This document shows positions 1-64,000 of a stretch of DNA of 64,000 nt, piece by piece. The stretch covers positions 928-64,927 of the forward strand of contig JASMCJ010000008.1 in assembly GCA_030753365.1 (NCBI GenBank), in the 5' to 3' direction. Below the pieces are notes generated by a model. It was given only the letters and a program-made list of their open reading frames with translations. It made no database searches and was not told where the DNA came from. Position 1 is the first letter of the stretch, and every line of letters starts with the position of its first letter. Position numbers and translations under genes: made by a program. This DNA comes from Candidatus Woesearchaeota archaeon. GTDB taxonomy: Archaea; Nanobdellota; Nanobdellia; Woesearchaeales; GCA-2687795.

Positions 1-2056
1 ATGCGAGTGTGAAATTACAAATGGAGGAGTTGAAATATGTGATGGGTTAGATAATGATTGTGATGGAAATGTTGATGAAGGAGTGAAGACAACTTATTAT
101 AGGGATTCGGATGGAGATAATTATGGGGTTACTTCTGATACAACACTAGCATGCACAGTTCCTACTGGCTATGCTGAATTGAGTGGTGATTGTAATGATG
201 GTGATGCAGCGATTAATCCAGGAGCAACTGAAGCATGCGATGGAGTTGATAGTGATTGTGATGGTGTATTGGATGGCTCTGAAGGTATTACTCAACCATG
301 CGGAACAACTGATGTAGGATTGTGCAGGTATGGAGATGAGAGCTGCACTAATGCAGGAGGATGGACTGGCTGCGATTCTGTTGAACCAACAACAGAAGTG
401 TGCGATGGTTATGACAGGAATTGTGATGGTTATAAGAATAAAAATAATGCAGGCATTACTTTGACTAGTAGCACTAGCTGCGGCACTGATGCATGTGTAG
501 GTACAAAGACCAAAACATGCTCCACTTCCGGAGCATGGAGAGCTTATGGAGACTGCTCTACAAAGAATAATTATGCTGGAATTAAATGCGGGAAGTGTGA
601 TGCAAGCGGAACTCCTGTTTATGATGAGACAAGGGATAGTGATTGCGGCACAAAGAATTGTGATGGGTTAGATAACTGTTATGCTTATGGAAATGGATGT
701 GAAATAAGAGATTATGATGCTATACAAAAAAGATGCACTGGGTTAGGAAAATGTGAGGATCCTACTTGTTCAAGGTATTTAGCTTCCAACCAGAAAGTAG
801 ATTATTGTGATGGTGATTGGAGTGCATACTGGAGCTGTGGTGATGATGGGAATCTTCATAAATATCAGACATGTTATTCTGTAGGTTGTTCAAATGGAGC
901 CTGTACTAGTACCCCTCATGCGAATACTAATAATGATCATTTCACAAGCTGTGGGGGAAGGAGTTGTGTAGCACCAAAGACTTTTAACATGGATGCTGCC
1001 TGTGTACCTGCACCACCAGCATGCGGAGCAACTGGCACTGCTTGCAGCACTAATGCTGACTGCTGCAATCAAAGAGAGAATAAATGCAATTGGCTTGGGA
1101 AATGTGTTCAAAAAGCAGGATGTCCTTACATATATGCTTGTTCAGAAGAAGATTGCAGCTATGTTCATGATGCATTTGCGATGAGTTTCATGAAATCATT
1201 AGAAGAATACAGTTATCAAACATACAAAGGAAACTTAGATTATATAAAGATAACAGAACCTTTCGAAGAAGAAACATCATACATCAATGATTTCAGAGTG
1301 TATGGGATTGAATCAGACGCATTCTTCCTTCCAGAAGAGAATACTGGCGTATTGCACTCTATAGATGATCCTCAACCTCCTTATAAGGTTGAAGACGATT
1401 CATACTATTTCAAGAAGCAGGGAGATTATGCAAAGATAATAATCAATGCAAGACATACAGGCTTATCAATAAAGACGTTAACATACTTATTAAGCAATTT
1501 AGGAGCAAACTGGTTTGAATTTTATGATAAACAATTTTCATTACCAATAATAAACAAAGTATGGAGAACATCAATTAACCAGTACAATATGCATATATTA
1601 CTGAATGGAGAAGATGTTGGAAATATAAGAGGAAAATCAGATATTATAAATGAAACCGGAGAAGATTTCCTGATATACGCAAAAGTAAGTGATGATCACG
1701 ATTACATAAACATAACGCTTGATTATATAGAGGACTGGTATGTTATCAACAATGTTACAGTTGATTTCTCAGAAGATGTTCCATACAGTATAAAAGAAAT
1801 AGAAACTGATTTCCTTCCTTTCAACATTTCCACAAATGAAGAAAGAATAATCAATATTAAGAATAACTCTTATGATAATTACTTGTTTTCAATAAAGGGC
1901 TGGTACAAACCTTACTGGGCTTTAAAACAAAACCAAAGCTTTGAACAGAGCACAAAGCACCTTTTAACTGAAGTGTTGCCTGCAACAACACTCTTTGGAT
2001 CATGGAATTATGTTGAGAAAAACTTAGAATCTATTAATGATATAGTGAAGGAATAG
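1..2056 (+). CDS. Large Cys-rich secreted/surface protein, 5'-truncated by the window edge. The frame is open from nt 2 and the first in-window start (GTG at 83) is probably internal. The Cys-rich N-terminal part carries repeated C-x-DG-x-D-x-DCDG motifs; the ~290 aa C-terminal part has no Cys.
   Basis: ORF 83..2056 has no in-frame stop back to position 2 (..CECEITNGGVEICDGLDNDCDGNVDEGVKT..). Repeated motifs CDGVDSDCDG, CDGYDRNCDG and CDGLDNDCDG match the widespread putative metal-binding Cys-Asp repeat. Composition switches to Cys-free after about aa 370. Confidence 0.6.
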   Translation, partial: CECEITNGGVEICDGLDNDCDGNVDEGVKTTYYRDSDGDNYGVTSDTTLACTVPTGYAELSGDCNDGDAAINPGATEACDGVDSDCDGVLDGSEGITQPCGTTDVGLCRYGDESCTNAGGWTGCDSVEPTTEVCDGYDRNCDGYKNKNNAGITLTSSTSCGTDACVGTKTKTCSTSGAWRAYGDCSTKNNYAGIKCGKCDASGTPVYDETRDSDCGTKNCDGLDNCYAYGNGCEIRDYDAIQKRCTGLGKCEDPTCSRYLASNQKVDYCDGDWSAYWSCGDDGNLHKYQTCYSVGCSNGACTSTPHANTNNDHFTSCGGRSCVAPKTFNMDAACVPAPPACGATGTACSTNADCCNQRENKCNWLGKCVQKAGCPYIYACSEEDCSYVHDAFAMSFMKSLEEYSYQTYKGNLDYIKITEPFEEETSYINDFRVYGIESDAFFLPEENTGVLHSIDDPQPPYKVEDDSYYFKKQGDYAKIIINARHTGLSIKTLTYLLSNLGANWFEFYDKQFSLPIINKVWRTSINQYNMHILLNGEDVGNIRGKSDIINETGEDFLIYAKVSDDHDYINITLDYIEDWYVINNVTVDFSEDVPYSIKEIETDFLPFNISTNEERIINIKNNSYDNYLFSIKGWYKPYWALKQNQSFEQSTKHLLTEVLPATTLFGSWNYVEKNLESINDIVKE

Positions 2057-2134
2057 ATTATATTTCTCTTAAAATTCTTGTTATGCTGAGCTCAAATCAA
2101 AGATTTTATAAATATATAATGCAAAAATCTTATT

Positions 2135-2488
2135 ATGCTACTTACAAAAAAATTAGAAATAGAATTGTTTTTTGAAATAATCCTATTTTTTGCAGGTGTT
2201 GTAATAATAACTATTTTCTTTAACAATAATATTCTTCTTACATTTCTGTTTATTGTAATAGGGGTAATAAGAAAAATATTTTGGCACAAAAAACATGATG
2301 TCTATTATTTTGTATGTGGAGCAATTATAGGTTCACTTGCGGAAATTATATGTGTCTATTTTGGAGTCTGGCAGTATGCAAATCCTTCTTTCTTGGGAGT
2401 TCCAATGTGGTCACCACTGGCATGGGGACTTGTTACAATGTTAGTTATACAAATTGCTGAAAAATTCATTAAGATGAAAATGAAGTAA
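2135..2488 (+). CDS. Small hydrophobic membrane protein (hypothetical)
   Basis: 117 aa with 3-4 predicted TM segments; no recognizable motif. Confidence 0.35.
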   Translation: MLLTKKLEIELFFEIILFFAGVVIITIFFNNNILLTFLFIVIGVIRKIFWHKKHDVYYFVCGAIIGSLAEIICVYFGVWQYANPSFLGVPMWSPLAWGLVTMLVIQIAEKFIKMKMK

Positions 2489-2505
2489 TATTCTGAACTT
2501 TTTTG

Positions 2506-4257
2506 CTAAGAGTAATACAGTTTCCCAGCACTTTTCTGCTCTCTGTCTTTGACGGAGTTGATTTTATTGATTCTTGGGCGATGGCTTGTGCCGTCTCTTC
2601 TTAGAGTGAGATTGAGCAGGGTTAGGAGGGAGTTCATGCCTTGTTCCATGGAGAAGGGGCCTTTGACCAGGCCATGTTTTGCTGGGGTTCCTTCAAATAC
2701 TAATAGTCTGTCTGATAAGTAGTCTAAGAATAATAAGTCATGGTCTACTATGATTGCTGAGATGTTTCTTTGCTCTATGATGTGTTTTATTACTTTGGAT
2801 ACTTTTAGCCTTTGTTCTACGTCAAGGTAGGCTGAGGGCTCGTCTAATAGGACAAGGTTGCAGTCTTTTGATAATGATAGGGCGATGGCTACCCTTTGGA
2901 GTTCTCCTCCTGAGAGCTGGTTGATTTGCTTTGTTAGTAAAGGCTTTATGGTTAGAGGGACTATGATTTCATTGTCATATTTCTTTATGGCATCTTTCAT
3001 GATGTTCATGACTAACTCGTTAGAGGTTGAGTCTATGTATTGAGGCTTGTAGGAGACTTTGACTTTTGTGTCAGGGCTGCCTTTGTCTGGCTTTATGACT
3101 CCTGCAAGGAGCTTGACAAAGGTGGTTTTTCCTATACCGTTTTCTCCTAGCACGCCTACTGCTTCGCCTTTGCTGACTTCGCCTGGCTCTGCTATGAGAT
3201 TGAAGTTTCCTAACTTCTTTTCCATGCTTTTCCAGCTGGTTAAAGGGTTTCGCTTTTTTTCTTTTTCTTTGGCTTTGATTTCAAATTCAATTTTTGAGTT
3301 ACGGAATCTTATGTTGTCTTCTTTTAGGAAGCCTTCAAGGTATGCGTTTATGCCGTTTTTTGTTGTTCTTGGAAGAGAGACTATTCCATAGCAGTCTTCT
3401 TTTCCGTACATGATATGGATTAGGTCTGTCATGTAGTCTAGTGCTATGAGATCGTGCTCTATTATCATGACTGAGGTGTTTTCGTCTGCTAGCACTCTTA
3501 TGAATCTTGAAACATTGAGCCTTTGCTTTATGTCAAGGTATGATGTGATTTCGTCAAAGATGTATACGTCAGCCTTTTTTAAGACTGTGGCTGCTATAGC
3601 AACTCTTTGCAATTCTCCACCGGATATGCTTTCTATTTTGCTGTTGAGTATTGGCGTTATGTCTAGCTGCTGGGCTGTTTCTTCTAGTTTGTTTTTTTCG
3701 TCTACTTTCTTTAATAGTTCTTTTACAGTGCCTTTGAATGTTTGAGGGATTAGGTCTACCTGTTGGGGCTTGTAAGAGATTTTGATGTTTTTGTCTCTTA
3801 CTTTTTCAAAGAAGGATTGGGCTTCTGTGCCTTTGAAGTATTCAATTAGCTCTTTGTGGGTTGCTGCTTTTCCTTTTTCCCCAAGGTTTGGCTTGAGCAT
3901 GCCTGCAAGGATTTTGATGGCTGTGGATTTTCCTATGCCGTTTACTCCCAGTATGCCTACTACTTTGCCGAATACTGGTATTGGAAGGCTGTAGAGTGAG
4001 AAACCGTTTACGCCGTAACGGTGGATTGGCTTTTGTTTTAGTTCTTCTGGGAGGTTTATGATTGAGATTGCTTCTATGGGGCATTTGACGCAGATGTTGC
4101 AGCCTATGCAGAGAGATTCATCTATTATTACCTTGTTGTCTGTGCCCATGGTTATGCATTCTTTGCCTGTTCTGTTTACTGGGCAGGCTTTTATGCAGAA
4201 CTTGCCAGAGCTTTCTGGCTTGCATTTCTCTTTACGGACTATTGCGATTCTTGCCAT
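2506..4257 (-). CDS. abcE1: ABCE1 / RNase L inhibitor-type ribosome recycling ATPase (twin-NBD ABC protein with N-terminal 4Fe-4S domain)
   Basis: N-terminal Cys clusters (CKPESSGKFCIKACP and CIGCNICVKCP). Two Walker A sites (GVNGIGKST, GENGIGKTT) and two LSGGELQRVAIA signatures. Length 583 aa. Confidence 0.9.
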   Translation of the reverse strand: MARIAIVRKEKCKPESSGKFCIKACPVNRTGKECITMGTDNKVIIDESLCIGCNICVKCPIEAISIINLPEELKQKPIHRYGVNGFSLYSLPIPVFGKVVGILGVNGIGKSTAIKILAGMLKPNLGEKGKAATHKELIEYFKGTEAQSFFEKVRDKNIKISYKPQQVDLIPQTFKGTVKELLKKVDEKNKLEETAQQLDITPILNSKIESISGGELQRVAIAATVLKKADVYIFDEITSYLDIKQRLNVSRFIRVLADENTSVMIIEHDLIALDYMTDLIHIMYGKEDCYGIVSLPRTTKNGINAYLEGFLKEDNIRFRNSKIEFEIKAKEKEKKRNPLTSWKSMEKKLGNFNLIAEPGEVSKGEAVGVLGENGIGKTTFVKLLAGVIKPDKGSPDTKVKVSYKPQYIDSTSNELVMNIMKDAIKKYDNEIIVPLTIKPLLTKQINQLSGGELQRVAIALSLSKDCNLVLLDEPSAYLDVEQRLKVSKVIKHIIEQRNISAIIVDHDLLFLDYLSDRLLVFEGTPAKHGLVKGPFSMEQGMNSLLTLLNLTLRRDGTSHRPRINKINSVKDREQKSAGKLYYS

Positions 4258-4293
4258 AGAAGCGTTAAAAGTAAGGGTTGTTTTTAAATGTTA

Positions 4294-5235
4294 TTAAGCA
4301 AAGAACATGATTTTCATAAAGAGGTATGAAAGGTAGAATAAAATAAGGGTTACTGCTTCAGGCTTGCCAAGTTTCATTTTCTTTTTGAAGAAGAAGATTA
4401 GGAGTAATGAGACAAAGAACCAGAATGGGATGTCAAAGAAGGTGATTACTTTGTCTACAGTGTAACCTGAGACCATTGCACCTATGCCTAATGCAAATAA
4501 AGGGTTGGTTATGTTTGAACCTATTAGTGTGCCTAATGACATGCCTGTGGAACCTTTTAGGATTGCTCGTATGGCAACTGTGAGTTCAGGCAGCGCAGTG
4601 ATTAATCCAATTATTATGCTTCCTATAAAAGAGTCTCTTACTCCCCAAAGAGCTGCTAATGTGTCTGCGTTTGTTACAACGACTTTTGCAGAATATAATA
4701 GCAGCGCTAAGCCTATGCATGTTAAGATAGAGTGCTTTAGTATGTTATCCTTAGACTTATGATGATTTCTGAATATTTTTTCGCCTTTTGTTAGGTAGAT
4801 TAGGTAGCCAATGTAAATAAAGGTTAGGATGAAGCCTTCAGTTCTTGATATTTTACCATCTAAGCACATTACAAAAAGAAGGATGATGCCAGAGAGCATT
4901 ACTATGGAGTCTATATTAAGTATTTTCTTATGGGATTTTACAAGAACCATTAGACCTATTAAGCCCATGATAAAGGTTATCTGGATTATGTTGGAGCCAA
5001 TGTTTGTGCCTATTGCTATGTTGCTTGTATCAATTCCCTTTAAGACGTCCATGCTGACTACAAGATGGGTAAAGATTTCTGGAAGAGAAGTGGCGATGGA
5101 GAGAACTGTGAGACCTATGAAGGCTTCTGTCATGTTGATGGCTTTTGCAATTTTCTGGAGGTTTATGACTGCTATGCCTGCACTTATCCAGATGCCTATT
5201 AGGCCTAACATAAGATATAATATCTGAAGGTCCAT
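4294..5235 (-). CDS. Na+/Ca2+ exchanger family (CaCA, YrbG-like) membrane protein
   Basis: Polytopic, with two alpha-repeat-like motifs (ATSLPEIFTH and ITALPELTVAI) typical of CaCA antiporters. Confidence 0.75.
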   Translation of the reverse strand: MDLQILYLMLGLIGIWISAGIAVINLQKIAKAINMTEAFIGLTVLSIATSLPEIFTHLVVSMDVLKGIDTSNIAIGTNIGSNIIQITFIMGLIGLMVLVKSHKKILNIDSIVMLSGIILLFVMCLDGKISRTEGFILTFIYIGYLIYLTKGEKIFRNHHKSKDNILKHSILTCIGLALLLYSAKVVVTNADTLAALWGVRDSFIGSIIIGLITALPELTVAIRAILKGSTGMSLGTLIGSNITNPLFALGIGAMVSGYTVDKVITFFDIPFWFFVSLLLIFFFKKKMKLGKPEAVTLILFYLSYLFMKIMFFA

Positions 5236-5282
5236 AGAGTATTGTTTTTAGGATAGAATGTATATAAAGATTGTTATTTAAT

Positions 5283-5322
5283 AAAAATCCCAATCACAGC
5301 AAGCTGTGAGGTACGAAAAAAC
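5283..5322. terminator. Terminator-like hairpin module HP1: A-tract, CCCAATCACAG-CAAG-CTGTGAGG stem-loop, then a second small hairpin AAAAACC-TTT-GGTTTTT. Member of the dispersed hairpin family.
   Basis: Stem CACAG/CTGTG with CAAG tetraloop, flanked by AAAAATCCC. Same architecture as the copies at 10715, 13601, 31921 and 53415, with compensatory stem changes. Confidence 0.45.
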
Positions 5323-5351
5323 CTTTGGTTTTTGGTATCCCTCTGGAATAT

Positions 5352-5492
5352 TGTCAAAAGTCCGTGACCACCACCAGTCAATAGACTGGTGGCATGCTCG
5401 CCCACTCAAGTGGGCTCGGGTCACTCCCTCTTGAGCACATTTTATTCCACTTTGAACCACCAGTCTAGACTGGTGGAATAAAATGTTTTAAA
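5352..5492 (+). repeat. Structured repeat core, copy 1 (~141 nt) with nested perfect palindromes; near-identical to 18823..18962
   Basis: Contains CCACCAGTC-AATA-GACTGGTGG, GCCCAC-TCAA-GTGGGC and the perfect 20 nt palindrome CCACCAGTCTAGACTGGTGG. The outer pairs GTGACC/GGTCAC and CATTTTATTCCAC/GTGGAATAAAATG compete with the inner palindrome. Matches 18823..18962 with about 3 mismatches. Confidence 0.7.
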
Positions 5493-5507
5493 CTTCATAT
5501 TTTAATC

Positions 5508-5540
5508 CAACCGTTGCAAGCAACGGGGTATTAAACCCAT
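5508..5540. other. Hairpin module HP2 (CCAACCGTTG-CAAG-CAACGGGG then TATTAAACCC), enclosed by inverted repeat ACTTCAT/ATGAAGT
   Basis: Stem CGTTG/CAACG with CAAG tetraloop followed by GGGGTATTAAACCC. Homologous to GCCGATG-CAAG-CATCGGGGTATAAAACCC in the 99 nt repeat unit. Confidence 0.4.
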
Positions 5541-5579
5541 GAAGTAATAAAAAGATTTATATAATTAATAAATTGATGA

Positions 5580-6425
5580 ATGGTTATGATTGATATTAGC
5601 GCGCTTAATATAAAACCTGAAATACTTATTAAGATAATCAGGGTTGCTGTAATGCTTGTTATTCTTGAGGTATTGTATCAGATTATTACAAAGAGTATTA
5701 AGAAAGTTTTGCTTAATAAGATTAAGAGCAAAAGACAAAGATCTAATGTTATTGTATTCTTTAATATATTAAGATATTTGTTTATATTCCTGATAATACT
5801 TATACTGATATTTACTTATACTGGCTCATGGACAGGGTTAGGGATTTCAGCAGGATTGTTGACTGCTGCATTGGGTTGGGCATTGCAAAGGCCAATTACA
5901 GGCATTGCTGCATGGATTATGGTTGTTACGAAGAAACCATTTAGTATTGGAGATAGGATTATTATTGGCTCTGTTAAGGGAGATGTGTCTGATATAACAT
6001 TGACGCATATTTATCTGAAAGAGATTGGTGGGACTGTTGGAGGAGAGGAGAGTTCAGGAAGGATAATATTGGTGCCTAATTCTGTGCTTTTTGAGCAGAA
6101 TATTGTTAATTATACGATGCAGGATGAGTTTATATTGAGCGAGGTTAGGACACTTGTGACTTATGAGTCTAATCTTGATGAGGCTGTTAAAATATGTAAG
6201 GAAGCTGCGGGAAAGGTTACAAGGGATGTTTTAAATGAAGTTCCAGAGAAACCTGTTGTAAGGACGTTTTTTAAGGATTCAGGGATTGTTGTTAAGGTGA
6301 GATTTTTTACAAAGACTGATGATAAAATAAAGGCGGAGAGTGATATTACACAAGCTATATTTGAGATGGTGAAAGAGTCTAAGAATGTTGATATTGCTTA
6401 TCCGCATATACAAATAGTTAAGTAA
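5580..6425 (+). CDS. mscS: Small-conductance mechanosensitive channel (MscS family)
   Basis: Three N-terminal TM helices followed by the MscS beta-domain region (GDRIIIGSVKGDVSDITLTHIYLKE..ILVPNS). Confidence 0.8.
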   Translation: MVMIDISALNIKPEILIKIIRVAVMLVILEVLYQIITKSIKKVLLNKIKSKRQRSNVIVFFNILRYLFIFLIILILIFTYTGSWTGLGISAGLLTAALGWALQRPITGIAAWIMVVTKKPFSIGDRIIIGSVKGDVSDITLTHIYLKEIGGTVGGEESSGRIILVPNSVLFEQNIVNYTMQDEFILSEVRTLVTYESNLDEAVKICKEAAGKVTRDVLNEVPEKPVVRTFFKDSGIVVKVRFFTKTDDKIKAESDITQAIFEMVKESKNVDIAYPHIQIVK

Positions 6426-6438
6426 AAAAGAGGTAAAA

Positions 6439-7377
6439 TTGGAATTTGTGTTCCCATTAATAACTGCTGTACTGAGCATTTTGGTTATTATGAAGTCTGC
6501 TTCTTATGCGATTAATGCTATTATAGATTATGCTAAGAAGACTGGCATTTCTGAGTATTTGATTGGGTTTTTGGTTGTTTCTATTGGTACAACGTTGCCT
6601 GATTTGTCTGCAGGGATTTTTGCGTCATTGTCTGGGCAAGGAGCTCTTATATTGGGAGATGTTATTGGTTCAAATATTCTTGATGTGACTGTTGTGTTGG
6701 GGATTGCTGCAGTGATTGCCAGAAAGGTTAAGGTTCATGGCAAGATAGTTGACAGGACGATGTTTACTACATTGTTTATGGTTTTATTGCCTTTACTACT
6801 TGGGTTAGATGGAATGATTTCAAGGCTTGATGGAATGATATTATTGACAGCTTTCCTTGTTTATTTATCGAGATTGCTTAAAAGAGAGGGTGAATTGGGA
6901 AAGGTCAAAAAGGATGTTAAGTGGAAGAATATATGGAAAGATATGTTTGTTTTTGTTGGCTCGTTGATTGCATTGCTGTTGAGCGCAAGATGGCTTGTGA
7001 TTTCCGCTTTAAGGTTGTCTTATATATTTAACATCCCTGTGTTTGTGATGGGACTTGTGTTTGTTGCTATTGGGAATACAACTCCTGAGCTTATGGTGCA
7101 GATTAAGGCTGTGATGAGTGGGCATACGACCATGGGATTTGGCAATATTCTGGGAGCGGTTGTTGCAAATTCAACGTTGGTGATTGGAATTTCTTCTATT
7201 ATAAATCCTATTCTTTTTGATAAGAAGGCTTTTATGATTCCTGCACTTTTTGCTGTGACTGCTGTGTATATTGGTATTCTGTTTATTAAGAAGAAAGAGG
7301 TTACATGGCAGGAAGGAATCGCATTGTTTTTAATATATGCTACATTCTTAGCTTCTGAGATATTCCTATTAAGATGA
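6439..7377 (+). CDS. Na+/Ca2+ exchanger family (CaCA) membrane protein, second paralog
   Basis: Alpha-repeat motifs GTTLPDLSAG and GNTTPELMVQ, about 10 TM segments. Its stop overlaps the next start (ATGA at 7374..7377). Confidence 0.75.
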   Translation: MEFVFPLITAVLSILVIMKSASYAINAIIDYAKKTGISEYLIGFLVVSIGTTLPDLSAGIFASLSGQGALILGDVIGSNILDVTVVLGIAAVIARKVKVHGKIVDRTMFTTLFMVLLPLLLGLDGMISRLDGMILLTAFLVYLSRLLKREGELGKVKKDVKWKNIWKDMFVFVGSLIALLLSARWLVISALRLSYIFNIPVFVMGLVFVAIGNTTPELMVQIKAVMSGHTTMGFGNILGAVVANSTLVIGISSIINPILFDKKAFMIPALFAVTAVYIGILFIKKKEVTWQEGIALFLIYATFLASEIFLLR

Positions 7378-8594
7378 AATTTGCGCATTTTGCTGACTGC
7401 CATATTGGATCATGGAGAGAGCCTAAGCTGAAAGAGATTAGTACAATGGCTTTTGTTAAGAGTGTTGATTTGTGTATTGAGAAGAGGGTTGATTTTGTTC
7501 TGATTGCAGGAGATTTGTTTAATACTTCATTGCCTTCTATTGATATGCTGAAGGAGACTGTTGTTAAGCTGAAGGAGCTTAAGGATAATAAGATTCCTGT
7601 GTATGTTATTGCTGGGTCGCATGATTATTCTCCTTCAGGGAAGACTATGCTGGATGTGCTTGAGAGCGCTGGATTGTTTGTTAATGTTGGGAAGGGTGAG
7701 GTTGTTGATGGCAAGATTAAATTGAATTTTACTGTTGATGAGAAGACTGGTGTTAAGATTACTGGCATGATGGGGAAGAAGGCTGGACTGGAGAGAGTGT
7801 ATTATGAGAATTTGATTAGAGAGAATCTTGAGAATGAAGAAGGGTATAAGATTTTCATGTTTCATTCTGCGATTACTGAGCTTAAGCCTAAAAGTATGGA
7901 GAAGATTGATTCCAGACCTTTGAGTTTTCTGCCTAAGAAGTTTGATTATTATGCGGGAGGGCATCCGCATTTTGTGTTTTCTGAGAAGATTGAGGGTTAT
8001 GGAACGATTGCTTATCCTGGACCGTTGTTTCCTAATAATTTTAAGGAACTTGAAGAGTTGAGCAAAGGAGGGTTTTTTATTGTTACAGATAATAATGTTG
8101 AGTGGCAGCCTGTGCAGATTTATAATACTGAACATATTAAGGTTGAGTGTGAGCATAGGAAGCCTGAAGATGTTGAAAGGGAAATTTTGGATGGTATTTC
8201 TAAGAAGGAGTTTATTAATACGATTGTTACTCTAAGATTGAGCGGGGTTTTGGAGTGTGGGAAGCCGTCTGATATTGATTTTAAGGAGATTTTTAAGAGG
8301 TTGTATGAGAAGTCTGCTTTTTTTGTTATGAAGAATACGAATGCTTTGAGCACTAAAGAGTTTGAGGAGGTTAAGGTGAGCGCTAGTTCTATAGAGGATA
8401 TTGAGGAAGATATTATTAAGGAGCATGCTGGCCAGATAGAGATTGAGGACTTTTCTCCTGAGCTGGTTACCAAAGAGCTGATGAATGTTATTAACAAGGA
8501 GAAGGATGAGGGCGAGAAGGTTGGTGATTTTGAGAAGAAGGTTAGCGATGAGGTTAAGAAGATTTTGGGTGTGGAGAAGGTGTTTGGAGGTTAA
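7374..8594 (+). CDS. Mre11/SbcD-family calcineurin-like metallophosphoesterase (putative DNA repair nuclease) with acidic C-terminal tail
   Basis: Motifs in Mre11 order: ADCHIG, AGDLFN, AGSHD, GGHPHF. N-terminus MKFAHFADCHIG resembles archaeal Mre11. No Rad50 partner is adjacent. Confidence 0.6.
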   Translation: MKFAHFADCHIGSWREPKLKEISTMAFVKSVDLCIEKRVDFVLIAGDLFNTSLPSIDMLKETVVKLKELKDNKIPVYVIAGSHDYSPSGKTMLDVLESAGLFVNVGKGEVVDGKIKLNFTVDEKTGVKITGMMGKKAGLERVYYENLIRENLENEEGYKIFMFHSAITELKPKSMEKIDSRPLSFLPKKFDYYAGGHPHFVFSEKIEGYGTIAYPGPLFPNNFKELEELSKGGFFIVTDNNVEWQPVQIYNTEHIKVECEHRKPEDVEREILDGISKKEFINTIVTLRLSGVLECGKPSDIDFKEIFKRLYEKSAFFVMKNTNALSTKEFEEVKVSASSIEDIEEDIIKEHAGQIEIEDFSPELVTKELMNVINKEKDEGEKVGDFEKKVSDEVKKILGVEKVFGG

Positions 8595-8596
8595 AA

Positions 8597-9073
8597 ATGG
8601 AAAAATTGTTTGAAACTGGATGTTGTAAAAGGTTTAAGCCTGAGCCTTGGGAGGATAAGGAGGTTACATGGCATGATAAATTATTTCTTAAGGATCGTGT
8701 GATAAGCTTCTTTCATATACCATTGAATTTTGGGAAGGTTATGGTTAAGAATATGAAGTTGATTAAGAAAACGGATGCTCTTGCTCCTGTGCCTGTGCTG
8801 CTTTCTGATGAGAATTCTTTGTGGGGAGCTGATGTTTATATTGCGGTTAGTAAGGAAGTGCCTGGAGCAAGGATGGAGAGGATTTCCGGAACGTTTCTTT
8901 CCAAGGTTTTTGAAGGGCCTTACAAGGATATGGGTAAATGGATTAGTGAAATGAAGACTTATGTTAGCTCAAAGGGTAAAGAGATTAAGAAGATGTATTT
9001 CTTTTATACTACATGCCCTAAGTGCGCTAAGGCTTATGGGAAGAATTATGTGGTTATTTTAGCAAAGGCTTAG
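8597..9073 (+). CDS. Hypothetical protein with C-terminal CPKC zinc-ribbon-like motif
   Basis: 158 aa with GCC near the N-terminus and TTCPKCAKAYG at the C-terminus. No confident family assignment. Confidence 0.35.
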   Translation: MEKLFETGCCKRFKPEPWEDKEVTWHDKLFLKDRVISFFHIPLNFGKVMVKNMKLIKKTDALAPVPVLLSDENSLWGADVYIAVSKEVPGARMERISGTFLSKVFEGPYKDMGKWISEMKTYVSSKGKEIKKMYFFYTTCPKCAKAYGKNYVVILAKA

Positions 9074-9130
9074 GGAATGATTATGAAGGTTGAAGCTGAA
9101 CTTAGAAGTTTCATTTCAATATACACCTAA

Positions 9131-10042
9131 TTAGAAGTCTAACTCGTCGAAATGACCTAAATTATAGGCTTTACGGAAGGCTAAGATGACTGCCTTTATT
9201 TTAGTTTCATCATATTTAGGTCTTAACTTCTTAACTATTTTATACATAATTTCGTCTTTTTTCATAATCCTGTTTATCAGTTTCATTCTTTCAGTGATAT
9301 CTTCTCCTTTAGGTAATGATTCATCTGCCATCTCGGTAAGTGTAAGAAATATATCCTCCCCGAGTTTTCTGTATCTGCGCCTTGATTCATCTGGATGCAT
9401 TTGTTGAGCTATTTCTCTGACAAATTTCTCTTCGTCGCTTTCCAGCTCTTCTTTTACCTCTTCTTCAAGGAGAATAGCTCTTGCAATTTTCATTATGCTT
9501 GTGTGTATATGCTTATTTTCTCCAAAGAAGGATTGTTCTCTAAAAACCCTATAAAGTTCTGGTTCGCTACGAAAGATAAGTTCAAAAAGCTTAAGCAAAA
9601 GGGCTTTTGAAGGTTTTTTTCTGATCAAGTGTATTAAATGCAGTTCCGCTTTGAGAACATTAAAGATTTCGTGAAAGAGTTTTAGAAGCGTTGACTGTTT
9701 TTGTTTGACTGATAAAATTGTTTTAGATAATTTTTCAAGCTCATTCGTACTTTTTAATTGTTCCAAGTCTGCTAGAATCTCTTCATCTGTTTTTTCCTCA
9801 TTAGCAATATTAATTAACTCTGGAGAAATTAAGGATTCAAGTTCTCTCAATATTTTATCCGTAGCTTTGAAATCCTGCAAGGCATTGTCAACGTTTTTAA
9901 AATTGAAATGTTTAGATAAGTTTTCTCTTAGCTTAGAATTAGCTATGTGTTTATTCCATAAAGCCATTCGCTTATTATCATCCATGACTAACTCTTTTAC
10001 AGTGCTCTTTTTACTTCCAAAAAGATGATTTAATAAGCTCAT
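9131..10042 (-). CDS. Hypothetical alpha-helical protein
   Basis: 303 aa, Glu/Lys/Leu-rich helical composition, no recognizable catalytic motif. Confidence 0.35.
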   Translation of the reverse strand: MSLLNHLFGSKKSTVKELVMDDNKRMALWNKHIANSKLRENLSKHFNFKNVDNALQDFKATDKILRELESLISPELINIANEEKTDEEILADLEQLKSTNELEKLSKTILSVKQKQSTLLKLFHEIFNVLKAELHLIHLIRKKPSKALLLKLFELIFRSEPELYRVFREQSFFGENKHIHTSIMKIARAILLEEEVKEELESDEEKFVREIAQQMHPDESRRRYRKLGEDIFLTLTEMADESLPKGEDITERMKLINRIMKKDEIMYKIVKKLRPKYDETKIKAVILAFRKAYNLGHFDELDF

Positions 10043-10162
10043 ATGATTGAAAAGATAGTATACATTAATAAATATTTGTTTCCTATGAATACCAAAGTCT
10101 TTGGGAACTGTGGTTGGATGAAAATGATAAGATTATTAAAGTTGTGAGTTATGTTTTGAGGT

Positions 10163-10552
10163 ATGATAACCAATAAGGAGCTTATCCGGATTGCTGAGGA
10201 TGCTGCTAAGAAGCATAAGTGTTCTAAGGATGTTGAGGTTGGTGACGTAGGGTGTGCGTTGGTTACTGATAAAAATAATGTTTATGTGGGTGTGAGTATC
10301 CAGGCTTGTTGCGGCATTGGGTTTTGCGCTGAAAGTGGAGCTATTTCAAGCATGGTGACTAACAGAGAGTATAGGATTAAAAGGATTGTGGCTGTTAATG
10401 ATAAAGGGAAAGTGCTGCCGCCCTGCGGAAGATGCAGAGAGTTGATGTTTCAGATTGATGAGAAGAATTATGATGCTGAGATTGTTCTTGGAGTGAGTAA
10501 GACGGTTAAACTTAGAAGGCTGCTGCCTGATGTCTGGCAGAGGAAGGTTTGA
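10163..10552 (+). CDS. cdd: Cytidine deaminase (homotetrameric CDA type)
   Basis: Zinc-ligand motifs CAESGAI and PCGRCRE in the spacing typical of small cytidine deaminases; 129 aa. Confidence 0.75.
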   Translation: MITNKELIRIAEDAAKKHKCSKDVEVGDVGCALVTDKNNVYVGVSIQACCGIGFCAESGAISSMVTNREYRIKRIVAVNDKGKVLPPCGRCRELMFQIDEKNYDAEIVLGVSKTVKLRRLLPDVWQRKV

Positions 10553-10714
10553 GGTTAAAAGGTGTTCAATTGAGAATTATCCCTTAGGTGTACTTTTCCA
10601 AAGATATGCTCCTATACCTGCAAAAACAAGTCCAACTATTATACTGATTATTTGACTCTTAGTATCAATTAAACTTGGTAGAAGAATTGGACCAATTATA
10701 CCTACAAGAAAAAT

Positions 10715-10813
10715 AAAAAATCCCAATCGCAGCAAGCTGCGGGGTATTTTTAGTATTTAGTTTGCGTATTAAGCCGATGCAAGCATCGGGGTATAAAACC
10801 CAAACTAAATAAT
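10715..10813. repeat. 99 nt structured repeat unit (HP1-spacer-HP2), 100% identical to 31921..32018
   Basis: Sequence ATAAAAAATCCCAATCGCAG-CAAG-CTGCGGGGTATTTTTAG ... TATTTAGTTTG CGTATTAA GCCGATG-CAAG-CATCGGGGTATAAAACCC CAAACTAAATA. HP1 is followed by a T-run. HP2 is enclosed by the 11 bp inverted repeat TATTTAGTTTG/CAAACTAAATA. Confidence 0.7.
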
Positions 10814-11167
10814 CAATAAAAATAATGAATGGTTATCAGACTTTATATCACAAGATAACAAAAAAACTGATAGAGATAAAGTTATTCATTTTACTATTCT
10901 GAATCTAGGAAATTTAAATGTAAATAAAAGAGAAGGAAAAATAAGAATCATTCTAAATTTAAAAAACAAAGATCTTGTTTTAAATAAATATATGAAAAAG
11001 AAACTTGAAAATTTGAAATTGTTTCTTAATAATTCCATCAATATACTTCTTGACTCTTAATGGAAATAGGAGCTTGCGTCATATTGTCGCTCCGTTTCAC
11101 TCCGTGACTTTTCCTTGCAGAAAAAAACATATAACAACCACTTTTAAAAGGAAATCAATAGAAGAAC

Positions 11168-12583
11168 TCAAACCCCTTCCTCAACAACTCTCCTCACGAC
11201 TTCAGCATCAGCCTTCCCCTGGGTCTTGCGCATCACTTGGCCTACAATGAAATTCAGCGCTTTGGCTTCTCCGGATTTGTAGTCTTTGACTGCCTGGGGG
11301 TTTTCTTTGATTGTTTCCAAGCAGATCTTTTCTATTTCATCGGAGTCAGATAGTTTGCCAAGGTTTTGTTTCTGGATGTATTCCTTGACATCAAATGGCT
11401 TTTCTATGAGCTTTTCAAGGATCTTTTTTGCTACATTATCAGTTATCTGCTTGTTTTCAACCAATCCTAACAAGTCTATCAAATGAGTTTCATCAAGTTC
11501 TATTTCATGGAGTTCTTTTTTGTTGTAATGAAGTACTCGCATGAGTTCTCTTCTTAGCCATTTTGCAGCCAACTCAGGATTTATTTCAGCAGCTACCTTT
11601 TCAAAGAGTTCTGCAAGGATCTTTTCTTTGGCTATTACTTCTGCGTCTAGTTTGTTGATTTTGTGTTTTGAGATAAACTTTTTTACTTTTGATTGGGCTA
11701 GTTCAGGGATGTCTTGCTTTATTTCGTTTACCCAGCTTTGTTTTAGTTCAATGGGTGTTAAGTCGCTTTCTATGATGTAGCCATAGTCTTCTTCTGTTTC
11801 TTTTGTTCTTAAGGAGAAGGTTGCGCCTTTTAGAGTGTCCCAGCCTCTTGTCTCCTGTATTATTTTCCTGCCTTCACTTGTTTCCTGCTTCTGCCTTTGA
11901 ATTTCATAGTTTAGTGCTTTTTCTATTTCTTTGAAGCCTGTGACGTTTTTGATTTCAACTCTTGTATAGTTGCTTTCTTTTATAGAAACATTGATGTCAG
12001 CTTTGACAGCGCTTTTGGATGGATCGCTTATTTCTAAGTATTGGACGATTTCAATCAATTTATTCATGAATTCTCTGGCTTCTTCAGGTGAGCTCATGTC
12101 TGGCTCAGTTACTACTTCGCATAGTGGGATGCCTGCTCTGTTATAGTCTACTAGCACATAAGAGCTTTTTTGAAGGCCTGAGGGATGGATTAGGGCTCCA
12201 GGGTCTTCTTCAAGGTGGACTCTTCTTAGATTGATTTTTTTTCCAGAGGAAAGTTTAACAAATCCACCAACTCCTAAAGGTATTTCATATTGGGTTCTTT
12301 GATAGCCTGAAGGTAAATCAGGATAGAGATATTGCTTTCTGGAGAATATAATCTCAGATTGAATCTTGCTGTTTAATGCTAATGCTAGTTTTACTGAATG
12401 TTCTACTGCTTTTTTGTTGGTTACTGGCTTTGAGCCTGGCATTGCAAGGCAGACTTCGCAGGTGTGAGTGTTTGGAGAACTGTCTGGTTGAGGAAGAGAA
12501 CAACCGCAGAAGAGCTTGCTATTTAGCTTGTTTAGTGAGAGATGCACTTCAATGCCGATGATTATGTAGCTTTTAGGAGTCAT
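11168..12583 (-). CDS. gatB: Aspartyl/glutamyl-tRNA amidotransferase subunit B (GatB)
   Basis: N-terminal IGIEVHLSLN..SKLFCGCS motif, 471 aa (GatB-sized, lacks the GatE insertion), C-terminal YqeY/GatB tail. Confidence 0.85.
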   Translation of the reverse strand: MTPKSYIIIGIEVHLSLNKLNSKLFCGCSLPQPDSSPNTHTCEVCLAMPGSKPVTNKKAVEHSVKLALALNSKIQSEIIFSRKQYLYPDLPSGYQRTQYEIPLGVGGFVKLSSGKKINLRRVHLEEDPGALIHPSGLQKSSYVLVDYNRAGIPLCEVVTEPDMSSPEEAREFMNKLIEIVQYLEISDPSKSAVKADINVSIKESNYTRVEIKNVTGFKEIEKALNYEIQRQKQETSEGRKIIQETRGWDTLKGATFSLRTKETEEDYGYIIESDLTPIELKQSWVNEIKQDIPELAQSKVKKFISKHKINKLDAEVIAKEKILAELFEKVAAEINPELAAKWLRRELMRVLHYNKKELHEIELDETHLIDLLGLVENKQITDNVAKKILEKLIEKPFDVKEYIQKQNLGKLSDSDEIEKICLETIKENPQAVKDYKSGEAKALNFIVGQVMRKTQGKADAEVVRRVVEEGV

Positions 12584-12810
12584 TTTAGGTATTCTAAATT
12601 TAAAACTGTTCTTGTTATTAAAACTTTCTTTGGAATGTAGTAAAAATAAGGATTAGAATAATAATATTTATATAACTGCAATAGTATTAAACAAGACATG
12701 GTTGATAAAAAGGAAGTGGAACGGATATTTCTAAAATTAAGGAAGATATAGCTAAAGAACTTAAGAAAGGAGCTTATAAGGCTGAGGATATAAAGAAGCA
12801 GAGAGCGCCT

Positions 12811-13596
12811 GTGTCTAAGATTATTAAGAAGGCTAAGTCTGCACCAAAGAGGATGAATAGCAATTTTATTAAAACAGGGATTCATGGCCTGGATGGTTTG
12901 ATGGATAAGGGGATTCCAAAAGGGACTGCTAATCTTGTTTGCGGTGGTCCAGGCTCTGGCAAGACTATATTGGGATTGCAGACTTTAAATTATGCTGCAA
13001 GCAAGGGGCAAAAATGCATTTATATGACTTTTGAGGAGTCTGAGGATAGGTTAAGAAAGCATATGAGGGATTTTGGATGGAGCCCTGAAAAGCTTGAGAA
13101 GAAAGGTTTATTGGTTATAAAGAGATATGACCCTTTTGCTGTTACAAGACAGGTGGAAGCTTTGCTGGAGAAGGCTAAGGGAGAATTGCTTATTGATGTT
13201 AACCCAATTTTGTTTCCTAAGGGATTTAAGCCTGACAGAGTGGTTGTTGACAGCTTGTCTGCTATTTCTGCGGCGTTTGTTGGCAAGGAAGAGACTTACA
13301 GGATATATATTGAGCAGTTGTTCAGGCTGCTTGAAAATATTGGAGCTACTTCTTTTTTGATTACTGAGTCTACTGATATTCCTACTAAGCTTACAGAGTC
13401 TGGTGTTGAAGAGTTCCTGGCAGATGGTGTTATTATTGTGTATAATGTGCAGAGAGGGAATACAAGGGAGTCTGCTATTGAAATTTTGAAGCTGAGAGGA
13501 GCTTCGTTTCAGAAGAAAATTGTTGCAATGCAGATACAAGGAAAGAAAGGTATTGTTGTTTATCCTGAGCATGAAGTTTTTGGAGGAATTCAGTAA
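12811..13596 (+). CDS. KaiC-like / RadA-paralog RecA-superfamily ATPase. GTG start at 12811; an ATG at 12853 is an alternative.
   Basis: GIHGLDGLMDKGIPKG..CGGPGSGKT Walker A and a KaiC-like single-domain layout, 261 aa. Confidence 0.65.
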   Translation: MSKIIKKAKSAPKRMNSNFIKTGIHGLDGLMDKGIPKGTANLVCGGPGSGKTILGLQTLNYAASKGQKCIYMTFEESEDRLRKHMRDFGWSPEKLEKKGLLVIKRYDPFAVTRQVEALLEKAKGELLIDVNPILFPKGFKPDRVVVDSLSAISAAFVGKEETYRIYIEQLFRLLENIGATSFLITESTDIPTKLTESGVEEFLADGVIIVYNVQRGNTRESAIEILKLRGASFQKKIVAMQIQGKKGIVVYPEHEVFGGIQ

Positions 13597-13600
13597 AGCG

Positions 13601-13652
13601 GAAAATCCTAAAAATCGCTATCCCCACAGCAAGCTGTGAGGTATTGAACCCA
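13601..13652. terminator. Bidirectional terminator-like hairpin (family member) at a convergent gene junction
   Basis: AAAATCCTAAAAATCGCTATCCCCACAG-CAAG-CTGTGAGGTATTGAACCC; stem CACAG/CTGTG. Lies between the 3' ends of the KaiC-like gene (+) and a membrane protein gene (-). Confidence 0.45.
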
Positions 13653-13665
13653 AGTTGTAATAATT

Positions 13666-14268
13666 CTAGATATGGTATTCAAATCTTATAATAGGCTTTA
13701 TGTTTTTGATGTTGTACCATATTAAGAATATAATCACACTTGTCATTGTGCCTAGTACAAGGGCTGTTAAGGAGAAGTTTAGGACATAAGGCATGATTTC
13801 TTTTTTACCAGAAGCAAGAAGGAACATGGTGAAGGGTATTGAGGCTGCTGATAGGCCTGCTCCCAGTATGACTGATAAAGGTATGTTTTTGAATTCTATG
13901 GTGAACAGTAGAGAGATTAGTTCAAAGACGAGCCCTGCTGCTGTTAGTATGATGACTTTGTTCCAGCCAAGGCCGCCAAAGTTGCTTATGTCAGAAGTGG
14001 CTAAGGCTCCTAAGAAGCTGAATATTAGTATGGCCCCGGGCCTGTTGATGAGTAAGGCTATGAATGCCATGAATGCGATTGTTAGTGCTAAGGATAACAT
14101 GAAGGTTAATGTGGTGTCTGACAGGCTGATGAAGTAGGTGAGAGTGGACCATAACAAGACTAGGATGATGACCGCTAATAGGTCAATCTTCCTTAAGCGC
14201 TTGAAGTTAGGGAATAACTGCTTGCTCTTTTTAGAGGTTTCTGGCTTGGTTTCTTTTTTCTTTTTCAT
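13666..14268 (-). CDS. Polytopic membrane protein (hypothetical); last gene of the MinD-containing operon
   Basis: 200 aa, Lys-rich N-terminal tail then 5-6 TM helices. Confidence 0.4.
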   Translation of the reverse strand: MKKKKETKPETSKKSKQLFPNFKRLRKIDLLAVIILVLLWSTLTYFISLSDTTLTFMLSLALTIAFMAFIALLINRPGAILIFSFLGALATSDISNFGGLGWNKVIILTAAGLVFELISLLFTIEFKNIPLSVILGAGLSAASIPFTMFLLASGKKEIMPYVLNFSLTALVLGTMTSVIIFLIWYNIKNIKPIIRFEYHI

Positions 14269-14272
14269 GGTA

Positions 14273-15349
14273 TTAAATGAGCCTCTTTAACTTTGAAAGT
14301 TTGTGAAGCCTTGCCTGAATTACAGGCAGTTTGTGTTTTATTTGCATTAAGCCTTCTTTGTATTTGTCTACTTTGACATCATAGGTGTGTTTTGGGAGGA
14401 TGCCTTTAGAGTAATAGTCAGACTGGGCTTTTACCATTAAATCTTCCAAAACTTTTTTCTCAATGGTGGTTTCTTTCACTTTGTCTTTTAGCAGTTTGAC
14501 CATGAACCTGTTATAGAATATGAAGGTTATAATGGATAAGATTATGATTAAAGCTATGAGCCATTTGTAGTATTGTTTTATAAAACTGAAGGTGGTTTCT
14601 GTGCCTGCTTTGTAGATTGCTTTTAGTACTGTGTTTTCTGCTTTGATTTTGCTTATTAAAGGACCTATTTCTGCAAGCAATGATTCTGCTTCTTCGTATC
14701 TTTCATCTTTAAATTCGGTTTCTGCTTCTGAGAAGATGCTATAAAGAGGGGAAACGTTTAATCTTAATTCTTCTATTTCTTTTATTCTCATTTCTGAGAC
14801 TTTGAAATTGTCTCTTAGTTCGTATGCTCGGAGTTTTCTTTCGTTTATTGACTGAGTTTTTTCTAGAACGGTTTTGTAGTCCACTGGGATGCCTATCTTT
14901 TCCTGAGCTTCTGCTAGTAGAATTCTTGCTTTTTCTCTTTTCTCAGTGTTGTTTATTGTTTCTATTTGTTCTAATAGAGAAGTGTAATCTTCCCCTTTAA
15001 AGTAGCTTTTGGCTTCTATTAGGGTGTCGTTTACCCAGGTTATGCTGAAGCCTTGTTCCTGCATTTCCTGCATGTCTGACTCTGCCTGAAGAATGGCGTT
15101 GAAGGCTAGTTCCTGACTGATGTTTTCAAGAGTGAGAGTATCATAATCTATTGCAGAAGGCTTGTCTTCAAAGATTCTTAGGTCTGAGATTATGTTGCCT
15201 GTTATTGAGGCAGAAGGGATTTGTATTTGGGCTATGTTTGCTGATAAAAATGTTAGTAGAACTATACATAATGCTAATATGCTAAAGCATATTGTGTACA
15301 TTTCAGCTTCCTGTTCTATGTCCAAAGTTTTCTTTTTTCTTTTAGTCAT
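14273..15349 (-). CDS. Bitopic coiled-coil protein (N-terminal signal-anchor, long extracytoplasmic coiled-coil, C-terminal TM plus cytoplasmic tail)
   Basis: 358 aa. Hydrophobic segments at aa ~18-38 and ~268-290 with heptad-rich Glu/Lys sequence between. Its start overlaps the MinD stop. Confidence 0.45.
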   Translation of the reverse strand: MTKRKKKTLDIEQEAEMYTICFSILALCIVLLTFLSANIAQIQIPSASITGNIISDLRIFEDKPSAIDYDTLTLENISQELAFNAILQAESDMQEMQEQGFSITWVNDTLIEAKSYFKGEDYTSLLEQIETINNTEKREKARILLAEAQEKIGIPVDYKTVLEKTQSINERKLRAYELRDNFKVSEMRIKEIEELRLNVSPLYSIFSEAETEFKDERYEEAESLLAEIGPLISKIKAENTVLKAIYKAGTETTFSFIKQYYKWLIALIIILSIITFIFYNRFMVKLLKDKVKETTIEKKVLEDLMVKAQSDYYSKGILPKHTYDVKVDKYKEGLMQIKHKLPVIQARLHKLSKLKRLI

Positions 15350-16145
15350 TCTGCATTAGCATTCTGTTTACATTTTCTGTTGATATGTTTTTTTTGAATA
15401 TGTCTTTTACCTTTTGAAAGATTCTTGGGTCTTTGTAGGTTTCTCCTATTAAGCTGGCTGCTAGTTTCTTGAATTCAATGGCACTGCTTGCTTTTTGGTT
15501 GTATAAGGTGACTGGTGTTGTGTAGTAGACTGATTCAGGCACTTTTATGTCTTCTCTGAGTACGCTTAGGACTGGCACGCCTGCTGCCTTTTCTATGTCT
15601 TCTATGCTTAGCTCAAATTTCTTGTTTCTTACCCTATTGATTATCATACCGGTTATGGGTGTTCGTTTTTGTTTTGCTAGTTTTACTGCTCGCAGTGTTG
15701 TGCTTAGAGTGGGATAGTCAGGAGAGGTTACTACTAAGAGCTCGTCTGAGGCTACCATTGCGGAGAGCATTTCGTCGTTTAGGCAGGGAGAGGAGTCTAT
15801 GAGGATTATGTCATAGTAGTCTTTTAGGTAGCTGATTTTCTTTTTTAGAGCGAAGGGATTTATCTGGCGAGAGATGTAGGCGGCTGGAATGAAGTGGAAG
15901 CCTGCTTCATGCTGGTAGATGGCTTCGTTTGCGTTGACTCTGTTGAGGAGCACGTCATGGATGGTTACTTCTGGGTTGACTAGGCCTAGATGCAGGCCAA
16001 GGTTGGGGGCTGAGAAGTTGGCGTCTATTACAAGGATTTTTTTGTTGAATTCAGTGGATAGGGCTGCGCCTAGGTTTGCTACAGTGGTTGTTTTTCCTAC
16101 TCCTCCTTTTAGACTTATTATTCCTATTATTTTTCCTTTAGTCAT
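15342..16145 (-). CDS. MinD/ParA-family P-loop ATPase
   Basis: Deviant Walker A IISLKGGVGKTTTVANLG, 267 aa, ParA/MinD topology. ATGA overlap with the upstream gene. Confidence 0.85.
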   Translation of the reverse strand: MTKGKIIGIISLKGGVGKTTTVANLGAALSTEFNKKILVIDANFSAPNLGLHLGLVNPEVTIHDVLLNRVNANEAIYQHEAGFHFIPAAYISRQINPFALKKKISYLKDYYDIILIDSSPCLNDEMLSAMVASDELLVVTSPDYPTLSTTLRAVKLAKQKRTPITGMIINRVRNKKFELSIEDIEKAAGVPVLSVLREDIKVPESVYYTTPVTLYNQKASSAIEFKKLAASLIGETYKDPRIFQKVKDIFKKNISTENVNRMLMQND

Positions 16146-17833
16146 CTTCCATATACCTCCTTAAGATTGTTGATTATTGATCTTGGTTTTGGCTTGAATA
16201 TGATTTTGAAGATTTTTGGGATGGGTTCCTGTTCCTTTCTCTCAGGTTTTTGCTGTAGATTGTTTATGTTGAACTCATCTGCTAAGATGCTGAGGATTTG
16301 CCTTTTGTCCTGCACTCTTGCAAATGTTTTTGTTTGCAAGACTAAGTCATTTACTGTGAGGCTTGTAGATGGTTCTCTCAGCGAAATATGATTTCCTATA
16401 GGGAAAGAGATGATGTCTTCAGAAGTGTTAGAAAGTGTAGGTTTTTCTTGGTTACTGGAAGATACTGCTTTTTTCTTGCTTTTGTTTTTGGTTCTATTTA
16501 ACAGATTTGTTATTGGGTTATAGTCCATTTTTAAGAGTGTTATGACTGAGATTATTATGAGCAGCGCGATTTTTGATTTGTTTTTTACTGCTTTTTTCTT
16601 TTTGATTGTTTTCTGAGATTGTTTTTTCTTGCTTTTGTTATAGATTATGAAGTTAGGCAGTGCGAATTTAGACAAATGTTTCTGTTTCTTCTTTGAGGTT
16701 TTCCTTGTTTTTTCTGCTTTCAGAGTTTTATGGGCTTTTGCCTGCGGCTTTTTCTTTCCTTTTAGGTGTTCTTTTTCTTTTAGCTTGTCTAGTTTCTTTT
16801 TCTTTCCTAACCTGGTTTCCATGACTGCTATGGCACGTTCTAGTTCTATTCTTCTTAGCTTGTATTCTTCTATTTTTCTTGTGTAAGCTTTTTTTGTTAT
16901 TGACTGCTTGTTGTAGTATGCTTCCTGAAGATGTTTGATTTTTGTTATTATGACCTTGTCTTCTTTTTTGAGCCTTTCTATTTCGTTTGAGACTTTTATT
17001 ATGCCTGCCCTTTTGTCTCTTAGCTTTGCTTTTTCTTTTCTTATTTCACCTAATCTTGTTTCATAGGAGTACATTTGTTTGTGATATTCAGTGGTGGAGA
17101 TTTTCTTTTTCTTGAATGTCTTTTCCTGGAGTTCAAGCATTAGGCTGTTGATTGAGGTTTCTTCTTTGGTAAGGTCTTCAAGCTTTCTTGATATTATTGT
17201 TAATGCAAATTTCTTCTTGATTATTACTCCGGTGGCTGAGATGATTATGGCAGAGAAGATTAAGGCCCACCAGTATTGCTGGAGCAGCCAAAGAATGTTT
17301 ATTCTTCCCTTAGAGAGTAATACATGTGTCATTTGGGCTTCTTTTGCACGTTGGATGGCTGCTTCATAGTCTTCTCTTTCGAATGCAGCGATTGCAAGAT
17401 TTAAGAGGTTTCTTGCTTCATCTATGTTAATGCCTCTGGATTCGGTTTCTGCCAAATTTCTTCTGAGAGCTTTTATGAGTTCGTCTGCTGTGAGAGCGTT
17501 TTTCCAGAGTGCGGTTATCTTTTCGCTTAACTCTTTGGATAGTTTGTAGTCTTTTTCTTCAAAGGCTTTTTTTGCCTGTCTTAGAAGACTTTCTATTTTT
17601 TCTGAAGGGATTCCTGCGTCTTTTATTTCAGTGTAGTGCTCTTCTGCAAGGGTTAACTGGTCTGCTGAGAGCTTTTCACTGACTTCATAGATGGAGAGAG
17701 TGATGAATCTTGTTTCTACCATGTCTTTTTCTGTGCGTGATGTTACTGTTACATTGTTGGAGAGAGTTTCCTTTTTTATGCCAATTAGCTTGCTTGCTTT
17801 GTTGTTGAATAACCTCATCTTTTTAGCTCCCAT
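16142..17833 (-). CDS. Large Lys-rich coiled-coil protein with two TM segments. Likely start is the internal Met at 17818, giving an ATGA overlap with the upstream wHTH gene.
   Basis: 563 aa. TM segments ILWLLQQYWWALIFSAIIISATGVII and IALLIIISVITLL, with long heptad-like K/E-rich stretches and poly-Lys tracts. Confidence 0.45.
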   Translation of the reverse strand: MGAKKMRLFNNKASKLIGIKKETLSNNVTVTSRTEKDMVETRFITLSIYEVSEKLSADQLTLAEEHYTEIKDAGIPSEKIESLLRQAKKAFEEKDYKLSKELSEKITALWKNALTADELIKALRRNLAETESRGINIDEARNLLNLAIAAFEREDYEAAIQRAKEAQMTHVLLSKGRINILWLLQQYWWALIFSAIIISATGVIIKKKFALTIISRKLEDLTKEETSINSLMLELQEKTFKKKKISTTEYHKQMYSYETRLGEIRKEKAKLRDKRAGIIKVSNEIERLKKEDKVIITKIKHLQEAYYNKQSITKKAYTRKIEEYKLRRIELERAIAVMETRLGKKKKLDKLKEKEHLKGKKKPQAKAHKTLKAEKTRKTSKKKQKHLSKFALPNFIIYNKSKKKQSQKTIKKKKAVKNKSKIALLIIISVITLLKMDYNPITNLLNRTKNKSKKKAVSSSNQEKPTLSNTSEDIISFPIGNHISLREPSTSLTVNDLVLQTKTFARVQDKRQILSILADEFNINNLQQKPERKEQEPIPKIFKIIFKPKPRSIINNLKEVYGR

Positions 17834-18030
17834 ACGTTGATATTGCTGATTTTGTAGCCGTCTATCTTACCGGCTAATTGAAGTTTGAGACAGTGAGTTT
17901 GAACAGAATGCCAGGCTCGGCCTATTTTCTGGCAGAGAACCCTTGTAGAAACTGGCCTGTTAGATGCATTTAGAACCTTGAGAATATCTCGATCTATCTT
18001 TTCAGCCCTTCTTTTTACGATAGTACCCAT
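17815..18030 (-). CDS. Small winged-helix DNA-binding protein (first gene of the MinD operon)
   Basis: 71 aa. RDILKVLNASNRPVSTRVLCQKIGRAWHSVQTHCLKLQLAGKI has an HTH/wHTH-like pattern. Confidence 0.5.
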   Translation of the reverse strand: MGTIVKRRAEKIDRDILKVLNASNRPVSTRVLCQKIGRAWHSVQTHCLKLQLAGKIDGYKISNINVWELKR

Positions 18031-18054
18031 AATTGTAGATAAATATGGGCTGAG

Positions 18055-18076
18055 CGTATATAAAGCTTTATAACTA
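18055..18076 (-). promoter_or_regulatory. Candidate archaeal TATA/BRE promoter for the wHTH-MinD operon (palindromic TATATAAAGCTTTATA)
   Basis: AT-rich TATA-like box about 30-40 nt upstream of the start codon at 18030 on the minus strand; short or absent leader. Confidence 0.4.
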
Positions 18077-18253
18077 CCGACGAGTAAGTGCGAACGTTGA
18101 GACTGATATTAGGACCGATGTTAGTCCGAACGTATAGTGATAGAATATATAGGTTGAAGGAGATAGTTAGAGAGGAATATAGGCGTTAAGAAAGTTGTTT
18201 TTAATAGAAGATGTTAAAATTAAGCAATAATTTTAAATACATCAAGTTCTAAA

Positions 18254-18805
18254 GTGGATTCTATGGCAGAAAGAACTATTGTTGTGGATCATATGCGGCT
18301 TACTTATGAAGGGTTGTTTGAGGTTAATGAGCTGTATAGGACTATAGATGAGTGGCTTAGAGGGAAGGGTTATGATAAGAAGGAGTCAAAGAATATAGAG
18401 AAGGTTACGCCTGAAGGCAAATATATAGAGCTTGAACTGGAGCCATGGAAGAAGATTACCTCTTATGCAAAGAATATCGTTAAGATGAGAATTATAATGA
18501 CTAATATCAAGGAAGTTGAGGTTGAGAAGGATAATGCGAAAGTAAAGATGAACCAGGGTAAGGTGCATATTGTGTTTGACGGCTTCCTTGAGACTGATTA
18601 TGAGAATAGGTGGGAGTCAGGACCTATGTATTATTTTATTAGGACTATTTTTAATAAGTATATTTATGGGTTTTATACGGATGGATATAAGAAGAATATA
18701 TTGGATGATGTTAATCATCTGCATTCTACGATAAAGTCTTTTCTGAATTTGTATAGGTATTCAGCAGAAGCATGGACTAAGCCTTCTGCGCAGCTTAGGC
18801 CTTAG
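18254..18805 (+). CDS. Hypothetical protein
   Basis: 183 aa, no recognizable motif. Confidence 0.35.
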   Translation: MDSMAERTIVVDHMRLTYEGLFEVNELYRTIDEWLRGKGYDKKESKNIEKVTPEGKYIELELEPWKKITSYAKNIVKMRIIMTNIKEVEVEKDNAKVKMNQGKVHIVFDGFLETDYENRWESGPMYYFIRTIFNKYIYGFYTDGYKKNILDDVNHLHSTIKSFLNLYRYSAEAWTKPSAQLRP

Positions 18806-18822
18806 ATTGACTGATTTTTTTC

Positions 18823-18962
18823 TGTCAAAAGTCCGTGACCACCACCAGTCAATAGACTGGTAGCATGCTCGCCCACTCAAGTGGGCTCGGGTCACTCCCT
18901 CTTGAGCACATTTTATTCCACTTTGAACCACCAATCTAGACTGGTGGAATAAAATGTTTTAA
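18823..18962 (+). repeat. Structured repeat core, copy 2 (near-identical to 5352..5492). Its 3' end supplies the last 8 codons and the stop of the DHH gene on the opposite strand.
   Basis: Same ~140 nt as copy 1, with G to A (GACTGGTAGC) and G to A (CCACCAATCTAGA) changes that break two palindromes. Overlaps 18936..18962 of CDS 18936..20024. Confidence 0.7.
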
Positions 18963-20024
18963 CAGTTTGATAAATTTTTCAAAATCCTTTGTCTTTACGC
19001 AGATACCGCAGGCATGCTCATGGCCTCCGCCATAACCTTCTACACTTTTAAATAATTCTTCAACTATAGGAGGAAGTATTATTTTAGTGGACCTTAGGCT
19101 GCATTTGACTTCTCCGCTTTTTTCCCTTCCGATTAGAACGACTTTGTCTGGAAAGAGGTAGATTAGCTCATTACTTAGGTCTGAGGTAAAAGAATTCCTG
19201 TTACTATAAATGTATGAAAGGAGTTTTTTACTTTTTTGGCTTGCTTGTTTTATGATTTTTAATAATTCCTGGTACTGCTGATTTACTTTTTGATATTTTT
19301 TGTAGATATACTTACCTTGAGGAGAGGTTTGCTCTAAGATTTCATCAGGATGTTTTATTCTTGTAATAACTTTGATACAGCTCATTGCTTCGTAGGAGTT
19401 TCCTTTTAAGATGAATGAGAAGATTCTTACTAATGTTCCTAGTTTGGTGGTGAATAATGCATCCTGAGGAGTTTTTATTTTTTCAGGGATTAAAGAAGGG
19501 TATGCTTTTTGAAATTCTGGAAGAAAATCTGGAAGTGTCCAGTCCCCTACGGTTCCAGTCATTGCTATCCATATGTCCTGTTTTACTACATTGTAGCAGA
19601 TTGATGAGACTGGTGAGTTGTCTTTAGGATCTTGTACCCGTGGATTGTAATAATCACAGTTTCTGTAAGGCTCTTTTGGAGGAGGATGGTGGTCTATTAT
19701 GACTACTTTTGATTTTATGCCATCTATGAAGTCCTGGCTTATTGTGGGCTTGTCAAGCACGAAGACTATGTCTGGCTGGTATTCGTCTACTTTTCTTAAC
19801 ATATCAGGCCCAAGTTCAGGGAAGGATTTGATGATTATTCCTTTTCCATCTCCTACAAACCGGTAGAACTGCAGGAAAGAGCATACACCATCAGGATCGT
19901 CATGGAAGAAGATTAATGGGTTTTTGTGCTCTTCCAATTCTTTTCTGATTTTTTTTAGTTGTGATGATGGTAACATTTTAGATTTTGTCAAATTCTGGTT
20001 TCCAAGAGATATTAGCTTTTTCAA
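18936..20024 (-). CDS. DHH/DHHA1-family phosphoesterase (NrnA/RecJ-like). The true start is probably the internal Met at ~19976 (MLPSSQ..), which abuts the HD gene stop.
   Basis: DHH motif VIIDHHPPP, Asp-rich N-terminal motifs (FFHDDPDGV), DHHA1 motif GGGHEHACG near the C-terminus. Confidence 0.7.
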   Translation of the reverse strand: MKKLISLGNQNLTKSKMLPSSQLKKIRKELEEHKNPLIFFHDDPDGVCSFLQFYRFVGDGKGIIIKSFPELGPDMLRKVDEYQPDIVFVLDKPTISQDFIDGIKSKVVIIDHHPPPKEPYRNCDYYNPRVQDPKDNSPVSSICYNVVKQDIWIAMTGTVGDWTLPDFLPEFQKAYPSLIPEKIKTPQDALFTTKLGTLVRIFSFILKGNSYEAMSCIKVITRIKHPDEILEQTSPQGKYIYKKYQKVNQQYQELLKIIKQASQKSKKLLSYIYSNRNSFTSDLSNELIYLFPDKVVLIGREKSGEVKCSLRSTKIILPPIVEELFKSVEGYGGGHEHACGICVKTKDFEKFIKLLKHFIPPV

Positions 20025-20607
20025 ACTCTGACTTTAATTTTGTTTTTACCAAGTTTAATACTGGTTTCAGTTGAGGAAAATTATTAACGTGTTTATCCGC
20101 ATAAGTTGCTGTGATTTCAGAGATATCATAATAAGCCTTTTTGCCATTTTCTATAAGGTAAGCCATGGTTTCAATCTTGTCTAAAGCTTTAATAAACTTT
20201 GCTTCTTCAGTTGCTGTAGCCTCATATTCAGTCCAGAGGTTATAAAGCTCAGTTCCCCTTCTAAGAGGCAAGTTTTTCCTTAGCTCATTAATCGCTCTTA
20301 ATTCACCCTGTTCTTTCTGCAGTTTAGCAGCCTCATTATTATGATATAACCTATAATCAATATCTCCTGTGAGTGATTCACCAATATCATGAATAAGAGC
20401 TAACTTGAGCGCGTGTTCTATGTTAATAGCTAAGTTTAATTCATTAGCTAGAACAAATGCCATTAAGGAAAGACGCCAGGTATGGTCTGCAGTTGATTCC
20501 TTGTTGCGGAGTAGTTCTGACTCACTAAACCTGTAAGTGTCTTTGAGCTTGCCTGCTTTTTGCAGAAAGTTGAAGATTTGTTCAAGATTTTCTTTGGTTT
20601 TATCCAT
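19978..20607 (-). CDS. HD-domain metal-dependent phosphohydrolase (YfbR-like nucleotidase type)
   Basis: H..HD motif (LALIHDIGE) with downstream conserved D residues, 209 aa. Confidence 0.7.
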   Translation of the reverse strand: MDKTKENLEQIFNFLQKAGKLKDTYRFSESELLRNKESTADHTWRLSLMAFVLANELNLAINIEHALKLALIHDIGESLTGDIDYRLYHNNEAAKLQKEQGELRAINELRKNLPLRRGTELYNLWTEYEATATEEAKFIKALDKIETMAYLIENGKKAYYDISEITATYADKHVNNFPQLKPVLNLVKTKLKSEFEKANISWKPEFDKI

Positions 20608-20657
20608 AAGAGAGATAATTGCTGTGATTTATATAAATGTTTTTGGTTAAATATACC

Positions 20658-20697
20658 AGATATCGGATAGGTCAAAATAAGAGTTATCCGATATATT
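20658..20697. promoter_or_regulatory. Candidate operator: 12 bp inverted repeat AGATATCGGATA-N16-TATCCGATATAT in the divergent HD/Fic promoter region, overlapping a TATA-like box
   Basis: 11/12 complementary arms centred at ~20677, 30-70 nt upstream of the Fic ATG (20726). On the other strand it lies upstream of the HD gene start (20607). Confidence 0.4.
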
Positions 20698-20725
20698 TAA
20701 AAGGAAAGAGTATTTACTATAATGA

Positions 20726-21661
20726 ATGATAGTAGATAAAGAATTATTTGAGAGAATTATTAAGAAAAAGAAGAAATTGGACAGTTTAAGACCTTTTTCT
20801 AAAGCTTCTTTAAGCAGGTTGAAGGAAAATTTTGATGTTGAATCTACGTATAACTCAAATGCTATCGAAGGAAATACTCTGACTAAATCTGAGACAAAAC
20901 TTGTTATTGAAAAAGGAATTACTATAGGTGGTAAGCCAATGAGAGAGTATTTTGAGGCTATAAACCATAAAAAAGCAATTGATTTTATTGAATCTATTGT
21001 AACAGAAAAGAAAGAAATCACAAAAGAGATTGTTTGTAAGATAAACTGGTTTGTTTTAGATAATATTGAAGAAGATGAGAAAGGAATTTACAGGTTAAGG
21101 AAAGTGCATATAGAAGGGGCATCCTTTGTTCCCCCTAAACCAGATTTAGTTCCTGAACAAATGGAAGAATTTCTTGAATGGCTCAAGGAAAATCAAAATA
21201 AGATGAATATTGTTGATTTTGCTGCTCTTGCTCATGAAAAATTTGTTTTTATACATCCTTTTATAGATGGAAACGGTAGATGTACTAGACTACTTATGAA
21301 CCTTCTTCTTATGCAAAAAGGATATCCTTCTACTATAATATTGAAAGCCGAAATAAAAAAGTATATAAGAACATTGGATCAAGCCCATTTAGACAATTAT
21401 GCTCCTTTTGTGAACTTTATTGCAAGGAGTATTGAAAGGTCTTTGGCTTTATGGATTGATGCCTTAAGAATCCCTTCAGAAAGCGATGAAGATGAGTTTA
21501 TTTCATTGGCCGAGGCTTCAAGACTTTGTTCTTATAGCCAAGAATATCTGAGTTTATTGGCAAGGAAAGGCAAGCTGGAAAGCATAAAAAAGGGAAGGAA
21601 CTGGGTTACTACGAGGAAGGCTGTTAGGGAGTATGTTGATAAAAATAAGGGCAAACTATAA
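20726..21661 (+). CDS. Fic/DOC-family protein (AMPylation-type) with C-terminal winged-helix domain
   Basis: Canonical Fic motif HPFIDGNGRCTRLL; 311 aa. Confidence 0.85.
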   Translation: MIVDKELFERIIKKKKKLDSLRPFSKASLSRLKENFDVESTYNSNAIEGNTLTKSETKLVIEKGITIGGKPMREYFEAINHKKAIDFIESIVTEKKEITKEIVCKINWFVLDNIEEDEKGIYRLRKVHIEGASFVPPKPDLVPEQMEEFLEWLKENQNKMNIVDFAALAHEKFVFIHPFIDGNGRCTRLLMNLLLMQKGYPSTIILKAEIKKYIRTLDQAHLDNYAPFVNFIARSIERSLALWIDALRIPSESDEDEFISLAEASRLCSYSQEYLSLLARKGKLESIKKGRNWVTTRKAVREYVDKNKGKL

Positions 21662-21688
21662 ATATAAACTTCAATCAATAGATATTAT

Positions 21689-22993
21689 ATGACTAATTCA
21701 ATGCTGCAGGTTACAAAGGGTATGAGGGATTTCATACCTGAAGAGAAGATTATGAGGGATGAGCCAGTTGGCACTATAAAGAAGGTATTTGAGGTTTATG
21801 GGTTTAACCCGATTGAGACTCCTATTATTGAGAAGTATGATACACTGGCTGCGAAGTTTGCTGCGGGAGAGGAGTCTGATGCGCTTAAAGAAACGTTTAA
21901 GCTGACTGACCAAGGTGGGAGGAATTTAGGGTTGAGGTTTGACCTTACTGTTCCTTTTTGCAGGTTTGTTGGGATGAATCCTAATTTTAAGATGCCGTTT
22001 AAGAAGTATGCTGCAGGGAATGTTTTTAGGGATGGGCCTATTAAGACTGGAAGGTATAGGCAGTTTATGCAGATGGATACTGATATTGTGGGGACTAAGT
22101 CTGTGCTTGCTGATGCTGAGATGTTGAGCTTAGCTGAGATGGTTTTTAAGAAGATTGGGTTTGAGGTTGTTATTGAGCTTAATAACAGGAAGATTATTGA
22201 TGGAATTATGGAGCTGGCTGAGATTAAGGAGAAGGATAGGTTTAGTGTTATTATTTCTATTGATAAGCTTAAGAAGATGGGAGAGGAGAGTGTTAAGGAA
22301 GAGTTGAAGGAGAAAAAGCTTAATGATAAACAGATTGGGATTATTATTAGCGGCTTTAAGGTGGGAGAAGATAATAAGAAGACTCTTGATAATCTTAAAG
22401 AGTTGTTGAGTAATGGTGCTGGGCAGGAGAGTGTTAAAGAGACTGAAGAACTGCTTGATTATCTTGATATGTTTGGGGTTAAGAGTGTGGTGTTTAATCC
22501 TTCACTGGCTAGAGGGCTGGCCTATTATACTGGACCAGTGTTTGAGGTGTTTATGAAGGATTCAGGGATTAAGTCTTCTGTTGCGGGAGGAGGAAGGTAT
22601 GATAAGATTATTGGGAATTATTTGCAGACTAAGTATGAGTTTCCTGCTACAGGGATTAGTTTTGGGATTGATGTTATTAGTGAGGCTTTGAAGGAGAAGA
22701 AGAAATTAGTTAGAAAGTCTGTTGTGAAAGCGTTTGTTATCCCGATTGGGACTTTGAAGGAGAGTATTAAGATTGTGCAGAGGTTGAGAGGGGAAGGGAT
22801 TAGCACTGATTTTGATGTTGCTGAGAAAGGTGTGGGTAAGAATATGGAGTTTGTTGATTCTTATGAGATTCCTTTTGCGATTTTTGTGGGTGAGGATGAA
22901 TTAAAGAAGAAGATGGTTAAGCTGAGGGATATGAAGTCTGGGAAGGAAGAGATGGTTAGTGTTGATGATGTTGTTAAAAGGTTGAAGGAGTAA
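21689..22993 (+). CDS. hisS: Histidyl-tRNA synthetase
   Basis: Class II aaRS motifs including GGGRYD, HisRS-like N-terminal KGMRDFIPEE, C-terminal anticodon-binding domain; 434 aa. Confidence 0.9.
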   Translation: MTNSMLQVTKGMRDFIPEEKIMRDEPVGTIKKVFEVYGFNPIETPIIEKYDTLAAKFAAGEESDALKETFKLTDQGGRNLGLRFDLTVPFCRFVGMNPNFKMPFKKYAAGNVFRDGPIKTGRYRQFMQMDTDIVGTKSVLADAEMLSLAEMVFKKIGFEVVIELNNRKIIDGIMELAEIKEKDRFSVIISIDKLKKMGEESVKEELKEKKLNDKQIGIIISGFKVGEDNKKTLDNLKELLSNGAGQESVKETEELLDYLDMFGVKSVVFNPSLARGLAYYTGPVFEVFMKDSGIKSSVAGGGRYDKIIGNYLQTKYEFPATGISFGIDVISEALKEKKKLVRKSVVKAFVIPIGTLKESIKIVQRLRGEGISTDFDVAEKGVGKNMEFVDSYEIPFAIFVGEDELKKKMVKLRDMKSGKEEMVSVDDVVKRLKE

Positions 22994-23008
22994 ATATCTA
23001 ATTTCTTA

Positions 23009-25666
23009 GTGAAATATATAAACAAAGAAGGGTTTTTGAGTGTTAGAATGGTTACTTATATAGAAAAGCCTAAAACTGAAAAGGAAATAAGGAATATCCT
23101 TAATCCGATTGTGGATAAGTGGTTTTTTAGTAGGTTTAAGGCTTTTAGTTTGCCGCAGCTTTATGGGGTTATGGAGATTCATTCAAGGAATAATATTCTT
23201 GTTAGCGCGCCTACTGGAGCTACTAAGACGCTTACTTCTTTCCTGAGTATATTGAATGAGTTGATTGATTCTTCAGAGAAAGGAATTCTTGAGGATAGGA
23301 TTTATGCTGTTTATATTTCCCCGCTTAAGGCGCTTAATGAAGATATTAAGGTTAATCTTGTGGAGCCTTTGAGAGAGATGGAGAAGATTGCTGGGAAAGA
23401 GCTGGGCATTAGGGTGGGTGTGAGGACTGGTGACACTTCTGCGTATGAGAAGCAGAAGATGTTGAAGAGTCCGCCGCATATTCTGATTACAACGCCTGAA
23501 AGTTTGGCAATTATTCTTTCTTCTTTTAAGTTTATTGAGCATTTGCAGAATGTTGAATGGTGTATTATTGATGAGATTCATGCGCTTGCAGAGAATAAGA
23601 GAGGAGTGCATCTTTCACTTTCTATGGAGAGGCTGAATGCGTTGTCTTCCCATATGACTAAGGTGGGGTTAAGTGCTACAGTTGCGCCTTTGGAGGAGGT
23701 TGCTAAGTTTCTTGTTGGTTATGAGGATGGCAAAGAGAGGGATTGCAAGGTTGTGGATGTACAGTTTCTTAAGAATATGGATTTGAAGGTGCTGAGCCCG
23801 GTTGCTAATCTGATTGATGTGGAGCAGGAGACTATGCACCATGAGATGTATAAACTTATTGACAAGTTAGTGCAGGAGCATAAGACTACTTTAATTTTTA
23901 CTAATACTAGAGCTGCTACTGAGAGAGTGGTTGACCATTTGAAGGATAAGTTTCCTAAGAATTATACGGAGAATGCTGAGGAGCCTGATGATTCTGATAA
24001 TAAAAGGATTGGAGCGCATCATGGGAGCTTGAGCAAGGAGCATAGGCATAGGATAGAGCAGGGGTTGAGAGATGGTAAGCTGAAAGCGGTTGTTACGAGC
24101 ACTTCTTTGGAGTTGGGTATTGATATTGGTTATATTGATTTGGTGATTTGTTTGGGAAGCCCTAAGAGTATTGCCAGGGCTGTGCAAAGGATTGGAAGGA
24201 GCGGGCATAAGCTGCATGAGACTGCTAAGGGAAGGATTGTTGTGCTTGATAGGGATGACCTTGTTGAGTGCGCTGTGCTGCTGAAGTCTGCAGTGGAGAA
24301 GAAGATTGATAAGATTGATATTCCTACTGATTGCCTTGATGTTCTGGCGCAGCAGATTGATGGGATGGCTATACAGGAGAGAATTCATATTGATGATATG
24401 TTTAAGATTATTAAGAGCAGTTATTGTTATAAGAATCTTAAGAGAAGAGATTTTATGGAGATTATTGATTATCTTAGCGGGAAGTTTGTTTCTTTGGAGG
24501 ATAGGTATATTTATGCTAAGATTTGGTATGATGAAGAGACTGGGATGATTGGCAAGAGAGGCAGGATGGGAAGGGTTATTTATATGACTAATATTGGCAC
24601 TATTCCTGATGAGAGTTTTATTACTGTGAAGACTGGGGAGCAGCCGATTGGGAAGATTGATGAGGGTTTTCTTGAGAAGTTAAAGAGAGGGGATGTGTTT
24701 GTTCTTGGAGGGGAGAAGTATGAGTTTTTGTATAGCAGAGGGATGGTTGCACAGGTTAAGGCTTCGGTTGTGAGACCGCCTACTATTCCTTCATGGTCTA
24801 GTGAGATGCTGCCACTGAGTTTTGATTTGGCTATGGATATTAGCAAGTTTAGAAGGAGGATGGATGATGCTTTTACTAAGCAGAAGAGTAAAAAGGAAAT
24901 TATGAAGTTTATTTATGATTATCTTTATCTTGATGAGAATGCTGCTAATTCTATTTATGAGTATTTTGATGAGCAGTTCCAGTATGCGCAGATTCCTTCT
25001 GATAAGAAGATTGTGGTGGAGTCGTATAATGATGGCAAGCAGAATTATTATTTGTTTCATACTTTGTTTGGGAGAAGGGTTAATGATGTTTTGTCAAGAG
25101 CAGTGGCGTTTGCTATCGCAAGGACTGAACATAAGGATGTTGAGATAGGGATTAATGATAATGGGTTTTATATTGGCTCAGAGAGGAAGCTGCCGATTAT
25201 GAAGGCAGTTAAGCTGTTGAAGTCAGAAGAACTTAGGAAGGTGTGCGAGATGGCGATTGAGAGGACTGAGGTGTTGAAGAGAAGGTTTAGGCATTGCGCT
25301 GGAAGAGCGTTGATGATTCTTAGGTCTTATAAGGGGAGACAGAAGAGGGTGGGGAGGCAGCAGGTTTCTTCTATGATTTTAATGAGCGCGTTGAAGAGGA
25401 TTAATCCCAATTTTACGATTCTTAAGGAGGCTAAGAGGGAAGTGTTAGAAGATTTAATGGATATTGATAATGCTGTGAAGATATTGAAGGGTGTAGAGAA
25501 TGGCAAGATTAGGGTTGTTGAGATTTCCACTAAGATTCCTTCACCGTTTGCGTTTAAGCTGATTGCGCAGGGGCATACTGATATTATGAAGATTGAGGAT
25601 AGGATTGAGTTTCTTAGAAGGATGCATCAGAATGTGCTGGCGAAGATTAGCTTGGGGAAGAAGTAG
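23009..25666 (+). CDS. lhr: Lhr-like large superfamily-2 helicase (DEAD/DEAH box core plus Lhr C-terminal domains)
   Basis: Motif II IDEIHAL, SAT motif, HRIGRSGH motif VI and a long C-terminal domain; 885 aa. Walker A reads APTGATKT, which is non-canonical. Confidence 0.75.
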   Translation: MKYINKEGFLSVRMVTYIEKPKTEKEIRNILNPIVDKWFFSRFKAFSLPQLYGVMEIHSRNNILVSAPTGATKTLTSFLSILNELIDSSEKGILEDRIYAVYISPLKALNEDIKVNLVEPLREMEKIAGKELGIRVGVRTGDTSAYEKQKMLKSPPHILITTPESLAIILSSFKFIEHLQNVEWCIIDEIHALAENKRGVHLSLSMERLNALSSHMTKVGLSATVAPLEEVAKFLVGYEDGKERDCKVVDVQFLKNMDLKVLSPVANLIDVEQETMHHEMYKLIDKLVQEHKTTLIFTNTRAATERVVDHLKDKFPKNYTENAEEPDDSDNKRIGAHHGSLSKEHRHRIEQGLRDGKLKAVVTSTSLELGIDIGYIDLVICLGSPKSIARAVQRIGRSGHKLHETAKGRIVVLDRDDLVECAVLLKSAVEKKIDKIDIPTDCLDVLAQQIDGMAIQERIHIDDMFKIIKSSYCYKNLKRRDFMEIIDYLSGKFVSLEDRYIYAKIWYDEETGMIGKRGRMGRVIYMTNIGTIPDESFITVKTGEQPIGKIDEGFLEKLKRGDVFVLGGEKYEFLYSRGMVAQVKASVVRPPTIPSWSSEMLPLSFDLAMDISKFRRRMDDAFTKQKSKKEIMKFIYDYLYLDENAANSIYEYFDEQFQYAQIPSDKKIVVESYNDGKQNYYLFHTLFGRRVNDVLSRAVAFAIARTEHKDVEIGINDNGFYIGSERKLPIMKAVKLLKSEELRKVCEMAIERTEVLKRRFRHCAGRALMILRSYKGRQKRVGRQQVSSMILMSALKRINPNFTILKEAKREVLEDLMDIDNAVKILKGVENGKIRVVEISTKIPSPFAFKLIAQGHTDIMKIEDRIEFLRRMHQNVLAKISLGKK

Positions 25667-25667
25667 A

Positions 25668-26285
25668 TTATTTCAACACTTTCCCTGTTTCCATGTACCA
25701 TAGGTATAAGTCAAGCTCTGCGAGAGTTAGTTGTGTGTTGGTTGCTATGTTTCTTAATGTGTCTTCAAGTTTGAAATATTCTTTTTTTGTTAAGGTTTTA
25801 GGTTTTTCTGTTAAGTTATGTTTTACAAGAAGGTCTATGATATGGAAGTCGATGATTGCAAGGTTTTGGTGGCCAATGTTTCTTAAGAAGTGACTGGATT
25901 CTTTGTAGCCTATGCCTTTGATATTTTTTACTAGCCATTCCCTTGCATTTTGGCTGTCTTGGTTGATTGTATTACTTAGCTCTTTTAGATGTTTTCTTGC
26001 TTCAATGATATAAGAAGCTCTTTTTGTATGGAACCTACAACTGTTTTCTTTTAGAGTAGAGATTAACTTTTCTTCGTTTAATTCTAAGAAGCCAGTGGTT
26101 ATTTTATTTTGGACAGAGATGCATCTTTCAGCGGATGAATTTGCTGTGAGAATGCAGAAGCAGAGTTCGCTGAAGATTTTGTTGATGGGTTGGTTGCCTG
26201 TTTTTTTGAATTGGCTTATTCTGAGGTTTACTGATTCTCTTATGTTGCTCTTTTTTAAACCTTCAATGAGTTCAAGTAGTTTCAT
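25668..26285 (-). CDS. ogg: Archaeal 8-oxoguanine DNA glycosylase/lyase (Ogg2 family, HhH-GPD)
   Basis: Blocks ELCFCILTAN, NIKGIGYKESSHFLRN and LDLYLWYMETGKVLK are near-identical to those of characterized archaeal Ogg; 205 aa. Confidence 0.85.
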   Translation of the reverse strand: MKLLELIEGLKKSNIRESVNLRISQFKKTGNQPINKIFSELCFCILTANSSAERCISVQNKITTGFLELNEEKLISTLKENSCRFHTKRASYIIEARKHLKELSNTINQDSQNAREWLVKNIKGIGYKESSHFLRNIGHQNLAIIDFHIIDLLVKHNLTEKPKTLTKKEYFKLEDTLRNIATNTQLTLAELDLYLWYMETGKVLK

Positions 26286-26303
26286 TAGTATTCATTTAAT
26301 GTT

Positions 26304-26819
26304 TCAAAGACATTCAGGCTCATAATATTCTCTTTCGTGCTTGCAAGAAGGACATTTCTTTGGTGGTTCAGTTCCTTCATAAATATAACCGCATTTGCTG
26401 CATTTCCAGTTTATTGGCTTGTCTCTTTTGAATAGGGTTCCGTTTTCAACCATTTCAAGGAGCTTTTTATATCTTTCTTCATGATGTTTCTCTACTTCGC
26501 TTATTTCTGTGAAGAGTTTCTTTGCTTCTTTATTGCCTTCTTCTTCTGCGTCTTTTGCAAAGCCTGGATACATTTCTGTGTTTTCATAGTGTTCTCCTGC
26601 GATAGCTACTTTTAGATTTTCTTTTGTGTTTCCTATTCCTTTTGATTGCTTGAATTCGTCTTTTGCATGCTGCATTTCGTTTAATGCGGTTTCTTCAAAG
26701 ATCTTTGCAATGTAATGATATCCTTCTTTTCTTGCGACTTTTGCAAAATAATCATATTTGTTTCTTGCCTGGCTTTCACCAGCAAAAGCAGTTTTTAGAT
26801 TTTCTTCAGTTTTAGTCAT
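26304..26819 (-). CDS. rbr: Rubrerythrin (di-iron ferritin-like domain plus C-terminal rubredoxin-like CxxC..CxxC)
   Basis: E..H di-iron motifs in two helices; C-terminal [16 protein letters not shown]. Confidence 0.85.
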
Positions 26820-26822
26820 TTT

Positions 26823-27914
26823 TTACCTCATCATTTTTTTAGTTATTCTTTCCTTTGCAATTTTCATTGCAGATTCTCTTGGCATTATACCTTTGCTTTT
26901 TGAGTCTTCTAATACAAGTTTAGTGTTTTTTGTTACTTTTTCTTCTACCATGGTGAACATGTCCTGTTCACTGCCGCCAGTGTATTCTATGTAAGAGCTT
27001 ATTACGCCGCCTGCGTTGGCTACGAAGTCTGGTACTACTAAAATTCCTTTTTTATGGCAGAGTTCTTCTGTTTCTATTGTCATGGGTATGTTGCTGCCTG
27101 CTACAATGAGCTTAAAGTTGAGATTGTCAACATCTTCTGAGCTGATAAGGTCAGGGATGGCTGCAGTGATTAGGATGTCTGCTTTTATGTCAAGTATATT
27201 GTCTGTAGGTTTACTTGGCTTGTAGTTTGTTACTGTGCCTGTTTCTTTTTTTGTTTTGGCTAGTTCGTTGAAGTCTATGCCTTCAGTGTTTGATATTACA
27301 CCTTTGCTGTCTGATACGGCTATTAGTTTTGCACCTTCTTCTGTGAGGAATTTGGCTGCAAACCAACCTACGTTTCCAAAGCCTTCTATGGCTATTGTTG
27401 AGTTTTTTAGGTCAAAGTTTAGATGCTCTGCTGCTACTTTTGTTGCATGGAATACGCCAAAGCCGGTAGAGCCCAGCTCATGAGGTATGCCTCCCATTGA
27501 AGAGGGTTTTCCTGTGCAGGATTTGTTGTCACCGTTTGCGTTGGAGAACCATTCCATTTCTTTTTCTGCCATGTTCATGTCAGGGGCTGCAACGTATAGC
27601 TCAGGGCAGACTATTTTCAGGGCTTTTGAGAAGTCTTTTACTATTTCTTCTTTTTTTTCTGGAGAGAGTTCTTTGCTGTTTGCTACTATACCTGATTTTG
27701 CTCCTCCAAAAGGAAGGTCTGCAAGAGCGCATTTCCAGGTCATTGCTCTTGCTAGTTTTGATACTTCTTCTTCGGTTACTGAAGGTGTCATTCTTATGCC
27801 ACCTTTGCCTGGGCCGAGCTTGGTGTTGTCTATTACAACAAAGCCTTTCATGCCTGATTTAGGATTGTAAACTGTTAGAATCTTTTCTGGTCCGAATTCA
27901 TCGTAGTTTATCAT
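26823..27914 (-). CDS. Glu/Leu/Phe/Val amino-acid dehydrogenase (short, LeuDH-like size)
   Basis: KGGIRM..FGGAKSGI catalytic-region motifs and a Rossmann GFGNVG NAD(P) site; 363 aa. Confidence 0.75.
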   Translation of the reverse strand: MINYDEFGPEKILTVYNPKSGMKGFVVIDNTKLGPGKGGIRMTPSVTEEEVSKLARAMTWKCALADLPFGGAKSGIVANSKELSPEKKEEIVKDFSKALKIVCPELYVAAPDMNMAEKEMEWFSNANGDNKSCTGKPSSMGGIPHELGSTGFGVFHATKVAAEHLNFDLKNSTIAIEGFGNVGWFAAKFLTEEGAKLIAVSDSKGVISNTEGIDFNELAKTKKETGTVTNYKPSKPTDNILDIKADILITAAIPDLISSEDVDNLNFKLIVAGSNIPMTIETEELCHKKGILVVPDFVANAGGVISSYIEYTGGSEQDMFTMVEEKVTKNTKLVLEDSKSKGIMPRESAMKIAKERITKKMMR

Positions 27915-27986
27915 TTGTGTTGCCCCCTTATTACTAAAAGAGAGGTTGGGAGGGTTATAAATTTCTTTCGGTGGGGAAATAGTGAG

Positions 27987-28262
27987 TTAATCATTATAAG
28001 GAGGTTCTTGGGAAGATGCATTTCGTTCTATTATATCTACTCTTTCTGAGAGAGCAATAAGTTTTTGTTCGTCAGAATTATCGAATTTCCTGTCCTGTCT
28101 TCTTTTATATTCTTCAAATCCTATACAAACAGAAATAAGTCCTTCAATAGCAGAAATAGCATAGTTTCCTTTTACTACATTGTGTATAGCATCAACAGCA
28201 AATCCTGAATAAATTAAGAATCCTGCAACATCTACAATCTTTTCAAGCTTAGCTTTGTCCAT
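27987..28262 (-). CDS. Small hypothetical protein
   Basis: 91 aa; no motif. Confidence 0.3.
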   Translation of the reverse strand: MDKAKLEKIVDVAGFLIYSGFAVDAIHNVVKGNYAISAIEGLISVCIGFEEYKRRQDRKFDNSDEQKLIALSERVDIIERNASSQEPPYND

Positions 28263-28295
28263 ATAATTGTATTGAAATGATTAATTCTTTTTAAA

Positions 28296-28850
28296 TTATT
28301 CCTTACTATATAATCCTATAAGCGTTGCTTCTGCAAGTACATGGTCCTGCATGGCTCTTTTTATGTCACCTTTCTTTGATTTTTCTTCTATGCCTAATTT
28401 TGTGTCTAGTGCAAATAGCTTGAAAAAATACCTATGGGTTCCTGAAGGAGGACATGGCCCGCCATATTCATGCTTATTGAAGTCGTTTAAGCCTTGGACT
28501 GCTCCATTGGGAGCTTTGCCTTCTTCTATTTTTGAGATAAGAGGGATGTTCCATATAAGCCAATGGTCCCATGTTCCCATAGGGGCATCAGGATCATCTA
28601 CTATTAATAATAAGCTTTTTGTGTTTTCTGGTATTTCTTCTATGTTTAAAGGGGGGCTTATATCTTTTCCCTGACAGGTGTATTTAGAAGGTATTTTACC
28701 ATTGTTTTCAAAGGCTGGGCTTGTTATTTTTAGTTCTGACATTTTTTCCACCTTGTTTGTTGTTGATGATTGTTTTTGTGAACAGGATGCAAGTAGGAAT
28801 AGAGCAGTTAATATTAATGTTTTGGTGAAAGTAAGGTGGAATGGTTTCAT
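28296..28850 (-). CDS. YbhB/YbcL (PEBP/RKIP) family protein with lipoprotein-type signal peptide
   Basis: DPDAP..WDHWLIWNIP PEBP motifs; N-terminal hydrophobic segment ending LLASCS. Confidence 0.75.
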   Translation of the reverse strand: MKPFHLTFTKTLILTALFLLASCSQKQSSTTNKVEKMSELKITSPAFENNGKIPSKYTCQGKDISPPLNIEEIPENTKSLLLIVDDPDAPMGTWDHWLIWNIPLISKIEEGKAPNGAVQGLNDFNKHEYGGPCPPSGTHRYFFKLFALDTKLGIEEKSKKGDIKRAMQDHVLAEATLIGLYSKE

Positions 28851-28901
28851 ATTATTCTGCTTTTAGTAAGGTTTATTAATCTGTGATTGTAGTTTGATGT
28901 T

Positions 28902-29291
28902 ATGAAACAAAAGGTTCCCCCATCATTAAGGGTATGGTTCTTGATACATTTTGTTGTTGATATGCTGTTTGCAATACCTTTAATTATAAATCCTGTTTGG
29001 TTTCTTAGATTGGTAGGATTTGGTGTTGTTGAGCCGTTTGCAACGAGATTGGTGGGTGCTGCATTGATTGGTATTGGAGGGGTGTCGCTTGCTGCGCATA
29101 AGGCAGGAGTTGAAACTTTTAATTCATTGCTTACATTGAAAATTTTGTGGTCTTTTAGCGCTATGCTGGGAATAATATTAACTTTGATACAGGGAGGGTC
29201 AAAGGTTGGATGGTTTATATTAGCAATGTTCTTTGTGTTTTCAGGTGTGTGGGTTTATTATAAGAAAAGAATAAATAAAAAAATTAACTAA
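28902..29291 (+). CDS. Small membrane protein (hypothetical)
   Basis: 129 aa, 4 predicted TM helices. Confidence 0.35.
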   Translation: MKQKVPPSLRVWFLIHFVVDMLFAIPLIINPVWFLRLVGFGVVEPFATRLVGAALIGIGGVSLAAHKAGVETFNSLLTLKILWSFSAMLGIILTLIQGGSKVGWFILAMFFVFSGVWVYYKKRINKKIN

Positions 29292-29667
29292 CCCATAAAC
29301 CATGAATGTTGCAAAGTTCTCTTGCTGTTATCTCTTCTGTGTTTTCAATTGTGAATTCCGCTTCTGGCTTTTCTCCTGGATAAAGTCTTTTGCATCCAAT
29401 AACCTTCCCTGCCCTGGCTATTTGGATAAGTCCGATGTAATGGCTTTCTTCCATGGGATGTTCTACTTCGCCAACTTTTACTTTTACCTTATTCCCTTTT
29501 ATTTCAACTACTGGAACATGCTTTTCATTGCCTTCCTGTTCCTTTGATTTTTCTTCAAGCAGAATCATTTCACTGCCACAGCAGGATAAGGTTCCTCCAC
29601 CCGCATGAATTATTGAAATTATGTTTCCACAAAGTTTGCATTTGTATATTTCATCTGTTTTTACCAT
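29284..29667 (-). CDS. dfx: Desulfoferrodoxin (2Fe superoxide reductase)
   Basis: N-terminal desulforedoxin Cys4 (CKLCGN..SCC) and C-terminal SOR domain with the HVPV..H..C..H iron site; 127 aa. Confidence 0.85.
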   Translation of the reverse strand: MVKTDEIYKCKLCGNIISIIHAGGGTLSCCGSEMILLEEKSKEQEGNEKHVPVVEIKGNKVKVKVGEVEHPMEESHYIGLIQIARAGKVIGCKRLYPGEKPEAEFTIENTEEITARELCNIHGLWVS

Positions 29668-29669
29668 AT

Positions 29670-30578
29670 TTAATCACCTTTTTTTGAAGCTAAATATCTT
29701 GCTGCCTTGATTAGTGCCATGCAGCCCTGCCCTGCAGCAATTATGTATTGATATTCATGACCTGATGCGCAGTCGCCTGCTGCAAAGATGCCTGGGGTGG
29801 TTGTATGTCCCTGACAGTCTATCTGAATATGTTTATGTTCGTCAAGCTTGACTATGTTTTTGAATGGTTCTGTGCTGGGGACTCTTCCAATCTCTATTAT
29901 TATGCCTTTGACGTTTAGTTGTTTTTCCTTTCCAGTTTGGCTATATTTTATTCCTGTTACGAATTTATTGCCTAAGATTTCTTTGGTTTCTGTGTTGAGG
30001 ATGATTTCTACTTTAGGGTTTTTCTTTACTCTTTCCTGTAGATATTCATGAGCTTTGAATTCGCTATCACGTAGAATAAGATAGATTTTTGAGGCTATGT
30101 CTTTCATAAAATCAACAGCTTCAAGAGCTGCATCTCCCCCGCCTATTACTGCTACTTCTTTATCTGAGAATAAGGGACCATCACAGATTGCACAGTAGGT
30201 TACACCCTTGTTTGCAAATTTCTGCTCTCCCGGAATGTTGAGCTTTCTTGCATTTGAGCCGGTAGCTATGATAACTGTCTTTGTCTCATATTGTTCTTTG
30301 TTTGTGATTACAAGGAAGTTTGAGGCTTTCTTTTTTATGTTCTTTACGGTTTCTAGTGAGACATTCACATTGTTGAATTTTGCCTGTTTTTCAAGAATTG
30401 AGCTAAATCCTACCCCTGTTGTTTTGACTATGCCAGGATAGTTGAGTACTTCTCCGCTTACCATGAACTGGCCACCAAAGATTGAAGAAAGAATCTTATA
30501 GTTCATCCTCTTTCTTGAAGCATAGATTGCTGCGGTTAAGCCTGATATGCCTGCACCGATTATTGTTGTGTCGTACAA
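29670..30578 (-). CDS. trxB: Thioredoxin-disulfide reductase
   Basis: FAD site GAGISGLTAA, redox-active CAICDG, NAD(P) site AVIGGGDAALE; 302 aa. Confidence 0.85.
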   Translation of the reverse strand: MYDTTIIGAGISGLTAAIYASRKRMNYKILSSIFGGQFMVSGEVLNYPGIVKTTGVGFSSILEKQAKFNNVNVSLETVKNIKKKASNFLVITNKEQYETKTVIIATGSNARKLNIPGEQKFANKGVTYCAICDGPLFSDKEVAVIGGGDAALEAVDFMKDIASKIYLILRDSEFKAHEYLQERVKKNPKVEIILNTETKEILGNKFVTGIKYSQTGKEKQLNVKGIIIEIGRVPSTEPFKNIVKLDEHKHIQIDCQGHTTTPGIFAAGDCASGHEYQYIIAAGQGCMALIKAARYLASKKGD

Positions 30579-30647
30579 ATTAGTTGCCTCTTTTATTAGG
30601 GAATTTATGATTAGAAGTATATTAGTAGATATAGTATAATAAAGTTA

Positions 30648-30911
30648 TTATTTTAGCTTTGAAGAGCGGTTTTTGCCTCCTGTTTTGTAAGGAGTATATT
30701 CACCTTTGGCTTTTTGTGATGTTCGTTCCTCAGGCGTTTCTTCATAGATTTCCCTTTCATCATAGCCGCAGTTGTCACAGACAATGCATTTGATTTGCTG
30801 ATAGTCGACAAGCTTTATTTTGCTTGATTTGCATTTTGGGCAGAGTTTCATTTGATCCATGTTTAAAGAGATTATCCTTTTTATATTTATCCAAAAAATA
30901 ATTAACCCCAT
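30648..30911 (-). CDS. Small zinc-ribbon protein
   Basis: CPKC..CIVCDNCG four-Cys ribbon; 87 aa. Confidence 0.4.
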   Translation of the reverse strand: MGLIIFWINIKRIISLNMDQMKLCPKCKSSKIKLVDYQQIKCIVCDNCGYDEREIYEETPEERTSQKAKGEYTPYKTGGKNRSSKLK

Positions 30912-31285
30912 ATTCCAAGGATTATTCCAATTATTTCAACAATAACATATAACCAGATTATGTAAGCCATTACCCCTATTATTAACGTTATTAAAACAAA
31001 GTTGAGGATCTTTCTTCTTTTCTTCTTTAGTTCATCAATTGTGCAAACTTTCTCCTTCTTATAAATATACCAAAACAACGCACCAATTAAGAAAAATAAA
31101 GCAATTCCCCTAAACGCCCATTTATACTGGCCATATAATGTATTTGATAAAGAGGCTGCAAAGCTTACTGTGCTTATCCCCAGAAGAACTAACACAACAG
31201 GTGTAAAACAGCATAAACCTCCAATAAAGGCCCCAATAGGGATTATTTTCTTAAGAAAAGACTTTTGTTGTTTGCTCAGTTTCAT
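30902..31285 (-). CDS. MerT-like membrane protein with vicinal Cys pair in TM1
   Basis: IGGLCCFTPVVLVLLGIS resembles the MerT CC-GPLVLxALG first-helix motif; 127 aa, 3 TM. Confidence 0.5.
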   Translation of the reverse strand: MKLSKQQKSFLKKIIPIGAFIGGLCCFTPVVLVLLGISTVSFAASLSNTLYGQYKWAFRGIALFFLIGALFWYIYKKEKVCTIDELKKKRRKILNFVLITLIIGVMAYIIWLYVIVEIIGIILGIWG

Positions 31286-31288
31286 TTT

Positions 31289-31606
31289 CTATTCACTTAA
31301 GCAAAGCAGTATAGCCAAATCTTCTTCTGCTTTTAATGAATGAGGAGCATCTTTGGGCATAAAGATAAAAACGCCTGGCTCCATCTTAATATCTTTGTCA
31401 AATAATTTGAAGGTACCTTTACCTTGTAAGACCTGGACACAACCATTCTTTGTTGATGTGTGAGAATCTATATCTGTCCCTTTAGCTAAGCACATTAAAG
31501 TGTAGTTGAAGGTGTCAGATTTGGCTAGAACTTTACTAAAGACACCATCTTTAGGAAATTCCATCATTTCATTAAGGTTCTTAGAGAAACCTTTGTTTTC
31601 TTCCAT
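31289..31606 (-). CDS. Cupin-fold small protein
   Basis: 105 aa with a conserved-barrel pattern (GTD.DSHTS..G..VQVLQG, PKDAPH). Confidence 0.55.
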   Translation of the reverse strand: MEENKGFSKNLNEMMEFPKDGVFSKVLAKSDTFNYTLMCLAKGTDIDSHTSTKNGCVQVLQGKGTFKLFDKDIKMEPGVFIFMPKDAPHSLKAEEDLAILLCLSE

Positions 31607-31609
31607 TTT

Positions 31610-31843
31610 TTATATATTTAAGAGACTTTTAATCTTTTCAACATCAAAACCTACTACAATCTCTCCATCTATGTCTATTACAGGAACGCCCATTTGGCCG
31701 GATTTGTCTATCATCTCTTTGCTAGCCTTCTGATCTTTGCTTACATCAATGTTTTCGAAATCGATATTATGTTCTTTTAGGAATTCTTTTGCCTTTATGC
31801 AGAAAGGGCAGGTTGGTGTACTGTATACTTTTACTTTTGCCAT
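31610..31843 (-). CDS. Glutaredoxin / NrdH-like small redoxin
   Basis: CPFC active site in a 77 aa thioredoxin fold (VYSTPTCPFCIKAK..GVPVI). Confidence 0.8.
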   Translation of the reverse strand: MAKVKVYSTPTCPFCIKAKEFLKEHNIDFENIDVSKDQKASKEMIDKSGQMGVPVIDIDGEIVVGFDVEKIKSLLNI

Positions 31844-31920
31844 TTTTTGCCTCCTTGAATTCGTTTGTTTTTAGTGTATTATATTATATGTGGTTATAAT
31901 AACCTTTTGATTATAATAAT

Positions 31921-32018
31921 AAAAAATCCCAATCGCAGCAAGCTGCGGGGTATTTTTAGTATTTAGTTTGCGTATTAAGCCGATGCAAGCATCGGGGTAT
32001 AAAACCCAAACTAAATAA
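31921..32018. repeat. 99 nt structured repeat unit, identical to 10715..10813; serves as the terminator region of the pentapeptide gene
   Basis: 100% identity to copy at 10715. On the minus strand the HP1 hairpin is followed by ATTTTTT immediately 3' of the stop at 32019. Confidence 0.7.
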
Positions 32019-32684
32019 TTAATATCCTGCCTGATAATAATTGCTTGGTCCTAGCCCATTATTACCCAAGAGAGGTCTTAAAGGATCAAATCCTCCGTAA
32101 AACATATATCCTTTTGGTTTTCTGCTATTTTCCTTTGTTGGAATTCCAAAGTAATTTATATTTACAGCATAAAGATTAGCGCTTCCTGTTATATTTGCCT
32201 GTCCAATATTTTGAACTTTGTACATGTTAGAACCTGAAAGATTTGTTTGCGATAAATAAGATCCGCCAAGATTTGAATATGCAAGGTTCGAGTTAGATAA
32301 ATTAGCTCCTCTAAAATCAGAGTTGCTTAAATTAACTCCACTAAAATCAACGCCTGACAGGTTTTTATTCCTGAAATTTGCTCCTTTTAACTCAACCTTT
32401 TCTTCTCTTCTCCTTGAAATGAAGTTGTTCCACAATTCCTTGTTCTCTGTTATGAATGAAACTAAACTCTCTATATCTCCTTCATTAATAAGGCTGATAA
32501 GCTCAACCAATGACTGCTTTTCTGGAATATCATTAAAGTTTTTATTTTGTGCGGTACCTTCCTCAAAATAAACCTCTGAAGTTTCATTATTCTTCTGGTC
32601 TGTTCGTTTCTTCTTCAATTTCACATTTGCAAGAGCCATCTTTACAACCACATACTTTACAGACTTTTTTACCTGCAAAATCAA
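32019..32684 (-). CDS. Pentapeptide-repeat protein (start possibly at the internal Met at ~32639)
   Basis: Tandem A(D/N)LSxx pentapeptide repeats (GANFRNKNLSGVDFSGVNLSNSDFRGANLSNSNLAYSNL). Confidence 0.65.
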   Translation of the reverse strand: MILQVKKSVKYVVVKMALANVKLKKKRTDQKNNETSEVYFEEGTAQNKNFNDIPEKQSLVELISLINEGDIESLVSFITENKELWNNFISRRREEKVELKGANFRNKNLSGVDFSGVNLSNSDFRGANLSNSNLAYSNLGGSYLSQTNLSGSNMYKVQNIGQANITGSANLYAVNINYFGIPTKENSRKPKGYMFYGGFDPLRPLLGNNGLGPSNYYQAGY

Positions 32685-32720
32685 AACATTCTTTTGTTTC
32701 TTTCATTATTACTACCTTTT

Positions 32721-33284
32721 TTATATTTTCCCAACAAGCTCCAAACTGGGTTTTAATGTTTTTTCTCCAGGTTGCCAGTTCATTGGACAAACTTGCCCTT
32801 TGTGTTCCCTTATGAATTTTGCTGCATTGATTTTTCTTAGCAATTCGTTAATGCTTCTGCCTATATCGTTGTCATGGAATTCGAATGCTTTGATAATGCC
32901 TTCGGGATTGATGATAAATGTCGCCCTTAGTGATAAGCCTTCTTCTTCAATGTATGTGCCATAACTTTTGCTTACTTTTCCTGTAGGGTCGGCTAACATA
33001 GGAAATGTTATTTTTTTAATAGTTTCTGAGTTGTCATGCCATGCTTTGTGCACAAATACAGTGTCAGTGCTTATGCTGATTATTTCTGCACCTATTTCTT
33101 TTATTTTGTTATAATTATCTGCCAGTTCTCCAAGTTCTGTGGGGCAGACAAATGTAAAGTCTGCAGGGTAGAAAAAAAGTATGATCCATTTGCCTTTGTA
33201 ATCGCTTAAACTGATTTTTTTTGTTTCATTATTAATTAAAGCATCTGATGTAAAGTCTGGTGCTTTTTCGTTTATTGTTACCAT
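32721..33284 (-). CDS. Peroxiredoxin (AhpC/TSA family)
   Basis: Peroxidatic Cys motif FTFVCPTE; 187 aa. Confidence 0.85.
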   Translation of the reverse strand: MVTINEKAPDFTSDALINNETKKISLSDYKGKWIILFFYPADFTFVCPTELGELADNYNKIKEIGAEIISISTDTVFVHKAWHDNSETIKKITFPMLADPTGKVSKSYGTYIEEEGLSLRATFIINPEGIIKAFEFHDNDIGRSINELLRKINAAKFIREHKGQVCPMNWQPGEKTLKPSLELVGKI

Positions 33285-33449
33285 TTTACCTTTTATACCA
33301 ATATTAATGGTTTATTCTTCTTATTTGTTTGAAATAGATAGTGAATATTATAATCCATACTTCCATTTAAATCTTTGTTTTAATTTAAGGAAAAAGAAAG
33401 ACAGCTCTGGGAAAAAAGGAGGGAAAACCCAGGGCTGCTTATAGTTAAA

Positions 33450-33610
33450 TGTCAAGAACCACCCATCACAGATGGGTGGCATGAAGGATTTACGCCTAGA
33501 GCCATCCCATTTTTCTTGGTGGTTCTTGAGCATGCTCAGAAATATAACACCTTCCAAAACTGGATTGTGGACTTCGTCCACTGGTTATAAAACCAGTGGT
33601 ATATTTCTGA
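33450..33610 (+). repeat. Diverged third member of the structured repeat family (hairpins preserved by compensatory substitutions)
   Basis: Hairpin CCACCCATC-ACA-GATGGGTGG (copy 1 has CCACCAGTC-AATA-GACTGGTGG). Shared GGTGGCATG and CTTGAGCA blocks. Hairpin CCACTGGTT-ATAAAA-AACCAGTGG (copy 1 has CCACCAGTCTAGACTGGTGG). Outer stem CAAGAACCACC/GGTGGTTCTTG. Confidence 0.55.
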
Positions 33611-33614
33611 CATA

Positions 33615-33752
33615 TTAACCCATTGTGTATTTCCATAAATCATGCTGGATTTGGTCAACTATGTTGGTATAATCAAACATGTTGTCAAACTTTGTTTCCA
33701 TTGAATCTTCCTCATAGCATTTGCCTTTACGGCAGATAATTTTCTGGTTCAT
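33615..33752 (-). CDS. Candidate small protein (45 aa) with GGTGA ribosome-binding site
   Basis: MNQKIICRKGKCYEEDSMETKFDNMFDYTNIVDQIQHDLWKYTMG, with GGTGAAATAA directly before the ATG. Below the 60 aa ORF-track cutoff and unsupported by homology. Confidence 0.25.
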   Translation of the reverse strand: MNQKIICRKGKCYEEDSMETKFDNMFDYTNIVDQIQHDLWKYTMG

Positions 33753-33891
33753 TTATTTCACCTCTAATGACTTAGTTAGAATGAAAAATATATAAAAGTG
33801 ATTACTTTAGAACATAAGAAAAAGGATAAAGAGAGATTTATATTAAAGGAAAAGTTTATTAAGTATTTATGTTAATCTTATATTATATAAA

Positions 33892-34464
33892 ATGACTAAT
33901 GACCCTGAAACGTTTATGAAACTGGAAGAATTTGATAAGAAGATACAGTTCTATGAGAAACTTGGGCTTGATAAGAGAGATAATGTTATACTTTCTATGG
34001 TTTCTAAAAATCCGAGAGTTTCGCAGGAAGAGATTGCAAAGAACATTAAGTTGAGCCAACCATCTGTTGGTGCAAGGATAAGGAAGCTTCAGCAGAAAGG
34101 AGTATTGCATAATGTTAATGGAGTTAATTTTAAGGTTGTAGACCTTAACTTAGCAAAAGTTGATGTTAATTCTACTGATACGAATGCTATAATAGAGGAG
34201 TTTAAGGATTGTCCCTTTTTTATTAATGCATTGATTACATCAGGAAGGCATAATCTTTGTTTGTTGTTTATGGCAACTGACCTTAAACGGCTGGAAGGGA
34301 TTGTGAATCATCATTTGAGAGGCAATCCTAAGGTTAAGGATGTTGAGATGAATATTGTTATTTCTACTGCAAAGGATTTGGTGCTGCCACTGAATATTGA
34401 TTATGAAAATAAAGAGCAAGCTGGTTGTAAACAGGATTGTAAAGATTGTGCTAATAAGTTTTGA
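33892..34464 (+). CDS. Lrp/AsnC-family transcriptional regulator (HTH plus RAM-like domain) with Cys-rich C-terminal tail. The start may be the downstream Met at ~33916.
   Basis: HTH region ILSMVSKNPRVSQEEIAKNIKLSQPSVGARIRKLQQKG, then a RAM-like domain. C-terminal CKQDCKDCANKF. Confidence 0.6.
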   Translation: MTNDPETFMKLEEFDKKIQFYEKLGLDKRDNVILSMVSKNPRVSQEEIAKNIKLSQPSVGARIRKLQQKGVLHNVNGVNFKVVDLNLAKVDVNSTDTNAIIEEFKDCPFFINALITSGRHNLCLLFMATDLKRLEGIVNHHLRGNPKVKDVEMNIVISTAKDLVLPLNIDYENKEQAGCKQDCKDCANKF

Positions 34465-34478
34465 GATTGTTAGTTAGT

Positions 34479-35951
34479 TTATTCTGAGAATACCTGCGCG
34501 CTGTATTTATAGATGTCAACGTTAGGAGATTTCCAACAGTCTTCTGGTGAGCCTTGTTTTAAGCATAGTCTTGATAAGAATCCTTCTTTGTCAGGCAATT
34601 GTTCCCAGACCTGAGGGAGATAGGTTGACTGCTTGTTGTTGTATACAATGATTACTCCATCTTCTAAAGGAGTTAGCTGGTCAAGGTATTCCTGCCAGTT
34701 GTTTGCTTTGATGAGAATTGGTATGTCCAAAACTGAAACTGTTATAGTGATTTTGTCTAGTTCATCTAGCTGGACTGGCTCAAACCTGGTATCTTTGGTG
34801 GCTGCGTTAATGGCATTATCTCTTACAGCAAGGTACATAGGCTGGACTGGCATAAGGCTGCCTATTGAACCTCTTAATATTCCATCTTTTTCTAAGCTGA
34901 CAAAAAGGCCTTTTTTTCTGAAAAGTTTTGGGAATGTAAAGATAAGCTTAGGCTCTAACATTTCATTATCTTTAACGTATAATTCAATGGTGTCTCTTGC
35001 TAAACTAAGCAGTAATGATTTTTCTGAATTACTTAAAGGAGTTTTGTTGTGAGCGACAACAGAACTGTAACCTACAACGCTTTCCTTGTTTCCTGTTGTG
35101 TCACCGCTATTTTTGTAATCAACCACACTGATGTCAAGATTTTTTTGGACGGCTAGCTGAAGGAATGCCAATAAGATGTTGTTGCCGTCAGTTATACATT
35201 GATTTATATTTTTATAGTTATAGGACATTAAAGAGCCTAAGCAGAACCCGTCAAGTTTAAGCGCTTCATTATAAGGATAGTAATGGGATAAGTCAATACT
35301 GAATACGTATAGTGTTTTTCCATCATCATATTCTAATAGTTTGTTTACAAATTCTTCAATTTGATTATCTGTTAATTTTCCCAAAATCATAGGGATGAGC
35401 TTAAAGTTAGGGTTTAATGCCTGGAGGAAGGGAAGCTCAACTTCTATCATTTGCATGTCATGCGCTCCTTCTACTGATTTGAATAAGCCGGATTTGGTGT
35501 TTAATAGTTCATAAGATGTTTTGGAAATTTCTGTTTCTCCAAGAGGAGTTTTATAGTGAGTATATTTGATTGGAAGGGATATGCCATTAAAGTTAATGTC
35601 GGAGTTATGGTTAGAGGCAATTACGAATACTCTTTCATATTGCCTGTCTAATTGTTTAAAGCTTTTAGCAGCTATTTCCCCTGAATATTGGTATCCGGCA
35701 TGAGGCACTATTATCGCATGGACTTCTTCTGATATAGTTTTTTCAGTATTGTCCAGAAAGGATTTGATCAGGCTGTAGAGTTCATTACTATTTTGAGGAT
35801 AGAATTGGCCTGCTGCTACTGGTTCTCTGACTGCTTTTTGCCTGGGTGCGCGGACTATTCCGCCTGTTATGCCACACCCTGAAATGAGTAAGAGGAGTAA
35901 GAGAATGGTGATTGTTAATGACTTTTTTTTATATAGCATAATTACCCCCAA
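34479..35951 (-). CDS. Fusion of MEMO1-family protein (AmmeMemoRadiSam system protein B-like) and AMMECR1 domain, with N-terminal lipoprotein-type signal peptide
   Basis: N-terminus ILLLLLLISGCGITGG. MEMO motif IIVPHAGYQYSG. AMMECR1 region GLFVSLEKDGILRGSIGSL, i.e. the conserved LRGCIG motif with Cys replaced by Ser. 490 aa. Confidence 0.7.
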   Translation of the reverse strand: MGVIMLYKKKSLTITILLLLLLISGCGITGGIVRAPRQKAVREPVAAGQFYPQNSNELYSLIKSFLDNTEKTISEEVHAIIVPHAGYQYSGEIAAKSFKQLDRQYERVFVIASNHNSDINFNGISLPIKYTHYKTPLGETEISKTSYELLNTKSGLFKSVEGAHDMQMIEVELPFLQALNPNFKLIPMILGKLTDNQIEEFVNKLLEYDDGKTLYVFSIDLSHYYPYNEALKLDGFCLGSLMSYNYKNINQCITDGNNILLAFLQLAVQKNLDISVVDYKNSGDTTGNKESVVGYSSVVAHNKTPLSNSEKSLLLSLARDTIELYVKDNEMLEPKLIFTFPKLFRKKGLFVSLEKDGILRGSIGSLMPVQPMYLAVRDNAINAATKDTRFEPVQLDELDKITITVSVLDIPILIKANNWQEYLDQLTPLEDGVIIVYNNKQSTYLPQVWEQLPDKEGFLSRLCLKQGSPEDCWKSPNVDIYKYSAQVFSE

Positions 35952-36089
35952 TACCTTTATACTGAATTTCCTTCTTTTTATATTTTGTGGAAATGGTTAT
36001 TGCAATTTCGACAGTTTAATAAATGAATTATGGTATGGAATAGATAAAAGGAGAAGTTAGGTTTTAGAAATGAGGTGAAATTGTAGGTT

Positions 36090-36764
36090 ATGATAGCAAT
36101 AATTTTTGGATTGGTAATGGGAATTACACATTATCTTAGTGAACATCTTAATTTGAAGGAGACAAAATATTATGCTCAATTAATCTCTTTTTCTGCAGGA
36201 ATTTCTATAACTTATATTTTTCTTGACTTGTTTCCACAGTTTAGTGAAGGGGCTATACAGATTAATAAGTTCTTGTTTATATTTGTGTTATTGGGATTTA
36301 TATCATTTCATTTGGTTGAGAAGTATATTTATTTGCATTCACCTAAAGATAAGTTAATAAGAGAGTTGGCTATAGAAGATACAGTGATTTCTTTTGTTTA
36401 TCATTTCATTGTTGGAATGATAATAGTCAGTTTTGTTGAACAAGGCTGGGTGAAAGGGACATTATTCTTTATTCCAGTATTGTTTTATACAGCTGTGAGT
36501 ACTTTGCCCGTAGATAAGACTAAGTTCATGGCTATTAGGTTTGTGTTATCAATGTCTACATTGTTAGGGGTTTTGTTTGCAAGCTTTGTAAATATAATTC
36601 CTATGATATATTATGCTTTGTTAGGGACTGTTATAGGAATATTGCTGTTCACGATTATCAGACATTCTATACCTTCAGGTAAGGAAGGAAAACCTTTATC
36701 CTTTACAATAGGAGTTATTGTTTATACTTTGATTATAATAACATTGAATTGGACGTTTATATAA
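36090..36764 (+). CDS. Polytopic membrane protein (hypothetical, 7-8 TM)
   Basis: 224 aa, hydrophobic throughout; no confident transporter signature. Confidence 0.35.
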   Translation: MIAIIFGLVMGITHYLSEHLNLKETKYYAQLISFSAGISITYIFLDLFPQFSEGAIQINKFLFIFVLLGFISFHLVEKYIYLHSPKDKLIRELAIEDTVISFVYHFIVGMIIVSFVEQGWVKGTLFFIPVLFYTAVSTLPVDKTKFMAIRFVLSMSTLLGVLFASFVNIIPMIYYALLGTVIGILLFTIIRHSIPSGKEGKPLSFTIGVIVYTLIIITLNWTFI

Positions 36765-36845
36765 GAAAAGAGGTGAAAAGGTTTTTAAAGGTAAAGGATT
36801 ATAAATGGCTTAATTGCATATTGATTTTAAAAAAGAGGTGAAAAA

Positions 36846-37091
36846 ATGTGCGGAAAATGTGGTGGTTTTTGTGTTATATCTGGAGTGGCAACATGGGGTT
36901 TCTTTGCTTTGTTGTTGAGTTTGTTGGGTGTTGGCAACGCTATGTTAAATGGGTTGTGGCTGACTATACTGATATTCTTGGCTTTTGTGTTCTGCCCTGT
37001 GCTGAATAAGAAGCTTGCAGAAAACTGTACGTGCGGTGTATGCAGTCCAAAAGCAGAAAAGCTTAAACCAAAGAAGGGAAAGAAGAAATAA
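36846..37091 (+). CDS. Small Cys-rich membrane protein
   Basis: 81 aa: MCGKCGGFC at the N-terminus, two TM helices, CTCGVCSP and a Lys-rich tail. Confidence 0.4.
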   Translation: MCGKCGGFCVISGVATWGFFALLLSLLGVGNAMLNGLWLTILIFLAFVFCPVLNKKLAENCTCGVCSPKAEKLKPKKGKKK

Positions 37092-37098
37092 AAATAGA

Positions 37099-39306
37099 CT
37101 ATAACCTTTTATGTTTGAGCAGTAAGGAGTTGCTTACAACGCTTACGCTGCTCATTGCCATTGCTGCTCCTGCAATTATAGGGGATAGGAGCCAGCCTGT
37201 GAAAGGGTAGAGGGCTCCTGCAGCTAACGGTATGCCTAAAGTATTATAGAATAATGCCCAGAACATGTTCTGCTTTATCTTTGACATTGTTAGTTTGCTT
37301 AATCTGATTGATCTTGGTACATCTAAGAGATCGTTTCTCATTAGTACAATGTTTCCTGTTTCCATAGCAACGTCTGTGCCAGATCCCATGGCGATGCCTA
37401 TGTCTGCCTGAGCTAGTGCTGGAGCATCGTTTATTCCATCACCTACCATAGCAACTTTTCCTTTCTTCTGAAGCTTTTTTACATATTTTGCTTTGTCTTC
37501 AGGTAAGACTTCTGCAAATACATGGTTTATGCCTGCCTGCTTGGCGATTGCATTGGCAGTTCTTTTATTGTCTCCGGTTATCATGTAAATAGAGATTTTC
37601 ATGTTTTGTAATTTTTTAACAGCAGCTTTGGATGTTTCTTTGATAGTGTCTGCTACTGTTATTATTCCAATAACTTTTTTTGAGTCTGAGAGGATCATAG
37701 CAGTTTTACCTTGTTCTTCAAGAGGTCCTATTTTGGATTTTAGTTTTTTTATGTTTATTTTGTTGTCTATCATTAACTTTGAATTGCCAAAGTAATACTG
37801 AGTTTTGTTTAGCTTGGCTTTTATGCCATGACCAGGGATTGCCCTGAATCCTTTAGGATTTCCTAAAGAAAGTTTGTTTTGTTTTGCTTTTTTTACAATT
37901 GCTTCTGCTAGTGGATGCTCAGAGTTTTTTTCTATGCTTGCTGCTAGTTGAAGCAATTTGTTTTCAGATTTGATGTTGATGGGAACTATGTCTGTTACTT
38001 CAGGCGTGCCTTTTGTTATTGTTCCTGTTTTATCGAAGATGATGGAGTTTAGCTTGTGTGCTGTTTCAAGGGCATCTCCTCCTTTGATGAGGATTCCTTT
38101 TTTAGCGCCTTTGCCTGTTCCTACCATTATGGCTGTGGGGGTTGCAAGGCCTAAAGCGCAGGGGCAAGCTATTACAAGGACAGAGACTGCAGCGATTAGA
38201 GCAAATTTTATGTCTTTTTCAAATAGAAAGAGCCAGGAAGAGAAGGTTAATATTGCAATGATTATTACGATTGGCACAAAATAAGAGGAGATTGTGTCGG
38301 CAAATCTCTGGATTGGAGCTTTCTTCCCCTGAGCTTCTTCTATGAGCTTTATTATTCTTGATAAAGTGGTGTTTTCTCCTACTTTTGTTGCCTTGAATTT
38401 AAAGCTACCCTGTTTGTTTATGGTGGCTCCGGTTACTATGTCACCTTCCTTCTTTTCAACTGGCATGCTTTCCCCGGTTACCATGCTTTCATCTATTGAT
38501 GAAGAGCCATCAGTTATTTTTCCGTCAACAGGGATTTTTTCTCCGGGTTTTACTAAGATTATATCTCCTTCAACAACATGGTCTATTTTTATTTTGATTT
38601 CTTTCCCATTTCGTATTACTGTTGCTGTTTTAGGAGATAAACCCATGAGCTTTTTTATTGCTTCAGAGGTTTTCCCTTTTGCTATGGCTTCAAGGAATTT
38701 TCCCATTATGACTAAGGTTATGAGGATTGCTGAGGTTTCAAAGTATTGGCCTAGTTCAGGGTTGAATAAGATAGCATATACGCTGAAGAAGTATGCAGCG
38801 CTTGTGCCTACTGCTATTAAAGTGTCCATGTTGGTTGTTTTGTTTTTTAATGCGTTCCATGCACCCCTATAGAATGACCAGCCTACTATGAACTGGACAG
38901 GTGTTGCTAAGAACCATAAAATATAATCTTGATAAGGAATTGTTATATCAAGCCACATGAAAACCATGCCGATTATGAAAGCAGGGATGGCGAAGAATAG
39001 GCTTAGAATGAATTTGTTTTTGAAAGTTTTTATTTCTTCTTTTTGCATTAGTTCATGTTTTTTTATGTTTTCTTCTTCTGAGCCTGGTGACGCTTTGTAG
39101 CCAGTGTTTTTGACTATGGTTATTAATTTTTTTTCTGAAATTAAAGTTTCATCATATAAGACAGAAGCATTGCTTGTAGAGAAGTTTACGTTGGCTTCTT
39201 TAACACCTTTAGACTTTGATAGGGATTTGTTGATTGTGACTGCGCAGGATGCGCATGTCATTCCAGCTATCTGAAGGTTTGTCTTTTTCATTTTTATTAC
39301 CTCCAT
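37099..39306 (-). CDS. copA: Copper-translocating P1B-type ATPase (CopA-like)
   Basis: N-terminal HMA domain GMTCASCAV, membrane CPC motif ([12 protein letters not shown]), DKTGTIT phosphorylation site, GDGINDAP hinge; 735 aa. Confidence 0.9.
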
Positions 39307-39449
39307 TTCTTTTTTATCTTTTGCTAATTTCTCTCAATATTAATGTATATATTAAAAATAATATGATACAGTACTATTTAGGGTTTTTCTTTTTATAGTT
39401 AGCCAAATATAAATAAAATAATAAAAAATAGTGAAAGAATAGGGGAAAA

Positions 39450-41225
39450 TCAGCTGATTATCCTTCTGCCAGAAGATGTTATTTTTATGGATTTAAACCG
39501 GCCTTTCTGCTCAACCTGTAATAATCCAATATTTTGAAGGTTGCTTATTTTGACTCGTGTTGTGGGTTTGGTGATTTTGAAGTTAATTGTGATGTCTTTG
39601 TAGGAGACTAATTTGTTAATCACATTGTTTTCATTAATGTATTTTAGAATGTTTAGTTCTAATTCAGATAGTTCTACTTTTTTCTTTAGGTGTTTTCCAT
39701 AGAGGTCTATGGTTTCTGCTTCTATTGCTTTAAGATGTGATTCTTGAATCAGTTCAGGGTTTACAGATAAGATGATTATGCAGTCGTGTTGTGTTGCAAG
39801 GTCTTTTAAGGCATGAATGTTCTTAAGTATGTCTTCAAACTGGTTTTCTGTTAAGAGGTAGTCTAACCTGTCCAGTAAAATAACGCTCTTTTCGCTCTTT
39901 TTAACAAATTCTGAGATTAACTTTGATAGATTCTCAATATTATTTTCGCAGGGTATTCCTTCTACTCTTGTGTATGTCAGCCAAACAAATGAAGTTTTAT
40001 GGAGATTATATCTCTTCTTGATGGCTCTTGGGTCTTCCCTAACAACACCTAAACCAGCAAAACCTCTGTTCAGAGAGCTGATGAATAACTCGTGCGCATG
40101 GTTTTCATCATCTTCTTTTACAAGATAAACTTTTCCCGCATCAAGGCTTATGTCTGCAAGAGTGTATTTGTCTTCTTCTGTCCCTATGTTTATTCCCAGC
40201 TTTTCCAAAGTAACATTGGTTTTATCTAATTCCATCTGAACTTTTTCTTTGGATTTGTATAAGGAGAAAATAAAGAAGAAAATTGTGGTTATAACTACTA
40301 TTACAAAGCCTAAACTAAAGAGATGCCTTCTTTGCATAATCCTTATCTCTTTTCCAACATTGTCTAAAGGAGTCAAAAGAATAAGCCTCCAGGTTTCTGA
40401 ACCAAGATATATGTCAGATGAAGTTATTATGGTTTCACCGAAGCCTTCAAAATGCGAAATAGTGTCCAAACCACCTTTCTTTAACAGATTATTGTAATTG
40501 TTTTCTAGTTCTGAGTAATCTTCTAATTGGCTGCTTTTTAGAATTGTTTCTTTAGAACTCATATCAATTAATAAAAAATAGTTTTCACCAGTTCTTATAA
40601 TTGGATGAAAATAAAGATCATATAATTTGTTAAGTTCAACAATGCTTAGTAGCGTTCCTTTGAATTCTCCAACGAAATTTGGATAAGGGGTGTATTTTGT
40701 TGTTTCAAATAAGGGAGCGGAAACAATAATCTGTAGATTACTGCCTTGATTGACTGAGCCTGCTATGAAGGGCTCGCTTGTTTCTTTGGGTATCTTAAAA
40801 TAGTCCTTGTTTTGGATGTTCATGCCCAAATAATCTGAAAATGAAGGTGAAGAACATTCTACTACATTACCAGCTTTATCTACTCTTATGAGTGAATCGA
40901 TTTTTCCTTCGATTTTTTCATGGACTAGTTTCATATTATCATTGCATTTGGTGATGTCAAATGTTTCCATTACTGGAAATTTGCTAAGAGTGATAAGTTC
41001 ATCTTTTACCTGAAGAATGTGGTTTTCTGTCTGGCTTGCAATATGTTCTGTTTTTATTAATTGATTTTCCTTTAACTGGTTTATTATTACCTCTTCAATA
41101 TCTGAAAATGAAAGATAATTGACTAATATAATTGATCCTATTATGACTAATGAAATTAGCGTAATTAACAATAACTTGTTGCTTTTCAGTATTTTTACCC
41201 TTTCAAAGAATATTGAAGACATCAT
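39450..41225 (-). CDS. Membrane-anchored sensor/regulator: TM1, a large extracytoplasmic Cache-like domain, TM2, a cytoplasmic RecA-fold-like (DUF835-type) domain and a C-terminal winged-helix DNA-binding domain
   Basis: Hydrophobic segments at aa ~17-38 and ~297-320. The C-terminal region ELNILKYINENNVINKLVSYKDITINFKITKPTTRVKISNLQNIGLLQVEQKG is wHTH-like. No histidine kinase or MCP motifs. Confidence 0.45.
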   Translation of the reverse strand: MMSSIFFERVKILKSNKLLLITLISLVIIGSIILVNYLSFSDIEEVIINQLKENQLIKTEHIASQTENHILQVKDELITLSKFPVMETFDITKCNDNMKLVHEKIEGKIDSLIRVDKAGNVVECSSPSFSDYLGMNIQNKDYFKIPKETSEPFIAGSVNQGSNLQIIVSAPLFETTKYTPYPNFVGEFKGTLLSIVELNKLYDLYFHPIIRTGENYFLLIDMSSKETILKSSQLEDYSELENNYNNLLKKGGLDTISHFEGFGETIITSSDIYLGSETWRLILLTPLDNVGKEIRIMQRRHLFSLGFVIVVITTIFFFIFSLYKSKEKVQMELDKTNVTLEKLGINIGTEEDKYTLADISLDAGKVYLVKEDDENHAHELFISSLNRGFAGLGVVREDPRAIKKRYNLHKTSFVWLTYTRVEGIPCENNIENLSKLISEFVKKSEKSVILLDRLDYLLTENQFEDILKNIHALKDLATQHDCIIILSVNPELIQESHLKAIEAETIDLYGKHLKKKVELSELELNILKYINENNVINKLVSYKDITINFKITKPTTRVKISNLQNIGLLQVEQKGRFKSIKITSSGRRIIS

Positions 41226-41433
41226 GATACCCGATTATAGGCTATATATAGCATTATTTTAAAAATTTCCCCTGTTTTTTCACTAATATTTGTCCTTATT
41301 TATATAGAAGATTAATAATCTAAGAGATATAAAGAAAGAATTGTTGTAGTTAAAAATAAATATTTAATAGAAAAGTTAATAAAAACAACTAACATTATCA
41401 AATATAATAATAAGATTATAGGAGGTAATAAAC

Positions 41434-42255
41434 ATGGAAGAAGACAGGAAAGATGAAGAAAAACATGGTACAGAACACCATCACATTAAACATGAACATC
41501 ATCATAGGCATGATAATGAAGGGAAGTTAATCACTAAATCTATTGTTACATTAATCGTAGCTTTGGTATTGATTCTGTTGTTTAATGAGGTTCAGATGAA
41601 TGCTATTTCAGGCATGGTAACTACTGGCGTTTCTGCTGGAGGAGTTAATCAGGCATCAAACTCAGAAACTAAAACAAGCAGCGGATCAACAAGTCTTTCA
41701 CAGAATAAGGACTTATCAGATATAAACTTAGAAGAAATAAAATCAACAGCTCATACGATCGCAGCAGTTTTCCCATTAGAAGGGTTAGATGGAGATGGTG
41801 TTATGGAAGTAATGTTCCCTATAGGAACACCGGAGTATGGTGAAGAGCTTGGAGTAAGTTTTGATGATCCTGTTACAGCTTTAAACGTATTAGCAAAAAT
41901 GTATAGGGGATTAAAAGCAGAAGTAGAAAAAAGCAATCCTGAAGCATTCCAAAGATTTGTAAACTTGGCTTCAAACCCTTATGGTATATCATGTGAATAC
42001 TGTTGTGGAATAGGTCCAGCTGGCGCAGATAAAAAAGGAAATTCTAAATGTGGTTGTGCGCATAATCCAGGAATACTAAGCTTGTCTTTATATCTCTCAG
42101 CATATACAGATTATAGTGATGGTGAAATTCTTAGAGAGGCTATGAGATGGAAAACTCTTTGGTTCCCAAAGAATATGATAGGACTAGGAGCAGATCTTGC
42201 TGGAGGAGACACGTCATCATTAGATAACCTGCCTGGAATGGTAGGAGGTTGTTAA
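41434..42255 (+). CDS. His-rich, Cys-rich membrane-anchored secreted protein ending in LPGMVGGC; strong SD (AGGAGGT)
   Basis: N-terminus HGTEHHHIKHEHHHRHD then one TM. Cys clusters CEYCCG and CGCAHN. C-terminus DNLPGMVGGC followed by stop. Confidence 0.45.
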   Translation: MEEDRKDEEKHGTEHHHIKHEHHHRHDNEGKLITKSIVTLIVALVLILLFNEVQMNAISGMVTTGVSAGGVNQASNSETKTSSGSTSLSQNKDLSDINLEEIKSTAHTIAAVFPLEGLDGDGVMEVMFPIGTPEYGEELGVSFDDPVTALNVLAKMYRGLKAEVEKSNPEAFQRFVNLASNPYGISCEYCCGIGPAGADKKGNSKCGCAHNPGILSLSLYLSAYTDYSDGEILREAMRWKTLWFPKNMIGLGADLAGGDTSSLDNLPGMVGGC

Positions 42256-42277
42256 GAATAAGTTAGGAGGACAAAAA

Positions 42278-42397
42278 ATGAAAAAAAGCACAATGATTTT
42301 TATTTTATTGTTGTTAGTAGTTGTTATATTTGTAGTAGGTTGTTCAACTCAAGGCAGCTATCCAGCACCATCAGGCCCAATAGGAGGCGGATGTTAG
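42278..42397 (+). CDS. Candidate 39 aa lipoprotein-type peptide (lipobox VVGC), Cys at both ends of the predicted mature peptide, ends GGGC
   Basis: AGGAGG 7 nt upstream of the ATG. Sequence MKKSTMIFILLLLVVVIFVVGCSTQGSYPAPSGPIGGGC. Below the ORF-track cutoff. Confidence 0.35.
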   Translation: MKKSTMIFILLLLVVVIFVVGCSTQGSYPAPSGPIGGGC

Positions 42398-42410
42398 ATT
42401 AACAAAGAAA

Positions 42411-42827
42411 ATGCAGTATGTACCAAAAGAAGAGAATAAGGAAGAGGTTTTAAAAGAGCACCAACATAGAGAGGATAATTTAAGGCTGGATAAAGAAAAG
42501 GCTGCTAAGAAAAAAAAAGGAGTGATTATTATTGCTCTGGTATTCTTTTCAGTCATTGCTGCTGTGGTTACCTATGGATTGCTTTCACCTGGAAGGTATG
42601 ATAACTTTGCAAAGTGCCTTACAGAGAAAGGTGCTGTTATGTATGGAGAGGATTGGTGCCAGTATACAAACGCGCAAAAGAATATGTTTGGAAAGTCTTT
42701 CAAATATATTCATTATGAAGTAAATGAGAATCTTAATAAAAGACCTACATGGGTTATTAATGGGAAGAGTTATGAGACTGTGCAGTCTTTTGAAAGATTG
42801 GCTTCATTAACAGGATGTGAAATTTGA
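42411..42827 (+). CDS. Membrane-anchored thioredoxin-fold protein with monothiol CxxT motif (paralog of 45406..45774)
   Basis: YDNFAKCLTEKGAVMYGEDWCQYTNAQKNMFG aligns with YDSFAQCLTEKGVKMYGGYWCPHCANQKDMFG of the downstream paralog. The active site reads WCQYT here and WCPHC there. Confidence 0.5.
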   Translation: MQYVPKEENKEEVLKEHQHREDNLRLDKEKAAKKKKGVIIIALVFFSVIAAVVTYGLLSPGRYDNFAKCLTEKGAVMYGEDWCQYTNAQKNMFGKSFKYIHYEVNENLNKRPTWVINGKSYETVQSFERLASLTGCEI

Positions 42828-42872
42828 GTAAAAGATGATTTTTGAAACATATAAACTTAGGAGGTAAATAGA

Positions 42873-43109
42873 ATGAAACAAACAACAATTGTTACAGTAA
42901 TATTGGCTGTGCTTGTGCTTATTTCAGTTGTTCAAGCAGTTCAGTTGAATGGACTTAAAGCAAAATTGACAGGAGGAGAATTAGGTGTAATAAGTTCTTC
43001 TTCAGGGAACACAGCTCTTACTACCACTCCTTCTTCTGGAAGTGGCAAGAGAGTGTCCAGTCTGCCTAGCAGTATAAAGGATTTGCCACAGATGGTTGGC
43101 GGCTGTTAA
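42873..43109 (+). CDS. Small secreted Ser/Thr/Gly-rich protein ending in LPQMVGGC
   Basis: 78 aa; N-terminal signal/TM, low-complexity SSSSGNTALTTTPSSGSG, C-terminus KDLPQMVGGC then stop; SD AGGAGGT upstream. Confidence 0.4.
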   Translation: MKQTTIVTVILAVLVLISVVQAVQLNGLKAKLTGGELGVISSSSGNTALTTTPSSGSGKRVSSLPSSIKDLPQMVGGC

Positions 43110-43178
43110 GTTCAACCGTTATTTTATCTTTTTATATTTGTGAGAATGTCATAAAAGAGATTAAAGGAGGAATAAAGA

Positions 43179-44423
43179 ATGGAAGAACATCATGAGCATA
43201 AAGAACACCATAAACAAAGTCACCACCATGAATCTGAAGAGCATCATGAACATAGAAAACATCATAAAACTCATCATAAGAAGAGGAGAGTTCCAAATAG
43301 ATCGTTTTATAATAGAATGTATATAACTTTAGGAGTAGTTTTGATTCTATTTATGTTATATAACCTTTCACAGACATTGTCTATTAATATTACACTTGAT
43401 CAAAAGATTGCTAATGTAAAAGAGGCTGCAAAGCCTGCTGAGATTAGTTTAACAGTGATTTCTACAAGCTCATGTAAAGATTGTTATGATATTAATTCAG
43501 CTGTGGAAGTTATTGAGTCAATTGGTGTGAGTGTGACAAGCAAAGAGATTGATTTTTCTTCTGAAGAGGCTAAAGCGCTTATTGCAGAGCATACTATTGA
43601 GAAGGTTCCTACAGTAATCGTGACTGGAGAGATTGATAAGTCTTCTTCATTGAAAAGGACTCTTGGAGAGATAGGAAAAGAGAGCGGTGATGCATATGTG
43701 TTTACCAGTTTAGAACCACCGTTTATTGAAACTAAGACTGGAATGGTTAGAGGGAAGATATCATTGGTGCATCTTAAGAAAGAGAGTTGCGATGATTGCA
43801 TTGATTTAGCTCCGTTAATAAGCCAGTTAAGCGCATCAGGATTAATCCTTGAAGAGAGCGAAGAGATAGATGTTGATAGCACAAAAGGGAAGGAATTAGT
43901 GAAGAAGTATAGTGTTGAAAAGATTCCTACAATTATAATGGATAAGGAAGCTGAGGTTTATCCTAATATTGTACAGAGCTGGAGCCAGCTTGGAAGTGTT
44001 GAAGGAGATGGATCATATGTTATGAGGGAGGTTAGTTCTCCTTATTATAGCATTGAAGAAGAGGCTATTAAGGGATTAATTTCTATGATAATATTAAGTG
44101 ATGAAACTTGTGAGGAATGTTATGATGGAGGAGAATTTCACAGCCCTGTTTTACAAAGGATGGGAATCACATTCAAAGAAGAGGATGAGTTAGATGTTTC
44201 CAGTGAAGAAGGGAAGGAATTGGTGGAGAAATATAGTATAAATCTTGTTCCTACTATAATAATTACAGGAGATATTGAGGAATATCCTGTGTTAGTAAGC
44301 GCATGGGTAGAAGTTGGAACTGAAGAGTCTGATGGAAACTATGTGTTTAGAAAGGTTGAGATTGCTAACCAACCTTATAAGAATCTGACTGATGGAAAGG
44401 TTGTTGGAAGTAGAACAGAATAA
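43179..44423 (+). CDS. His-rich N-terminal tail, one TM, then three tandem thioredoxin/glutaredoxin-fold modules each carrying CxxC (protein-disulfide-oxidoreductase-like)
   Basis: N-terminus MEEHHEHKEHHKQSHHHESEEHHEHRKHHKTHHKK. Three ~100 aa repeats with SCKDCYD, SCDDCID and TCEECYD, each followed by a VPT(V/I)I(V/M) beta-strand motif. Confidence 0.55.
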   Translation: MEEHHEHKEHHKQSHHHESEEHHEHRKHHKTHHKKRRVPNRSFYNRMYITLGVVLILFMLYNLSQTLSINITLDQKIANVKEAAKPAEISLTVISTSSCKDCYDINSAVEVIESIGVSVTSKEIDFSSEEAKALIAEHTIEKVPTVIVTGEIDKSSSLKRTLGEIGKESGDAYVFTSLEPPFIETKTGMVRGKISLVHLKKESCDDCIDLAPLISQLSASGLILEESEEIDVDSTKGKELVKKYSVEKIPTIIMDKEAEVYPNIVQSWSQLGSVEGDGSYVMREVSSPYYSIEEEAIKGLISMIILSDETCEECYDGGEFHSPVLQRMGITFKEEDELDVSSEEGKELVEKYSINLVPTIIITGDIEEYPVLVSAWVEVGTEESDGNYVFRKVEIANQPYKNLTDGKVVGSRTE

Positions 44424-44492
44424 AATGATTATTCAGAAAAGTCTTTGGATTCTTTCTTGTTTTCTCTTTATTGTATGTAGAGGTGATAAAAT

Positions 44493-44732
44493 ATGAATAA
44501 GATTTTAGTTATTATTGGATTAGTAGTTGGAATTGGAGGGATTATTTTTTCGTTGCTGCCTCCTGATATGCATATGGCTCTTTTTGGCGGGAGTGACCAA
44601 ATGAAATCTGAAATGAGTGGTATGAATAATATGGATTCGGGACATCACAATCATGGAGCATTTGTTACATATGGACTTGTTGTAGCTGTAGTAGGACTTG
44701 GTGCTGCTGTGGCAGGATGGAAAATCTTTTGA
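44493..44732 (+). CDS. Small two-TM protein with Met/His-rich loop (candidate metal-binding)
   Basis: 79 aa; loop MKSEMSGMNNMDSGHHNHG between two hydrophobic helices. Confidence 0.35.
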   Translation: MNKILVIIGLVVGIGGIIFSLLPPDMHMALFGGSDQMKSEMSGMNNMDSGHHNHGAFVTYGLVVAVVGLGAAVAGWKIF

Positions 44733-44737
44733 TTTAA

Positions 44738-45409
44738 ATGAAAGAAGGTAAAAAGAATTATTTATGGGCAGGGGTCGTAGGAGGGTTTACTGCAACAACT
44801 TGTTGCATTGCTCCTATTATTCTTGTTTTGTTAGGCTTTGGAACAGCTGTTAGTATGGCAGTGATGCATCAATTCCATATAGTTAGTATTGTTTCAGGAA
44901 TTGTTCTTATGATACTGATAAGCCTATATCTTGTAAAACGTAAATCCGGAACTTGCAGTATTAATGCAGTTAAACAGAACTGGAAAAGTATTGTGATTGC
45001 AATAATAATCATGGGAGGATCATGGGCAGTCATTAATTATCTTGTTATTGCTCCAGTTGCAGCATCTGTGTATAATAAATTGCCTGTTGAGCAAAAGCCT
45101 TTAGGCAATCTTAAAGAGATGGCTGAATCTCATGGTATGCCTGAGATGGCTAATATTAAGGTTGAGCCTGAGCAGGAAGGAAAGAAATTGATTGTGTTAG
45201 AGATTGAGGGGGTATTCTGCGGCTCTTGCGGCCCTTCTATAGAGTATGATGTTAAAAGTGTTTTAGGGGTCTTGGAAGTAGAAACTTCAGGAACAACTAT
45301 GAGTGTTACATATGATTCTGATGTTACAAGCAAGGATGTGATTGTTGCGAGTATTCATGATCCTTATTCAGCTACAATTATTGAAGAAGAAAAATTATTA
45401 TCTAAGTGA
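44738..45409 (+). CDS. MerT-like membrane domain (vicinal CC) fused to a C-terminal heavy-metal-associated (HMA, MerP/CopZ-like) domain
   Basis: TM1 FTATTCCIAPIILVLLGFG (MerT-like CC motif); C-terminal IVLEIEGVFCGSCG HMA metal-binding motif; 223 aa. Confidence 0.6.
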   Translation: MKEGKKNYLWAGVVGGFTATTCCIAPIILVLLGFGTAVSMAVMHQFHIVSIVSGIVLMILISLYLVKRKSGTCSINAVKQNWKSIVIAIIIMGGSWAVINYLVIAPVAASVYNKLPVEQKPLGNLKEMAESHGMPEMANIKVEPEQEGKKLIVLEIEGVFCGSCGPSIEYDVKSVLGVLEVETSGTTMSVTYDSDVTSKDVIVASIHDPYSATIIEEEKLLSK

Positions 45410-45774
45410 GATGGTTAAAGATGAATATTAAACAAATATTAGGAATTGTTTTGATTTGTTCAGTCTTGGTTATGGTTGGATGCTCAAGCATTAATTATGA
45501 TAGTTTTGCACAATGCCTTACAGAGAAAGGTGTTAAGATGTATGGGGGATATTGGTGTCCGCATTGCGCTAACCAAAAGGATATGTTTGGAAATTCTTTT
45601 GGTTATGTGAATTATATTGAATGTTCGCTTCCTAATAGAGAAGGAAAAACAGAAATATGTATAGAAGAGGATATAAAAGTTTATCCTACATGGGAGTTTG
45701 CAGACGGAAGCAGGAAAGAAAGAGTACATTCATTGGAACAATTGAGCGCGTTTAGCGGATGTAGCATAGAATAA
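45406..45774 (+). CDS. Membrane-anchored/secreted thioredoxin-like protein (WCPHC active site)
   Basis: 122 aa; N-terminal hydrophobic anchor, WCPHC, thioredoxin-fold spacing. Confidence 0.7.
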   Translation: MRWLKMNIKQILGIVLICSVLVMVGCSSINYDSFAQCLTEKGVKMYGGYWCPHCANQKDMFGNSFGYVNYIECSLPNREGKTEICIEEDIKVYPTWEFADGSRKERVHSLEQLSAFSGCSIE

Positions 45775-45798
45775 AAAATATTACGGAGGAAAAACAAA

Positions 45799-46335
45799 AT
45801 GACTTTAACATCAAATGTTACAAATATTTTATCTTTATTGACTATTTTTGGAAATATTTTGATAGGGTATTTCCTTATTCTTTTTATCTTTAAGAAAGAG
45901 ATTAAAGTTTCCGGATTTTTAAAGAAAAATGCTTTACTCTTTGCTTTTATTGTTGCACTAATCGCTACAACTGGGAGTTTATTTTATTCTGAGATTGCTG
46001 GTTATGAACCCTGTAAATTATGTTGGTTTCAAAGAATCTTTATGTATCCACTGGTTATTTTGTTTGGGACAGCTTTAATTAAAAAAACACGTAGTGTTGT
46101 TCACTATGCAATACCTATGAGCATAATAGGAGGATTTATTGCTGCATATCATTATGCTATTCAAAGGTTGACTTATTCAGCTTCTTGTTCAGCAGATGGA
46201 ACTTCATGTACTGCTAAATACTTTTTTCATTATGGTTATATTACTATTCCAATGATGGCTTTGACTGCTTTTATATTAATAATTATTTTATGTTTTATTC
46301 TGAAGAGTAAAAAAATAAAAAGTGATGAAAAGTGA
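45799..46335 (+). CDS. DsbB/BdbC-family disulfide bond formation protein B
   Basis: EPCKLCWFQRIFMYP first-loop CxxC motif and a second Cys pair in the later periplasmic loop (SCSADGTSC); 4 TM; SD GGAGG upstream. Confidence 0.7.
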   Translation: MTLTSNVTNILSLLTIFGNILIGYFLILFIFKKEIKVSGFLKKNALLFAFIVALIATTGSLFYSEIAGYEPCKLCWFQRIFMYPLVILFGTALIKKTRSVVHYAIPMSIIGGFIAAYHYAIQRLTYSASCSADGTSCTAKYFFHYGYITIPMMALTAFILIIILCFILKSKKIKSDEK

Positions 46336-47300
46336 AGACTAAAAAACTTCTTATTTTTTTTATATTTCTTGTTATTATTTCATCTTATGTTTTTGCACAG
46401 TCTGAGATACCTATTGGATTACAGAGGATTATTGATTTTAATAAGCAAAGCACTATGGATTTTGCTGTTAAGATTTCATTTTTTGTGGCTTTTGTTGCAG
46501 GAATTTTAGGGATTTTATCTCCTTGTATATTACCATTTCTGCCTGCTTATTTTTCTTATACGTTTAAAGAGAAGAAGAATATTACAAAGATGACTTTGGT
46601 TTTCTTTTTAGGGTTTTCAACAGTGTTTGTTGCAATGGGCTTGATTGCAGGATATATTGGAGAGAGGTCTTTGATGATTGTACAAAGCAGCTGGCTGGTT
46701 AGTATTGCTGGATTGTTTTTGATAGTATTGGGTGTTATGTCTTTGTTGGGTAAAGGATTTTCTTCTTTTATTAAGTTTCATCATAAGTTTAAGAATGACG
46801 TTATAGGAACTTTTCTGTTTGGAGTGTTTTTTGCTATTGGATGGACTGCTTGCTTAGGTCCAATATTGGGAGGTATCTTGGGGATTGGAGCGATCCTTCA
46901 TAATATGTTTTATTCAGGTTTGCTACTGTTCTTTTATTCTTTAGGTAATCTTGTGCCTTTGTTTCTTTTTTCAGTGTTCTATGATAAGTTTAAGCTTTCT
47001 GAGAGCAAGCTCATTAAAGGGAAGATGTTTAAGTTTTCAGTTTTAGGAAAAGAGTTCAATGTGCATTCTACTAATCTTATTTCTGGGTCTTTGTTTATAA
47101 TAATAGGGAGTATACTAATTATTTTTAAAGGGACTGCTATATTCAATACATGGGATTTTCTTGGAACAAAACAATACTTCTATTCATTCCAGGACCTGCT
47201 TATTGACTGGAAGTATGCAAATATTCTTGGGGTGACTATTTTTGCTTTGTTTGTTGTGATTGTTGGAAGGTTTTTGTGGAAGAATAAGAACAAGAAATAA
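46332..47300 (+). CDS. ccdA: CcdA/DsbD-family transmembrane thiol:disulfide electron-transfer protein, with C-terminal extension
   Basis: LSPCILPFLPAYFSY and GWTACLGPILG conserved-Cys motifs; 322 aa. Confidence 0.75.
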   Translation: MKTKKLLIFFIFLVIISSYVFAQSEIPIGLQRIIDFNKQSTMDFAVKISFFVAFVAGILGILSPCILPFLPAYFSYTFKEKKNITKMTLVFFLGFSTVFVAMGLIAGYIGERSLMIVQSSWLVSIAGLFLIVLGVMSLLGKGFSSFIKFHHKFKNDVIGTFLFGVFFAIGWTACLGPILGGILGIGAILHNMFYSGLLLFFYSLGNLVPLFLFSVFYDKFKLSESKLIKGKMFKFSVLGKEFNVHSTNLISGSLFIIIGSILIIFKGTAIFNTWDFLGTKQYFYSFQDLLIDWKYANILGVTIFALFVVIVGRFLWKNKNKK

Positions 47301-48119
47301 TTATTCTTTAATATGTCCATCAACCCCAACAGTTATCTGTTTTAGAGTTATTCTTTTACCTGATTCATTTAATGCTTCTTCAACAATACTGTATAGTCCA
47401 TAGCAACATGGCACTTCCATGATTGCAACGGTTATTGTGTTAAGATTGTTCATTTCTATTATTCCTTTTATTTTTTCTTTGTATTCTTCTATATCATCAA
47501 GTTTAGGGCAGCCTATTGCTAGTGATCTTCCTTTGATTAATTGGCTTTGTAGGTTTGGGTTTGCAAAGCCAACACAGTCTGCTGCTATTAATAAGTCTGA
47601 GTCCTGAAAGAATGGTGCAGATGGTGGGAGAAGGTTGAGTTGGATAGGCCATTGCCTTAGTTCTGATTCTTGTTCAGAAGAAGGTTGGTTATTTTTGGGT
47701 TTTAATTCTCTTAGTTGTGTTCCTGGACAGCCGCAGGGTAAATCTTCTTTCATTTTAGTTTCCTCCATTGTGATTTTTATATTGTTTTCATTGAGATATT
47801 CTACCGCTTCATTGAGCAGTTTTGTTTCTCCATGATCTTTGAGATGTTTTAGATGCGCTTTGATTGTGTTTTCTCCATGTTTTACAATGTTTTCCATTGT
47901 TTTCTTTTCATCATAGGGTTCTGCTTCTCTCTCTTCTATGGTTATTGCGCCTTCAGGGCAGTGACCTATGCAAGCGCCTAAGCCATCACAGAATAAGTCA
48001 CTGATTAATCTTACTTTGCCATCTATTATTTGCAATGCGCCTTCTGGGCAGTTGGGGATGCATTTGCCGCAACCGTTGCATTTGGTTTCGTCTATTTTGA
48101 TTATACTTCTTTTTACCAT
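47301..48119 (-). CDS. 4Fe-4S dicluster-domain protein with Cys-rich C-terminal domain
   Basis: CNGCGKCIPNCP and CDGLGACIGHCP ferredoxin motifs; further Cys pairs (CGCPG, CPKL, PCCYG). Confidence 0.5.
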   Translation of the reverse strand: MVKRSIIKIDETKCNGCGKCIPNCPEGALQIIDGKVRLISDLFCDGLGACIGHCPEGAITIEEREAEPYDEKKTMENIVKHGENTIKAHLKHLKDHGETKLLNEAVEYLNENNIKITMEETKMKEDLPCGCPGTQLRELKPKNNQPSSEQESELRQWPIQLNLLPPSAPFFQDSDLLIAADCVGFANPNLQSQLIKGRSLAIGCPKLDDIEEYKEKIKGIIEMNNLNTITVAIMEVPCCYGLYSIVEEALNESGKRITLKQITVGVDGHIKE

Positions 48120-48152
48120 TGTTTTGTTGAGAATTAATGTGGCTATATAAAA

Positions 48153-49400
48153 GTGATGGTTTTAGAATATAAGTTTAAGTCTCTGAATCGTTTATTTAAT
48201 AATTACAGTTTAAAACAAAAACCTTATATTCTTGTTAAACCAGTAATTATCTTTATGGTATATCAACCTTTAGAAGATTCACTTTTGTTAATGAAGTATA
48301 TTGACAAGTATTCAAAAGGAAGTGTGTTAGATATTGGTACAGGCTCTGGTGTATTAGCTGTTGAGGCTGCTAAGAATGCTGAGACGGTTGTTGGTGTTGA
48401 TATTGATGAGAAGGCTATTAAGTATTGTAAGAAAAATGTTAAGGATGAGAAGATTAGGTTTTTTAAGGGTAATTTGTTTAAGGATGTTAAGGGTAAGTTT
48501 GATTTGATTGTGTTTAATCCGCCGTATCTTCCTAAAGATAAGGAGGATAAAGATATTGCGCATTGCGGCGGGAAGCATGGGTATGAAGTTGTTGAGAGAT
48601 TTATTAGAGAAGTTGGCGATTATCTTGAGCCTGATGGGAAGGTTTTGTTGTTGTTTTCTTCGCTTACTAATAAAGAGAAGGTTGATGGGTTTGTTAAAGA
48701 GAATTTGCTTGGATTTGAGTTGTTGGAGGAGAAGAGCTTCTTTTTTGAGAAGCTGTATGTTTATCTTTTATGGAAGTCAGAGATTCTTGTTGAGCTGGAG
48801 AAGAGGTTTGAGAAGATTAAGTTTTTGGAGAGAGGACATAGAGGAATGTTGTTTACTGGGAAGTTTGATGGCAAGAAGGTTGCGATTAAAGTGAAGAATC
48901 CTGAGAGTGAAGCGATTGAGAGGATTGGGAATGAAAGGAACTGGCTTGAAAGGCTGAATAATCGAGGGATTGGGCCTAAACTTTTGGTTAAGGAGAAGGA
49001 ATACTTTGCTTATAGGTTTGTTGAAGGAGAGTTTATTCTTGACTTTTTGGGGAGAGCTTGTAAGAGAGATATTGTTAAGGTTATAACAGCAGTGTTTGAG
49101 CAGCTTTTTGTTTTGGATAAACTGGGTGTTAATAAGGAAGAGATGCATCATCCAGTTAAGCATGTTATTGTTGGGAAGAATTTGAAAGTTACTTTGTTGG
49201 ATTTTGAGAGATGCCATAGAAGTTTGAAGCCGAAGAATGTTACACAGTTTTGTCAGTTTGTTTGTTTGAAGAAGGTTTCTGAGTTGCTGAAGAAGAAGAA
49301 AATTAAGATTAGTATGAAGAAGATGATTAAGAGCGCTAAGATGTATAAAGGGGAGATGAGTGAGGAGAGTTTGGAGGGGATTTTGGAGAATATTAAGTAA
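48153..49400 (+). CDS. Fusion of an Mtq2/HemK-type SAM-dependent methyltransferase (NPPY motif) with a C-terminal Bud32/RIO-like kinase-fold domain that lacks canonical catalytic motifs
   Basis: N-terminus EDSLLLMKY..LDIGTGSGVLAV..LIVFNPPYLP. C-terminus LERGHRGMLFTGKFDGKKVAIKV (Gly-loop/VAIK-like). HGD is replaced by HPVKH and DFG by DFE. Confidence 0.55.
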   Translation: MMVLEYKFKSLNRLFNNYSLKQKPYILVKPVIIFMVYQPLEDSLLLMKYIDKYSKGSVLDIGTGSGVLAVEAAKNAETVVGVDIDEKAIKYCKKNVKDEKIRFFKGNLFKDVKGKFDLIVFNPPYLPKDKEDKDIAHCGGKHGYEVVERFIREVGDYLEPDGKVLLLFSSLTNKEKVDGFVKENLLGFELLEEKSFFFEKLYVYLLWKSEILVELEKRFEKIKFLERGHRGMLFTGKFDGKKVAIKVKNPESEAIERIGNERNWLERLNNRGIGPKLLVKEKEYFAYRFVEGEFILDFLGRACKRDIVKVITAVFEQLFVLDKLGVNKEEMHHPVKHVIVGKNLKVTLLDFERCHRSLKPKNVTQFCQFVCLKKVSELLKKKKIKISMKKMIKSAKMYKGEMSEESLEGILENIK

Positions 49401-50205
49401 AAACATAAATTATATTAACAACCCTATCTTACCTTTTTCTAAAATGTCGCTTTTCCCTAACATAAGCATTCCGTTTATTGTTGTGGTCGTTTCTATTATA
49501 TTTGCAAGTTTAAAGGTTGTTAAACAGTATGAGAGAGGTGTTCTGTTTACTTTAGGTAAGTATTCCGGTGTTCTTAATCCTGGATTGAAGCTGGTTATCC
49601 CCCTTATACAGACATGGGAAAGGATTGATATGAGGGTTAAAGCTGTTGACGTGCCTAGCCAGGAATGTGTTTCTAAGGATAATGTTAGTTTGAAGGTTAA
49701 TGCTGTGCTGTATTATAAGGTTGAGCATTCTGAGAAGGCTGTGATTGAGGTTGAGCATTTTGGGTATGCGGTTTCACAGTTGGCACAGACCACGATGAGA
49801 AATATTGTGGGTGAGTTTGAGCTTGATGAGATTCTACAGAAAAGAGAGGTTCTTTCAAATAAGATACAGCAGATTGTTGATAAGGATACTGACCCTTGGG
49901 GTATTAAGGTTAAGAAGATTGAGATTAAGGATATTGAATTACCTGAGACAATGAAAAGGGCTATGGCTCACCAGGCTGAATCTGAAAGAGACAGGAGGGC
50001 AAGGATTATTCTTGCAACAGGTGAACAGCAGGCTGCGCAGAAGCTTGCTGAAGCTGGAAAGACGATTGCATCAGAGCCTGTGGCTTTGCAGTTGAGATTG
50101 TTCCAGACTATTAGCGATATCTCAACTGAGAAGAATAGCACTATTATTATGCCGATACCTATGGAGTTTATAGAGTATATTAAAGGGATTACTAAGAAGA
50201 AATAA
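49360..50205 (+). CDS. SPFH/Band-7 (stomatin/prohibitin-like) membrane protein
   Basis: N-terminal TM then the stomatin core YERGVLFTLGKYSGVLNPGLKLVIPLIQ..., with a coiled-coil tail. Confidence 0.8.
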   Translation: MRRVWRGFWRILSKNINYINNPILPFSKMSLFPNISIPFIVVVVSIIFASLKVVKQYERGVLFTLGKYSGVLNPGLKLVIPLIQTWERIDMRVKAVDVPSQECVSKDNVSLKVNAVLYYKVEHSEKAVIEVEHFGYAVSQLAQTTMRNIVGEFELDEILQKREVLSNKIQQIVDKDTDPWGIKVKKIEIKDIELPETMKRAMAHQAESERDRRARIILATGEQQAAQKLAEAGKTIASEPVALQLRLFQTISDISTEKNSTIIMPIPMEFIEYIKGITKKK

Positions 50206-50237
50206 GTTTTATATAGACAACGCTAATTCTTTTTCTT

Positions 50238-50867
50238 ATGGCATATAAAGCTGTTGTTTTTGATTTGGATGGGACTCTTGTGCATACAATGCCTGAGTAT
50301 AGATATAAGATTGTTGGGCAAACACTAAAAGAATTGGGAACTAGTTCTTCTAAACATTACATTGATAGGTTCTGGTTTGAAACAAGAAGAGATGATATTA
50401 TCAAAGAACATTTTGAAGTAGATGTTGACTTATTCTGGAAAACATTTAGACAGTGTGATACCATAGATCTAAGAAAACAGCTTACAAGAGTGTATGATGA
50501 TGTTGGTTTTGTTAAGGAGTTAAAGCAGAAGGGTTACAAAGTAGGGATAGTTACAGGAGCCCCATTGCATATTATGTCGCTTGAAGTGGATATGATAGGG
50601 GAAGAATATTTTGATGCTTTTGTGAGAGCGCAGCTTTCTAGTGGAATAAAGCCAAAACCTGACCCTCATGGGATTGAAGAATGCTTAAGCATTCTTGGAG
50701 TAAAGAAGGAGGAAGCTGTTTATGTGGGGAATGCTGATGAAGATGTTTCGGCTGCAAAGAATGCTCAGGTGTTTGATGTATTAGTGTTAAGGAATGAGCA
50801 TGAATTTCCTGATATTCAGGCTTCTTTGACTGTTAACTCCTTATATGAACTTAGGGAGTTGTTATGA
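50238..50867 (+). CDS. HAD-superfamily hydrolase
   Basis: Motif I VVFDLDGTL; downstream GNADEDV motif IV region. Confidence 0.75.
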   Translation: MAYKAVVFDLDGTLVHTMPEYRYKIVGQTLKELGTSSSKHYIDRFWFETRRDDIIKEHFEVDVDLFWKTFRQCDTIDLRKQLTRVYDDVGFVKELKQKGYKVGIVTGAPLHIMSLEVDMIGEEYFDAFVRAQLSSGIKPKPDPHGIEECLSILGVKKEEAVYVGNADEDVSAAKNAQVFDVLVLRNEHEFPDIQASLTVNSLYELRELL

Positions 50868-50899
50868 TTTATTCCAATACACTTAAATATTAATTTAGC

Positions 50900-51235
50900 T
50901 TGTTCTCTTTGATGGTTACTAAAAAGGATTTTAAGTGCAAGCAGTGCGGTGAATGCTGTAAATTGATTGTTAAGCTTTCTAAGAAGGATGTTGAGAAGAT
51001 TGAAAAGGCTGGGTATGGAAAGGAGGAGTTTGCTGCGCTTGACCCGTTGGAGCCTAAGTCTAAGGTGAAGGATGCTATGAAGAGGAGGAATAGCAGATGT
51101 GTGTTTTCTGATTTAAAGGACGATAAGTATTGGTGCAGAATCTATAAGATTAGACCGGAGAATTGCAAGATTTTTCCCTTTTTTAATGATGAGGTTGAGA
51201 GCTGCAAGCCTGATAGGCTGCTTAAATGGTGGTAA
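50900..51235 (+). CDS. YkgJ/UPF0153-family Cys-cluster protein
   Basis: CKQCGECCK at the N-terminus plus C-terminal Cys residues; 111 aa. Confidence 0.5.
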   Translation: MFSLMVTKKDFKCKQCGECCKLIVKLSKKDVEKIEKAGYGKEEFAALDPLEPKSKVKDAMKRRNSRCVFSDLKDDKYWCRIYKIRPENCKIFPFFNDEVESCKPDRLLKWW

Positions 51236-51287
51236 ATCCCAAAACTATTTAAATGAATGTTGAATTTCTATACTTGGTGATTATATA

Positions 51288-51857
51288 ATGGTGGATTTCA
51301 AACTTACAATTTCGGAAAAAGCTGGAAAGAGCTATCAAACAGTTATTAATGACCCTGACAGTAAGATGTTTATGGGTAAGAAGATAGGAGATAAAGTTAG
51401 CGGTGAGACTATTAACCTTGCTGGTTATGAGCTGTTGATTACAGGAGGCTCTGATTCTGCAGGCTTTCCTATGAGAAAGGATGTTAGTGGTTCAGCAAGG
51501 AAGAAGATATTGGCTGTTAAGGGTATTGGGCTTAAGAAGAAAGGGAAGGGTACAAGGCAGAGAAAGACTGTGTGCGGCAATACTATTCATGAAAGCATTT
51601 CTCAGATTAATCTTCAGGTTGTTAAGGAAGGCAGTAAGAAGTTAGCTGACGCTTTTGGAAGTAAAGAGGGTGAAGGAAAGGAAGGCGAAGAGAAAGCGCC
51701 TGAGAAGAAAGAAGCTGCTAAGGAAAAGAAAGCAGAAGAAAAGCCAGCTGAGAAGAAGGAAGAAGCACCAAAAGAGGAAGTAAAGAATGCTCTGACTACG
51801 TCCAGCACCAACTCCGTTGGAGAAGATAAACAGCCTGAAGAGAAAAAGGCTGAGTAA
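51288..51857 (+). CDS. rps6e: 30S ribosomal protein S6e with Lys/Glu/Ala-rich C-terminal extension
   Basis: GGSDSAGFPMRKDVSGSARKKILAVKGIGLKK block typical of S6e. Confidence 0.85.
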   Translation: MVDFKLTISEKAGKSYQTVINDPDSKMFMGKKIGDKVSGETINLAGYELLITGGSDSAGFPMRKDVSGSARKKILAVKGIGLKKKGKGTRQRKTVCGNTIHESISQINLQVVKEGSKKLADAFGSKEGEGKEGEEKAPEKKEAAKEKKAEEKPAEKKEEAPKEEVKNALTTSSTNSVGEDKQPEEKKAE

Positions 51858-52388
51858 ATGCCTGACAGATTTTCTTTGATTGTTGATAAGTATAGAGAGT
51901 TTACTGATTCTTTGTTGAATAAGGGTGTACTTCCATTAAGGGAAACTTCTAATGGTTTTTGGGGGATTTCTGTTTGTGAAGAGGTTTTTGAATTGTTTAG
52001 GAAGATTAGGCTGCAATGTTATAGGAGTTTTATTGATGTTGGCTCAGGAGATGGAAGGGTTACTGCGATTGCTTCTTTGTTTACAAATGCTGTAGGGATA
52101 GAATCTGATAAAGAGCTTTATGAGATGAGTGTGAAGATTAAAGAAGAGTTGGGGTTGAACTGTGAGTTTGTTAACAAAGATTTTTATGAGTATGATGTGT
52201 CAAGGTTTGAGGTTGTTTATTGCTTTCCTGATAATTTGAGCTATAGATTTGAGAAGAAGATGGTGGAAGAGTTGAAGGGGAAACTTGTTATGAGCGGTGC
52301 GAATTCAGGGCTTAGTGGGCTTAAGGAAGATAAAAGAATGGTGATTTTAGGAAATAGGTTTTTGGTGTATTCTAAGGGAAAGGATTAA
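51858..52388 (+). CDS. Small class-I SAM-methyltransferase-like protein (hypothetical)
   Basis: IDVGSGDGRV glycine-rich SAM-binding-like motif; 176 aa. Confidence 0.4.
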   Translation: MPDRFSLIVDKYREFTDSLLNKGVLPLRETSNGFWGISVCEEVFELFRKIRLQCYRSFIDVGSGDGRVTAIASLFTNAVGIESDKELYEMSVKIKEELGLNCEFVNKDFYEYDVSRFEVVYCFPDNLSYRFEKKMVEELKGKLVMSGANSGLSGLKEDKRMVILGNRFLVYSKGKD

Positions 52389-52391
52389 CAT

Positions 52392-53417
52392 TTGGAAAAA
52401 GATATATTTTTAAAATACGCTAGGTTTACAAATCTTAAGATGAAAAAGTATGATGTTTATGCAATTGGTAATGCATTGATGGATGTTTATACTAAAGTGG
52501 AGAATGAGAAATTAGTAGAGATTAATCTAAAGAAAGGGGATATGCATCTTGTTGATGAGGAACAGTCAAAAAGGTTTTTTGAAGGTGTTAAAGATAATAT
52601 ATTAAAGACTGGGCCTGGTGGCTCTTCTGTGAATGTTGCTGCTGGTGTTGCTATGTTAGGTGGTAGTGTAGCGTTCTGCGGGGTTGTAGGAAATGATGAA
52701 CAAGGTAGAATGTTTGAGGATATCCTTGTTAAAGAGGGAGTTATTGCTAACCTTGCTAAGAGCAGCAAGATGACTGGGAATGTTATTTCGTTTATTACAG
52801 ACGATAGTGAGAGGACATTTGCAACTCATCTGGGGGCGGCTCTCGAGCTGAAGAAGGAAGATGTTAGTGAAGAGGATATTATCGCAAGTAAGGTTCTTCA
52901 TATAGAGGCATATCAATTGGAGGATCCTAAGCTTAAAGAGGTTTGTTTTCATGCAATGGATGTTGCTAAGAGTAATGGTGTTAAAGTTTCTATTGATTTG
53001 AGCGACCCTGCATTGATTATGAGGAATCTTGAAGAGTTTAAGAAGGTTGTTAAGGATTATGCAGATATTGTTTTTGCTAATGAGGAAGAGGCTAAGGCGT
53101 TTACTGGTTTAGAGCCTGAAGAGGCATTGCATAAGATTGCTGAGGATGCTGAGGATGCTGTTGTTAAGTTGGGGAGCAAAGGTTCTATTATTAAGAATGG
53201 AGAAGATGTTTTTAAGATTGAGGCTGTTGAAGCTAATGCTATTGATACTACTGGGGCAGGTGATAGTTTTGCTGCAGGGTTCCTTTATGGATTTTGCAAT
53301 GAGTTGGGGATAGAAAAGTCAGGGAAGCTTGGCTCTTTTCTTGGAAGCAAGGTTGTGGAAGAGATTGGCACAAGGATTGAACAAGATGTTAAAGAGGAGA
53401 TTGAGCAATTAAAATAA
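52392..53417 (+). CDS. PfkB-family carbohydrate/nucleoside kinase (ribokinase superfamily)
   Basis: N-terminal GG motif region and C-terminal DTTGAGDSFAAGFLYG anion-hole motif. Confidence 0.75.
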   Translation: MEKDIFLKYARFTNLKMKKYDVYAIGNALMDVYTKVENEKLVEINLKKGDMHLVDEEQSKRFFEGVKDNILKTGPGGSSVNVAAGVAMLGGSVAFCGVVGNDEQGRMFEDILVKEGVIANLAKSSKMTGNVISFITDDSERTFATHLGAALELKKEDVSEEDIIASKVLHIEAYQLEDPKLKEVCFHAMDVAKSNGVKVSIDLSDPALIMRNLEEFKKVVKDYADIVFANEEEAKAFTGLEPEEALHKIAEDAEDAVVKLGSKGSIIKNGEDVFKIEAVEANAIDTTGAGDSFAAGFLYGFCNELGIEKSGKLGSFLGSKVVEEIGTRIEQDVKEEIEQLK

Positions 53418-53452
53418 AAATCCCAACCATCCAAAAGGATGGGGTATTTTTA
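53415..53452. terminator. Terminator-like hairpin (family member) immediately after the PfkB kinase stop
   Basis: AAAATAAAAATCCCAACCATCC-AAAA-GGATGGGGTATTTTTAGT; stem CCATCC/GGATGG then T-run. Shares the GGGGTATTTTTAGT tail with the 99 nt unit. Confidence 0.5.
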
Positions 53453-53519
53453 GTGTTCCAAATACCCTAAATAACTTGTATTGATAATATGAACACAACC
53501 ACCACAAGCGAAGGAGTAT

Positions 53520-54020
53520 TTGAAACAAATGAAACCTGAAGAGATTTATGAAAAACTGGAAAAGAGTTCTGAATTTAAAGAATGGAAAAAAGATAATAAG
53601 GGCTGTTTCTTGTCATATATGTTTAAGGTTACTCCTGGTGATGAAGATTGGCAGGTTGGATTTTATGATAAGGGAAAGGATAGCATTACAACTTTTAAGT
53701 TTGTGAATGATAAAGTAGAAATTATAGAGGATCAGAAAGTGTTTAAGAAGGAAGAGAGCAATGTCAATAAGTTAGAGCTTAATGATGTGAAGGTTGAGCT
53801 TGAAGAGGCTTTGAAAACTGCTAATAAAGTTAGGTCAGAGAAGTATAAAGTGGATTATTCTAAGATTATTGTACTTTTGCAGAGGCTTGATGTTGGGCAG
53901 ATATGGAATATTACGTATATTACTAATACATTGTCAACGTTGAATATTAAGCTTAGTTGTGACTCTGGGGATGTGTTGAGCGAAGAGCTTATCCCTTTGA
54001 CTAATTATAAGGGTGGTTGA
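53520..54020 (+). CDS. Hypothetical protein
   Basis: 166 aa, no motif recognized. Confidence 0.35.
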   Translation: MKQMKPEEIYEKLEKSSEFKEWKKDNKGCFLSYMFKVTPGDEDWQVGFYDKGKDSITTFKFVNDKVEIIEDQKVFKKEESNVNKLELNDVKVELEEALKTANKVRSEKYKVDYSKIIVLLQRLDVGQIWNITYITNTLSTLNIKLSCDSGDVLSEELIPLTNYKGG

Positions 54021-54084
54021 GGTTGTGTTTTATATATTTTCTAGTATAGTATTATTTATATAATTCTTATTTTTCTAAAAGTGG

Positions 54085-55776
54085 ATGAATGTTAAGATTG
54101 AGGAGATAAAATCCTTAGAAGGCAGCGATGGCAGTAAAGGTTGGCCTGTAGCTGTTAAGGATAGAGTAGCTTATCATTGTTTTAAAGATGATGAAGGAAG
54201 TGATTGTCCTAATGTTGCGGTGACTTTCTTATGGACTATGAGGGATGCTGTTATTCCTAAGCTTGATAAGGAGAATCTTGCGATTGCTACTAACTTTTAT
54301 ACGCCATCAGGGCTTACTGGGATGTTGAGGAATATTTTAGGGAATCCTTACATAAGATATATTATATTGTTAGGAGAAGAGTATTCTTCTAAGTCTGGAG
54401 ATGGCACTGCCAAAAGTGAAGAAGGTGTTGAACTTACAAGTGCTAATGCACTAAGGGCTTTTTTTGAGAAAGGGATTGATGAGAACAGGAAGGTTCCAGG
54501 ATTTGAAAATGCTATTTATATTGATAAGAATATTCCTTCTGAAATGGTTATAAAGGTTAAAGATAATGTTAAACTTATTGATTTGAATAAGGATATGCCT
54601 GATGCAAGTTTTGAAGAGAAGGTGGAGAAAGCTAATGATTTGATTAGGATGCTTGAGAGAAAAGAGCCGTTTATTGATAAACCTTGCACTTTTGAGTATG
54701 AGAAGTCTAAGGTTTCTATGAATTATGAAGGAGGGCCTTTGGTTGTGCATGGGAATAGTATTCCAGAGATCTGGGTTGATGTTATTCATAATATTTACAG
54801 GTATGGAAGGGATAATCTGATGAATGCTGAGACTGACAGATGGGTTAAGGAGATTAATAATATGGTGGCTGTTATTCATGAGCCGCAGAATGTTGATTTA
54901 TCTTTTAATCCGTTTTTGGTTCCACTGACTGAAGAGAAGATCGAGGCTTATAAGAAAGAGATTTTGTCTCCTATATTGCCTGAAGGGAAGGCTTATACCT
55001 ATGGGAATAAGCTGAGGGCTTATTATTATCCTTCTGCTGAGGAGATTAAGGAGTTGGTTAACTCTAAAGAGTATAAGGATTTTGAGTTTGGAAAAGGAGT
55101 TCACCTTGATGCTAATGTTAGTTATAAGAAAGAATACTGTGAGATTGACCAGCTGCAGGATATGATTGAGGTGCTTAAGAGAGATCCTTATTCTAAGGCT
55201 GTTGTTGGGATTACATGGCATGCACAAGATGAGTTGATGAGGAAACATAAGAGCAGCCCATGCCTTGCTATGCTGCAAGCTATGATACAGGATGAGAAAT
55301 TAAATTTGTTTGTGTTTTTCAGGAGCCATGATATGACTCAAGGATGGCCAGAGAATGCTTATGGGTGTGCTGCAATACAGAAGAAGATTGCTGATGAAGT
55401 AGGGGTTGAGGCTGGTATCCTTACTATTGTTTCTGGGAGCGCGCAGATTTATAATCATTATTATCAGCAGATTGAGGATATGCTTGCTAAGCATAGGAAG
55501 CAGAAGATTGATTATAAAGATTCAAGAGGGAATTATGTTATTGAGGTTAAGGAAGGTAAGATTGTTGTTTGCCATGTTGATGGGCAGAGCAATCAGGAGC
55601 TTGAGAGGTTTGAAGGTGGTAGTGCATCTAGTGTTGGGTTGAAGATTTCTCATGCTGGGCAGATTCATAAGACTGACCATGCGATTTATTTAGGAAGAGA
55701 GTTGCAGAAGGCTGAGCATGCTTTGAAGTCAGGGAAGAAGTATGAGCAGGATGTTGAAATTATAAAAGAAAAATAA
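54085..55776 (+). CDS. Thymidylate-synthase-fold (ThyA family) protein with a ~200 aa N-terminal extension and insertions
   Basis: The C-terminal half aligns block-by-block with ThyA: DQLQDMIEVLKRDPYSKAVVGITWH, SPCLAMLQAMIQDEKLNLFVFFRSHD (PCH/QRSxD equivalents), GWPENAYGCAAI, GILTIVSGSAQIYNHY. 563 aa. Confidence 0.65.
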   Translation: MNVKIEEIKSLEGSDGSKGWPVAVKDRVAYHCFKDDEGSDCPNVAVTFLWTMRDAVIPKLDKENLAIATNFYTPSGLTGMLRNILGNPYIRYIILLGEEYSSKSGDGTAKSEEGVELTSANALRAFFEKGIDENRKVPGFENAIYIDKNIPSEMVIKVKDNVKLIDLNKDMPDASFEEKVEKANDLIRMLERKEPFIDKPCTFEYEKSKVSMNYEGGPLVVHGNSIPEIWVDVIHNIYRYGRDNLMNAETDRWVKEINNMVAVIHEPQNVDLSFNPFLVPLTEEKIEAYKKEILSPILPEGKAYTYGNKLRAYYYPSAEEIKELVNSKEYKDFEFGKGVHLDANVSYKKEYCEIDQLQDMIEVLKRDPYSKAVVGITWHAQDELMRKHKSSPCLAMLQAMIQDEKLNLFVFFRSHDMTQGWPENAYGCAAIQKKIADEVGVEAGILTIVSGSAQIYNHYYQQIEDMLAKHRKQKIDYKDSRGNYVIEVKEGKIVVCHVDGQSNQELERFEGGSASSVGLKISHAGQIHKTDHAIYLGRELQKAEHALKSGKKYEQDVEIIKEK

Positions 55777-55788
55777 AAGAAAAAAAGA

Positions 55789-56802
55789 CTAAACGTCTTT
55801 TATCCCGCCTTCTGTTATGTTGAAGGTTGCTTCGTTTTCTGGCAGGTTTGGGCTGTCTACAAGCTTAGCAACTCTTGTGCCTTTCTTGCCTCTTCTTAAA
55901 TAAATCCTGAAAGCGCTGTTATGGCCTACAATATGACCGCCGATTGCTTCAGTTGGGTCGCCAAAGAAGGTGTCAGGCTTTGCCATGACCTGGTTGGTTA
56001 CATATACACATAGGTTGTGCATGTCAGCAAGCTTTGATAATACTTTCATGTGCCTGTTGATTTTCTGCTGCCTTTCTGCTAGTGTTCCCCGGCCTATGAA
56101 TTCTGCCCTGAAATGAGCTGTTAGTGAGTCAATTATGACTAGCTTTACATTAAGACTTTTATTGATTAGCTCTTCAATCTTTTCTGCTAATAACATTTGG
56201 TGGTCTGAGTTGAATGCTTTTGCTACCTTGATGTTTTCAAGGGCTTTTTTGGAGTCAATGCCCATACCTTCAGCAAACTGAATTATTCTTTCAGGCCTGA
56301 ATGTATTTTCCGTGTCAATGTAGACAACGGTGCCTTCTGCTCCTTTCTTGCTTATAGGGAGTTGGGCATTTACGGCTAACTGATGCGCTATTTGGGTTTT
56401 GCTGCTTCCATAAGCGCCATAGGCTTCTATTATTGAGCCTGTTTCAAAGCCACCGCCTAAGATTTCATCAACTGCGGTGGAGCCAGTGGTTATTTTAATA
56501 ACCTTTTTCCTTCTTTCTAATAAGTCTGTACCGGATTCAAAACCCATCTCCATCATGCTTCTTGCAGCTTGGATGACTTTTCTTGCTGAGGCTTCGTTTA
56601 TGCCTGTTGCATCGCATAATTGTCCCGGAGATGCTACTGCAATGTTTAGAATCTCAGAATAGCCGCTTTCTTTTAGCTTTTCAGCGGTTGCAGAGCCAAT
56701 GCCTGGAAGGTCTTCTATGTCCTGCCCTTTTTTTTCTTGTTTTTCCTGAGTTTTTTGCTCAGGAACTGGGTCTGTATTTTCTTCTTTTTCCATGATTATC
56801 AC
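55789..56802 (-). CDS. radA: DNA repair and recombination protein RadA
   Basis: N-terminal HhH domain (EDLPGIGSATAEKLKESGY), RecA core with Walker A GAYGSSKTQ and Walker B VKLVIIDS; 337 aa. Confidence 0.9.
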   Translation of the reverse strand: MIIMEKEENTDPVPEQKTQEKQEKKGQDIEDLPGIGSATAEKLKESGYSEILNIAVASPGQLCDATGINEASARKVIQAARSMMEMGFESGTDLLERRKKVIKITTGSTAVDEILGGGFETGSIIEAYGAYGSSKTQIAHQLAVNAQLPISKKGAEGTVVYIDTENTFRPERIIQFAEGMGIDSKKALENIKVAKAFNSDHQMLLAEKIEELINKSLNVKLVIIDSLTAHFRAEFIGRGTLAERQQKINRHMKVLSKLADMHNLCVYVTNQVMAKPDTFFGDPTEAIGGHIVGHNSAFRIYLRRGKKGTRVAKLVDSPNLPENEATFNITEGGIKDV

Positions 56803-56871
56803 CTTTTGGTTTTAGTAGATTTAATTTTATATATTAAAAAATAAAAAAATAAAAAAATAAAATGTTAGGGT

Positions 56872-57195
56872 TTATGCAAGGGCATCTGAAGTCATGTCTT
56901 TTAAAGCTACATGCTCATATGCTTTGCTTAAGACTAAAGACAGTTTTGGCAAATCATTGACTCTGAAAGAGTTTGTTGATTTCCATTCGTCATTCTTGTC
57001 TTTATAATTTCTTTCTACAGAAATCGTTTTGTATGTGGCACGCTCACCTTCTTTGGTTTGGCCATGGTTTTCCCATACTGTGGCGCATACACCACCGGCT
57101 CTAAACTTTTTTTCAGGCATATTCTTGCCTGTATCTTCTTCTATATTTTTGGTCTCCATTTGAGACACCTCCTTGCTTTTCGCATTTTTTTTCAA
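56872..57195 (-). CDS. Small PC4-like/DUF3276-like putative ssDNA-binding protein
   Basis: The pattern RAGGVCATVWEN..ERATYKTISVERNYKDKNDEWKSTNSFRVNDLPKLSLVLSKAYEHV resembles PC4/YdbC-type folds; weak. Confidence 0.35.
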   Translation of the reverse strand: MKKNAKSKEVSQMETKNIEEDTGKNMPEKKFRAGGVCATVWENHGQTKEGERATYKTISVERNYKDKNDEWKSTNSFRVNDLPKLSLVLSKAYEHVALKDMTSDALA

Positions 57196-57307
57196 ATCCC
57201 CTTATTTATGGACACAGGAAGAGAATTCCTGATCCCAAGGATTGGAGTGGTTGCATTCAAGCAACGAAAGTAGGGTAGTGGCAGTTGTTTATATATTTTG
57301 TGCGGAC

Positions 57308-57400
57308 CTGACCAGTGACCAGTGGGTATGCTTAAATGAGAAATTTTTAAGATAGAGGGGTTGCAAAGAGGTTTTGCACTGGTCAAAGTGGAAAAATGAT
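57308..57400 (-). repeat. Degenerate, inverted partial relative of the structured repeat family inside the divergent promoter region
   Basis: The reverse complement of 57370..57400 reads CATTTTTCCACTTTGACCAGTGC, versus CATTTTATTCCACTTTGAACCACCAGTC in the copy 1 core. Also GACCAGTG/CACTGGTC inverted repeats. Confidence 0.35.
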
Positions 57401-57485
57401 TGTTTAATGGAAGTTATTAGAAAATAATGTATTATATATTAAAAAGGAAGGTTTTTATAAAAGAAGAAGATTTCTAAAACATAAG

Positions 57486-59249
57486 ATGGTAATAGAAATA
57501 GATTCTAAATATGAAGAGAAGAAAGCTACGATTGTAGGTATTATGCCAAGACTTCCTGAACATTCCAAACAGAGTGTGTTTGGCAAGGTGAGAATGTTCT
57601 CAATTGGATTAGATTCTGTTCTTAGTCAGATAGAAGGACATGATGTTTATATTGTTGATGAAAATAATTATAAAGGTCCTATTGATGCTGATGGTCTGCC
57701 TGATTATTATGAATTAGGAAATAGGCGGCATGCTATAATATCAATGATTTATGGAGGAATGAGCATTTTGGCTCCAAGGCTTTATTCTATTGCTAAGGAA
57801 AATCAAAAAAGAGGTATAGTGACTGTTGCAGGCGGTAAGCATGTGGAAAACATGCCGTTGGAAGCTTTAGCTTCAGGTGTTGATATTGTTGTACATGGTG
57901 AGGGAGAAAAGGCAGCACAGGAAATATCTAGTGCAATTATAAGATATGGCAAGGTCGTAGAAGGATATAAAAAGAATCTTGAGCAGATTCTTGGGATTAG
58001 CTTTCTTAGAGAGGATGGAGAGTATAGGTTTACTGGAGAAAGAGAACCTATGACTGTGGAAGAGCTGGACGGGTTAAAGGACCCTAACATGAAATTAATA
58101 AAATATATGAATAAGAAATGGACTACTATACCTGTTACTTGGGGTAGAGGTTGTAATTATGCATGTGAATTTTGCACTGTTAATGGAAAGCATAGGGCAG
58201 GAGGCGCTGAAAAAGTTATAAGACAGATAGATGCAAGCATTAAGTTAGGATATCATAATTTCTTTATTACAGATGATCATGTTGCTCAGAATTCTGATAA
58301 AGCAATAGAGATGTTTACTGCGTTAGGTGATTATATTAAAAAAACAAAGAAGAAGATAAGTGTAATTGTACAGTCGAGAACTGAGTTAGCAGAGAATGAA
58401 GAGCTTAAAAAAGCAATGAAATATGGTGGAGTGAATACTATTTGCATCGGTTATGAAAGCCCTATAGATGAAGAGTTGAGGGCTATGCATAAGGGAATTA
58501 CTGTTAAAAAGATGGTTGAAAGGTCAAGAGAATTGTCAAAGGACTTTTACATCCATGGAATGTTCATATTTGGTTATCCTACTTTTAAGGATTCAGAGTA
58601 TAAATCTAATTTAACATTAGAAGAAAGAGCTAAAAGATATGAACAATTTTTCAGAGATGCAAAAATAACCACTGTGCAGGTGTTTAAGGCAATACCTTTA
58701 GTAGGGTCTGAACTTAGAAAAAGGCTTGACAAAGAAGGAAGGCTTATACCTTTGGATAAGGTTGGCTGGGACAAGTATGATGGAGCTTTTTTGCCTTATG
58801 ACCCGACTCCAGAAGGGATAAATGCTCATGAGCTTCAGGATATTCCAATAAAACTTATGGAAAGGAGATATTCAGGTAATGCCTTGGGGAAGATATTGAA
58901 TTATGGCAGATGGATTGACTGGACTGCTAATACTTTAGGATTTCCTGTTACATTTGGGAGTTCTTATGTGAAGAATTTTGTAAGGAATTTGAATGAGAAG
59001 AAGAGAGTATTTAAGGGTAAATTTATGACAGGGAAAGATGTTTTCTATGAGCCATTGCAAAAGACATGGAAGGTGTTTAAAAAAAATTGGAGAACAACTT
59101 TCTTTAACACAATGGGAGGAGGTATAATTAGAAAATGGAAGTCTATTTATAGGAAAGGGGATTATAAGCCTTTGCTTAGTAGAATGTATCAACGAAAGGA
59201 AGAACAAGATAAGAGAACAATAACTAAAGATTATATTGCCTTAAAATAA
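57486..59249 (+). CDS. B12-binding-domain radical SAM protein (class B-like) with long C-terminal extension
   Basis: The N-terminal ~200 aa has a Rossmann-like B12-binding pattern, followed by the radical SAM CNYACEFC (CX3CX2C) motif; 587 aa. Confidence 0.75.
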   Translation: MVIEIDSKYEEKKATIVGIMPRLPEHSKQSVFGKVRMFSIGLDSVLSQIEGHDVYIVDENNYKGPIDADGLPDYYELGNRRHAIISMIYGGMSILAPRLYSIAKENQKRGIVTVAGGKHVENMPLEALASGVDIVVHGEGEKAAQEISSAIIRYGKVVEGYKKNLEQILGISFLREDGEYRFTGEREPMTVEELDGLKDPNMKLIKYMNKKWTTIPVTWGRGCNYACEFCTVNGKHRAGGAEKVIRQIDASIKLGYHNFFITDDHVAQNSDKAIEMFTALGDYIKKTKKKISVIVQSRTELAENEELKKAMKYGGVNTICIGYESPIDEELRAMHKGITVKKMVERSRELSKDFYIHGMFIFGYPTFKDSEYKSNLTLEERAKRYEQFFRDAKITTVQVFKAIPLVGSELRKRLDKEGRLIPLDKVGWDKYDGAFLPYDPTPEGINAHELQDIPIKLMERRYSGNALGKILNYGRWIDWTANTLGFPVTFGSSYVKNFVRNLNEKKRVFKGKFMTGKDVFYEPLQKTWKVFKKNWRTTFFNTMGGGIIRKWKSIYRKGDYKPLLSRMYQRKEEQDKRTITKDYIALK

Positions 59250-59696
59250 GATAGTTATGATAATAGTCCCTATAATAGTTAATAAGAAAATTGTTTCTAA
59301 TAAAGAGCCTGTTTCAATAAAGCCGGCTATTCTAAATTGAGATACGGGGTATAGGAAGTTTATGCCTTGCTTTGTAAGAGCATCTGCTATTAAGTGAGAT
59401 GATATACCCAGTAAGGTTATTATAGCGTAGGGTTTGCCTGCATAACGCCAAATGAGTGCTGAGATAACTGTCCAGAAAAGCAGGCTGTGGAATAGTTTTC
59501 TATGACCGAAGAGTTTTTCTATGATGAATGAGATGGGCTTTATTTTTTTTCCTAACAATGAATTGCTTTTGTCTATGTCTGGGAGAAGGCTGGTTAATAT
59601 GATTATACTTAAGAATAGATAGTTATTAATATTAAAGTAAGGCTTTATGATTAACCAGAGCAAGATTCCAAATGCTAAATGAGTTTTGAACAGCAT
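59241..59696 (-). CDS. YdjM/DUF457-family membrane-bound metal-dependent hydrolase
   Basis: 151 aa; 4 TM with conserved His/Asp positions (FGHRKLFHS, SHLIADALT). Confidence 0.5.
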   Translation of the reverse strand: MLFKTHLAFGILLWLIIKPYFNINNYLFLSIIILTSLLPDIDKSNSLLGKKIKPISFIIEKLFGHRKLFHSLLFWTVISALIWRYAGKPYAIITLLGISSHLIADALTKQGINFLYPVSQFRIAGFIETGSLLETIFLLTIIGTIIITILF

Positions 59697-60074
59697 GGAA
59701 TTATTTTAATTGATGTGATATTTAATGTTTTGCAAATGATTGTTAACAAAACAAAAAGAATAATAATTTCAGAGAAAGAGAAGTGTTGTAAGAGCATATT
59801 CTCAAAGGCTAAGGGGCTGATGTTTTCAAGGAGAATGTGGAGACCACTTGTATTTTTCTTTGATAGAGAGCAGAAGGTTTCTATTCATATGTTTTTTGTA
59901 TTTTTTCCTATTGATGTGGTTTATCTTGATGAAAGTAGAAAAGTGGTTTGTGTTAAGGAGAATGTAAAACCTTTTAGAGTGGTTGAGCCTGTAAATTGCA
60001 GGTATATTGTTGAGCTTGCTGAAAATAGTGTTAAAAAGTATAAGATAGAGAAAGAGGATATGATTGGATTTTAG
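59679..60074 (+). CDS. DUF192-family protein
   Basis: MWRPLVFFFD..FPIDVVYLDESRKVV..IVELAEN matches the DUF192 pattern; 131 aa. Confidence 0.5.
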   Translation: MSFEQHGIILIDVIFNVLQMIVNKTKRIIISEKEKCCKSIFSKAKGLMFSRRMWRPLVFFFDREQKVSIHMFFVFFPIDVVYLDESRKVVCVKENVKPFRVVEPVNCRYIVELAENSVKKYKIEKEDMIGF

Positions 60075-60079
60075 TATGT

Positions 60080-61693
60080 TTAACCGCCTAAAGCTGCAAG
60101 CTTTACATCTGTCTTTAGCTCCATAATATCGTAATTAATCTTTCTTTTTTCTTCGTCTTCAGTGCTTAAGTTTTTATGAAGGTTTTCTATCTGAGATATT
60201 ACTTTCATGGCTTCTGCTGTGTCTCGCATCTGGATTAATTGCCTTGCTTTTGTAATGAGAGGATTTATTTCAGGGTGAGTGAGTGAAGACTCTTCTTCCG
60301 CTGCACCAAAGCTTATTGGTGGGAGCTTGCCCTGTTCTTTGATGTATAAGTGAAACTTTTCTTCGTTTGCATAGTTTTCCTTATTTGAGATATTGGATTC
60401 TCTTTGCTTTAATTCATGTGATGTTTTTTTTATGAGTGTTTCTTTTTCTCTTAGATCAATTTCTTTGTCTTTTAAGAATCCTAATTTTGCTGCGCCTTCC
60501 CGAGTGAGCTTTTCTAATCTTTTTGTTTCCAACTGTTGTTCTTTTTGGAGTTTGGAAATGGCTTGTCTTATCTCAGGCATTTTCTTTTCATATTCTTTTG
60601 CCTTGTTGACAATGTCTTCTCTCTTTCTGATTTCTTTTTCTTTACTTAGTATGCTATTTTCCTTTTCTTTAAGGAAGAGTTTTGCTTCTCCAATCTGGTT
60701 TATTTTGTTTATTATTCCCTGTTCTTTGTCATCTAAGGCTTTTTTGCCTTTTTCTAAAAGAGTGATTTTATCAATGACTGCTTGTTCTTCTTTCTTTAAG
60801 TCTTTTACACCAGATTCAATGACTTTTGAACGGTTTAGGAATATGCCTTTTATGCCTCCTAAGAATGCAAGGTCTTTTCTTAGATGTTTTTCTTTTTCGA
60901 GCCATTGGCTTTCAAGCTTTTCAAGCTGTACCTGTTTTTTGATGAAGCCTCTCTCGATTTCTTTTTTGTTTTCCATCAATGCTGCCATGCCGTCGCTTAT
61001 TTCCTGTTTTGTTGTTTGGAGCAGTTTTAGTTTGATTTCTACCTTCTTTTCTTCTTTTTGAAGTATTTTCTTATTTGTTGTAATTTCTTTGGCTGTGATG
61101 ACTAATTCTTTTTCCTTTTTTGATAATAAAACCTGGTCAGCTTCAAGCTGATTGACACTTTTGATGATTTCTTCTTCTTTTTTATAGAGAGCCTGTTCGT
61201 CATCATTGAATAGTCCACCTTTTGATTCAAAGTCCTGAGATTGTTGGAGCAGTTGGTTTTGTTTTTTGGTTAAGAGGTTTAGTTTTCTTTCTACATTTTT
61301 CCTGTCTTTTGCTAATAACTTTCTTCTTTCCGCTAAATCTTTTTGTAGATTAGAAAGGGATTTTTCTTTTTCAATTAATTGTGGTTCCCGTGAGGTTAGG
61401 TTCTTTGGTATTTTATTTAGTTTTTTAGATATTTTTATTTTTTTCTGTAAGGCTCTCTTTTGGGCCTGTAGCTCTTTTGTTTCCTTTTTGAGCTTTGCCT
61501 TCTGCTCATTGAACTTGGTGAGCTTTCTGTTAAAAATCTTATTAAGAGGTGATAAAGAAACAGTCGGAGCTATCTTTTTTCCGCCAATCTTGAATATTTT
61601 TTTTACTTTGCCCAGATTAAGTCTTCTTAATTCCGGCGGTGGTTCTGGCGGTTTCTCTAATACTGCGTCTAACCCCCGTTTTCTAGCTCCCAT
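60080..61693 (-). CDS. Large coiled-coil protein (Lys/Glu-rich)
   Basis: 537 aa of almost continuous heptad-type sequence; basic, Pro-rich N-terminus. Confidence 0.45.
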   Translation of the reverse strand: MGARKRGLDAVLEKPPEPPPELRRLNLGKVKKIFKIGGKKIAPTVSLSPLNKIFNRKLTKFNEQKAKLKKETKELQAQKRALQKKIKISKKLNKIPKNLTSREPQLIEKEKSLSNLQKDLAERRKLLAKDRKNVERKLNLLTKKQNQLLQQSQDFESKGGLFNDDEQALYKKEEEIIKSVNQLEADQVLLSKKEKELVITAKEITTNKKILQKEEKKVEIKLKLLQTTKQEISDGMAALMENKKEIERGFIKKQVQLEKLESQWLEKEKHLRKDLAFLGGIKGIFLNRSKVIESGVKDLKKEEQAVIDKITLLEKGKKALDDKEQGIINKINQIGEAKLFLKEKENSILSKEKEIRKREDIVNKAKEYEKKMPEIRQAISKLQKEQQLETKRLEKLTREGAAKLGFLKDKEIDLREKETLIKKTSHELKQRESNISNKENYANEEKFHLYIKEQGKLPPISFGAAEEESSLTHPEINPLITKARQLIQMRDTAEAMKVISQIENLHKNLSTEDEEKRKINYDIMELKTDVKLAALGG

Positions 61694-61819
61694 TCCAATA
61701 CTGTTTTAGTTGATGATTGTTTATAAAGTTTTGTTGTATCTGTGTAATAGTTAGTGAATATAATAAGATATATGTTACAACAAACTTTATATACACAATA
61801 TAATTAGAAGTATATTAAA

Positions 61820-63136
61820 ATGGCAAATGTAGGGGATAATGTGATAGTTAAGACCGATAAAGAGGTTTTTGAAGGAGTTCTTATGCCAAGGCCTGATATT
61901 CTTGATAAAGATGTTACAGTGGTTAAGCTGGATAATGGTTATAATGTGGGTGTTGAGAATAAGAGGATTAAGAAGGTTGAGGTTGTTAAGAAGAATAATG
62001 GGAGAGGTATGAAGAAAGGGAAGGTGAGTTATAAGAAAGGATTGCCTAAGATTTCTATATTGCATACTGGAGGCACTATGGCTTCTAAGGTGGATTATAG
62101 GACTGGAGGGGTTGTTGCTATGTTTACTCCTGAAGATATTGTGTCTATGTTTCCTGAGCTTGCAGAGATTGTAAATATTGATTCTGAGCTGGTTGCTAAT
62201 ATGTGGAGCGATGATTTGAGGTTTGCTCATTTTAAGATGATTGCTAAGGCTGTTGAGAAAAAGGTGAAAGGCGGAGCAGAAGGAGTTATTATTAGCATGG
62301 GTACTGATAATCTTGCAGTTGCGTCTGCTGCGTTGGCTTTTATTATTGAGGATAGTCCTGTGCCAATTATGCTGGTTGGGGCACAAAGAAGTTCTGACAG
62401 AGGAAGTTCTGATGCAGGAATGAATTTGATTTGCGCTGCTGAGTTTATTGCAAAGAGTGATTTTGCTGGTGTGGCTGTGTGCATGCATGAAGATAGCAGT
62501 GATAGGACGTGTGCTATATTGCCTGCTGCCAAGACTAAGAAATTGCATAGCTCAAGAAGGGATGCTTTTAAGGCTGTTAATGATATGAAGATTGCTGATG
62601 TGAATTATGATTCAAGGAAGGTGCATTTCTTTAAAGGAAATTATACTAAGAAGGATAAGAAGAGGAAAATTATTGTGAGGCCTAATATGGAAGATAAGAT
62701 TGGGTTGTTGAAGGTTTCTGTTAATATGTTTCCTGAGCAGTTTGAGTTTTATAAGGGTTGGAAGGGATTGATTATAGAAGGTACTGGGCTAGGACATACA
62801 CCTGGGCATGCGCCTAATGAGATGGCTAAGATACATGAAAAGATGTTTCCTGCGATTAAGAAAGTTGTTGATTCTGGATGCATGGTTGTTATGACTACTA
62901 CTTGCCTGTTTGGAAAGGTTGATATGAAAGTTTATAGCAAGGGAAGAGATTTATTGGATTTAGGTGTGATTTCAGGAGAGGATATGCTGCCTGAGACTGC
63001 GTTTGTTAAATTGGCATGGCTACTTGGTAATTATAAGAAGGAAAAGGCTGAAGAGTTGGTTGGCAAAGATTTGAGAGGAGAGATTAATAGTAGGATTACA
63101 CCAAAAGAGTTTGTTAAAGAATCTTTGTTTTCTTGA
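61820..63136 (+). CDS. gatD: Glutamyl-tRNA(Gln) amidotransferase subunit D (GatD, asparaginase-like)
   Basis: ISILHTGGTMASKVDYRTGGV asparaginase-type threonine motif, archaeal GatD N-terminal domain, 438 aa. Confidence 0.85.
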   Translation: MANVGDNVIVKTDKEVFEGVLMPRPDILDKDVTVVKLDNGYNVGVENKRIKKVEVVKKNNGRGMKKGKVSYKKGLPKISILHTGGTMASKVDYRTGGVVAMFTPEDIVSMFPELAEIVNIDSELVANMWSDDLRFAHFKMIAKAVEKKVKGGAEGVIISMGTDNLAVASAALAFIIEDSPVPIMLVGAQRSSDRGSSDAGMNLICAAEFIAKSDFAGVAVCMHEDSSDRTCAILPAAKTKKLHSSRRDAFKAVNDMKIADVNYDSRKVHFFKGNYTKKDKKRKIIVRPNMEDKIGLLKVSVNMFPEQFEFYKGWKGLIIEGTGLGHTPGHAPNEMAKIHEKMFPAIKKVVDSGCMVVMTTTCLFGKVDMKVYSKGRDLLDLGVISGEDMLPETAFVKLAWLLGNYKKEKAEELVGKDLRGEINSRITPKEFVKESLFS

Positions 63137-63693
63137 ATATGGGATATACAGAAAAGATTGTTGATAAAGTTTATAAGATTAAAGCAGATTCTAATCTTTA
63201 TTTTCTTGATTTTGATGAGAAGATGGTTATTGATACTGGAAGTGATTCTAATAAAGATATTGTTAAGAGAGAGTTAGGGAAACTGGTTGAGCTGAAAGAG
63301 ATTAAGAAGATTATTTTTACCCATCTTCATTATGATCATATTGGGAATTATGATTTGTTTCCTAACGCTAAATTTTTTGCTTCTCTTTCTGAGATTGAGG
63401 ATTTTAAGAAAGACCCTGTTGGTACTACTGTTAGTGAAGAGAAGGTTGATGTTGATTTGAAGCTTTTGGGAAAGATGAAGGAGTTTGAGATTATTGATAC
63501 TCCTGGGCATACAAGGGGCTCTATCTGCTTGTTCTTTTTGAAGGAGAAAATATTGTTTTCAGGAGATACATTGTTTTATAAGGGATTTGGTCGTATTGAT
63601 CTTCCTACTTCTGTGCCTGAAGAGATGAAAGGATCTTTGGATAAGTTGAAGAAATTAGAGTATAAGGTTTTGTGTCCTGGGCATGAGTATTGA
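63133..63693 (+). CDS. MBL-fold metallo-hydrolase (start probably at ATG 63139)
   Basis: HLHYDHIGN (HxHxDH) motif plus downstream His/Asp ligands; 186 aa. Confidence 0.75.
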   Translation: MNMGYTEKIVDKVYKIKADSNLYFLDFDEKMVIDTGSDSNKDIVKRELGKLVELKEIKKIIFTHLHYDHIGNYDLFPNAKFFASLSEIEDFKKDPVGTTVSEEKVDVDLKLLGKMKEFEIIDTPGHTRGSICLFFLKEKILFSGDTLFYKGFGRIDLPTSVPEEMKGSLDKLKKLEYKVLCPGHEY

Positions 63694-63715
63694 TTTGGAA
63701 ATAGATAATGAACTA

Positions 63716-64000
63716 TCAATAGGTATCTGATCTTTCATAGTTTAGAGTTACTTCTCTTTGTCCATCAGACCCTTCAATTATTGTTAAAACGGGTTTGCCA
63801 GTGATAACAGCCGGTGATTCCATTCCTATCACAACCTCCGCTAATGAATCAGGATTGACATGAACTCCTATATTTTCTCTCAGTCTGAGGTATTCACTCT
63901 TTTGACCTTCAGATTCCATTGCGGCAGGGATTTGGTCCTCTAATGGAATAGGAACTAGGACTATTTGATTTAATCCTCTTTCTGGATCACCTACTGTGCT
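63716..64000 (-). CDS. 3' end of a gene that continues beyond the window (product unknown)
   Basis: The minus-strand frame stays open from 63716 to the window edge. The 63919 Met is likely internal. Confidence 0.3.
   Translation of the reverse strand, partial: STVGDPERGLNQIVLVPIPLEDQIPAAMESEGQKSEYLRLRENIGVHVNPDSLAEVVIGMESPAVITGKPVLTIIEGSDGQREVTLNYERSDTY

Follow-up and report, generated by a model that had tools for sequence, protein, structure and literature searches.

A composite hairpin repeat in a Woesearchaeal genome, probably formed by insertion of one gene-less mobile element into another

The composite repeat at positions 5280-5550 of the window, the whole 64,000-nucleotide stretch of woesearchaeal DNA analysed here, is best explained as a two-hairpin unit, U, interrupted by a 172-nt insertion that consists mostly of a second element, C. 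We consider it probable that both elements are mobile and that U is moved in trans by peel-and-paste transposition of the IS200/IS605 type. With similar confidence, U and C would both be non-autonomous mobile DNA, each serving the other as a landing site. A functional RNA or a terminator role is a weaker rival to this mobile-element reading. A preliminary description had noticed that 5283..5540 shares a frame with a 99 nt unit occurring twice elsewhere in the window, and had proposed either nested insertion or long and short isoforms of one RNA family. The shared frame is present at, or a few bases off, these positions, namely at 5280-5550, 10713 and 31919.

The 5' module of the interrupted U (5280..5313, + strand) consists of AATAAAAATCCCAA (5280-5293), the stem of the first hairpin, HP1, and GAGGTA, and can be aligned base for base to the uninterrupted unit in a relative, L113. 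HP1 (5294-5309) pairs TCACAGC (5294-5300) with GCTGTGA (5303-5309) across an AA loop (HP1 loops of U are AA or CAAG) and is followed by GGTAC; relative to the family consensus GGGGTAT, GAGGTA carries two substitutions, which adjoin the insertion point. The insertion (5314-5485) is made up of a 38-nt piece (5314..5351, + strand, CGAAAAAACCTTTGGTTTTTGGTATCCCTCTGGAATAT) and the first, 134-nt copy of C (5352..5485, + strand), which is missing from the orthologous L113 unit. U resumes with its TTTTAA linker (5486..5491, + strand), which lies between HP1 and the P3 arm and is present in the empty L113 unit, and continues with the 3' module (5492..5545, + strand). Here the P3 arms, ACTTCAT (5492-5498) and ATGAAGT (5539-5545), form an inverted repeat enclosing the second hairpin, HP2, in which CCGTTGC (5511-5517) and GCAACGG (5520-5526) flank an AA loop and which overlaps GGGGTATTAAACCC (5525-5538). 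The module further contains GGGGTAT (5525-5531), a guide-like base X, which is T at 5532, and ACCC (5535-5538). The tail AATAA (5546..5550, + strand) supplies the A-T-N-A motif at the 3' end of U, with N = A at 5549. The succession of HP1 and HP2 and the local inverted repeat ACTTCAT/ATGAAGT around HP2 are all as first described. The reported spacing of the hairpins, a 140-nt core plus "~60 nt of flank", needs correction: the actual insertion is 172 nt long and followed by TTTTAA, and these last 6 nt of the supposed core are U's own linker.

The 38-nt piece contains a small hairpin, AAAAACC (5317-5323) with GGTTTTT (5327-5333), followed by GGTAT-CCC-..-AAT, and looks like a degenerate HP2-type module. 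It is missing from L113 and from the second copy of C (18823), and no second copy was found within the window or in ~0.9 Mb of related loci. It may represent flank sequence picked up along with C.

In an A/T-rich genome (~36% G+C) obtained from metagenomes, repeats could have been joined wrongly, and the composite might be a chimera of the assembly or a set of low-complexity A/T-rich hairpins brought together by chance. However, its 344-nt intergenic region is identical in six independent metagenome assemblies from different samples, so the composite is not an assembly artefact. Motif counts in the window also far exceed the shuffled expectation, with 7 true matches to GCAAGCNNNGGGGTAT against 0.73 expected and 4 matches to GGGGTATWWAACCC against 0.71. 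A covariance model from other genomes' units matches both halves of the composite (E=2e-9 and E=1e-5); the R1 matches cover 5280-5418 for the 5' module (33.8 bits) and 5449-5552 for the 3' module (48.9 bits, E=2e-9). The region folds with z = -7.4. The similarity is not a matter of A/T low complexity lacking consistent hairpins, the outcome that the preliminary description had named as fatal to its proposal, and we regard the chimera explanation as refuted, its probability being practically nil.

Comparison with relatives revealed both filled and empty sites. In L113, a ~90% identical relative, the same gene pair, encoding a Na/Ca-exchanger and MscS, flanks the orthologous site, and the genes on both sides are 90-94% identical to those of the window. 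There the two-hairpin unit is uninterrupted, GGGGTAT being joined directly to TTTTAAACTTCAT versus 172 extra nt in the window; the 172 nt (5314-5485) were therefore inserted in the window lineage. The second copy of C (18823..18956, + strand), 99% identical to the first, is followed by TTTTAA (18957-18962) and lies between convergent genes, a minus-strand ORF (18936-20024) terminating inside it. A further relative, L114, lacks it and has TTTTAAC at the orthologous position. The 140-nt core at 5352-5491 recurs at 18823-18962 with 99% identity. A parallel case is found in L064, an unrelated Woesearchaeon, in which a C-type element occupies the same position of that genome's own U, splitting T6 as TTT-C-TTT and leaving neither scar nor duplication at the junction. 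The converse nesting occurs as well: L015, L059 and L106 carry U exactly at the junction of GGGA with GTCAAAAG in a C-type element whose L064 counterpart is intact, and this composite occupies three different genomic sites. On the reverse complement of L064 the empty site reads CCATTCGGGA followed directly by GTCAAAAG, and the filled site of L059 reads CCATTCGGGA, U, GTCAAAAG; the crossover point is ambiguous by 1 nt and adjoins a shared TCA(A). The uninterrupted L113 unit, the solo core missing in L114 and the parallel L064 case bear out the earlier proposal that one structured element was inserted into another. The alternative of a longer and a shorter form within a single RNA family is not supported, as the insert is separately mobile, units occur in every gene orientation and G.U mismatches are not in excess over A.C.

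Element C folds into two tandem long hairpins. Domain 1, from 5352 to ~5436, is closed by TCAAAAG../..CTCTTGA and GTGACC/GGTCAC and contains CCACCAGTC-AATA-GACTGGTGG and GCCCAC-TCAA-GTGGGC; domain 2 (5437-5486) is the hairpin ACATTTTATTCCAC ... GTGGAATAAAATGT. C-type elements of 70-165 nt, with covarying closing stems and the two-domain fold kept, are present in L064, L059, L027, L070, L008, L113 and L024. On the domain-2 side they are followed by TTT(T)AA or TTTTGA at 9 of 10 sites, and a small C-type element in L008/L065 has TTTAAA on its other side. The flanks of C show no duplication, TTTAA occurring on one side only, and in at least four genomes C-type elements sit in the T-run/TTTAA linker of U. 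C appears to share the general properties of U, and its mechanism is less certain than that of U.

U itself is ~105 nt long and consists of AAAAATCCCAAYC-hairpin-GGGGTAT, a T-run with AA, and a second hairpin-GGGGTAT inside a covarying stem. At least 103 covariance-model matches were found in 100 loci of ~60 Woese-, Pace- and Nanoarchaeia MAGs; because the pattern used for retrieval already contained the AAAAATCCCAAYC and GGGGTAT frames, their conservation in every locus found is in part an ascertainment effect. Pairing is kept at 98% in the stems of HP1 and HP2, and in 10 pairs both partners have changed, a result that 0 of 500 shuffles reached, and cognate P3 arms are complementary over 9.9 bp versus 5.4 bp for non-cognate pairs; covariation in both stems and in the enclosing inverted repeat, proposed at the outset as the way to check the family, is present in all three. 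HP1 is flanked by A5-6 and T5-6, and the lengths of the A-run and T-run covary. The two hairpins of one U differ in their stems and are direct, on the same strand, each being followed by GGGGTAT on the + strand, which equals ATACCCC ahead of the hairpin on the other strand. The 5' end ATAAAAAATCCC is unrelated to the reverse complement of the 3' end (TTCTCAAATGGG), and U has no terminal inverted repeats; its insertion causes neither duplication nor loss of target sequence. Copies are near-identical inside one genome and divergent across genomes.

The window holds two intact U copies, A at 10713..10817 (+ strand, the 99 nt unit, tail AATCAA, 100.4 bits) and B at 31919..32023 (+ strand, tail AATTAA, 100 bits), the latter between two minus-strand genes; the units are 98% identical (10709-10818 versus 31915-32024). 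A solo HP2-type module, CACAGCAAGCTGTGAGGTAT-TGA-ACCCAAGTTGT-AATAA (13607..13655, + strand), directly follows the stop codon of the gene at 12811-13596. An HP1-type module of a second subfamily (53413..53450, + strand, ..GGGGTATTTTTAGTGTTCCAAATACCC, 38.8 bits), which recurs in L043, L070 and L094, overlaps the stop codon of the gene at 52392-53417. An orientation bias relative to replication (lagging-strand template), as expected of IS200/IS605 elements, is weak. All five U loci and both C copies lie on the + strand, and the cumulative GC skew of the window is monotonic; across relatives, U orientation showed no link with local GC skew (39 vs 35). Scanning 9 kb beyond the window gave no additional copies, and the HP1 frame had 0 matches in viral contigs. 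A BLAST search of flanks among the 8-kb loci returned no classical empty site for U and instead brought out the U-in-C nesting. At the 10713 unit, the orthologous L113 region holds unrelated genes, so there is no clean empty site, and an apparent indel between L135 and L136, beyond the window, turned out to be a run of Ns.

Strong compensatory covariation in all helices, very low folding energy, an architecture kept in many genomes and the two-domain fold of C-type elements with its covarying closing stems would also be expected if U and the composite were the short and the long form within one family of functional, structured non-coding RNAs, the core being an optional RNA domain. Several observations make this improbable. 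Mismatches in U stems comprise 12 G.T and 12 A.C pairs, an equality that gives no sign of selection on one transcribed strand, and no conserved promoter-like sequence was found upstream of U copies, which occur in every orientation to neighbouring genes. No Rfam family matches: Rfam 15 gave 0 matches in the whole window at gathering thresholds, and chance-level matches only in regions 5200-5620 and 10650-10880 with E up to 10. The core stands alone at 18823 and is polymorphic among relatives, and tandem and reciprocal nesting are typical of mobile DNA. Finally, an RNA fold would not lead one to expect an internal base that covaries with a pre-existing base of the target flank.

The gene context of U bears on a further possibility, that U is a host cis-element, a bidirectional terminator or 3'-UTR stabiliser, which selection maintains and which recombination or gene conversion has spread, with the insert incidental. 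The A5-6 and T5-6 runs around HP1 would provide oligo-T termination signals on both strands, and 44 of 73 units have a co-oriented upstream gene, whose stop codon often overlaps the first bases of the unit (in the window, at 13607 and 53413). One HP1 copy was also flagged by the promoter/terminator scan, which is of bacterial type and uninformative in an archaeon. However, all four classes of gene context are seen, divergent promoter regions included. Ten of 53 classifiable units, the composite among them, lie between divergent genes, where there is nothing to terminate, and 11 are antisense between tandem genes (e.g. 31919). Termination moreover gives no role to HP2, P3 or the TAM/guide covariation described below, and near-identity within genomes together with precise presence/absence points to transposition. 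We therefore judge a primary terminator function to be quite unlikely. The label "terminator-like" given to HP1 in the preliminary description expresses a resemblance only; this copy sits between two divergent promoters and not downstream of a gene. A terminator function could also have been acquired later, through exaptation of a mobile element. Under transposition, an influence of U's A-run/hairpin/T-run on termination or regulation would be a secondary effect.

The A-T-N-A motif is conserved at the HP2 end of U only. It belongs to the flank and not to U, for it pre-exists in C as GTCA, and U copies of one lineage diverge right after it; in a tandem in L069, the second U is placed between the first U and a single ATCA. 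At 26 of 32 sites the base N is the complement of X, which follows GGGGTAT of HP2 (permutation p<5e-5): X = G is matched by C in 14/14 cases, T by A in 5/5 and C by G in 7/11. With a looser pattern, complementarity is seen in 47 of 70 sites, and independent co-changes occur inside one arm lineage. In the composite, N = A (5549) is complementary to X = T (5532), and TTAT on the opposite strand forms a TAM-like target motif. We take this covariation to be the TAM/DNA-guide signature of IS200/IS605 peel-and-paste elements, while counting against it that the pairing comprises 3 bp only and that ~20% of sites disagree.

IS200/IS605 elements carry subterminal hairpins on the same strand, a TAM at the left end and DNA guides that covary with TAM/TEM; they insert scarlessly and without target duplication, and gene-less PATE derivatives exist (Meers et al. 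2023, PMC10055086). By analogy, U would be moved as a single strand by a HUH Y1 transposase acting in trans. If the strand opposite to the + strand of the window is read, the left end would be that of HP2 and the right end that of HP1. Integration would take place directly on the 3' side of a target of four nucleotides, T-X-A-T, which is TGAT or TGAC in most copies and TTAT in the composite and would be recognised through base pairing with a 3-nt DNA guide beside the left-end hairpin. Both termini may be brought together by folding of the strand through its long-range stems, P1 and P3; a candidate right-end pairing of the TTT after HP1's GGGGTA with the AAA of the 5' end is inseparable from the ordinary P1 stem. 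The preferred target of C would be the U linker TTTTTAA, and that of U the GTCA at the start of C domain 1.

No Y1 HUH transposase, TnpB or any other transposase adjoins U or C in the window, in ~0.9 Mb of U loci or in the 9 kb beyond, a search of fragments covering ~1% of each genome; with no transposase gene in ~0.9 Mb, the mechanism is one that we infer. Pfam marks on the window genes include no TnpA/TnpB, and a HUH/Y motif scan of small ORFs in the ~0.9 Mb had its sole match in a chance bacterial locus (L061). No full-length elements with cargo between HP1 and HP2 were found, and the recurrent proteins near units are housekeeping only (glycosyltransferase, nucleotidyltransferase, Fic, AAA ATPase, NifS-like, PFOR, aIF2, ThrRS, MscS). 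The failure to find a Y1 transposase leaves room for another target-specific route of mobility, such as an IS110/IS1111-type recombinase, IS91/Helitron-like rolling circle, or a tyrosine/serine recombinase acting on a short core. Precise, site-specific insertion into hairpin repeats with no TIR/TSD would fit such a route, as would the left-end hairpin of C, which begins at the boundary itself, unlike IS608, and the 1-nt ambiguity of the U-in-C crossover beside the shared TCA(A). But those enzymes were likewise not found, the termini are unlike Helitron (TC...CTRR) and IS91 (GTTC/CTTG) ends, and single-strand TAM/guide complementarity, with a pair of same-strand hairpins that share the heptamer in front of them, is a specific prediction of IS200/IS605, which renders these other routes unlikely. 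It is possible, if doubtful, that U and C instead constitute a lineage-wide Nanoarchaeia system of gene-less, guide-bearing hairpin elements mobilised by something other than a recognisable TnpA, for example an HUH-like or replication-associated host enzyme or a domesticated one.

Among known systems, palindrome-associated transposable elements (PATEs), first named in the archaeon Haloquadratum and also found in Geobacillus, resemble U in many respects. Both are short and gene-less, lack terminal inverted repeats and target-site duplications, and have a hairpin near each end on the same strand and a fixed 4-5-nt motif (TAM) beside one end only. Both further share covariation of the TAM with an internal guide by the hairpin, scarless empty sites and tandem insertion at a re-used TAM. 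The commonest TAM of U (TTGAT/TGAT) is presumably the same as that of ISDra2. U differs in that a partner TnpA/TnpB was not found in the loci examined and in having the extra long-range stems P1 and P3 around each hairpin; its guide lies 6 nt off the variable stem, with TACCCC between, unlike the IS200/IS605 guide at the stem foot. The stems of one U differ, whereas the hairpins at IS608 ends are near-identical; the U frame is common to many Nanoarchaeia genera, whereas PATEs are species-specific; and a part resembling omega-RNA is not evident.

U also recalls REP/BIME sequences, which likewise are high-copy intergenic hairpins whose stems vary while a motif at their foot is conserved, and which are frequent at gene ends, form composite units and are used as landing sites by other elements. 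REPs, whose partner in Proteobacteria is RAYT (REP-associated tyrosine transposase), probably originated from IS200/IS605 ends; to our knowledge they occur in bacteria only. However, REPs have a 5' GTAG and form inverted pairs (BIME/REPIN), and we reject REP/RAYT membership of U, which has direct hairpins and no GTAG and for which no RAYT-like gene was seen in the ORF scan. A fixed outer frame with an optional module and short and long forms is shared with ERIC (~70-nt internal insertion variants), BOX (A-Bn-C) and Correia repeats, as are strong secondary structure, intergenic location and possible effects on transcripts. Those repeats have terminal inverted repeats (and Correia a TA duplication), U has neither, and the optional module here, unlike theirs, moves independently, as its separate copies and its empty sites show. 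Insertion sequences that target hairpin repeats are known, IS1397/ISKpn1 inserting into REP loops and the IS1111/IS110 group into REP or attC. Like them, C uses one repeat family as a specific landing pad; they are full-length elements with a transposase, whereas C is 70-165 nt long and its nesting with U is reciprocal.

Further identities were rejected. A TIR MITE (Tc1/mariner-, IS630- or piggyBac-like) is contradicted by the lack of duplication flanking U or C and by TTTAA on one side only. An archaeal bulge-helix-bulge intron has its boundaries in 3-nt bulges set apart by a 4-bp helix; at the L064 and window junctions, inspection found no helix joining the exon-side GGGGTAT and TTTAATC with the ends of C. 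A tRNA/tmRNA scan covering tRNA halves and tRNA-like elements found none, and, on inspection, the defining motifs or geometry of a CRISPR repeat, C/D or H/ACA sRNA, K-turn, integron attC, origin recognition boxes and a piggyBac-like TTAA element are missing.

U and C are two abundant repeat families undescribed in Rfam or the literature searched, that on Woesearchaeota/DPANN MITEs, IS605 and intergenic repeats, in which we found no description of either; together they make up ~1% of the window. Mobile DNA is almost unknown in the very small genomes of DPANN archaea, and the guide/target covariation of U offers a concrete, testable handle on IS200/IS605-type transposition there. At gene ends and in promoters, the elements create strain-level indels and can rewrite gene 3' ends, as with the second copy of C, and these repeats are likely break points in MAG assembly. 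Should the enzyme prove to be other than a recognisable TnpA, the 3-nt guide/TAM code would be a natural, re-programmable device for targeting single-stranded DNA in some of the smallest cellular genomes, and the elements might double as terminators or genome-architecture signals.

The composite element (5280-5550) lies in a 344-nt gap separating two divergent genes, a Na/Ca-exchanger gene on the minus strand (4294-5235) and an MscS-channel gene on the plus strand (5580-6425). The sequence contains TATA-like boxes on either side of the composite (5261-5268 and 5556-5563), for which a promoter-type function can be inferred. The window represents a compact archaeal genome with a G+C content of ~36%, further encodes ABCE1 (2506-4257), an Mre11-type phosphoesterase (7374-8594), GatB/GatE-type subunits and RadA, and is also present in several JGI metagenomes, one TARA Oceans scaffold and the NCBI assembly GCA_030754675.1. 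Hairpins HP1 and HP2, the GGGGTATWAAACCC tail and the enclosing inverted repeat were all located where the preliminary description had placed them. The 99-nt unit, the intact form of a two-hairpin repeat termed U, has two copies in the window (98% identical), and the 140-nt core of the composite recurs at 18823-18962 (99% identical). U motif counts in the window were well over the shuffled expectation, and both composite halves were matched by a covariance model trained on units of other genomes. An assembly artefact was excluded, as the same region is identical in six independent assemblies. An identical 12-nt string, ATGAATGGTTAT, is found just downstream of both the composite (5576-5589, where it overlaps the start of MscS) and the 10713 unit (10826-10839), and may reflect chance or the leftover of a shared flank.

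Several observations concern the window at large. The plus strand shows G>C skew in 30/32 2-kb bins of 1-64000 regardless of gene orientation, and the cumulative skew climbs almost monotonically; this may mean that a single replichore covers the window, or that strand asymmetry is unusual in this genome. Positions 1-2056 encode a large secreted-type protein with tandem 198-nt repeats for CDGxDxDCDG (Cu-binding MopE-like) motifs, the repeat number varying by assembly (736, 779 and 790 aa). Paralogous gene segments at 42597-42716 and 45496-45615, 2899 nt apart and 78-79% identical, and a further internal duplication at 43860/44184 appear to indicate local gene duplication in a thioredoxin-like cluster.

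A family scan using one genome per species and the pattern AAAAATCCCAAYC-N8-20-GGGGTAT yielded at least 106 loci. Among the matches listed, ~95% came from Woesearchaeota, Pacearchaeota, Nanoarchaeota/Nanoarchaeia and similarly labelled MAGs, and ~10 were bacterial chance matches without a hairpin; the covariance model of U, R1, detected at least 103 copies in 100 loci among these matches. As both outer frames were demanded by the pattern, ascertainment accounts for part of the invariance they show in the retrieved loci. Several features lying outside the pattern recurred as well: a CAAG or CAGAG loop, a TTTTT(T)AA linker, a further hairpin with GGGGTAT-nnn-ACCCA after it, the long-range stem P3 around this hairpin, and an AAT-N-A tail. 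In the HP1 and HP2 stems, 98.2% of cells were paired and 10 pairs had changed on both sides, a level approached by 0/500 shuffles and by no slid register. The impression of "different sequence, same geometry" in the enclosing repeat also held across genomes: the P3 arms are wholly different (CTCAAACTGGG/CCCAGTTTGAG, TCTTGCTTG/CAAGCAAGA, TATTTAGTTTG/CAAACTAAATA, ACTTCAT/ATGAAGT), yet cognate arms pair over 9.9 bp as compared to 5.4 bp for non-cognate ones. HP1, HP2 and the enclosing repeat therefore all covary, the check that had been proposed for them. Neither Rfam nor the literature searched contained a match to the U frame. Some U-bearing MAGs, such as CAZQZJ01, CAYHVV01 and CAZNUS01, are labelled "uncultured Methanosarcinales archaeon"; they share repeat families with Woesearchaeota MAGs and carry housekeeping genes typical of DPANN-type loci, and the taxonomy given in their record titles is probably mistaken. 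At locus L100, the same tRNA 3' end (..GGTTCGAATCCTGTCGTCTGCAG) immediately precedes each of two minus-strand U copies (314-419 and 1870-1975), suggesting that a tRNA-plus-U block was duplicated.

The composite had been proposed to be either a nested insertion or the long isoform of an RNA family, and empty sites support the former. In L113, a metagenome contig with 87-96% identity to the window over shared genes, the orthologous site is an unsplit U (...CACAGCAAGCTGTGGGGTAT|TTTTAAACTTCAT...CCGTTGCAAGCAACGGAGTATTAAACCCATGAAGTAATAA), and the window carries 172 extra bases (5314-5485) at the bar. Parsimony would favour a gain by the window lineage, given that L113 carries the consensus form of the family and that the inserted sequence is also found on its own elsewhere. 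The second copy of the inserted 134-nt element, termed C, lies between convergent genes (18823-18956); L114 (77-87% identical) lacks it at the orthologous site, where it has TTTTAAC. In L064 (another Woesearchaeon, CAZQZJ01), the T6 run of that genome's own unit is interrupted by a 160-nt element with the architecture of C (TTT|element|TTT), with no bases gained or lost, and C-type elements also reside in the U linker at L070 and L008/L065. Other small inserts occur in units of L042, L055/L110, L069, L076 and L080. Structured ones (L055 870-1056, L110 4183-4322, L069 5918-6072, L080 6770-6931, L042 797-1010) enter at the HP2 loop, after HP2 GGGGTA or inside the long variant of the long-range stem P1, and imply further families of tiny insertion elements in these genomes. 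The 38-nt piece at 5314-5351 falls outside C as defined by copy 2 and has no other copy; by its appearance it resembles an HP2-type module in degenerate form. IS200/IS605 elements reportedly take up adjoining sequence if they use an alternative boundary (PMC10055086), and by analogy such capture is one possible source.

Comparison with L113 (~90% identical) also revealed two gene-containing segments of the window that it lacks, namely 9076-10121 (a 303-aa ORF, 9131-10042) and 12586-15334 (a KaiC-like gene at 12811-13596, a solo HP module at 13607 and ORFs at 13666-15349). Conversely, the space between the dCMP deaminase and GatB genes, which holds the 10713 unit in the window, is occupied in L113 by ~1 kb of unrelated coding sequence on the minus strand. 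The differing segments are strain-variable islands adjoining the repeats.

C-type elements, 70-165 nt in length, comprise two long hairpins in tandem: domain 1 is closed by (G)TCAARAnn.../...nnTYTTGA(G/C), and domain 2, the second hairpin, extends to the other end. Their closing stems covary between genomes: GTGACC/GGTCAC in the window, AGAAAATCCGACC/GGTCGGATTTTCT in L027, GTCAAAAGTTCGC/GTGAACTTTTGAC in L064 and TCAAAAACTCC/GGAGTTTTTGA in L070. TTT(T)AA or TTTTGA directly follows the domain-2 end at 9/10 sites, the exception being L008/L065 with TTTAAA at the opposite end. A 68-nt C-type mini element (GTCAAGAACTAC...GTGGTTCTTGAGCATGCTCA...GACATG|TTAAG) lies between the ABCE1 and Na/Ca-exchanger genes of L113 (~129-198, reverse strand); it has no counterpart in the window, where these two genes are 36 nt apart (4258-4293). 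C is best described as a second family of similar style, targeting the linker of U. The minus-strand ORF 18936-20024 extends into C copy 2 (18936-18962), which supplies its last ~6 codons and stop codon, so that the protein C-terminus is rewritten relative to L114.

The reverse arrangement, U inside C, defined the ends of U. At three genomic sites of CAZQZJ01 (L015, L059, L106), a reverse-oriented C-type element holds a U exactly between ...CCATTCGGGA and GTCAAAAGTTC..., a junction that is unbroken in L064; U therefore spans (A)ATAAAAAATCCC to ...CCCATTTGAGA(A). Its insertion caused neither duplication nor deletion, terminal inverted repeats are absent, and the GTCA next after U is target sequence. 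Nearly all units have A-T-N-A, usually ATCA, after them. We assigned this motif to the flank, because it pre-exists in C, because same-lineage copies diverge directly after it (in the window, N differs between the two otherwise identical copies), and because of a tandem in L069. Here, the first U ends ...GAGGA, the second follows directly and a single ATCA stands only after the second, an order that would result from integration of a new copy between the resident U and its target motif. N is complementary to X, the base after HP2 GGGGTAT, at 26/32 non-redundant sites (permutation p<5e-5; G/C 14/14, T/A 5/5, C/G 7/11) and at 47/70 under a looser pattern. Within the single arm lineage ACCCAGTTAAGA, X varies between C, G and T and N changes along; the composite combines T at X (5532) with A at N (5549). 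On the opposite strand, a 4-nt motif, T-X-A-T, immediately 5' of U pairs with a 3-nt sequence beside the first hairpin, and the heptamer ATACCCC precedes both hairpins.

Such element/flank covariation is not expected of an RNA fold. Moreover, units share no common upstream promoter-like sequence, occupy all four gene contexts (17 tandem-sense, 15 convergent, 11 tandem-antisense, 10 divergent) and have balanced G.T and A.C stem mismatches, and short and long isoforms of a functional RNA family are accordingly disfavoured. That U is primarily a terminator would fit its A-run/hairpin/T-run layout and frequent placement at stop codons, but not its divergent-promoter copies, such as the composite; we consider this role quite improbable, while termination may well be a secondary effect. 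The covariation recalls IS200/IS605 elements, mobilized by the HUH enzyme TnpA, which have subterminal hairpins on one strand, a transposon-adjacent motif (TAM) recognized by base pairing with a left-end DNA guide, covarying TAM and guide mutations, scarless donor joints without target duplication, and gene-less PATE derivatives mobilized in trans (Meers et al., 2023, PMC10055086). U is alike in its one-strand hairpins, one-end TAM-like motif, X/N covariation and duplication-free insertion, and P1 and P3 would bring both termini together at the central linker. In contrast, the stem sequences of one unit's two hairpins differ, a candidate right-end guide is indistinguishable from P1, and the TAM/guide pairing comprises only 3 bp with ~20% exceptions. 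All seven elements of the window lie on the plus strand, a suggestive bias; in relatives, U orientation showed no strand bias against local GC skew. No transposase Pfam marks occur among window genes, protein families recurring near units are housekeeping, no unit has a gene between its hairpins, viral contigs scanned for the HP1 frame gave no copy, and an HUH/Y motif scan of small ORFs over ~0.9 Mb (~1% of each genome) matched only a chance bacterial locus. As a transposase was not found in the sampled loci, our confidence by analogy that U is of the IS200/IS605/PATE kind is moderate. Movement of U and C by another duplication-free, target-specific mechanism (IS110-, IS91- or recombinase-type) is unlikely, as these do not predict guide/TAM pairing. 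U and C are best regarded as two hitherto undescribed families of transposable elements in Nanoarchaeia, both gene-less and hairpin-based.

Follow-up and report, generated by a model that had tools for sequence, protein, structure and literature searches.

Two near-identical, hairpin-rich sequences in this 64,000-nt stretch of DNA (hereafter the window) are very probably copies of a 134-nt non-autonomous derivative of an IS200/IS605 transposon, a miniature of the PATE/MITE kind that would be mobilized in trans by a TnpA transposase, by analogy with IS608 and ISDra2. The element is placed in the PATE class because it is built from a 48-nt left end (LE) fused to an 86-nt right end (RE) of an IS200-type family and lacks the tnpA between them. 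Each of the two window copies inserted recently, and a close relative has neither. The host is a marine DPANN archaeon (Woesearchaeota), since its GatB is closest, among GTDB species representatives, to that of a Candidatus Woesearchaeota MAG (70% identity), and the MscS protein is present in Tara Oceans assemblies and bears the NCBI name "Candidatus Woesearchaeota archaeon". The features discussed below, in window positions, are as follows; the minus strand of the element corresponds to the tnpA sense ("top") strand of its full-length relatives.

5352..5485, minus strand: copy 1, 134 nt, non-autonomous IS200/IS605-type element (PATE/MITE), by its empty orthologous site in L027-L029 and ends that match full-length elements
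5438..5485, minus strand: LE module of copy 1, 48 nt, by DNA fold and the X-hairpin-X' layout in relatives
5352..5437, minus strand: RE module of copy 1, 86 nt, a Y-shaped junction ending in TTGACA
5486..5491, no strand: TTTTAA target flank of copy 1, present in the L027-L029 empty site (minus strand TTAAAA, 5' of LE)
5314..5351, no strand: extra 38 bases, CGAAAAAACCTTTGGTTTTTGGTATCCCTCTGGAATAT, on the RE side of copy 1, missing in the relative and at copy 2
18823..18956, minus strand: copy 2, with two differences from copy 1 and an empty site in L027
18957..18962, no strand: TTTTAA target flank of copy 2, present in the L027 empty site
33450..33612, minus strand: third, diverged member in the same orientation as both copies, with boundaries set by analogy only

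A first-pass annotation of the DNA had recognized near-identical copies at 5352..5492 and 18823..18962 and counted about three differences between them. The copies are real, with a slightly shorter extent and fewer differences: the direct repeats run from 5352 to 5491 and from 18823 to 18962, and mismatch at 2 of 140 positions. Both mismatches (element positions 40 and 112, or 18862 and 18934 in the window) are G>A on the plus strand of copy 2 and sit within the two signature hairpins. Similarity between the copies breaks off at the very next base on either edge. The signature hairpin pattern, CCACCAGTC-N2-4-GACTGGTGG, has two matches in the 64-kb window against 0.00 expected, and the repeat folds far better than its shuffles, both as RNA (z -6.8 on the plus strand and -6.4 on the minus strand) and as minus-strand DNA (z -7.4). 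The 134 nt have no coding capacity and no transposase gene of their own: the six frames match no predicted protein, and a concatenated six-frame peptide query recovered no ORFs called over other copies of the element. A scan of the window for tRNA and tmRNA genes found none. Identities as an attC/integron site, a Helitron/IS91 element or an H/ACA sRNA were dropped because their core motifs are absent from the sequence.

What exactly is the mobile unit? Copy 1 is identical in 18 same-species contigs from different samples; a 19th begins within it and another begins just upstream, as expected because repeats break assemblies. Both sites are empty in strain P0003 (L027-L029), which has 95% identity in MscS and an exchanger-MscS intergenic region of 189 nt versus 351 nt in the window. 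At copy 2 the empty site in L027 reads TTTTTTC^TTTTAACAG (TTTTTTC^TTTTAAC, the caret marking the junction; at greater length, ...TTATTTTTTC^TTTTAACAGTTTGA), and in the window exactly 134 nt (TGTCAAAAG...GGAATAAAATG) lie between the C and TTTTAA, with no target-site duplication and an ambiguity of at most 1 nt (T). At copy 1 the empty site in L027-L029 reads GGGGTAT^TTTTAAAC (longer, GGGGTAT^TTTTAAACTTCAT); there is again no target duplication, and the junction on the RE side departs from the empty site by 38 additional nt and a 1-nt difference. Because the empty sites already hold TTTTAA, the last six bases shared by the copies are flank, and the mobile unit is 134 nt, 5352-5485 and 18823-18956. 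Read on the minus strand, TTAAAA precedes both copies and is in both empty sites, two independent sites in this genome. In relatives the same end is flanked by TTTAAA, TTAAA or TTAATA/TATTAA, and the other end has no consensus. The recent mobility proposed from the sequence is thus borne out by a close relative without the element at both sites, and the target-site duplications that were to be looked for are absent at either copy, as for an insertion of the IS200/IS605 type. The 38 extra bases beside copy 1 contain an AAAAACC/GGTTTTT hairpin and have no other copies in the window or in any fetched locus; they may be a co-mobilized flank, a separate small insertion, or a relic.

The genes around the copies encode ABCE1/RLI, two Na/Ca exchangers, an MscS channel, GatB, a DHH/DHHA1 protein and an HD hydrolase. 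Both gene contexts are as first described: copy 1 lies between a divergent Na/Ca exchanger gene (minus) and the MscS gene (plus), and copy 2 lies where a 183-aa ORF (plus) and the DHH/DHHA1 gene (minus) converge. The second insertion falls within the last codons of the DHH/DHHA1 gene (18936-18962), so that the C-terminus ...KEKINQSKA* becomes ...KHFIPPV*, the last eight codons (EKINQSKA) being swapped for six codons of the element (HFIPPV), and it removes an 11-nt overlap of the DHH gene with the convergent 183-aa ORF. In one same-species contig (ERZ4231626 NODE_878, L031:8060-8193) a hybrid element, with position 40 as in copy 2 and position 112 as in copy 1, connects the sequence left of copy 2 with that right of copy 1, and the 13.5-kb segment appears twice. 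Either the direct copies have recombined, giving a duplication or a circle, or the assembly has formed a loop. Elsewhere in the neighborhood, positions 83-2488, upstream of ABCE1, vary between strains: the window and L001/L002 have a large MopE-like Cu-binding repeat protein and a 117-aa ORF, and other same-species contigs (L030/L032/L035 and L004) have an RDD-domain gene and eIF-1A instead. Diverged direct repeats, 73-79% identical, at 42597-42716/45496-45615 and 43860-43939/44184-44263 lie inside neighboring ORFs, which suggests tandem paralogous thioredoxin-like or related genes unrelated to the element.

The third member reads TGTCAAGAA-(CCACCCATC aca GATGGGTGG)-CATG-...-GTGGTTCTTGAGCA-..., continues (CCACTGGTT ataa AACCAGTGG)-TATATTTCTGACA^TATTAAC, and so ends ...TTTCTGACA^TATTAAC (TGACA^TATTAAC). 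All ten same-species contigs fetched for it (L168-L177) contain it, with no strain polymorphism among them. In the relative, a further 66-nt remnant of the family without either hairpin (L027:139-204), CTTTGTCAAGAAC...GTGGTTCTTGAGCA...ATTTCTGACA, lies between the ABCE1 and Na/Ca exchanger genes. The window is empty there, between 4288 and 4289, and reads TTTTTAAA^TGTTATTAAG. Both strains have therefore gained family members after their divergence, since the relative has a relic at a site empty in the window and the copies of the window are missing in the relative.

Every palindrome quoted in the first-pass annotation is found in the sequence, and the arrangement of these palindromes resolves into two modules. 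On the minus strand the LE reads CATTTTATT-(CCACCAGTC ta GACTGGTGG)-TTCAAAGTGG-AATAAAATG; in the DNA fold its terminal 9 nt pair with an internal complement and so enclose a transposase-type hairpin at 5457-5476. This X-hairpin-X' layout recurs in 54 modules among the listed metagenome loci, and also forms the LE of the tnpA-bearing L073. The minus strand of the RE begins TGCTCAAGAG-GGA-GTGACC-CGAG-(GCCCAC ttga GTGGGC)-GAGCATG- and continues (CCACCAGTC tatt GACTGGTGG)-T-GGTCAC-GGA-CTTTTGACA, with its hairpin at 5371-5392, helix P3 at 5400-5415, and helix P2 formed by 5364-5369 paired with 5419-5424. The outer pairings had been thought to share bases with the inner hairpins and to be mutually exclusive with them. 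For GTGACC/GGTCAC this does not hold, as the pairing encloses the inner hairpins as a three-way junction without competition; for the other pairing, CATTTTATTCCAC/GTGGAATAAAATG, the idea survives in part, and only its 4-bp CCAC/GTGG overlaps the 20-nt palindrome. Identical 9-bp stems, CCACCAGTC/GACTGGTGG, are found at both ends of the element, 9 nt from one terminus and 19 nt from the other, and the termini themselves, TGTCAAAAG... and ...AATAAAATG, are not inverted repeats.

The hairpin belongs to a widespread family. An exact 21-mer of the central hairpin had no hits in the GTDB species representatives and the JGI metagenome collection, collections that apparently do not include this organism, because JGI/ENA contigs fetched by protein identity do contain the element; a literature search with sequence strings of the element returned only primer noise. 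A search with the hairpin pattern found at least 120 metagenome loci and five viral contigs, many of the matches at contig ends. Among the matches listed some are GC-rich chance hairpins, and at least half have flanks in common with the window element. In the orientation of the window plus strand, the first module of the family is TGTCAA(A/G)AA-hairpin-CATG-variable-GTGGTT(T/C)TTGAGCA, and the second is X-CCAC-spacer-hairpin'-X', followed after a few bases by TTTAAA, TTAAA or TATTAA. A subset has a Y-shaped first module like that of the window element, TGTCAAAA-P2-A-hairpin-CATGCTCG-P3-CTCGG-P2', in which the sequences of P2 and P3 vary by locus and their complementarity is kept. For the loci listed, the self-complementarity of P2 averages 9 nt versus 4.6 nt in cross-locus controls. 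RE modules with covarying P2 and P3 number 13 loci among the matches listed, including sites downstream of tnpA in L082, L159, L165 and L167. The hairpin itself carries compensating changes, for example CCACTCGTC/GACGAGTGG, CCATCAGTC/GACTGATGG and CCACCGGTG/CACCGGTGG, with only CCAY...RTGG constant, and a closing helix between the terminal 7-9 nt and an internal complement is present at 27 of 224 hairpin sides versus a cross-locus control mean of 2.4, again among the matches listed. Informative host contigs among these matches are archaeal (RNA polymerase A' and B, aIF-2, topoisomerase VI B) and low in GC, with a median of 35%.

Several variants of the hairpin context deserve mention. The right-end modules of L132, L069, L054, L062, L056 and L121 have P3 reduced to GCGAAGC on the tnpA-sense strand. 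GCGAAGC forms an exceptionally stable DNA mini-hairpin, and its use as a P3 arm hints that the ends are under selection to fold as single-stranded DNA. The exact hairpin also occurs in two more repeated contexts, ...gcttgtgcttatttctc-HP-aactctttggattag and ...ggcaaaaacaaag-HP-tcg... (where HP is the hairpin), at L052, L063, L088, L110 and L156, and at L055, L067, L076 and L079; these are probably additional subfamilies of the element, and at L079 a weak tnpA match adjoins the hairpin. We also looked for an IS608-style pairing of "guide" tetranucleotides 5' of the hairpins (CATG in the RE, AATT or TATT in the LE), which yielded no convincing rule.

Which enzyme might act on these ends is indicated by the genes beside them. 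When ORFs within 2.5 kb of the hairpins were clustered, the largest cluster was a protein of 134-158 aa, encoded 24-156 nt from the hairpin at nine loci, or 13 when a profile of those proteins was used, among the matches listed. The protein matches Pfam Y1_Tnp (PF01797, IS200-like transposase) with E-values of 3.5e-13 to 4e-29, and aligns with the TnpA structures of ISDra2 (2xm3, E 3e-17) and IS608 (2vhg, 2a6m) with the HUH motif (HVH) and the Y..Q catalytic helix in register. In the orientation of the gene, the full-length elements read TTTAAA(G)^N(A/T)AAGAATT-hairpin'...tnpA at the left and tnpA...P2-CGAG-P3-CGAGCATG-hairpin-P2'-(A/T)TTGACA^ at the right, including the CATG-hairpin. Three independent insertions in unrelated contexts (L082, L165, L167) have exactly these boundaries. 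The window element has the same order and motifs, the match being one of hairpin sequence and architecture. Among the matches listed there was no autonomous copy with flanks identical to those of the window element, and the closest tnpA-bearing elements in that listing are on other archaeal contigs, with hairpin flanks that resemble those of the window element in layout and differ in sequence. A search for tnpA in the 64-kb window and the same-species contigs L001-L039 (~90 kb) came up empty. At 90% clustering, over 130 relatives of the transposase are known, mostly on contigs of 0.6-1.5 kb, as is typical of a multi-copy IS; one of them carries the annotation IS200/IS605 family transposase and comes from a Candidatus Thermoplasmatota archaeon. 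The resemblance to IS200/IS605 subterminal hairpins or to a MITE, noted from the window alone, thus extends to hairpins that flank IS200-like Y1 transposase genes in full-length relatives.

For IS608 and ISDra2 it is established that TnpA binds the hairpins, cleaves, circularizes the element and re-inserts it. By analogy, a Y1 HUH TnpA supplied in trans would bind both hairpins on the single-stranded top strand of the window element and would cut after the flanking TTAAA(A) at the LE and after TTGACA at the RE, positions that are ambiguous by 1 nt. The ends could then be joined as a single-stranded circle, whose RE-LE junction would read ...TTTTGACA^CATTTTATT..., and the circle would re-insert 3' of another TTAAA-like sequence with no target duplication ("peel and paste"). 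We infer that transposition runs through single-stranded DNA, where exactly cleavage falls, and where the transposase comes from. As a separate observation on strands, GC skew is positive nearly throughout the window (1-64000; G>C on the plus strand), AT skew is mostly negative, and the transposase-sense strand is the minus strand for all three window elements (n=3). IS608 and ISDra2 have a known bias for the lagging-strand template.

Could the repeat instead be a multi-copy structured ncRNA gene, as the first-pass annotation had also considered, for instance an sRNA or a guide scaffold like the omega/reRNAs of TnpB/IscB, with DNA mobility secondary? The strong and compact fold on both strands would suit such a gene, as would the covariation of P2 and P3 in the Y-shaped right end. 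Such helices are not known to be needed for TnpA binding in IS608 and ISDra2, and because the Y-shaped RE exceeds the structure known for TnpA binding, some RNA or single-stranded DNA function is possible. The minus strand is moreover the better RNA fold (-65.7 versus -57.8 kcal/mol), and the copy 2 substitutions become G.U pairs there. PATEs of other IS200/IS605 groups often have omega-RNAs (PMC10055086). However, Rfam 15 covariance models had no hits in the window at gathering score, the best sub-threshold match (E<=10) being SNORA25 at 27.9 bits versus a gathering score of 85, which is noise; the proposed Rfam check thus returned no match. The element is dispensable, both sites being empty in the close relative, and it travels with tnpA. 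The expected partner is not seen either: there is no recurrent TnpB- or IscB-sized gene near the hairpin among the 125 loci listed, tnpA is the sole recurrent neighbor, and full-length relatives have tnpA alone. The argument from strand asymmetry (G.U pairs on the minus strand where the plus strand would have A.C) is true of the window element and unsupported across the family, where a crude test for preferential top-strand folding was negative, with only 16 of 44 relatives showing it, and for this reason we do not use it as evidence. An RNA gene is accordingly improbable as the primary identity of the repeat.

Marginally less probable still is that the repeat is of the REP/BIME type and kept up by a domesticated RAYT, and is not derived from a genuine IS. 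Short palindromic repeats and a Y1 HUH-type protein are common to both readings, some JGI records label the transposase homologs "RayT", and the genome does contain a second hairpin family in its intergenic regions. But the three independent tnpA insertions have identical LE/RE boundaries in unrelated contexts, the >130 transposase clusters lie mostly on IS-sized contigs, and it is this mobile and multi-copy nature of the transposase gene itself that makes a domesticated RAYT unlikely. The window element is furthermore a defined LE+RE unit with precise insertion polymorphism, and it lacks a conserved GTAG-type REP head. A last alternative does without transposition: a local cluster of regulatory or terminator hairpins could have been copied by chance, through segmental duplication or gene conversion. 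It would fit the two copies known in this genome, both intergenic or at the 3' end of a gene, yet we consider it excluded for practical purposes by the empty sites and by how the family is distributed. Two unrelated contexts show the same sharp boundaries, the relative has both ancestral sites empty, and the architecture recurs in dozens of unrelated archaeal contigs and beside transposase genes.

The second hairpin family is separate from the transposon-derived element. Its members read AAAAATCC(C)AAT-stem-(GCAAGC loop)-stem-GGGGTAT(TTTT), with covarying stems, and lie between genes at 5283-5313, 5503-5540, 10716-10746, 10770-10805, 13613-13643, 31922-31952, 31976-32011 and 53416-53446, as well as in another metagenome contig (L091:1474). 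Two of them flank copy 1, and a 110-nt unit of two hairpins is repeated at 10709-10818 and 31915-32024 with 98% identity. This family might be a REP-like repeat or a terminator.

Read as a non-autonomous IS200/IS605 derivative, the structured repeat becomes an annotated mobile element with exact boundaries, target sequence and orientation. It documents recent transposon activity in the reduced genome of a little-studied DPANN host, where one insertion has rewritten the C-terminus of a DHH-family protein and the direct copies, separated by 13.5 kb, offer a substrate on which deletions or duplications can arise. A gene-less hairpin transposon is a known kind of selfish DNA; this archaeal family appears to have been undescribed so far. 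With the pattern CCAY-N5-loop-N5-RTGG and its CATG/TTGACA flanks, it also supplies a signature by which to search for a widespread archaeal IS200 family, one that breaks up metagenome assemblies and can readily be taken for non-coding RNA. The conserved extra structure of the ends is a modest lead on how HUH transposases recognize their ends. A broader and decidedly more speculative proposal, which we regard as conceivable rather than likely, is that these sequences represent a large undescribed archaeal clade of tnpA-only IS200 elements and their miniatures, with elaborate ends, a possible extra function, and a bias toward promoters. Such a clade would extend over low-GC archaea, DPANN among them, from marine, groundwater and sediment settings. 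Both of its cleavage sites would be sequestered in closing helices and its RE would be a covarying Y-shaped junction, with the extra structure serving perhaps as a regulatory or guide-like RNA, or as a switch in single-stranded DNA that controls cleavage. Its TTTAAA target resembles an archaeal TATA box, which could bias insertions to promoters.

How does the family compare with known systems? IS200/IS605 is reported to be the most widespread IS family in archaea (PMC13343696). The relatives of the window element share with IS608 of Helicobacter pylori and ISDra2 of Deinococcus radiodurans a Y1 HUH TnpA, similar subterminal hairpins at both ends, the lack of terminal inverted repeats and of target duplications, and insertion beside a short specific sequence that abuts the left end. 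They differ in their target, which is TTAAA/TTTAAA-like versus TTAC or TTGAT in IS608 and ISDra2, and in that the full-length relatives carry tnpA without tnpB. Their ends are more elaborate, with the terminal 9 nt in a closing helix and an RE that is often Y-shaped with covarying arms, and the spacing from cleavage site to hairpin, 9-10 nt at the LE and 9-19 nt at the RE, is different. IS200 of Salmonella and other enterobacteria, the tnpA-only subgroup, is likewise a single ORF in an element of ~0.7-0.8 kb, with a TnpA of ~150 aa and structured ends, but it is bacterial, has other hairpin sequences and is rarely mobile; derived miniature copies are not known as a feature of it. RAYT proteins (TnpA-REP) are also Y1 HUH proteins that act on short DNA hairpins, those of REP/BIME repeats. 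RAYT, however, is a single-copy domesticated gene, whereas the transposase gene here is mobile and multi-copy, and REP palindromes are solitary, ~20-40 nt long and present in hundreds per genome, whereas the repeat here is a bipartite LE+RE unit. The closest likeness in kind is to the PATEs of Haloquadratum walsbyi and the PATE-like elements of Geobacillus stearothermophilus, which are gene-less LE+RE derivatives of IS200/IS605 elements (PMC3119063; PMC10055086). The window element falls into this class, in which elements are mobilized in trans and have no terminal inverted repeats and no target duplication (PMC3119063; PMC10055086). The Haloquadratum and Geobacillus PATEs are kin of tnpB-bearing elements and often have omega-RNAs, whereas the element described here has no tnpB partner that we could see, belongs to a different sequence family, and resides in a DPANN archaeon of the Woesearchaeota.

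Follow-up and report, generated by a model that had tools for sequence, protein, structure and literature searches.

A two-hairpin intergenic module of DPANN archaea, probably a two-way transcription stop or RNA-end hairpin copied in the manner of bacterial REP elements

Modular structured repeats occur in small bacterial genomes, among them the BOX and RUP elements of pneumococci, the Correia elements of Neisseria and the RPE of Rickettsia. At malE–malF, REP sequences have proposed roles in termination and in protecting mRNA 3′ ends. Haloarchaea carry PATEs, which are non-autonomous elements derived from IS200/IS605, and Nanoarchaeota are reported to have integron cassettes in arrays. DPANN archaea have tiny, dense genomes; we know of no cultured genetic systems for them, and to our knowledge their transcription signals and non-coding DNA are almost wholly uncharted. 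REPs favour convergent and unidirectional spacers, the same bias that we describe below for an archaeal element, and roles in termination and mRNA 3′-end protection have been proposed for them (PMC3733652); RAYT subclasses have been reported only in bacteria (PMC6006769). Archaeal attC sites have been reported (PMC9668308), and archaeal termination at U4–7 tracts is established, with mapped terminators that lack hairpins (PMC8716108). A full-text literature search found no description of the element analysed here.

The window, by which we mean the whole 64-kb stretch of DNA under analysis, comes from an archaeon, as eIF-1A, RadA, GatD and S6e show. The original prediction of an exact 99-nt repeat starting at 10715 and 31921 held, and the identity extends to 102/102 nt between positions 10712–10813 (copy A) and 31918–32019 (copy B; repeat family D3). 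It breaks off precisely at each end, beyond which the two copies have unrelated flanks. Further relatives lie at 5280–5550, 13603–13657 and 53414–53532, all on the + strand (Table 1). The motif is above chance: the flank pattern AAAATCCC-N10–30-GGGGTATTTT matches three times in the window against 0.00 expected in 100 shuffles, and GGGGTATNNAACCCA matches four times against 0.62 expected. Copy A folds with z scores of −5.3 (+ strand) and −5.6 (− strand) relative to dinucleotide shuffles. In its first hairpin (HP1), the A-run (10715–10720) pairs with the T-run (10747–10751) and CCC pairs with GGG; its second hairpin, HP2, is CCGATG-CAAG-CATCGG at 10774–10789. Copy A occupies a convergent spacer between a cytidine deaminase gene (+, ending at 10552) and gatB (−, ending at 11168). 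The right end of copy B abuts the stop codon of a pentapeptide-repeat gene (−, 32019–32684), and its left end lies 75 nt from the start of a glutaredoxin gene (−, 31843). Copy B is present in all strain contigs that have the glutaredoxin gene, two of which (L139 and L140) terminate inside it.

The relatives predicted at 5283 and 53415 are real, the latter with both flanks present. The former (U1) sits between divergent genes (4294–5235, −; 5580–6425, +) and keeps its 5′ flank; its 3′ flank reads GAGGTA, after which an insertion of 172 nt displaces the T-run. The insertion comprises a small hairpin module (5314–5351) and most of a structured 140-nt repeat, D2 (5352–5491), which extends 6 nt beyond the insertion and recurs at 18823–18962 with 99% identity. 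Domain 2 of U1 consists of TTTTAA, an outer stem CTTCAT/ATGAAG, an HP2 reading CCGTTG-CAAG-CAACGG and then GGGGTATTAAACCCA. The relative predicted at 13601 (U3) does contain an HP2-type hairpin, GCTATCCC-CACAG-CAAG-CTGTG-AGGTATTGAACCCA, but is merely a degenerate remnant that has neither A-run nor T-run on the + strand; T5 follows on the − strand. U3 fills the 69-nt spacer between convergent genes ending at 13596 and 13666. In U5, HP1 has a CCATCC/GGATGG stem and an AAAA loop, and the outer stem GTTCCAAATAC/GTATTTGAAAC surrounds a degenerate HP2. This unit spans an entire spacer between co-directional genes, as some other units do: the stop codon TAA of a PfkB gene (53415–53417) falls within its ATAAAAAT start, and the following gene takes its ATG (53529) from the ACAAATGA end of the unit, which leaves no space for a separate promoter.

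Table 1 Positions of the module units and their parts in the window (CM, covariance model)
Feature	Position	Strand	Evidence or description
Unit copy A, type V1, 102 nt	10712..10813	+	CM R1, 104 bits, E = 7e-20
Copy A, domain 1 (HP1)	10715..10751	+	A6-T-CCC-AAT-[CGCAG-CAAG-CTGCG]-GGG-GTA-T5
Copy A, domain 2	10754..10811	+	Outer stem TATTTAGTTTG/CAAACTAAATA around HP2, then tag GGGGTAT..ACCCA (MFE fold)
Unit copy B, type V1	31918..32019	+	102/102 identical to copy A; A-run 31921–31926, T-run 31953–31957
U1, HP1 half, CACAG/CTGTG stem	5280..5313	+	CM partial match, 5288–5313
Insertion splitting U1 directly after GAGGTA, 172 nt	5314..5485	+	Missing from the L112 orthologue
U1, domain 2	5486..5550	+	CM match 5478–5555, 43.8 bits; fold
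U3, degenerate remnant, HP2/V3-type hairpin	13603..13657	+	CM only 16 bits, E = 0.46
U5, type V2	53414..53532	+	CM 46 bits, E = 2e-7; fold z = −3.6

The 99-nt repeat belongs to a family of two-domain units about 105 nt long. HP1 reads, in order, A-run, CCCAA, variable GC hairpin, GGGGTAT and T-run; it has a 5–6-bp GC stem with a CCC/GGG clamp, followed by GTA and T5–6, and the − strand mirrors this layout with T6–7. Domain 2 consists of an 11-bp outer stem enclosing HP2, then GGGGTAT..ACCCA and a terminal mAATCA. The unit is larger than the proposed ~40-nt hairpin: a second long covarying stem encloses HP2, which makes it a two-domain module of ~105 nt. Each unit carries a strand-specific signature, a hairpin followed by GGGGTAT, twice in direct orientation, and in V2 units both hairpins read ACCCAA-hairpin-GGGGTAT. 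Extra cargo separates HP1 from domain 2 in U1, L109 and L110; no HP1...HP2 pair brackets an open reading frame.

The structure of the module is under selection. The base-pair-preserving stem changes that had been predicted were confirmed both in HP1 (CGCAG/CTGCG, CACAG/CTGTG and CCATCC/GGATGG) and in HP2 (CGATG/CATCG versus CGTTG/CAACG). Among 79 distinct units, 95.3% of 2415 cells are paired, compared with 73.4% in shuffles and 38–51% in slid-partner controls. Double changes occur at 28 of the 34 pairs, and none of 500 shuffles reaches any of five covariation measures. Model helices 1 and 2, which make up HP1, are 99.6% and 96.3% paired, with double changes at five of six inner pairs; all 11 outer-stem pairs covary, with 4–6 pair types each, as do six of the seven HP2 pairs. 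Bulged bases are conserved, and expansion hairpins of differing length occur. One variant, at L008:3075, retains the outer pairing, its T-run having been replaced. G–U and A–C counts (11 versus 8 in HP1 and 17 versus 35 in the outer stem) reveal no G–U strand bias; both strands pair equally, which fits a two-way hairpin or one formed at the DNA level.

Covariation of this strength and expansion hairpins of variable length are as in real structured RNAs, and the unit could be read, on the − strand, as a gene for a small non-coding RNA or as the 3′ domain of such a gene. The outer stem and HP2 would then come first, the HP1 complement plus U6 would be the terminator, and the paralogues would act in trans. 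The − strand does end in a hairpin and U6, and its shape has a sub-threshold likeness to attenuator leaders (Phe_leader, 32 bits; gathering score, 55). Against an RNA gene, stop and start codons of coding genes adjoin units or fall within them, no promoter-like element is conserved at a fixed distance, neither strand has an excess of G–U pairs, and orientation relative to neighbouring genes in tandem contexts is mixed (17 versus 12). Nor did Rfam 15 provide a family: the whole window gave no match at the gathering threshold, and the units and the insertion gave nothing meaningful at E ≤ 10. We therefore regard an RNA gene as very doubtful. For the conserved bulges, K-turn, C/D, H/ACA, T-loop and BHB motifs were rejected by eye, as the required GA or box motifs are absent.

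The unit is present in at least 46 species-representative metagenome-assembled genomes (MAGs) of Woese-, Pace- and Nanoarchaeota (class Nanoarchaeia) with GC contents of 30–57%; the loci themselves range from 34% to 57% GC. The covariance model gave 82 matches at E ≤ 1e-3 in the pattern-scan loci L007–L106 and 6 clear matches (E ≤ 1.5e-8) among 32 further loci. Units were collected with an exact-match pattern, which makes the HP1 flanks look more conserved than they are; outside that pattern, the ATAAAA lead-in and TTTT(T)AA tail are found in all archaeal matches and in no bacterial chance match. The A-run/hairpin/T-run layout of HP1 is retained even at 54–57% GC. Unit density is five in the 64-kb window and about one per 8–10 kb in other loci. 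No unit was found in ~70 kb from closer GatB relatives (L113, L115, L117, L118 and L121); the module is therefore dispensable. A viral origin was rejected, as none of five IMG/VR pattern matches was confirmed by the covariance model. Several unit-bearing MAGs carry the record label Methanosarcinales.

Units are biased towards gene ends. The spacers of 57 units were convergent in 19 cases, tandem in 29 and divergent in 9, compared with 10.4, 33 and 13.5 expected; with crude gene calls, this is an approximately twofold convergent enrichment, with divergent spacers depleted (p = 0.011 by count and 0.002 by length). The original observation that most copies sit at gene 3′ ends is supported as a bias; 9 of the 57 units lie between divergent genes. 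A stop codon lies inside or abuts the start of the unit in 8 of 35 cases. In L083, an intron-containing tRNA gene is duplicated, and a unit begins 4 nt past either copy; ARAGORN found no tRNA adjoining units in 60 loci, and the association is confined to the L083 duplicates. Neighbouring units of the window are separated by 5–21 kb, in a setting of genes such as gatB, hisS, radA and S6e that lie on both strands.

This placement, together with the A-run/hairpin/T-run layout, had suggested a bidirectional intrinsic terminator. The layout is kept, but the term cannot be assumed in its bacterial sense, because the host is archaeal and mapped archaeal terminators are hairpin-less (PMC8716108), and the window makes no general use of hairpins with T-runs. 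Such sites number 19/21/12 against 14.1/15.1/11.0 expected, and the only A-run/hairpin/T-run sites in the 64 kb are the three intact HP1s. A T5+ run lies within 80 nt 3′ of the stop codon in 24 of 61 window genes, and units occupy a minority of gene ends. The asymmetric tags CCCAA/GGGGTAT and domain 2 are not required for a terminator.

The unit also behaves as a repeat, as had been proposed: besides the identical window copies, one MAG (CAZQZJ01) has 11 near-identical exact-pattern copies with unrelated flanks, to which the covariance model adds one, giving 12 sampled, and assembly contigs break at units. A third flank for the copy A/B unit was seen at a contig end, and tandem and nested arrangements exist. 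Copies are near-identical within a genome, and between genomes their stems covary; in CAYITD01 loci, diverged copies with compensatory changes occur inside one genome. U1 has an intact orthologue in a relative (L112) that lacks the 172-nt insertion and whose flanks are ~91% identical. The orthologous unit has 2 substitutions in ~105 nt, compared with a flank difference of ~8.7%, and has thus evolved approximately fourfold more slowly (Poisson p ~0.006). No clean empty site was found: every strain contig is filled, a flank-to-flank BLAST among all loci gave no orthologous empty site and no informative cross-genome pair, and the absence of copy A from L112 does not provide one because the cdd–gatB spacer has been replaced by other DNA. 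A search for homologues of the pentapeptide-repeat gene returned no close relatives. Support for mobility of the unit is only indirect.

The main reading of the original prediction was that of bidirectional terminators encoded by the host alone, which stay at fixed sites and are inherited vertically, with identity reflecting strong selection or gene conversion rather than mobility. The terminator-like layout, the gene-end bias with units right after stop codons and a tRNA gene, the slow evolution of U1 at the same site in a relative that is ~9% diverged, and the failure to find either a transposase or a target-site duplication all accord with it. Harder to reconcile with fixed sites are the 102/102 identity, loops and unpaired spacers included, in unrelated contexts, the 12 near-identical copies in one MAG, the tandem and nested copies and the patchy distribution even among GatB relatives. 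Termination also leaves domain 2 and the asymmetric tags unaccounted for, units lie in divergent promoter regions, and there are no hairpin terminators elsewhere in the window. On balance, fixed terminators are unlikely.

Alternatively, the unit might be a selfish, non-autonomous single-strand transposon of the IS200/IS605 type, PATE-like or REPIN-like, in which HP1 and HP2 would be the left- and right-end hairpins for a Y1/HUH transposase acting in trans and the gene-end sites would be tolerated insertions. Like PATEs and the ends of IS608, units are small, multicopy and have subterminal hairpins of the same strand sense with conserved unpaired bases, here a similar pair that share one tag and point the same way, one at each end. 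The unit ends, AATAAAAAAT and ..AAATCA, are not inverted copies of each other, so units lack terminal inverted repeats; the 11 exact-pattern CAZQZJ01 copies are not flanked by a target-site duplication either, and in both respects units resemble PATEs and IS608 ends and differ from MITEs. Watson–Crick pairing with no G–U bias is expected of DNA hairpins, cargo separates HP1 from domain 2 in U1, L109 and L110, 9 of the 11 adjacent pairs that lie on one contig share an orientation, all five units of the window among them, and IS200-type TnpA is known in archaea (PMC6006769). On the other hand, no protein family occurs in more than three loci in an all-against-all clustering of 640 open reading frames within 2.5 kb of units, and a tblastn search of 1.15 Mb of loci with an approximate query found no IS608-like TnpA, which leaves ~80 units with no TnpA or recurrent protein beside them; unlike PATEs and IS608 ends, units have a gene-end bias, and no cognate TnpA or TnpB was found nearby or in sampled loci. 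Although all five window units lie on the + strand in a region of uniform positive GC skew, orientation is uncorrelated with the skew of 8-kb loci (22 versus 21). Tags and A/T runs conserved over 46 species at 30–57% GC go far beyond usual IS ends, and the constraint on the orthologous copy and the compensatory changes in diverged CAYITD01 copies likewise speak against a selfish transposon, which we consider improbable.

An integron recombination site of attC-like kind, formed by domain 2 or by the unit as a whole, is a further possibility; it draws on the location at gene 3′ ends, the length of ~60–110 nt, a structure that is conserved while its sequence varies, and some outer stems that read ..TTAAC...GTTAAG... 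Set against this, the R″/R′ boxes (RYYYAAC/GTTRRRY) are not conserved (the window arms are ATTTAGTTTG/CAAACTAAAT), the outer stem varies freely in sequence, HP1 has no attC counterpart, and the annotated window has no integrase. Unlike attC sites and Vibrio VCRs, units form no cassette arrays but are scattered at distances of 5–21 kb between housekeeping genes of either strand. An attC site is thus extremely unlikely, and we rejected this reading because the R boxes and the array structure fail and GTT/AAC is absent from the window units.

The closest likeness is to the REPs and BIMEs of Proteobacteria, which have RAYT transposases. Both these and the units are short, GC-stemmed imperfect palindromes with a conserved tag at the hairpin foot; in both, stems vary between species and are homogeneous within a genome, and both are extragenic, enriched in convergent and co-directional spacers, and clustered or composite. 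The two differ in that the units have an archaeal host and the tags CCCAA (5′) and GGGGTAT (3′) instead of GTAG/CGTC, and HP1 and HP2 are direct in every unit, whereas the palindromes of REPINs and BIMEs alternate or are inverted. Units also have conserved A-run/T-run flanks, a second long outer stem and no excess of G–T pairing, no RAYT was found with them in sampled loci, and their sequence is conserved across a class, whereas that of REPs is conserved across a genus. BOX, RUP, Correia and RPE elements are similar in being intergenic modules that combine like Lego, nest, form stable stem-loops and overlap gene ends, some with terminator or promoter activity. Those elements are genus-restricted and none is archaeal; Correia and RUP elements, unlike units, have terminal inverted repeats and target-site duplications, and RPE insert in frame into genes. 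With bacterial bidirectional terminators, units share the order A-tract, GC hairpin, T-tract, a hairpin plus U-run on both strands, and convergent junctions. Archaeal RNA polymerase, by contrast, stops at U-tracts and needs no hairpin to do so (PMC8716108), and ordinary terminators have no sequence conservation, 102-nt identity, second domain or divergent-promoter sites.

The module probably stops transcription from both sides or serves as a hairpin at RNA ends, and is probably copied like bacterial REP elements, a function and a mode of copying that we infer. More specifically, and with moderate confidence, we explain it as a REP/BIME-like duplicating intergenic module whose HP1 would be a bidirectional U-tract terminator or 3′-end hairpin. 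RNA polymerase arriving from either side would transcribe a stable hairpin and then a U5–7 tract, supplied by the T-run on the + strand and by the complement of the A-run on the − strand. Because U-tracts are a known archaeal termination signal, HP1 may halt or weaken transcription whichever way it runs, and the 3′ hairpin that it leaves may shield the upstream message; a two-way stop with such a hairpin would explain the sites at stop codons, in convergent spacers and after a tRNA gene. Most likely, domain 2 and the two tags, GGGGTAT and the bulged CCCAA, would offer a recognition surface to a putative protein, acting in trans, that would bind the single strand in its folded form, and this protein, or gene conversion, may copy the unit to new gene ends. 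Copying of this kind would account for near-identity within a genome, with drift and compensation of stems from one genome to the next.

Several observations weigh against the best explanation. These are the hairpin-less mapped archaeal terminators, the few gene ends occupied, the 9 of 57 units in divergent spacers, the L008:3075 variant with no T-run, the lack of promoter space at U5, and the lack of general hairpin and T-run use in the window. They further include the lack of a clean empty site, target-site duplication, recurrent neighbour protein or IS608-like TnpA in the loci searched, reports of RAYTs from bacteria only (PMC6006769), the absence of units from the ~70 kb of closer GatB relatives, and the bias towards conserved HP1 flanks that the exact-match pattern brings with it.

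A more far-reaching, tentative possibility is that the units are the cis-acting part of a system in archaea akin to REPIN–RAYT. A dedicated, vertically inherited protein would read the folded CCCAA/GGGGTAT hairpin on single-stranded DNA or RNA and maintain or copy the module class-wide, and the host would use the module as a hairpin-assisted bidirectional terminator. The invariant asymmetric tag predicts a specific binding protein, which could be sought by phylogenetic profiling. In practical terms, the unit marks predictable points at which metagenome assemblies break, and it could point to bins that may be mislabelled in their records. If the proposed function is correct, hairpin-assisted bidirectional termination would be a mode undocumented in archaea, and the module would be a testable candidate for how DPANN archaea end or insulate transcription. 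Since reports of RAYT/REP systems have so far concerned bacteria, it would also be the first archaeal candidate for a REP-like replicator.

The original prediction of an identical structured repeat about 21 kb apart proved correct: positions 10712–10813 and 31918–32019 (copies A and B; family D3 of our repeat search) are the same at 102 of 102 positions. Identity stops sharply at both edges, and the flanks are unrelated. The motif exceeds chance, as the flank pattern AAAATCCC-N10-30-GGGGTATTTT matched the window three times against 0.00 expected, and GGGGTATNNAACCCA matched four times against 0.62 expected. The 121-nt region holding copy A folds much more stably than its shuffles on both strands (z = -5.3 and -5.6). 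Searching the window with a covariance model revealed five units, all in the same orientation.

Units found in the window by the covariance model
Unit	Position	Strand	Score (bits)	Remark
Copy A	10713-10820	+	104	
Copy B	31919-32026	+	104	
U5	53413-53537	+	46	
U1	5288-5313 plus 5478-5555	+		single unit split by insertion
U3	13613-13699	+	16	weak remnant

Instead of a hairpin of about 40 nt, as first proposed, the unit is a module that spans about 105 nt and has two domains. The first, domain 1 (hairpin HP1), reads (A)ATAAAAAAT-CCC-AA(Y), then a GC stem of 5–6 bp with a CAAG, CAGAG or AAAA loop, then GGG-GTA-TTTTT(T)AA. With the A-run and T-run paired to each other, as are CCC and GGG, the conserved bases that stay unpaired are AA(Y) in the 5′ arm and G/TA in the 3′ arm. 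In domain 2, an outer stem (about 11 bp) is combined with a variable spacer and a second hairpin, HP2, with the same loop types as HP1; 3′ of HP2 comes the GGGGTAT tag, as in HP1, then 2–4 nt and the ACCC that starts the 3′ arm of the outer stem, and the unit terminates in mAATCA. We found two architectures. In V1 (copies A, B and U1 in the window), the outer stem surrounds HP2 and the 3′ tag GGGGTAT is followed by ACCC; in V2 (U5), the outer stem is formed from ..GTTAnGAATACCC and GGGGTATTCnTAAC, and the ACCCAA-hairpin-GGGGTAT signature is complete at HP2. The two occur together in single genomes, such as that of the window, L010 and DASRUK01. Each unit therefore contains two instances, oriented alike, of a hairpin followed by GGGGTAT.

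Two loci (L061 and L008) hold tandem units, and some units carry extra hairpins directly after GGGGTA (U1, L109), between HP1 and domain 2 (L110) or within the HP2 loop (L050, L092, L061). A small hairpin module (GGTAC-hairpin-GTAYC) lies directly 3′ of the HP1 GGGGTA both in the window (5314-5351) and in an unrelated Woesearchaeota MAG (L109:7084-7243), suggesting that insertion or expansion recurs at this position. Another structured repeat family, D2 (about 140 nt; MFE -57 kcal/mol), has two window copies, 5352-5491 and 18823-18962, which are 99% identical, and neither is at the orthologous sites of the relatives L112 and L113. The D2 core reads TGTCAAGAACCACC-(covarying hairpin)-GGTGGCATG...GGTGGTTCTTGAGCA and precedes a second CCACCRGT hairpin; Rfam holds no match to D2. 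A diverged homologue lies at 33449-33605, with others at L018:6-104 and L055:5326-5451. Homologues are present in other DPANN MAGs, and contact with a unit is frequent: D2 sits within U1, follows the L055 unit at a distance of 20 nt, and borders the unit as half-copies in L011, L054 and L089. One possibility is that D2 is a small mobile element with the units as its target. The window also holds three tandem copies (23-430; period 165–198 nt) encoding a Cys/Asp-rich motif (..CDG.DNDCDG..) at the start of a 657-aa ORF (83-2056), and duplicated or paralogous coding segments of 73–79% identity (42597-42716 and 45496-45615; 43860-43939 and 44184-44263; 3085-3168 and 3886-3969) in a thioredoxin/DsbB-DsbD-like gene cluster and in the two ABC domains of an ABC ATPase gene (2506-4257).

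The base-pair-preserving stem changes originally noted in the window extend across the family. In 79 distinct units aligned to the model, standard pairs occupied 95.3% of cells compared with 73.4% in shuffles, 28 of 34 pairs had changed on both sides, and none of 500 shuffles reached any of five measures. Sliding the partner by 1–3 columns left pairing at only 38–51%, and all 11 outer-stem pairs covaried, with 4–6 pair types each. Although an alignment fitted to the model favours structure, the effect size and the raw sequences place the structure beyond doubt. Unit copies are near-identical within one genome and their stems differ by compensated changes between genomes; the CAYITD01 MAG holds diverged copies with compensated changes inside one genome. 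Wobble was rare and showed no strand preference (G-U versus A-C counts of 11 versus 8 in the HP1 stem and 17 versus 35 in the outer stem), and pairing is therefore Watson-Crick on both strands, as expected for a DNA hairpin or an element read both ways. This is not the pattern expected of a one-strand RNA gene, and we regard a small RNA gene as a distinctly unlikely explanation of the unit.

The host is an archaeon, as the window encodes eIF-1A, GatB, GatD, RadA and ribosomal protein S6e. When the exact pattern was run against a single genome for each GTDB species, at least 105 stretches matched; among those listed, about 80 are true units, all with ATAAAA in front, and none of the roughly 25 bacterial matches is a unit. 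Five viral matches, from IMG/VR, are not units either. The model gave at least 82 matches at E<=1e-3 among the pattern-scan loci (L007-L106) and 6 more clear matches (E<=1.5e-8) on further loci. Because an exact match to the HP1 flanks was the means of gathering units from other genomes, the conservation of those 19 bases reflects ascertainment and is no measurement; no such bias affects the lead-in, tail, HP2, HP2 tag and 3′ end. Units occur in at least 46 assemblies labelled Woesearchaeota, Pacearchaeota, Nanoarchaeota/Nanoarchaeia, 'archaeon' and, in some cases, Methanosarcinales. Many unit-bearing MAGs, L008, L011, L016, L019, L026, L029 and L034 among them, are labelled 'uncultured Methanosarcinales archaeon', yet have the element in common with Woese- and Nanoarchaeota MAGs; these labels may be wrong. 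Host-locus GC ranges from 34% to 57%, and the A- and T-runs are kept in GC-rich loci. About 70 kb from closer GatB relatives (L113, L115, L117, L118 and L121; 51–70% amino-acid identity) contained neither a unit nor any A-run/hairpin/T-run site. Thus the family, although very widespread, is patchy and dispensable.

Sequence identical to that of the window is also present in MAG GCA_030750115.1 and many metagenome assemblies, several contigs of which terminate within a unit; one contig start joins a third, different left flank to the sequence of copies A and B. These two copies are present in all strains of the window species. In L112, a relative (about 90% nucleotide identity, and about 91% in the flanks of U1), U1 occupies the orthologous position and lacks the 172-nt insertion present in the window (5314-5485). 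The L112 unit has 2 substitutions in ~105 nt, compared with about 8.7% difference in the 500-nt flanks, which indicates constraint (Poisson estimate, p ~0.006). L112 has no copy A, and as other DNA fills the spacer, this is not a clean empty site. L112 also lacks a 303-aa gene (9131-10042) and a 2.7-kb block (12585-15335) with a KaiC-like ATPase gene, the unit remnant U3 and two genes for membrane or coiled-coil proteins, and in its cdd-gatB spacer has ~1 kb of other DNA. We found no orthologous empty site among the loci compared, no target-site duplication around 11 exact-pattern copies of one MAG, no protein family recurring beside units and no IS608-like TnpA in 1.15 Mb of loci; a purely selfish single-strand element of the IS200/IS605 type seems improbable.

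On crude ORF-based gene calls, units occupy 19 convergent, 29 co-directional and 9 divergent spacers, against 10.4, 33.0 and 13.5 expected from the same loci (p = 0.011 by count, 0.002 by length), in line with the bias toward gene 3′ ends first noted. Co-directional spacers hold both unit orientations (17 versus 12). In 8 of 35 cases, the ATAAAA start contains or abuts the upstream stop codon. At the 3′ end, minus-strand genes commonly have their stop codon directly against the unit (for example, at copy B), and the first T5+ run past the adjacent stop codon on either strand is the run after HP1 or its complement. At L083 (reverse strand), a unit begins 4 nt after each of two tRNA gene copies. 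Both copies of this intron-containing type-II tRNA gene, located ~130 nt upstream of the units, were missed by ARAGORN, and a minimal A7-GGC-GCAA-GCC-T6 hairpin lies before one of them. U5 (53414-53532) supplies the stop TAA of a PfkB-family gene (53415-53417) and holds the ATG of the next gene (53529), so there is no separate spacer for a promoter. The window units, starting at 5280, 10712, 13603, 31918 and 53414, are all on the + strand with neighbouring genes on both strands and a uniformly positive GC skew; in multi-unit contigs, adjacent units share their orientation in 9 pairs and are opposed in 2 (binomial p ~0.03; L094, L008, L109 and L083 versus L064 and L010).

Archaeal termination is documented at U4-7 tracts and does not require a hairpin (PMC8716108). 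The proposed bidirectional intrinsic terminator fits the A-run/hairpin/T-run layout of HP1 and the convergent enrichment, but hairpin plus T-run sites are not generally enriched in the window, units are present at only 5 gene ends over its 64 kb, and 9 of 57 units lie in divergent spacers. Moreover, U5 wholly fills the spacer from PfkB to the next gene, ATG included, and the L008:3075 variant has GATTTGC/GCAAATC for the A- and T-runs, keeping the pairing while losing the T-run. Fixed host terminators without mobility are an unlikely account of the units.

The unit fits no Rfam family, and a full-text literature search found no description of it. Unlike REP, it has neither the GTAG/CGTC tag nor inverted pairing, and RAYT was not found in the sampled loci; the TIR and TSD of MITEs are missing, as are the R boxes and arrays of attC, and an attC-like site is very improbable indeed. 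The unit resembles REP, MITE and attC in its putative working and is a member of none. We see an even chance that it is REP/BIME-like, a structured, duplicating intergenic module in which HP1 is a putative two-way terminator, attenuator and 3′-end protector, and the tags and domain 2 are read by a putative protein. HP1 would give a stable hairpin followed by a U-tract in both directions of transcription and would act in all three roles, and the protein would recognize the invariant asymmetric tags and the second domain on the folded single strand.
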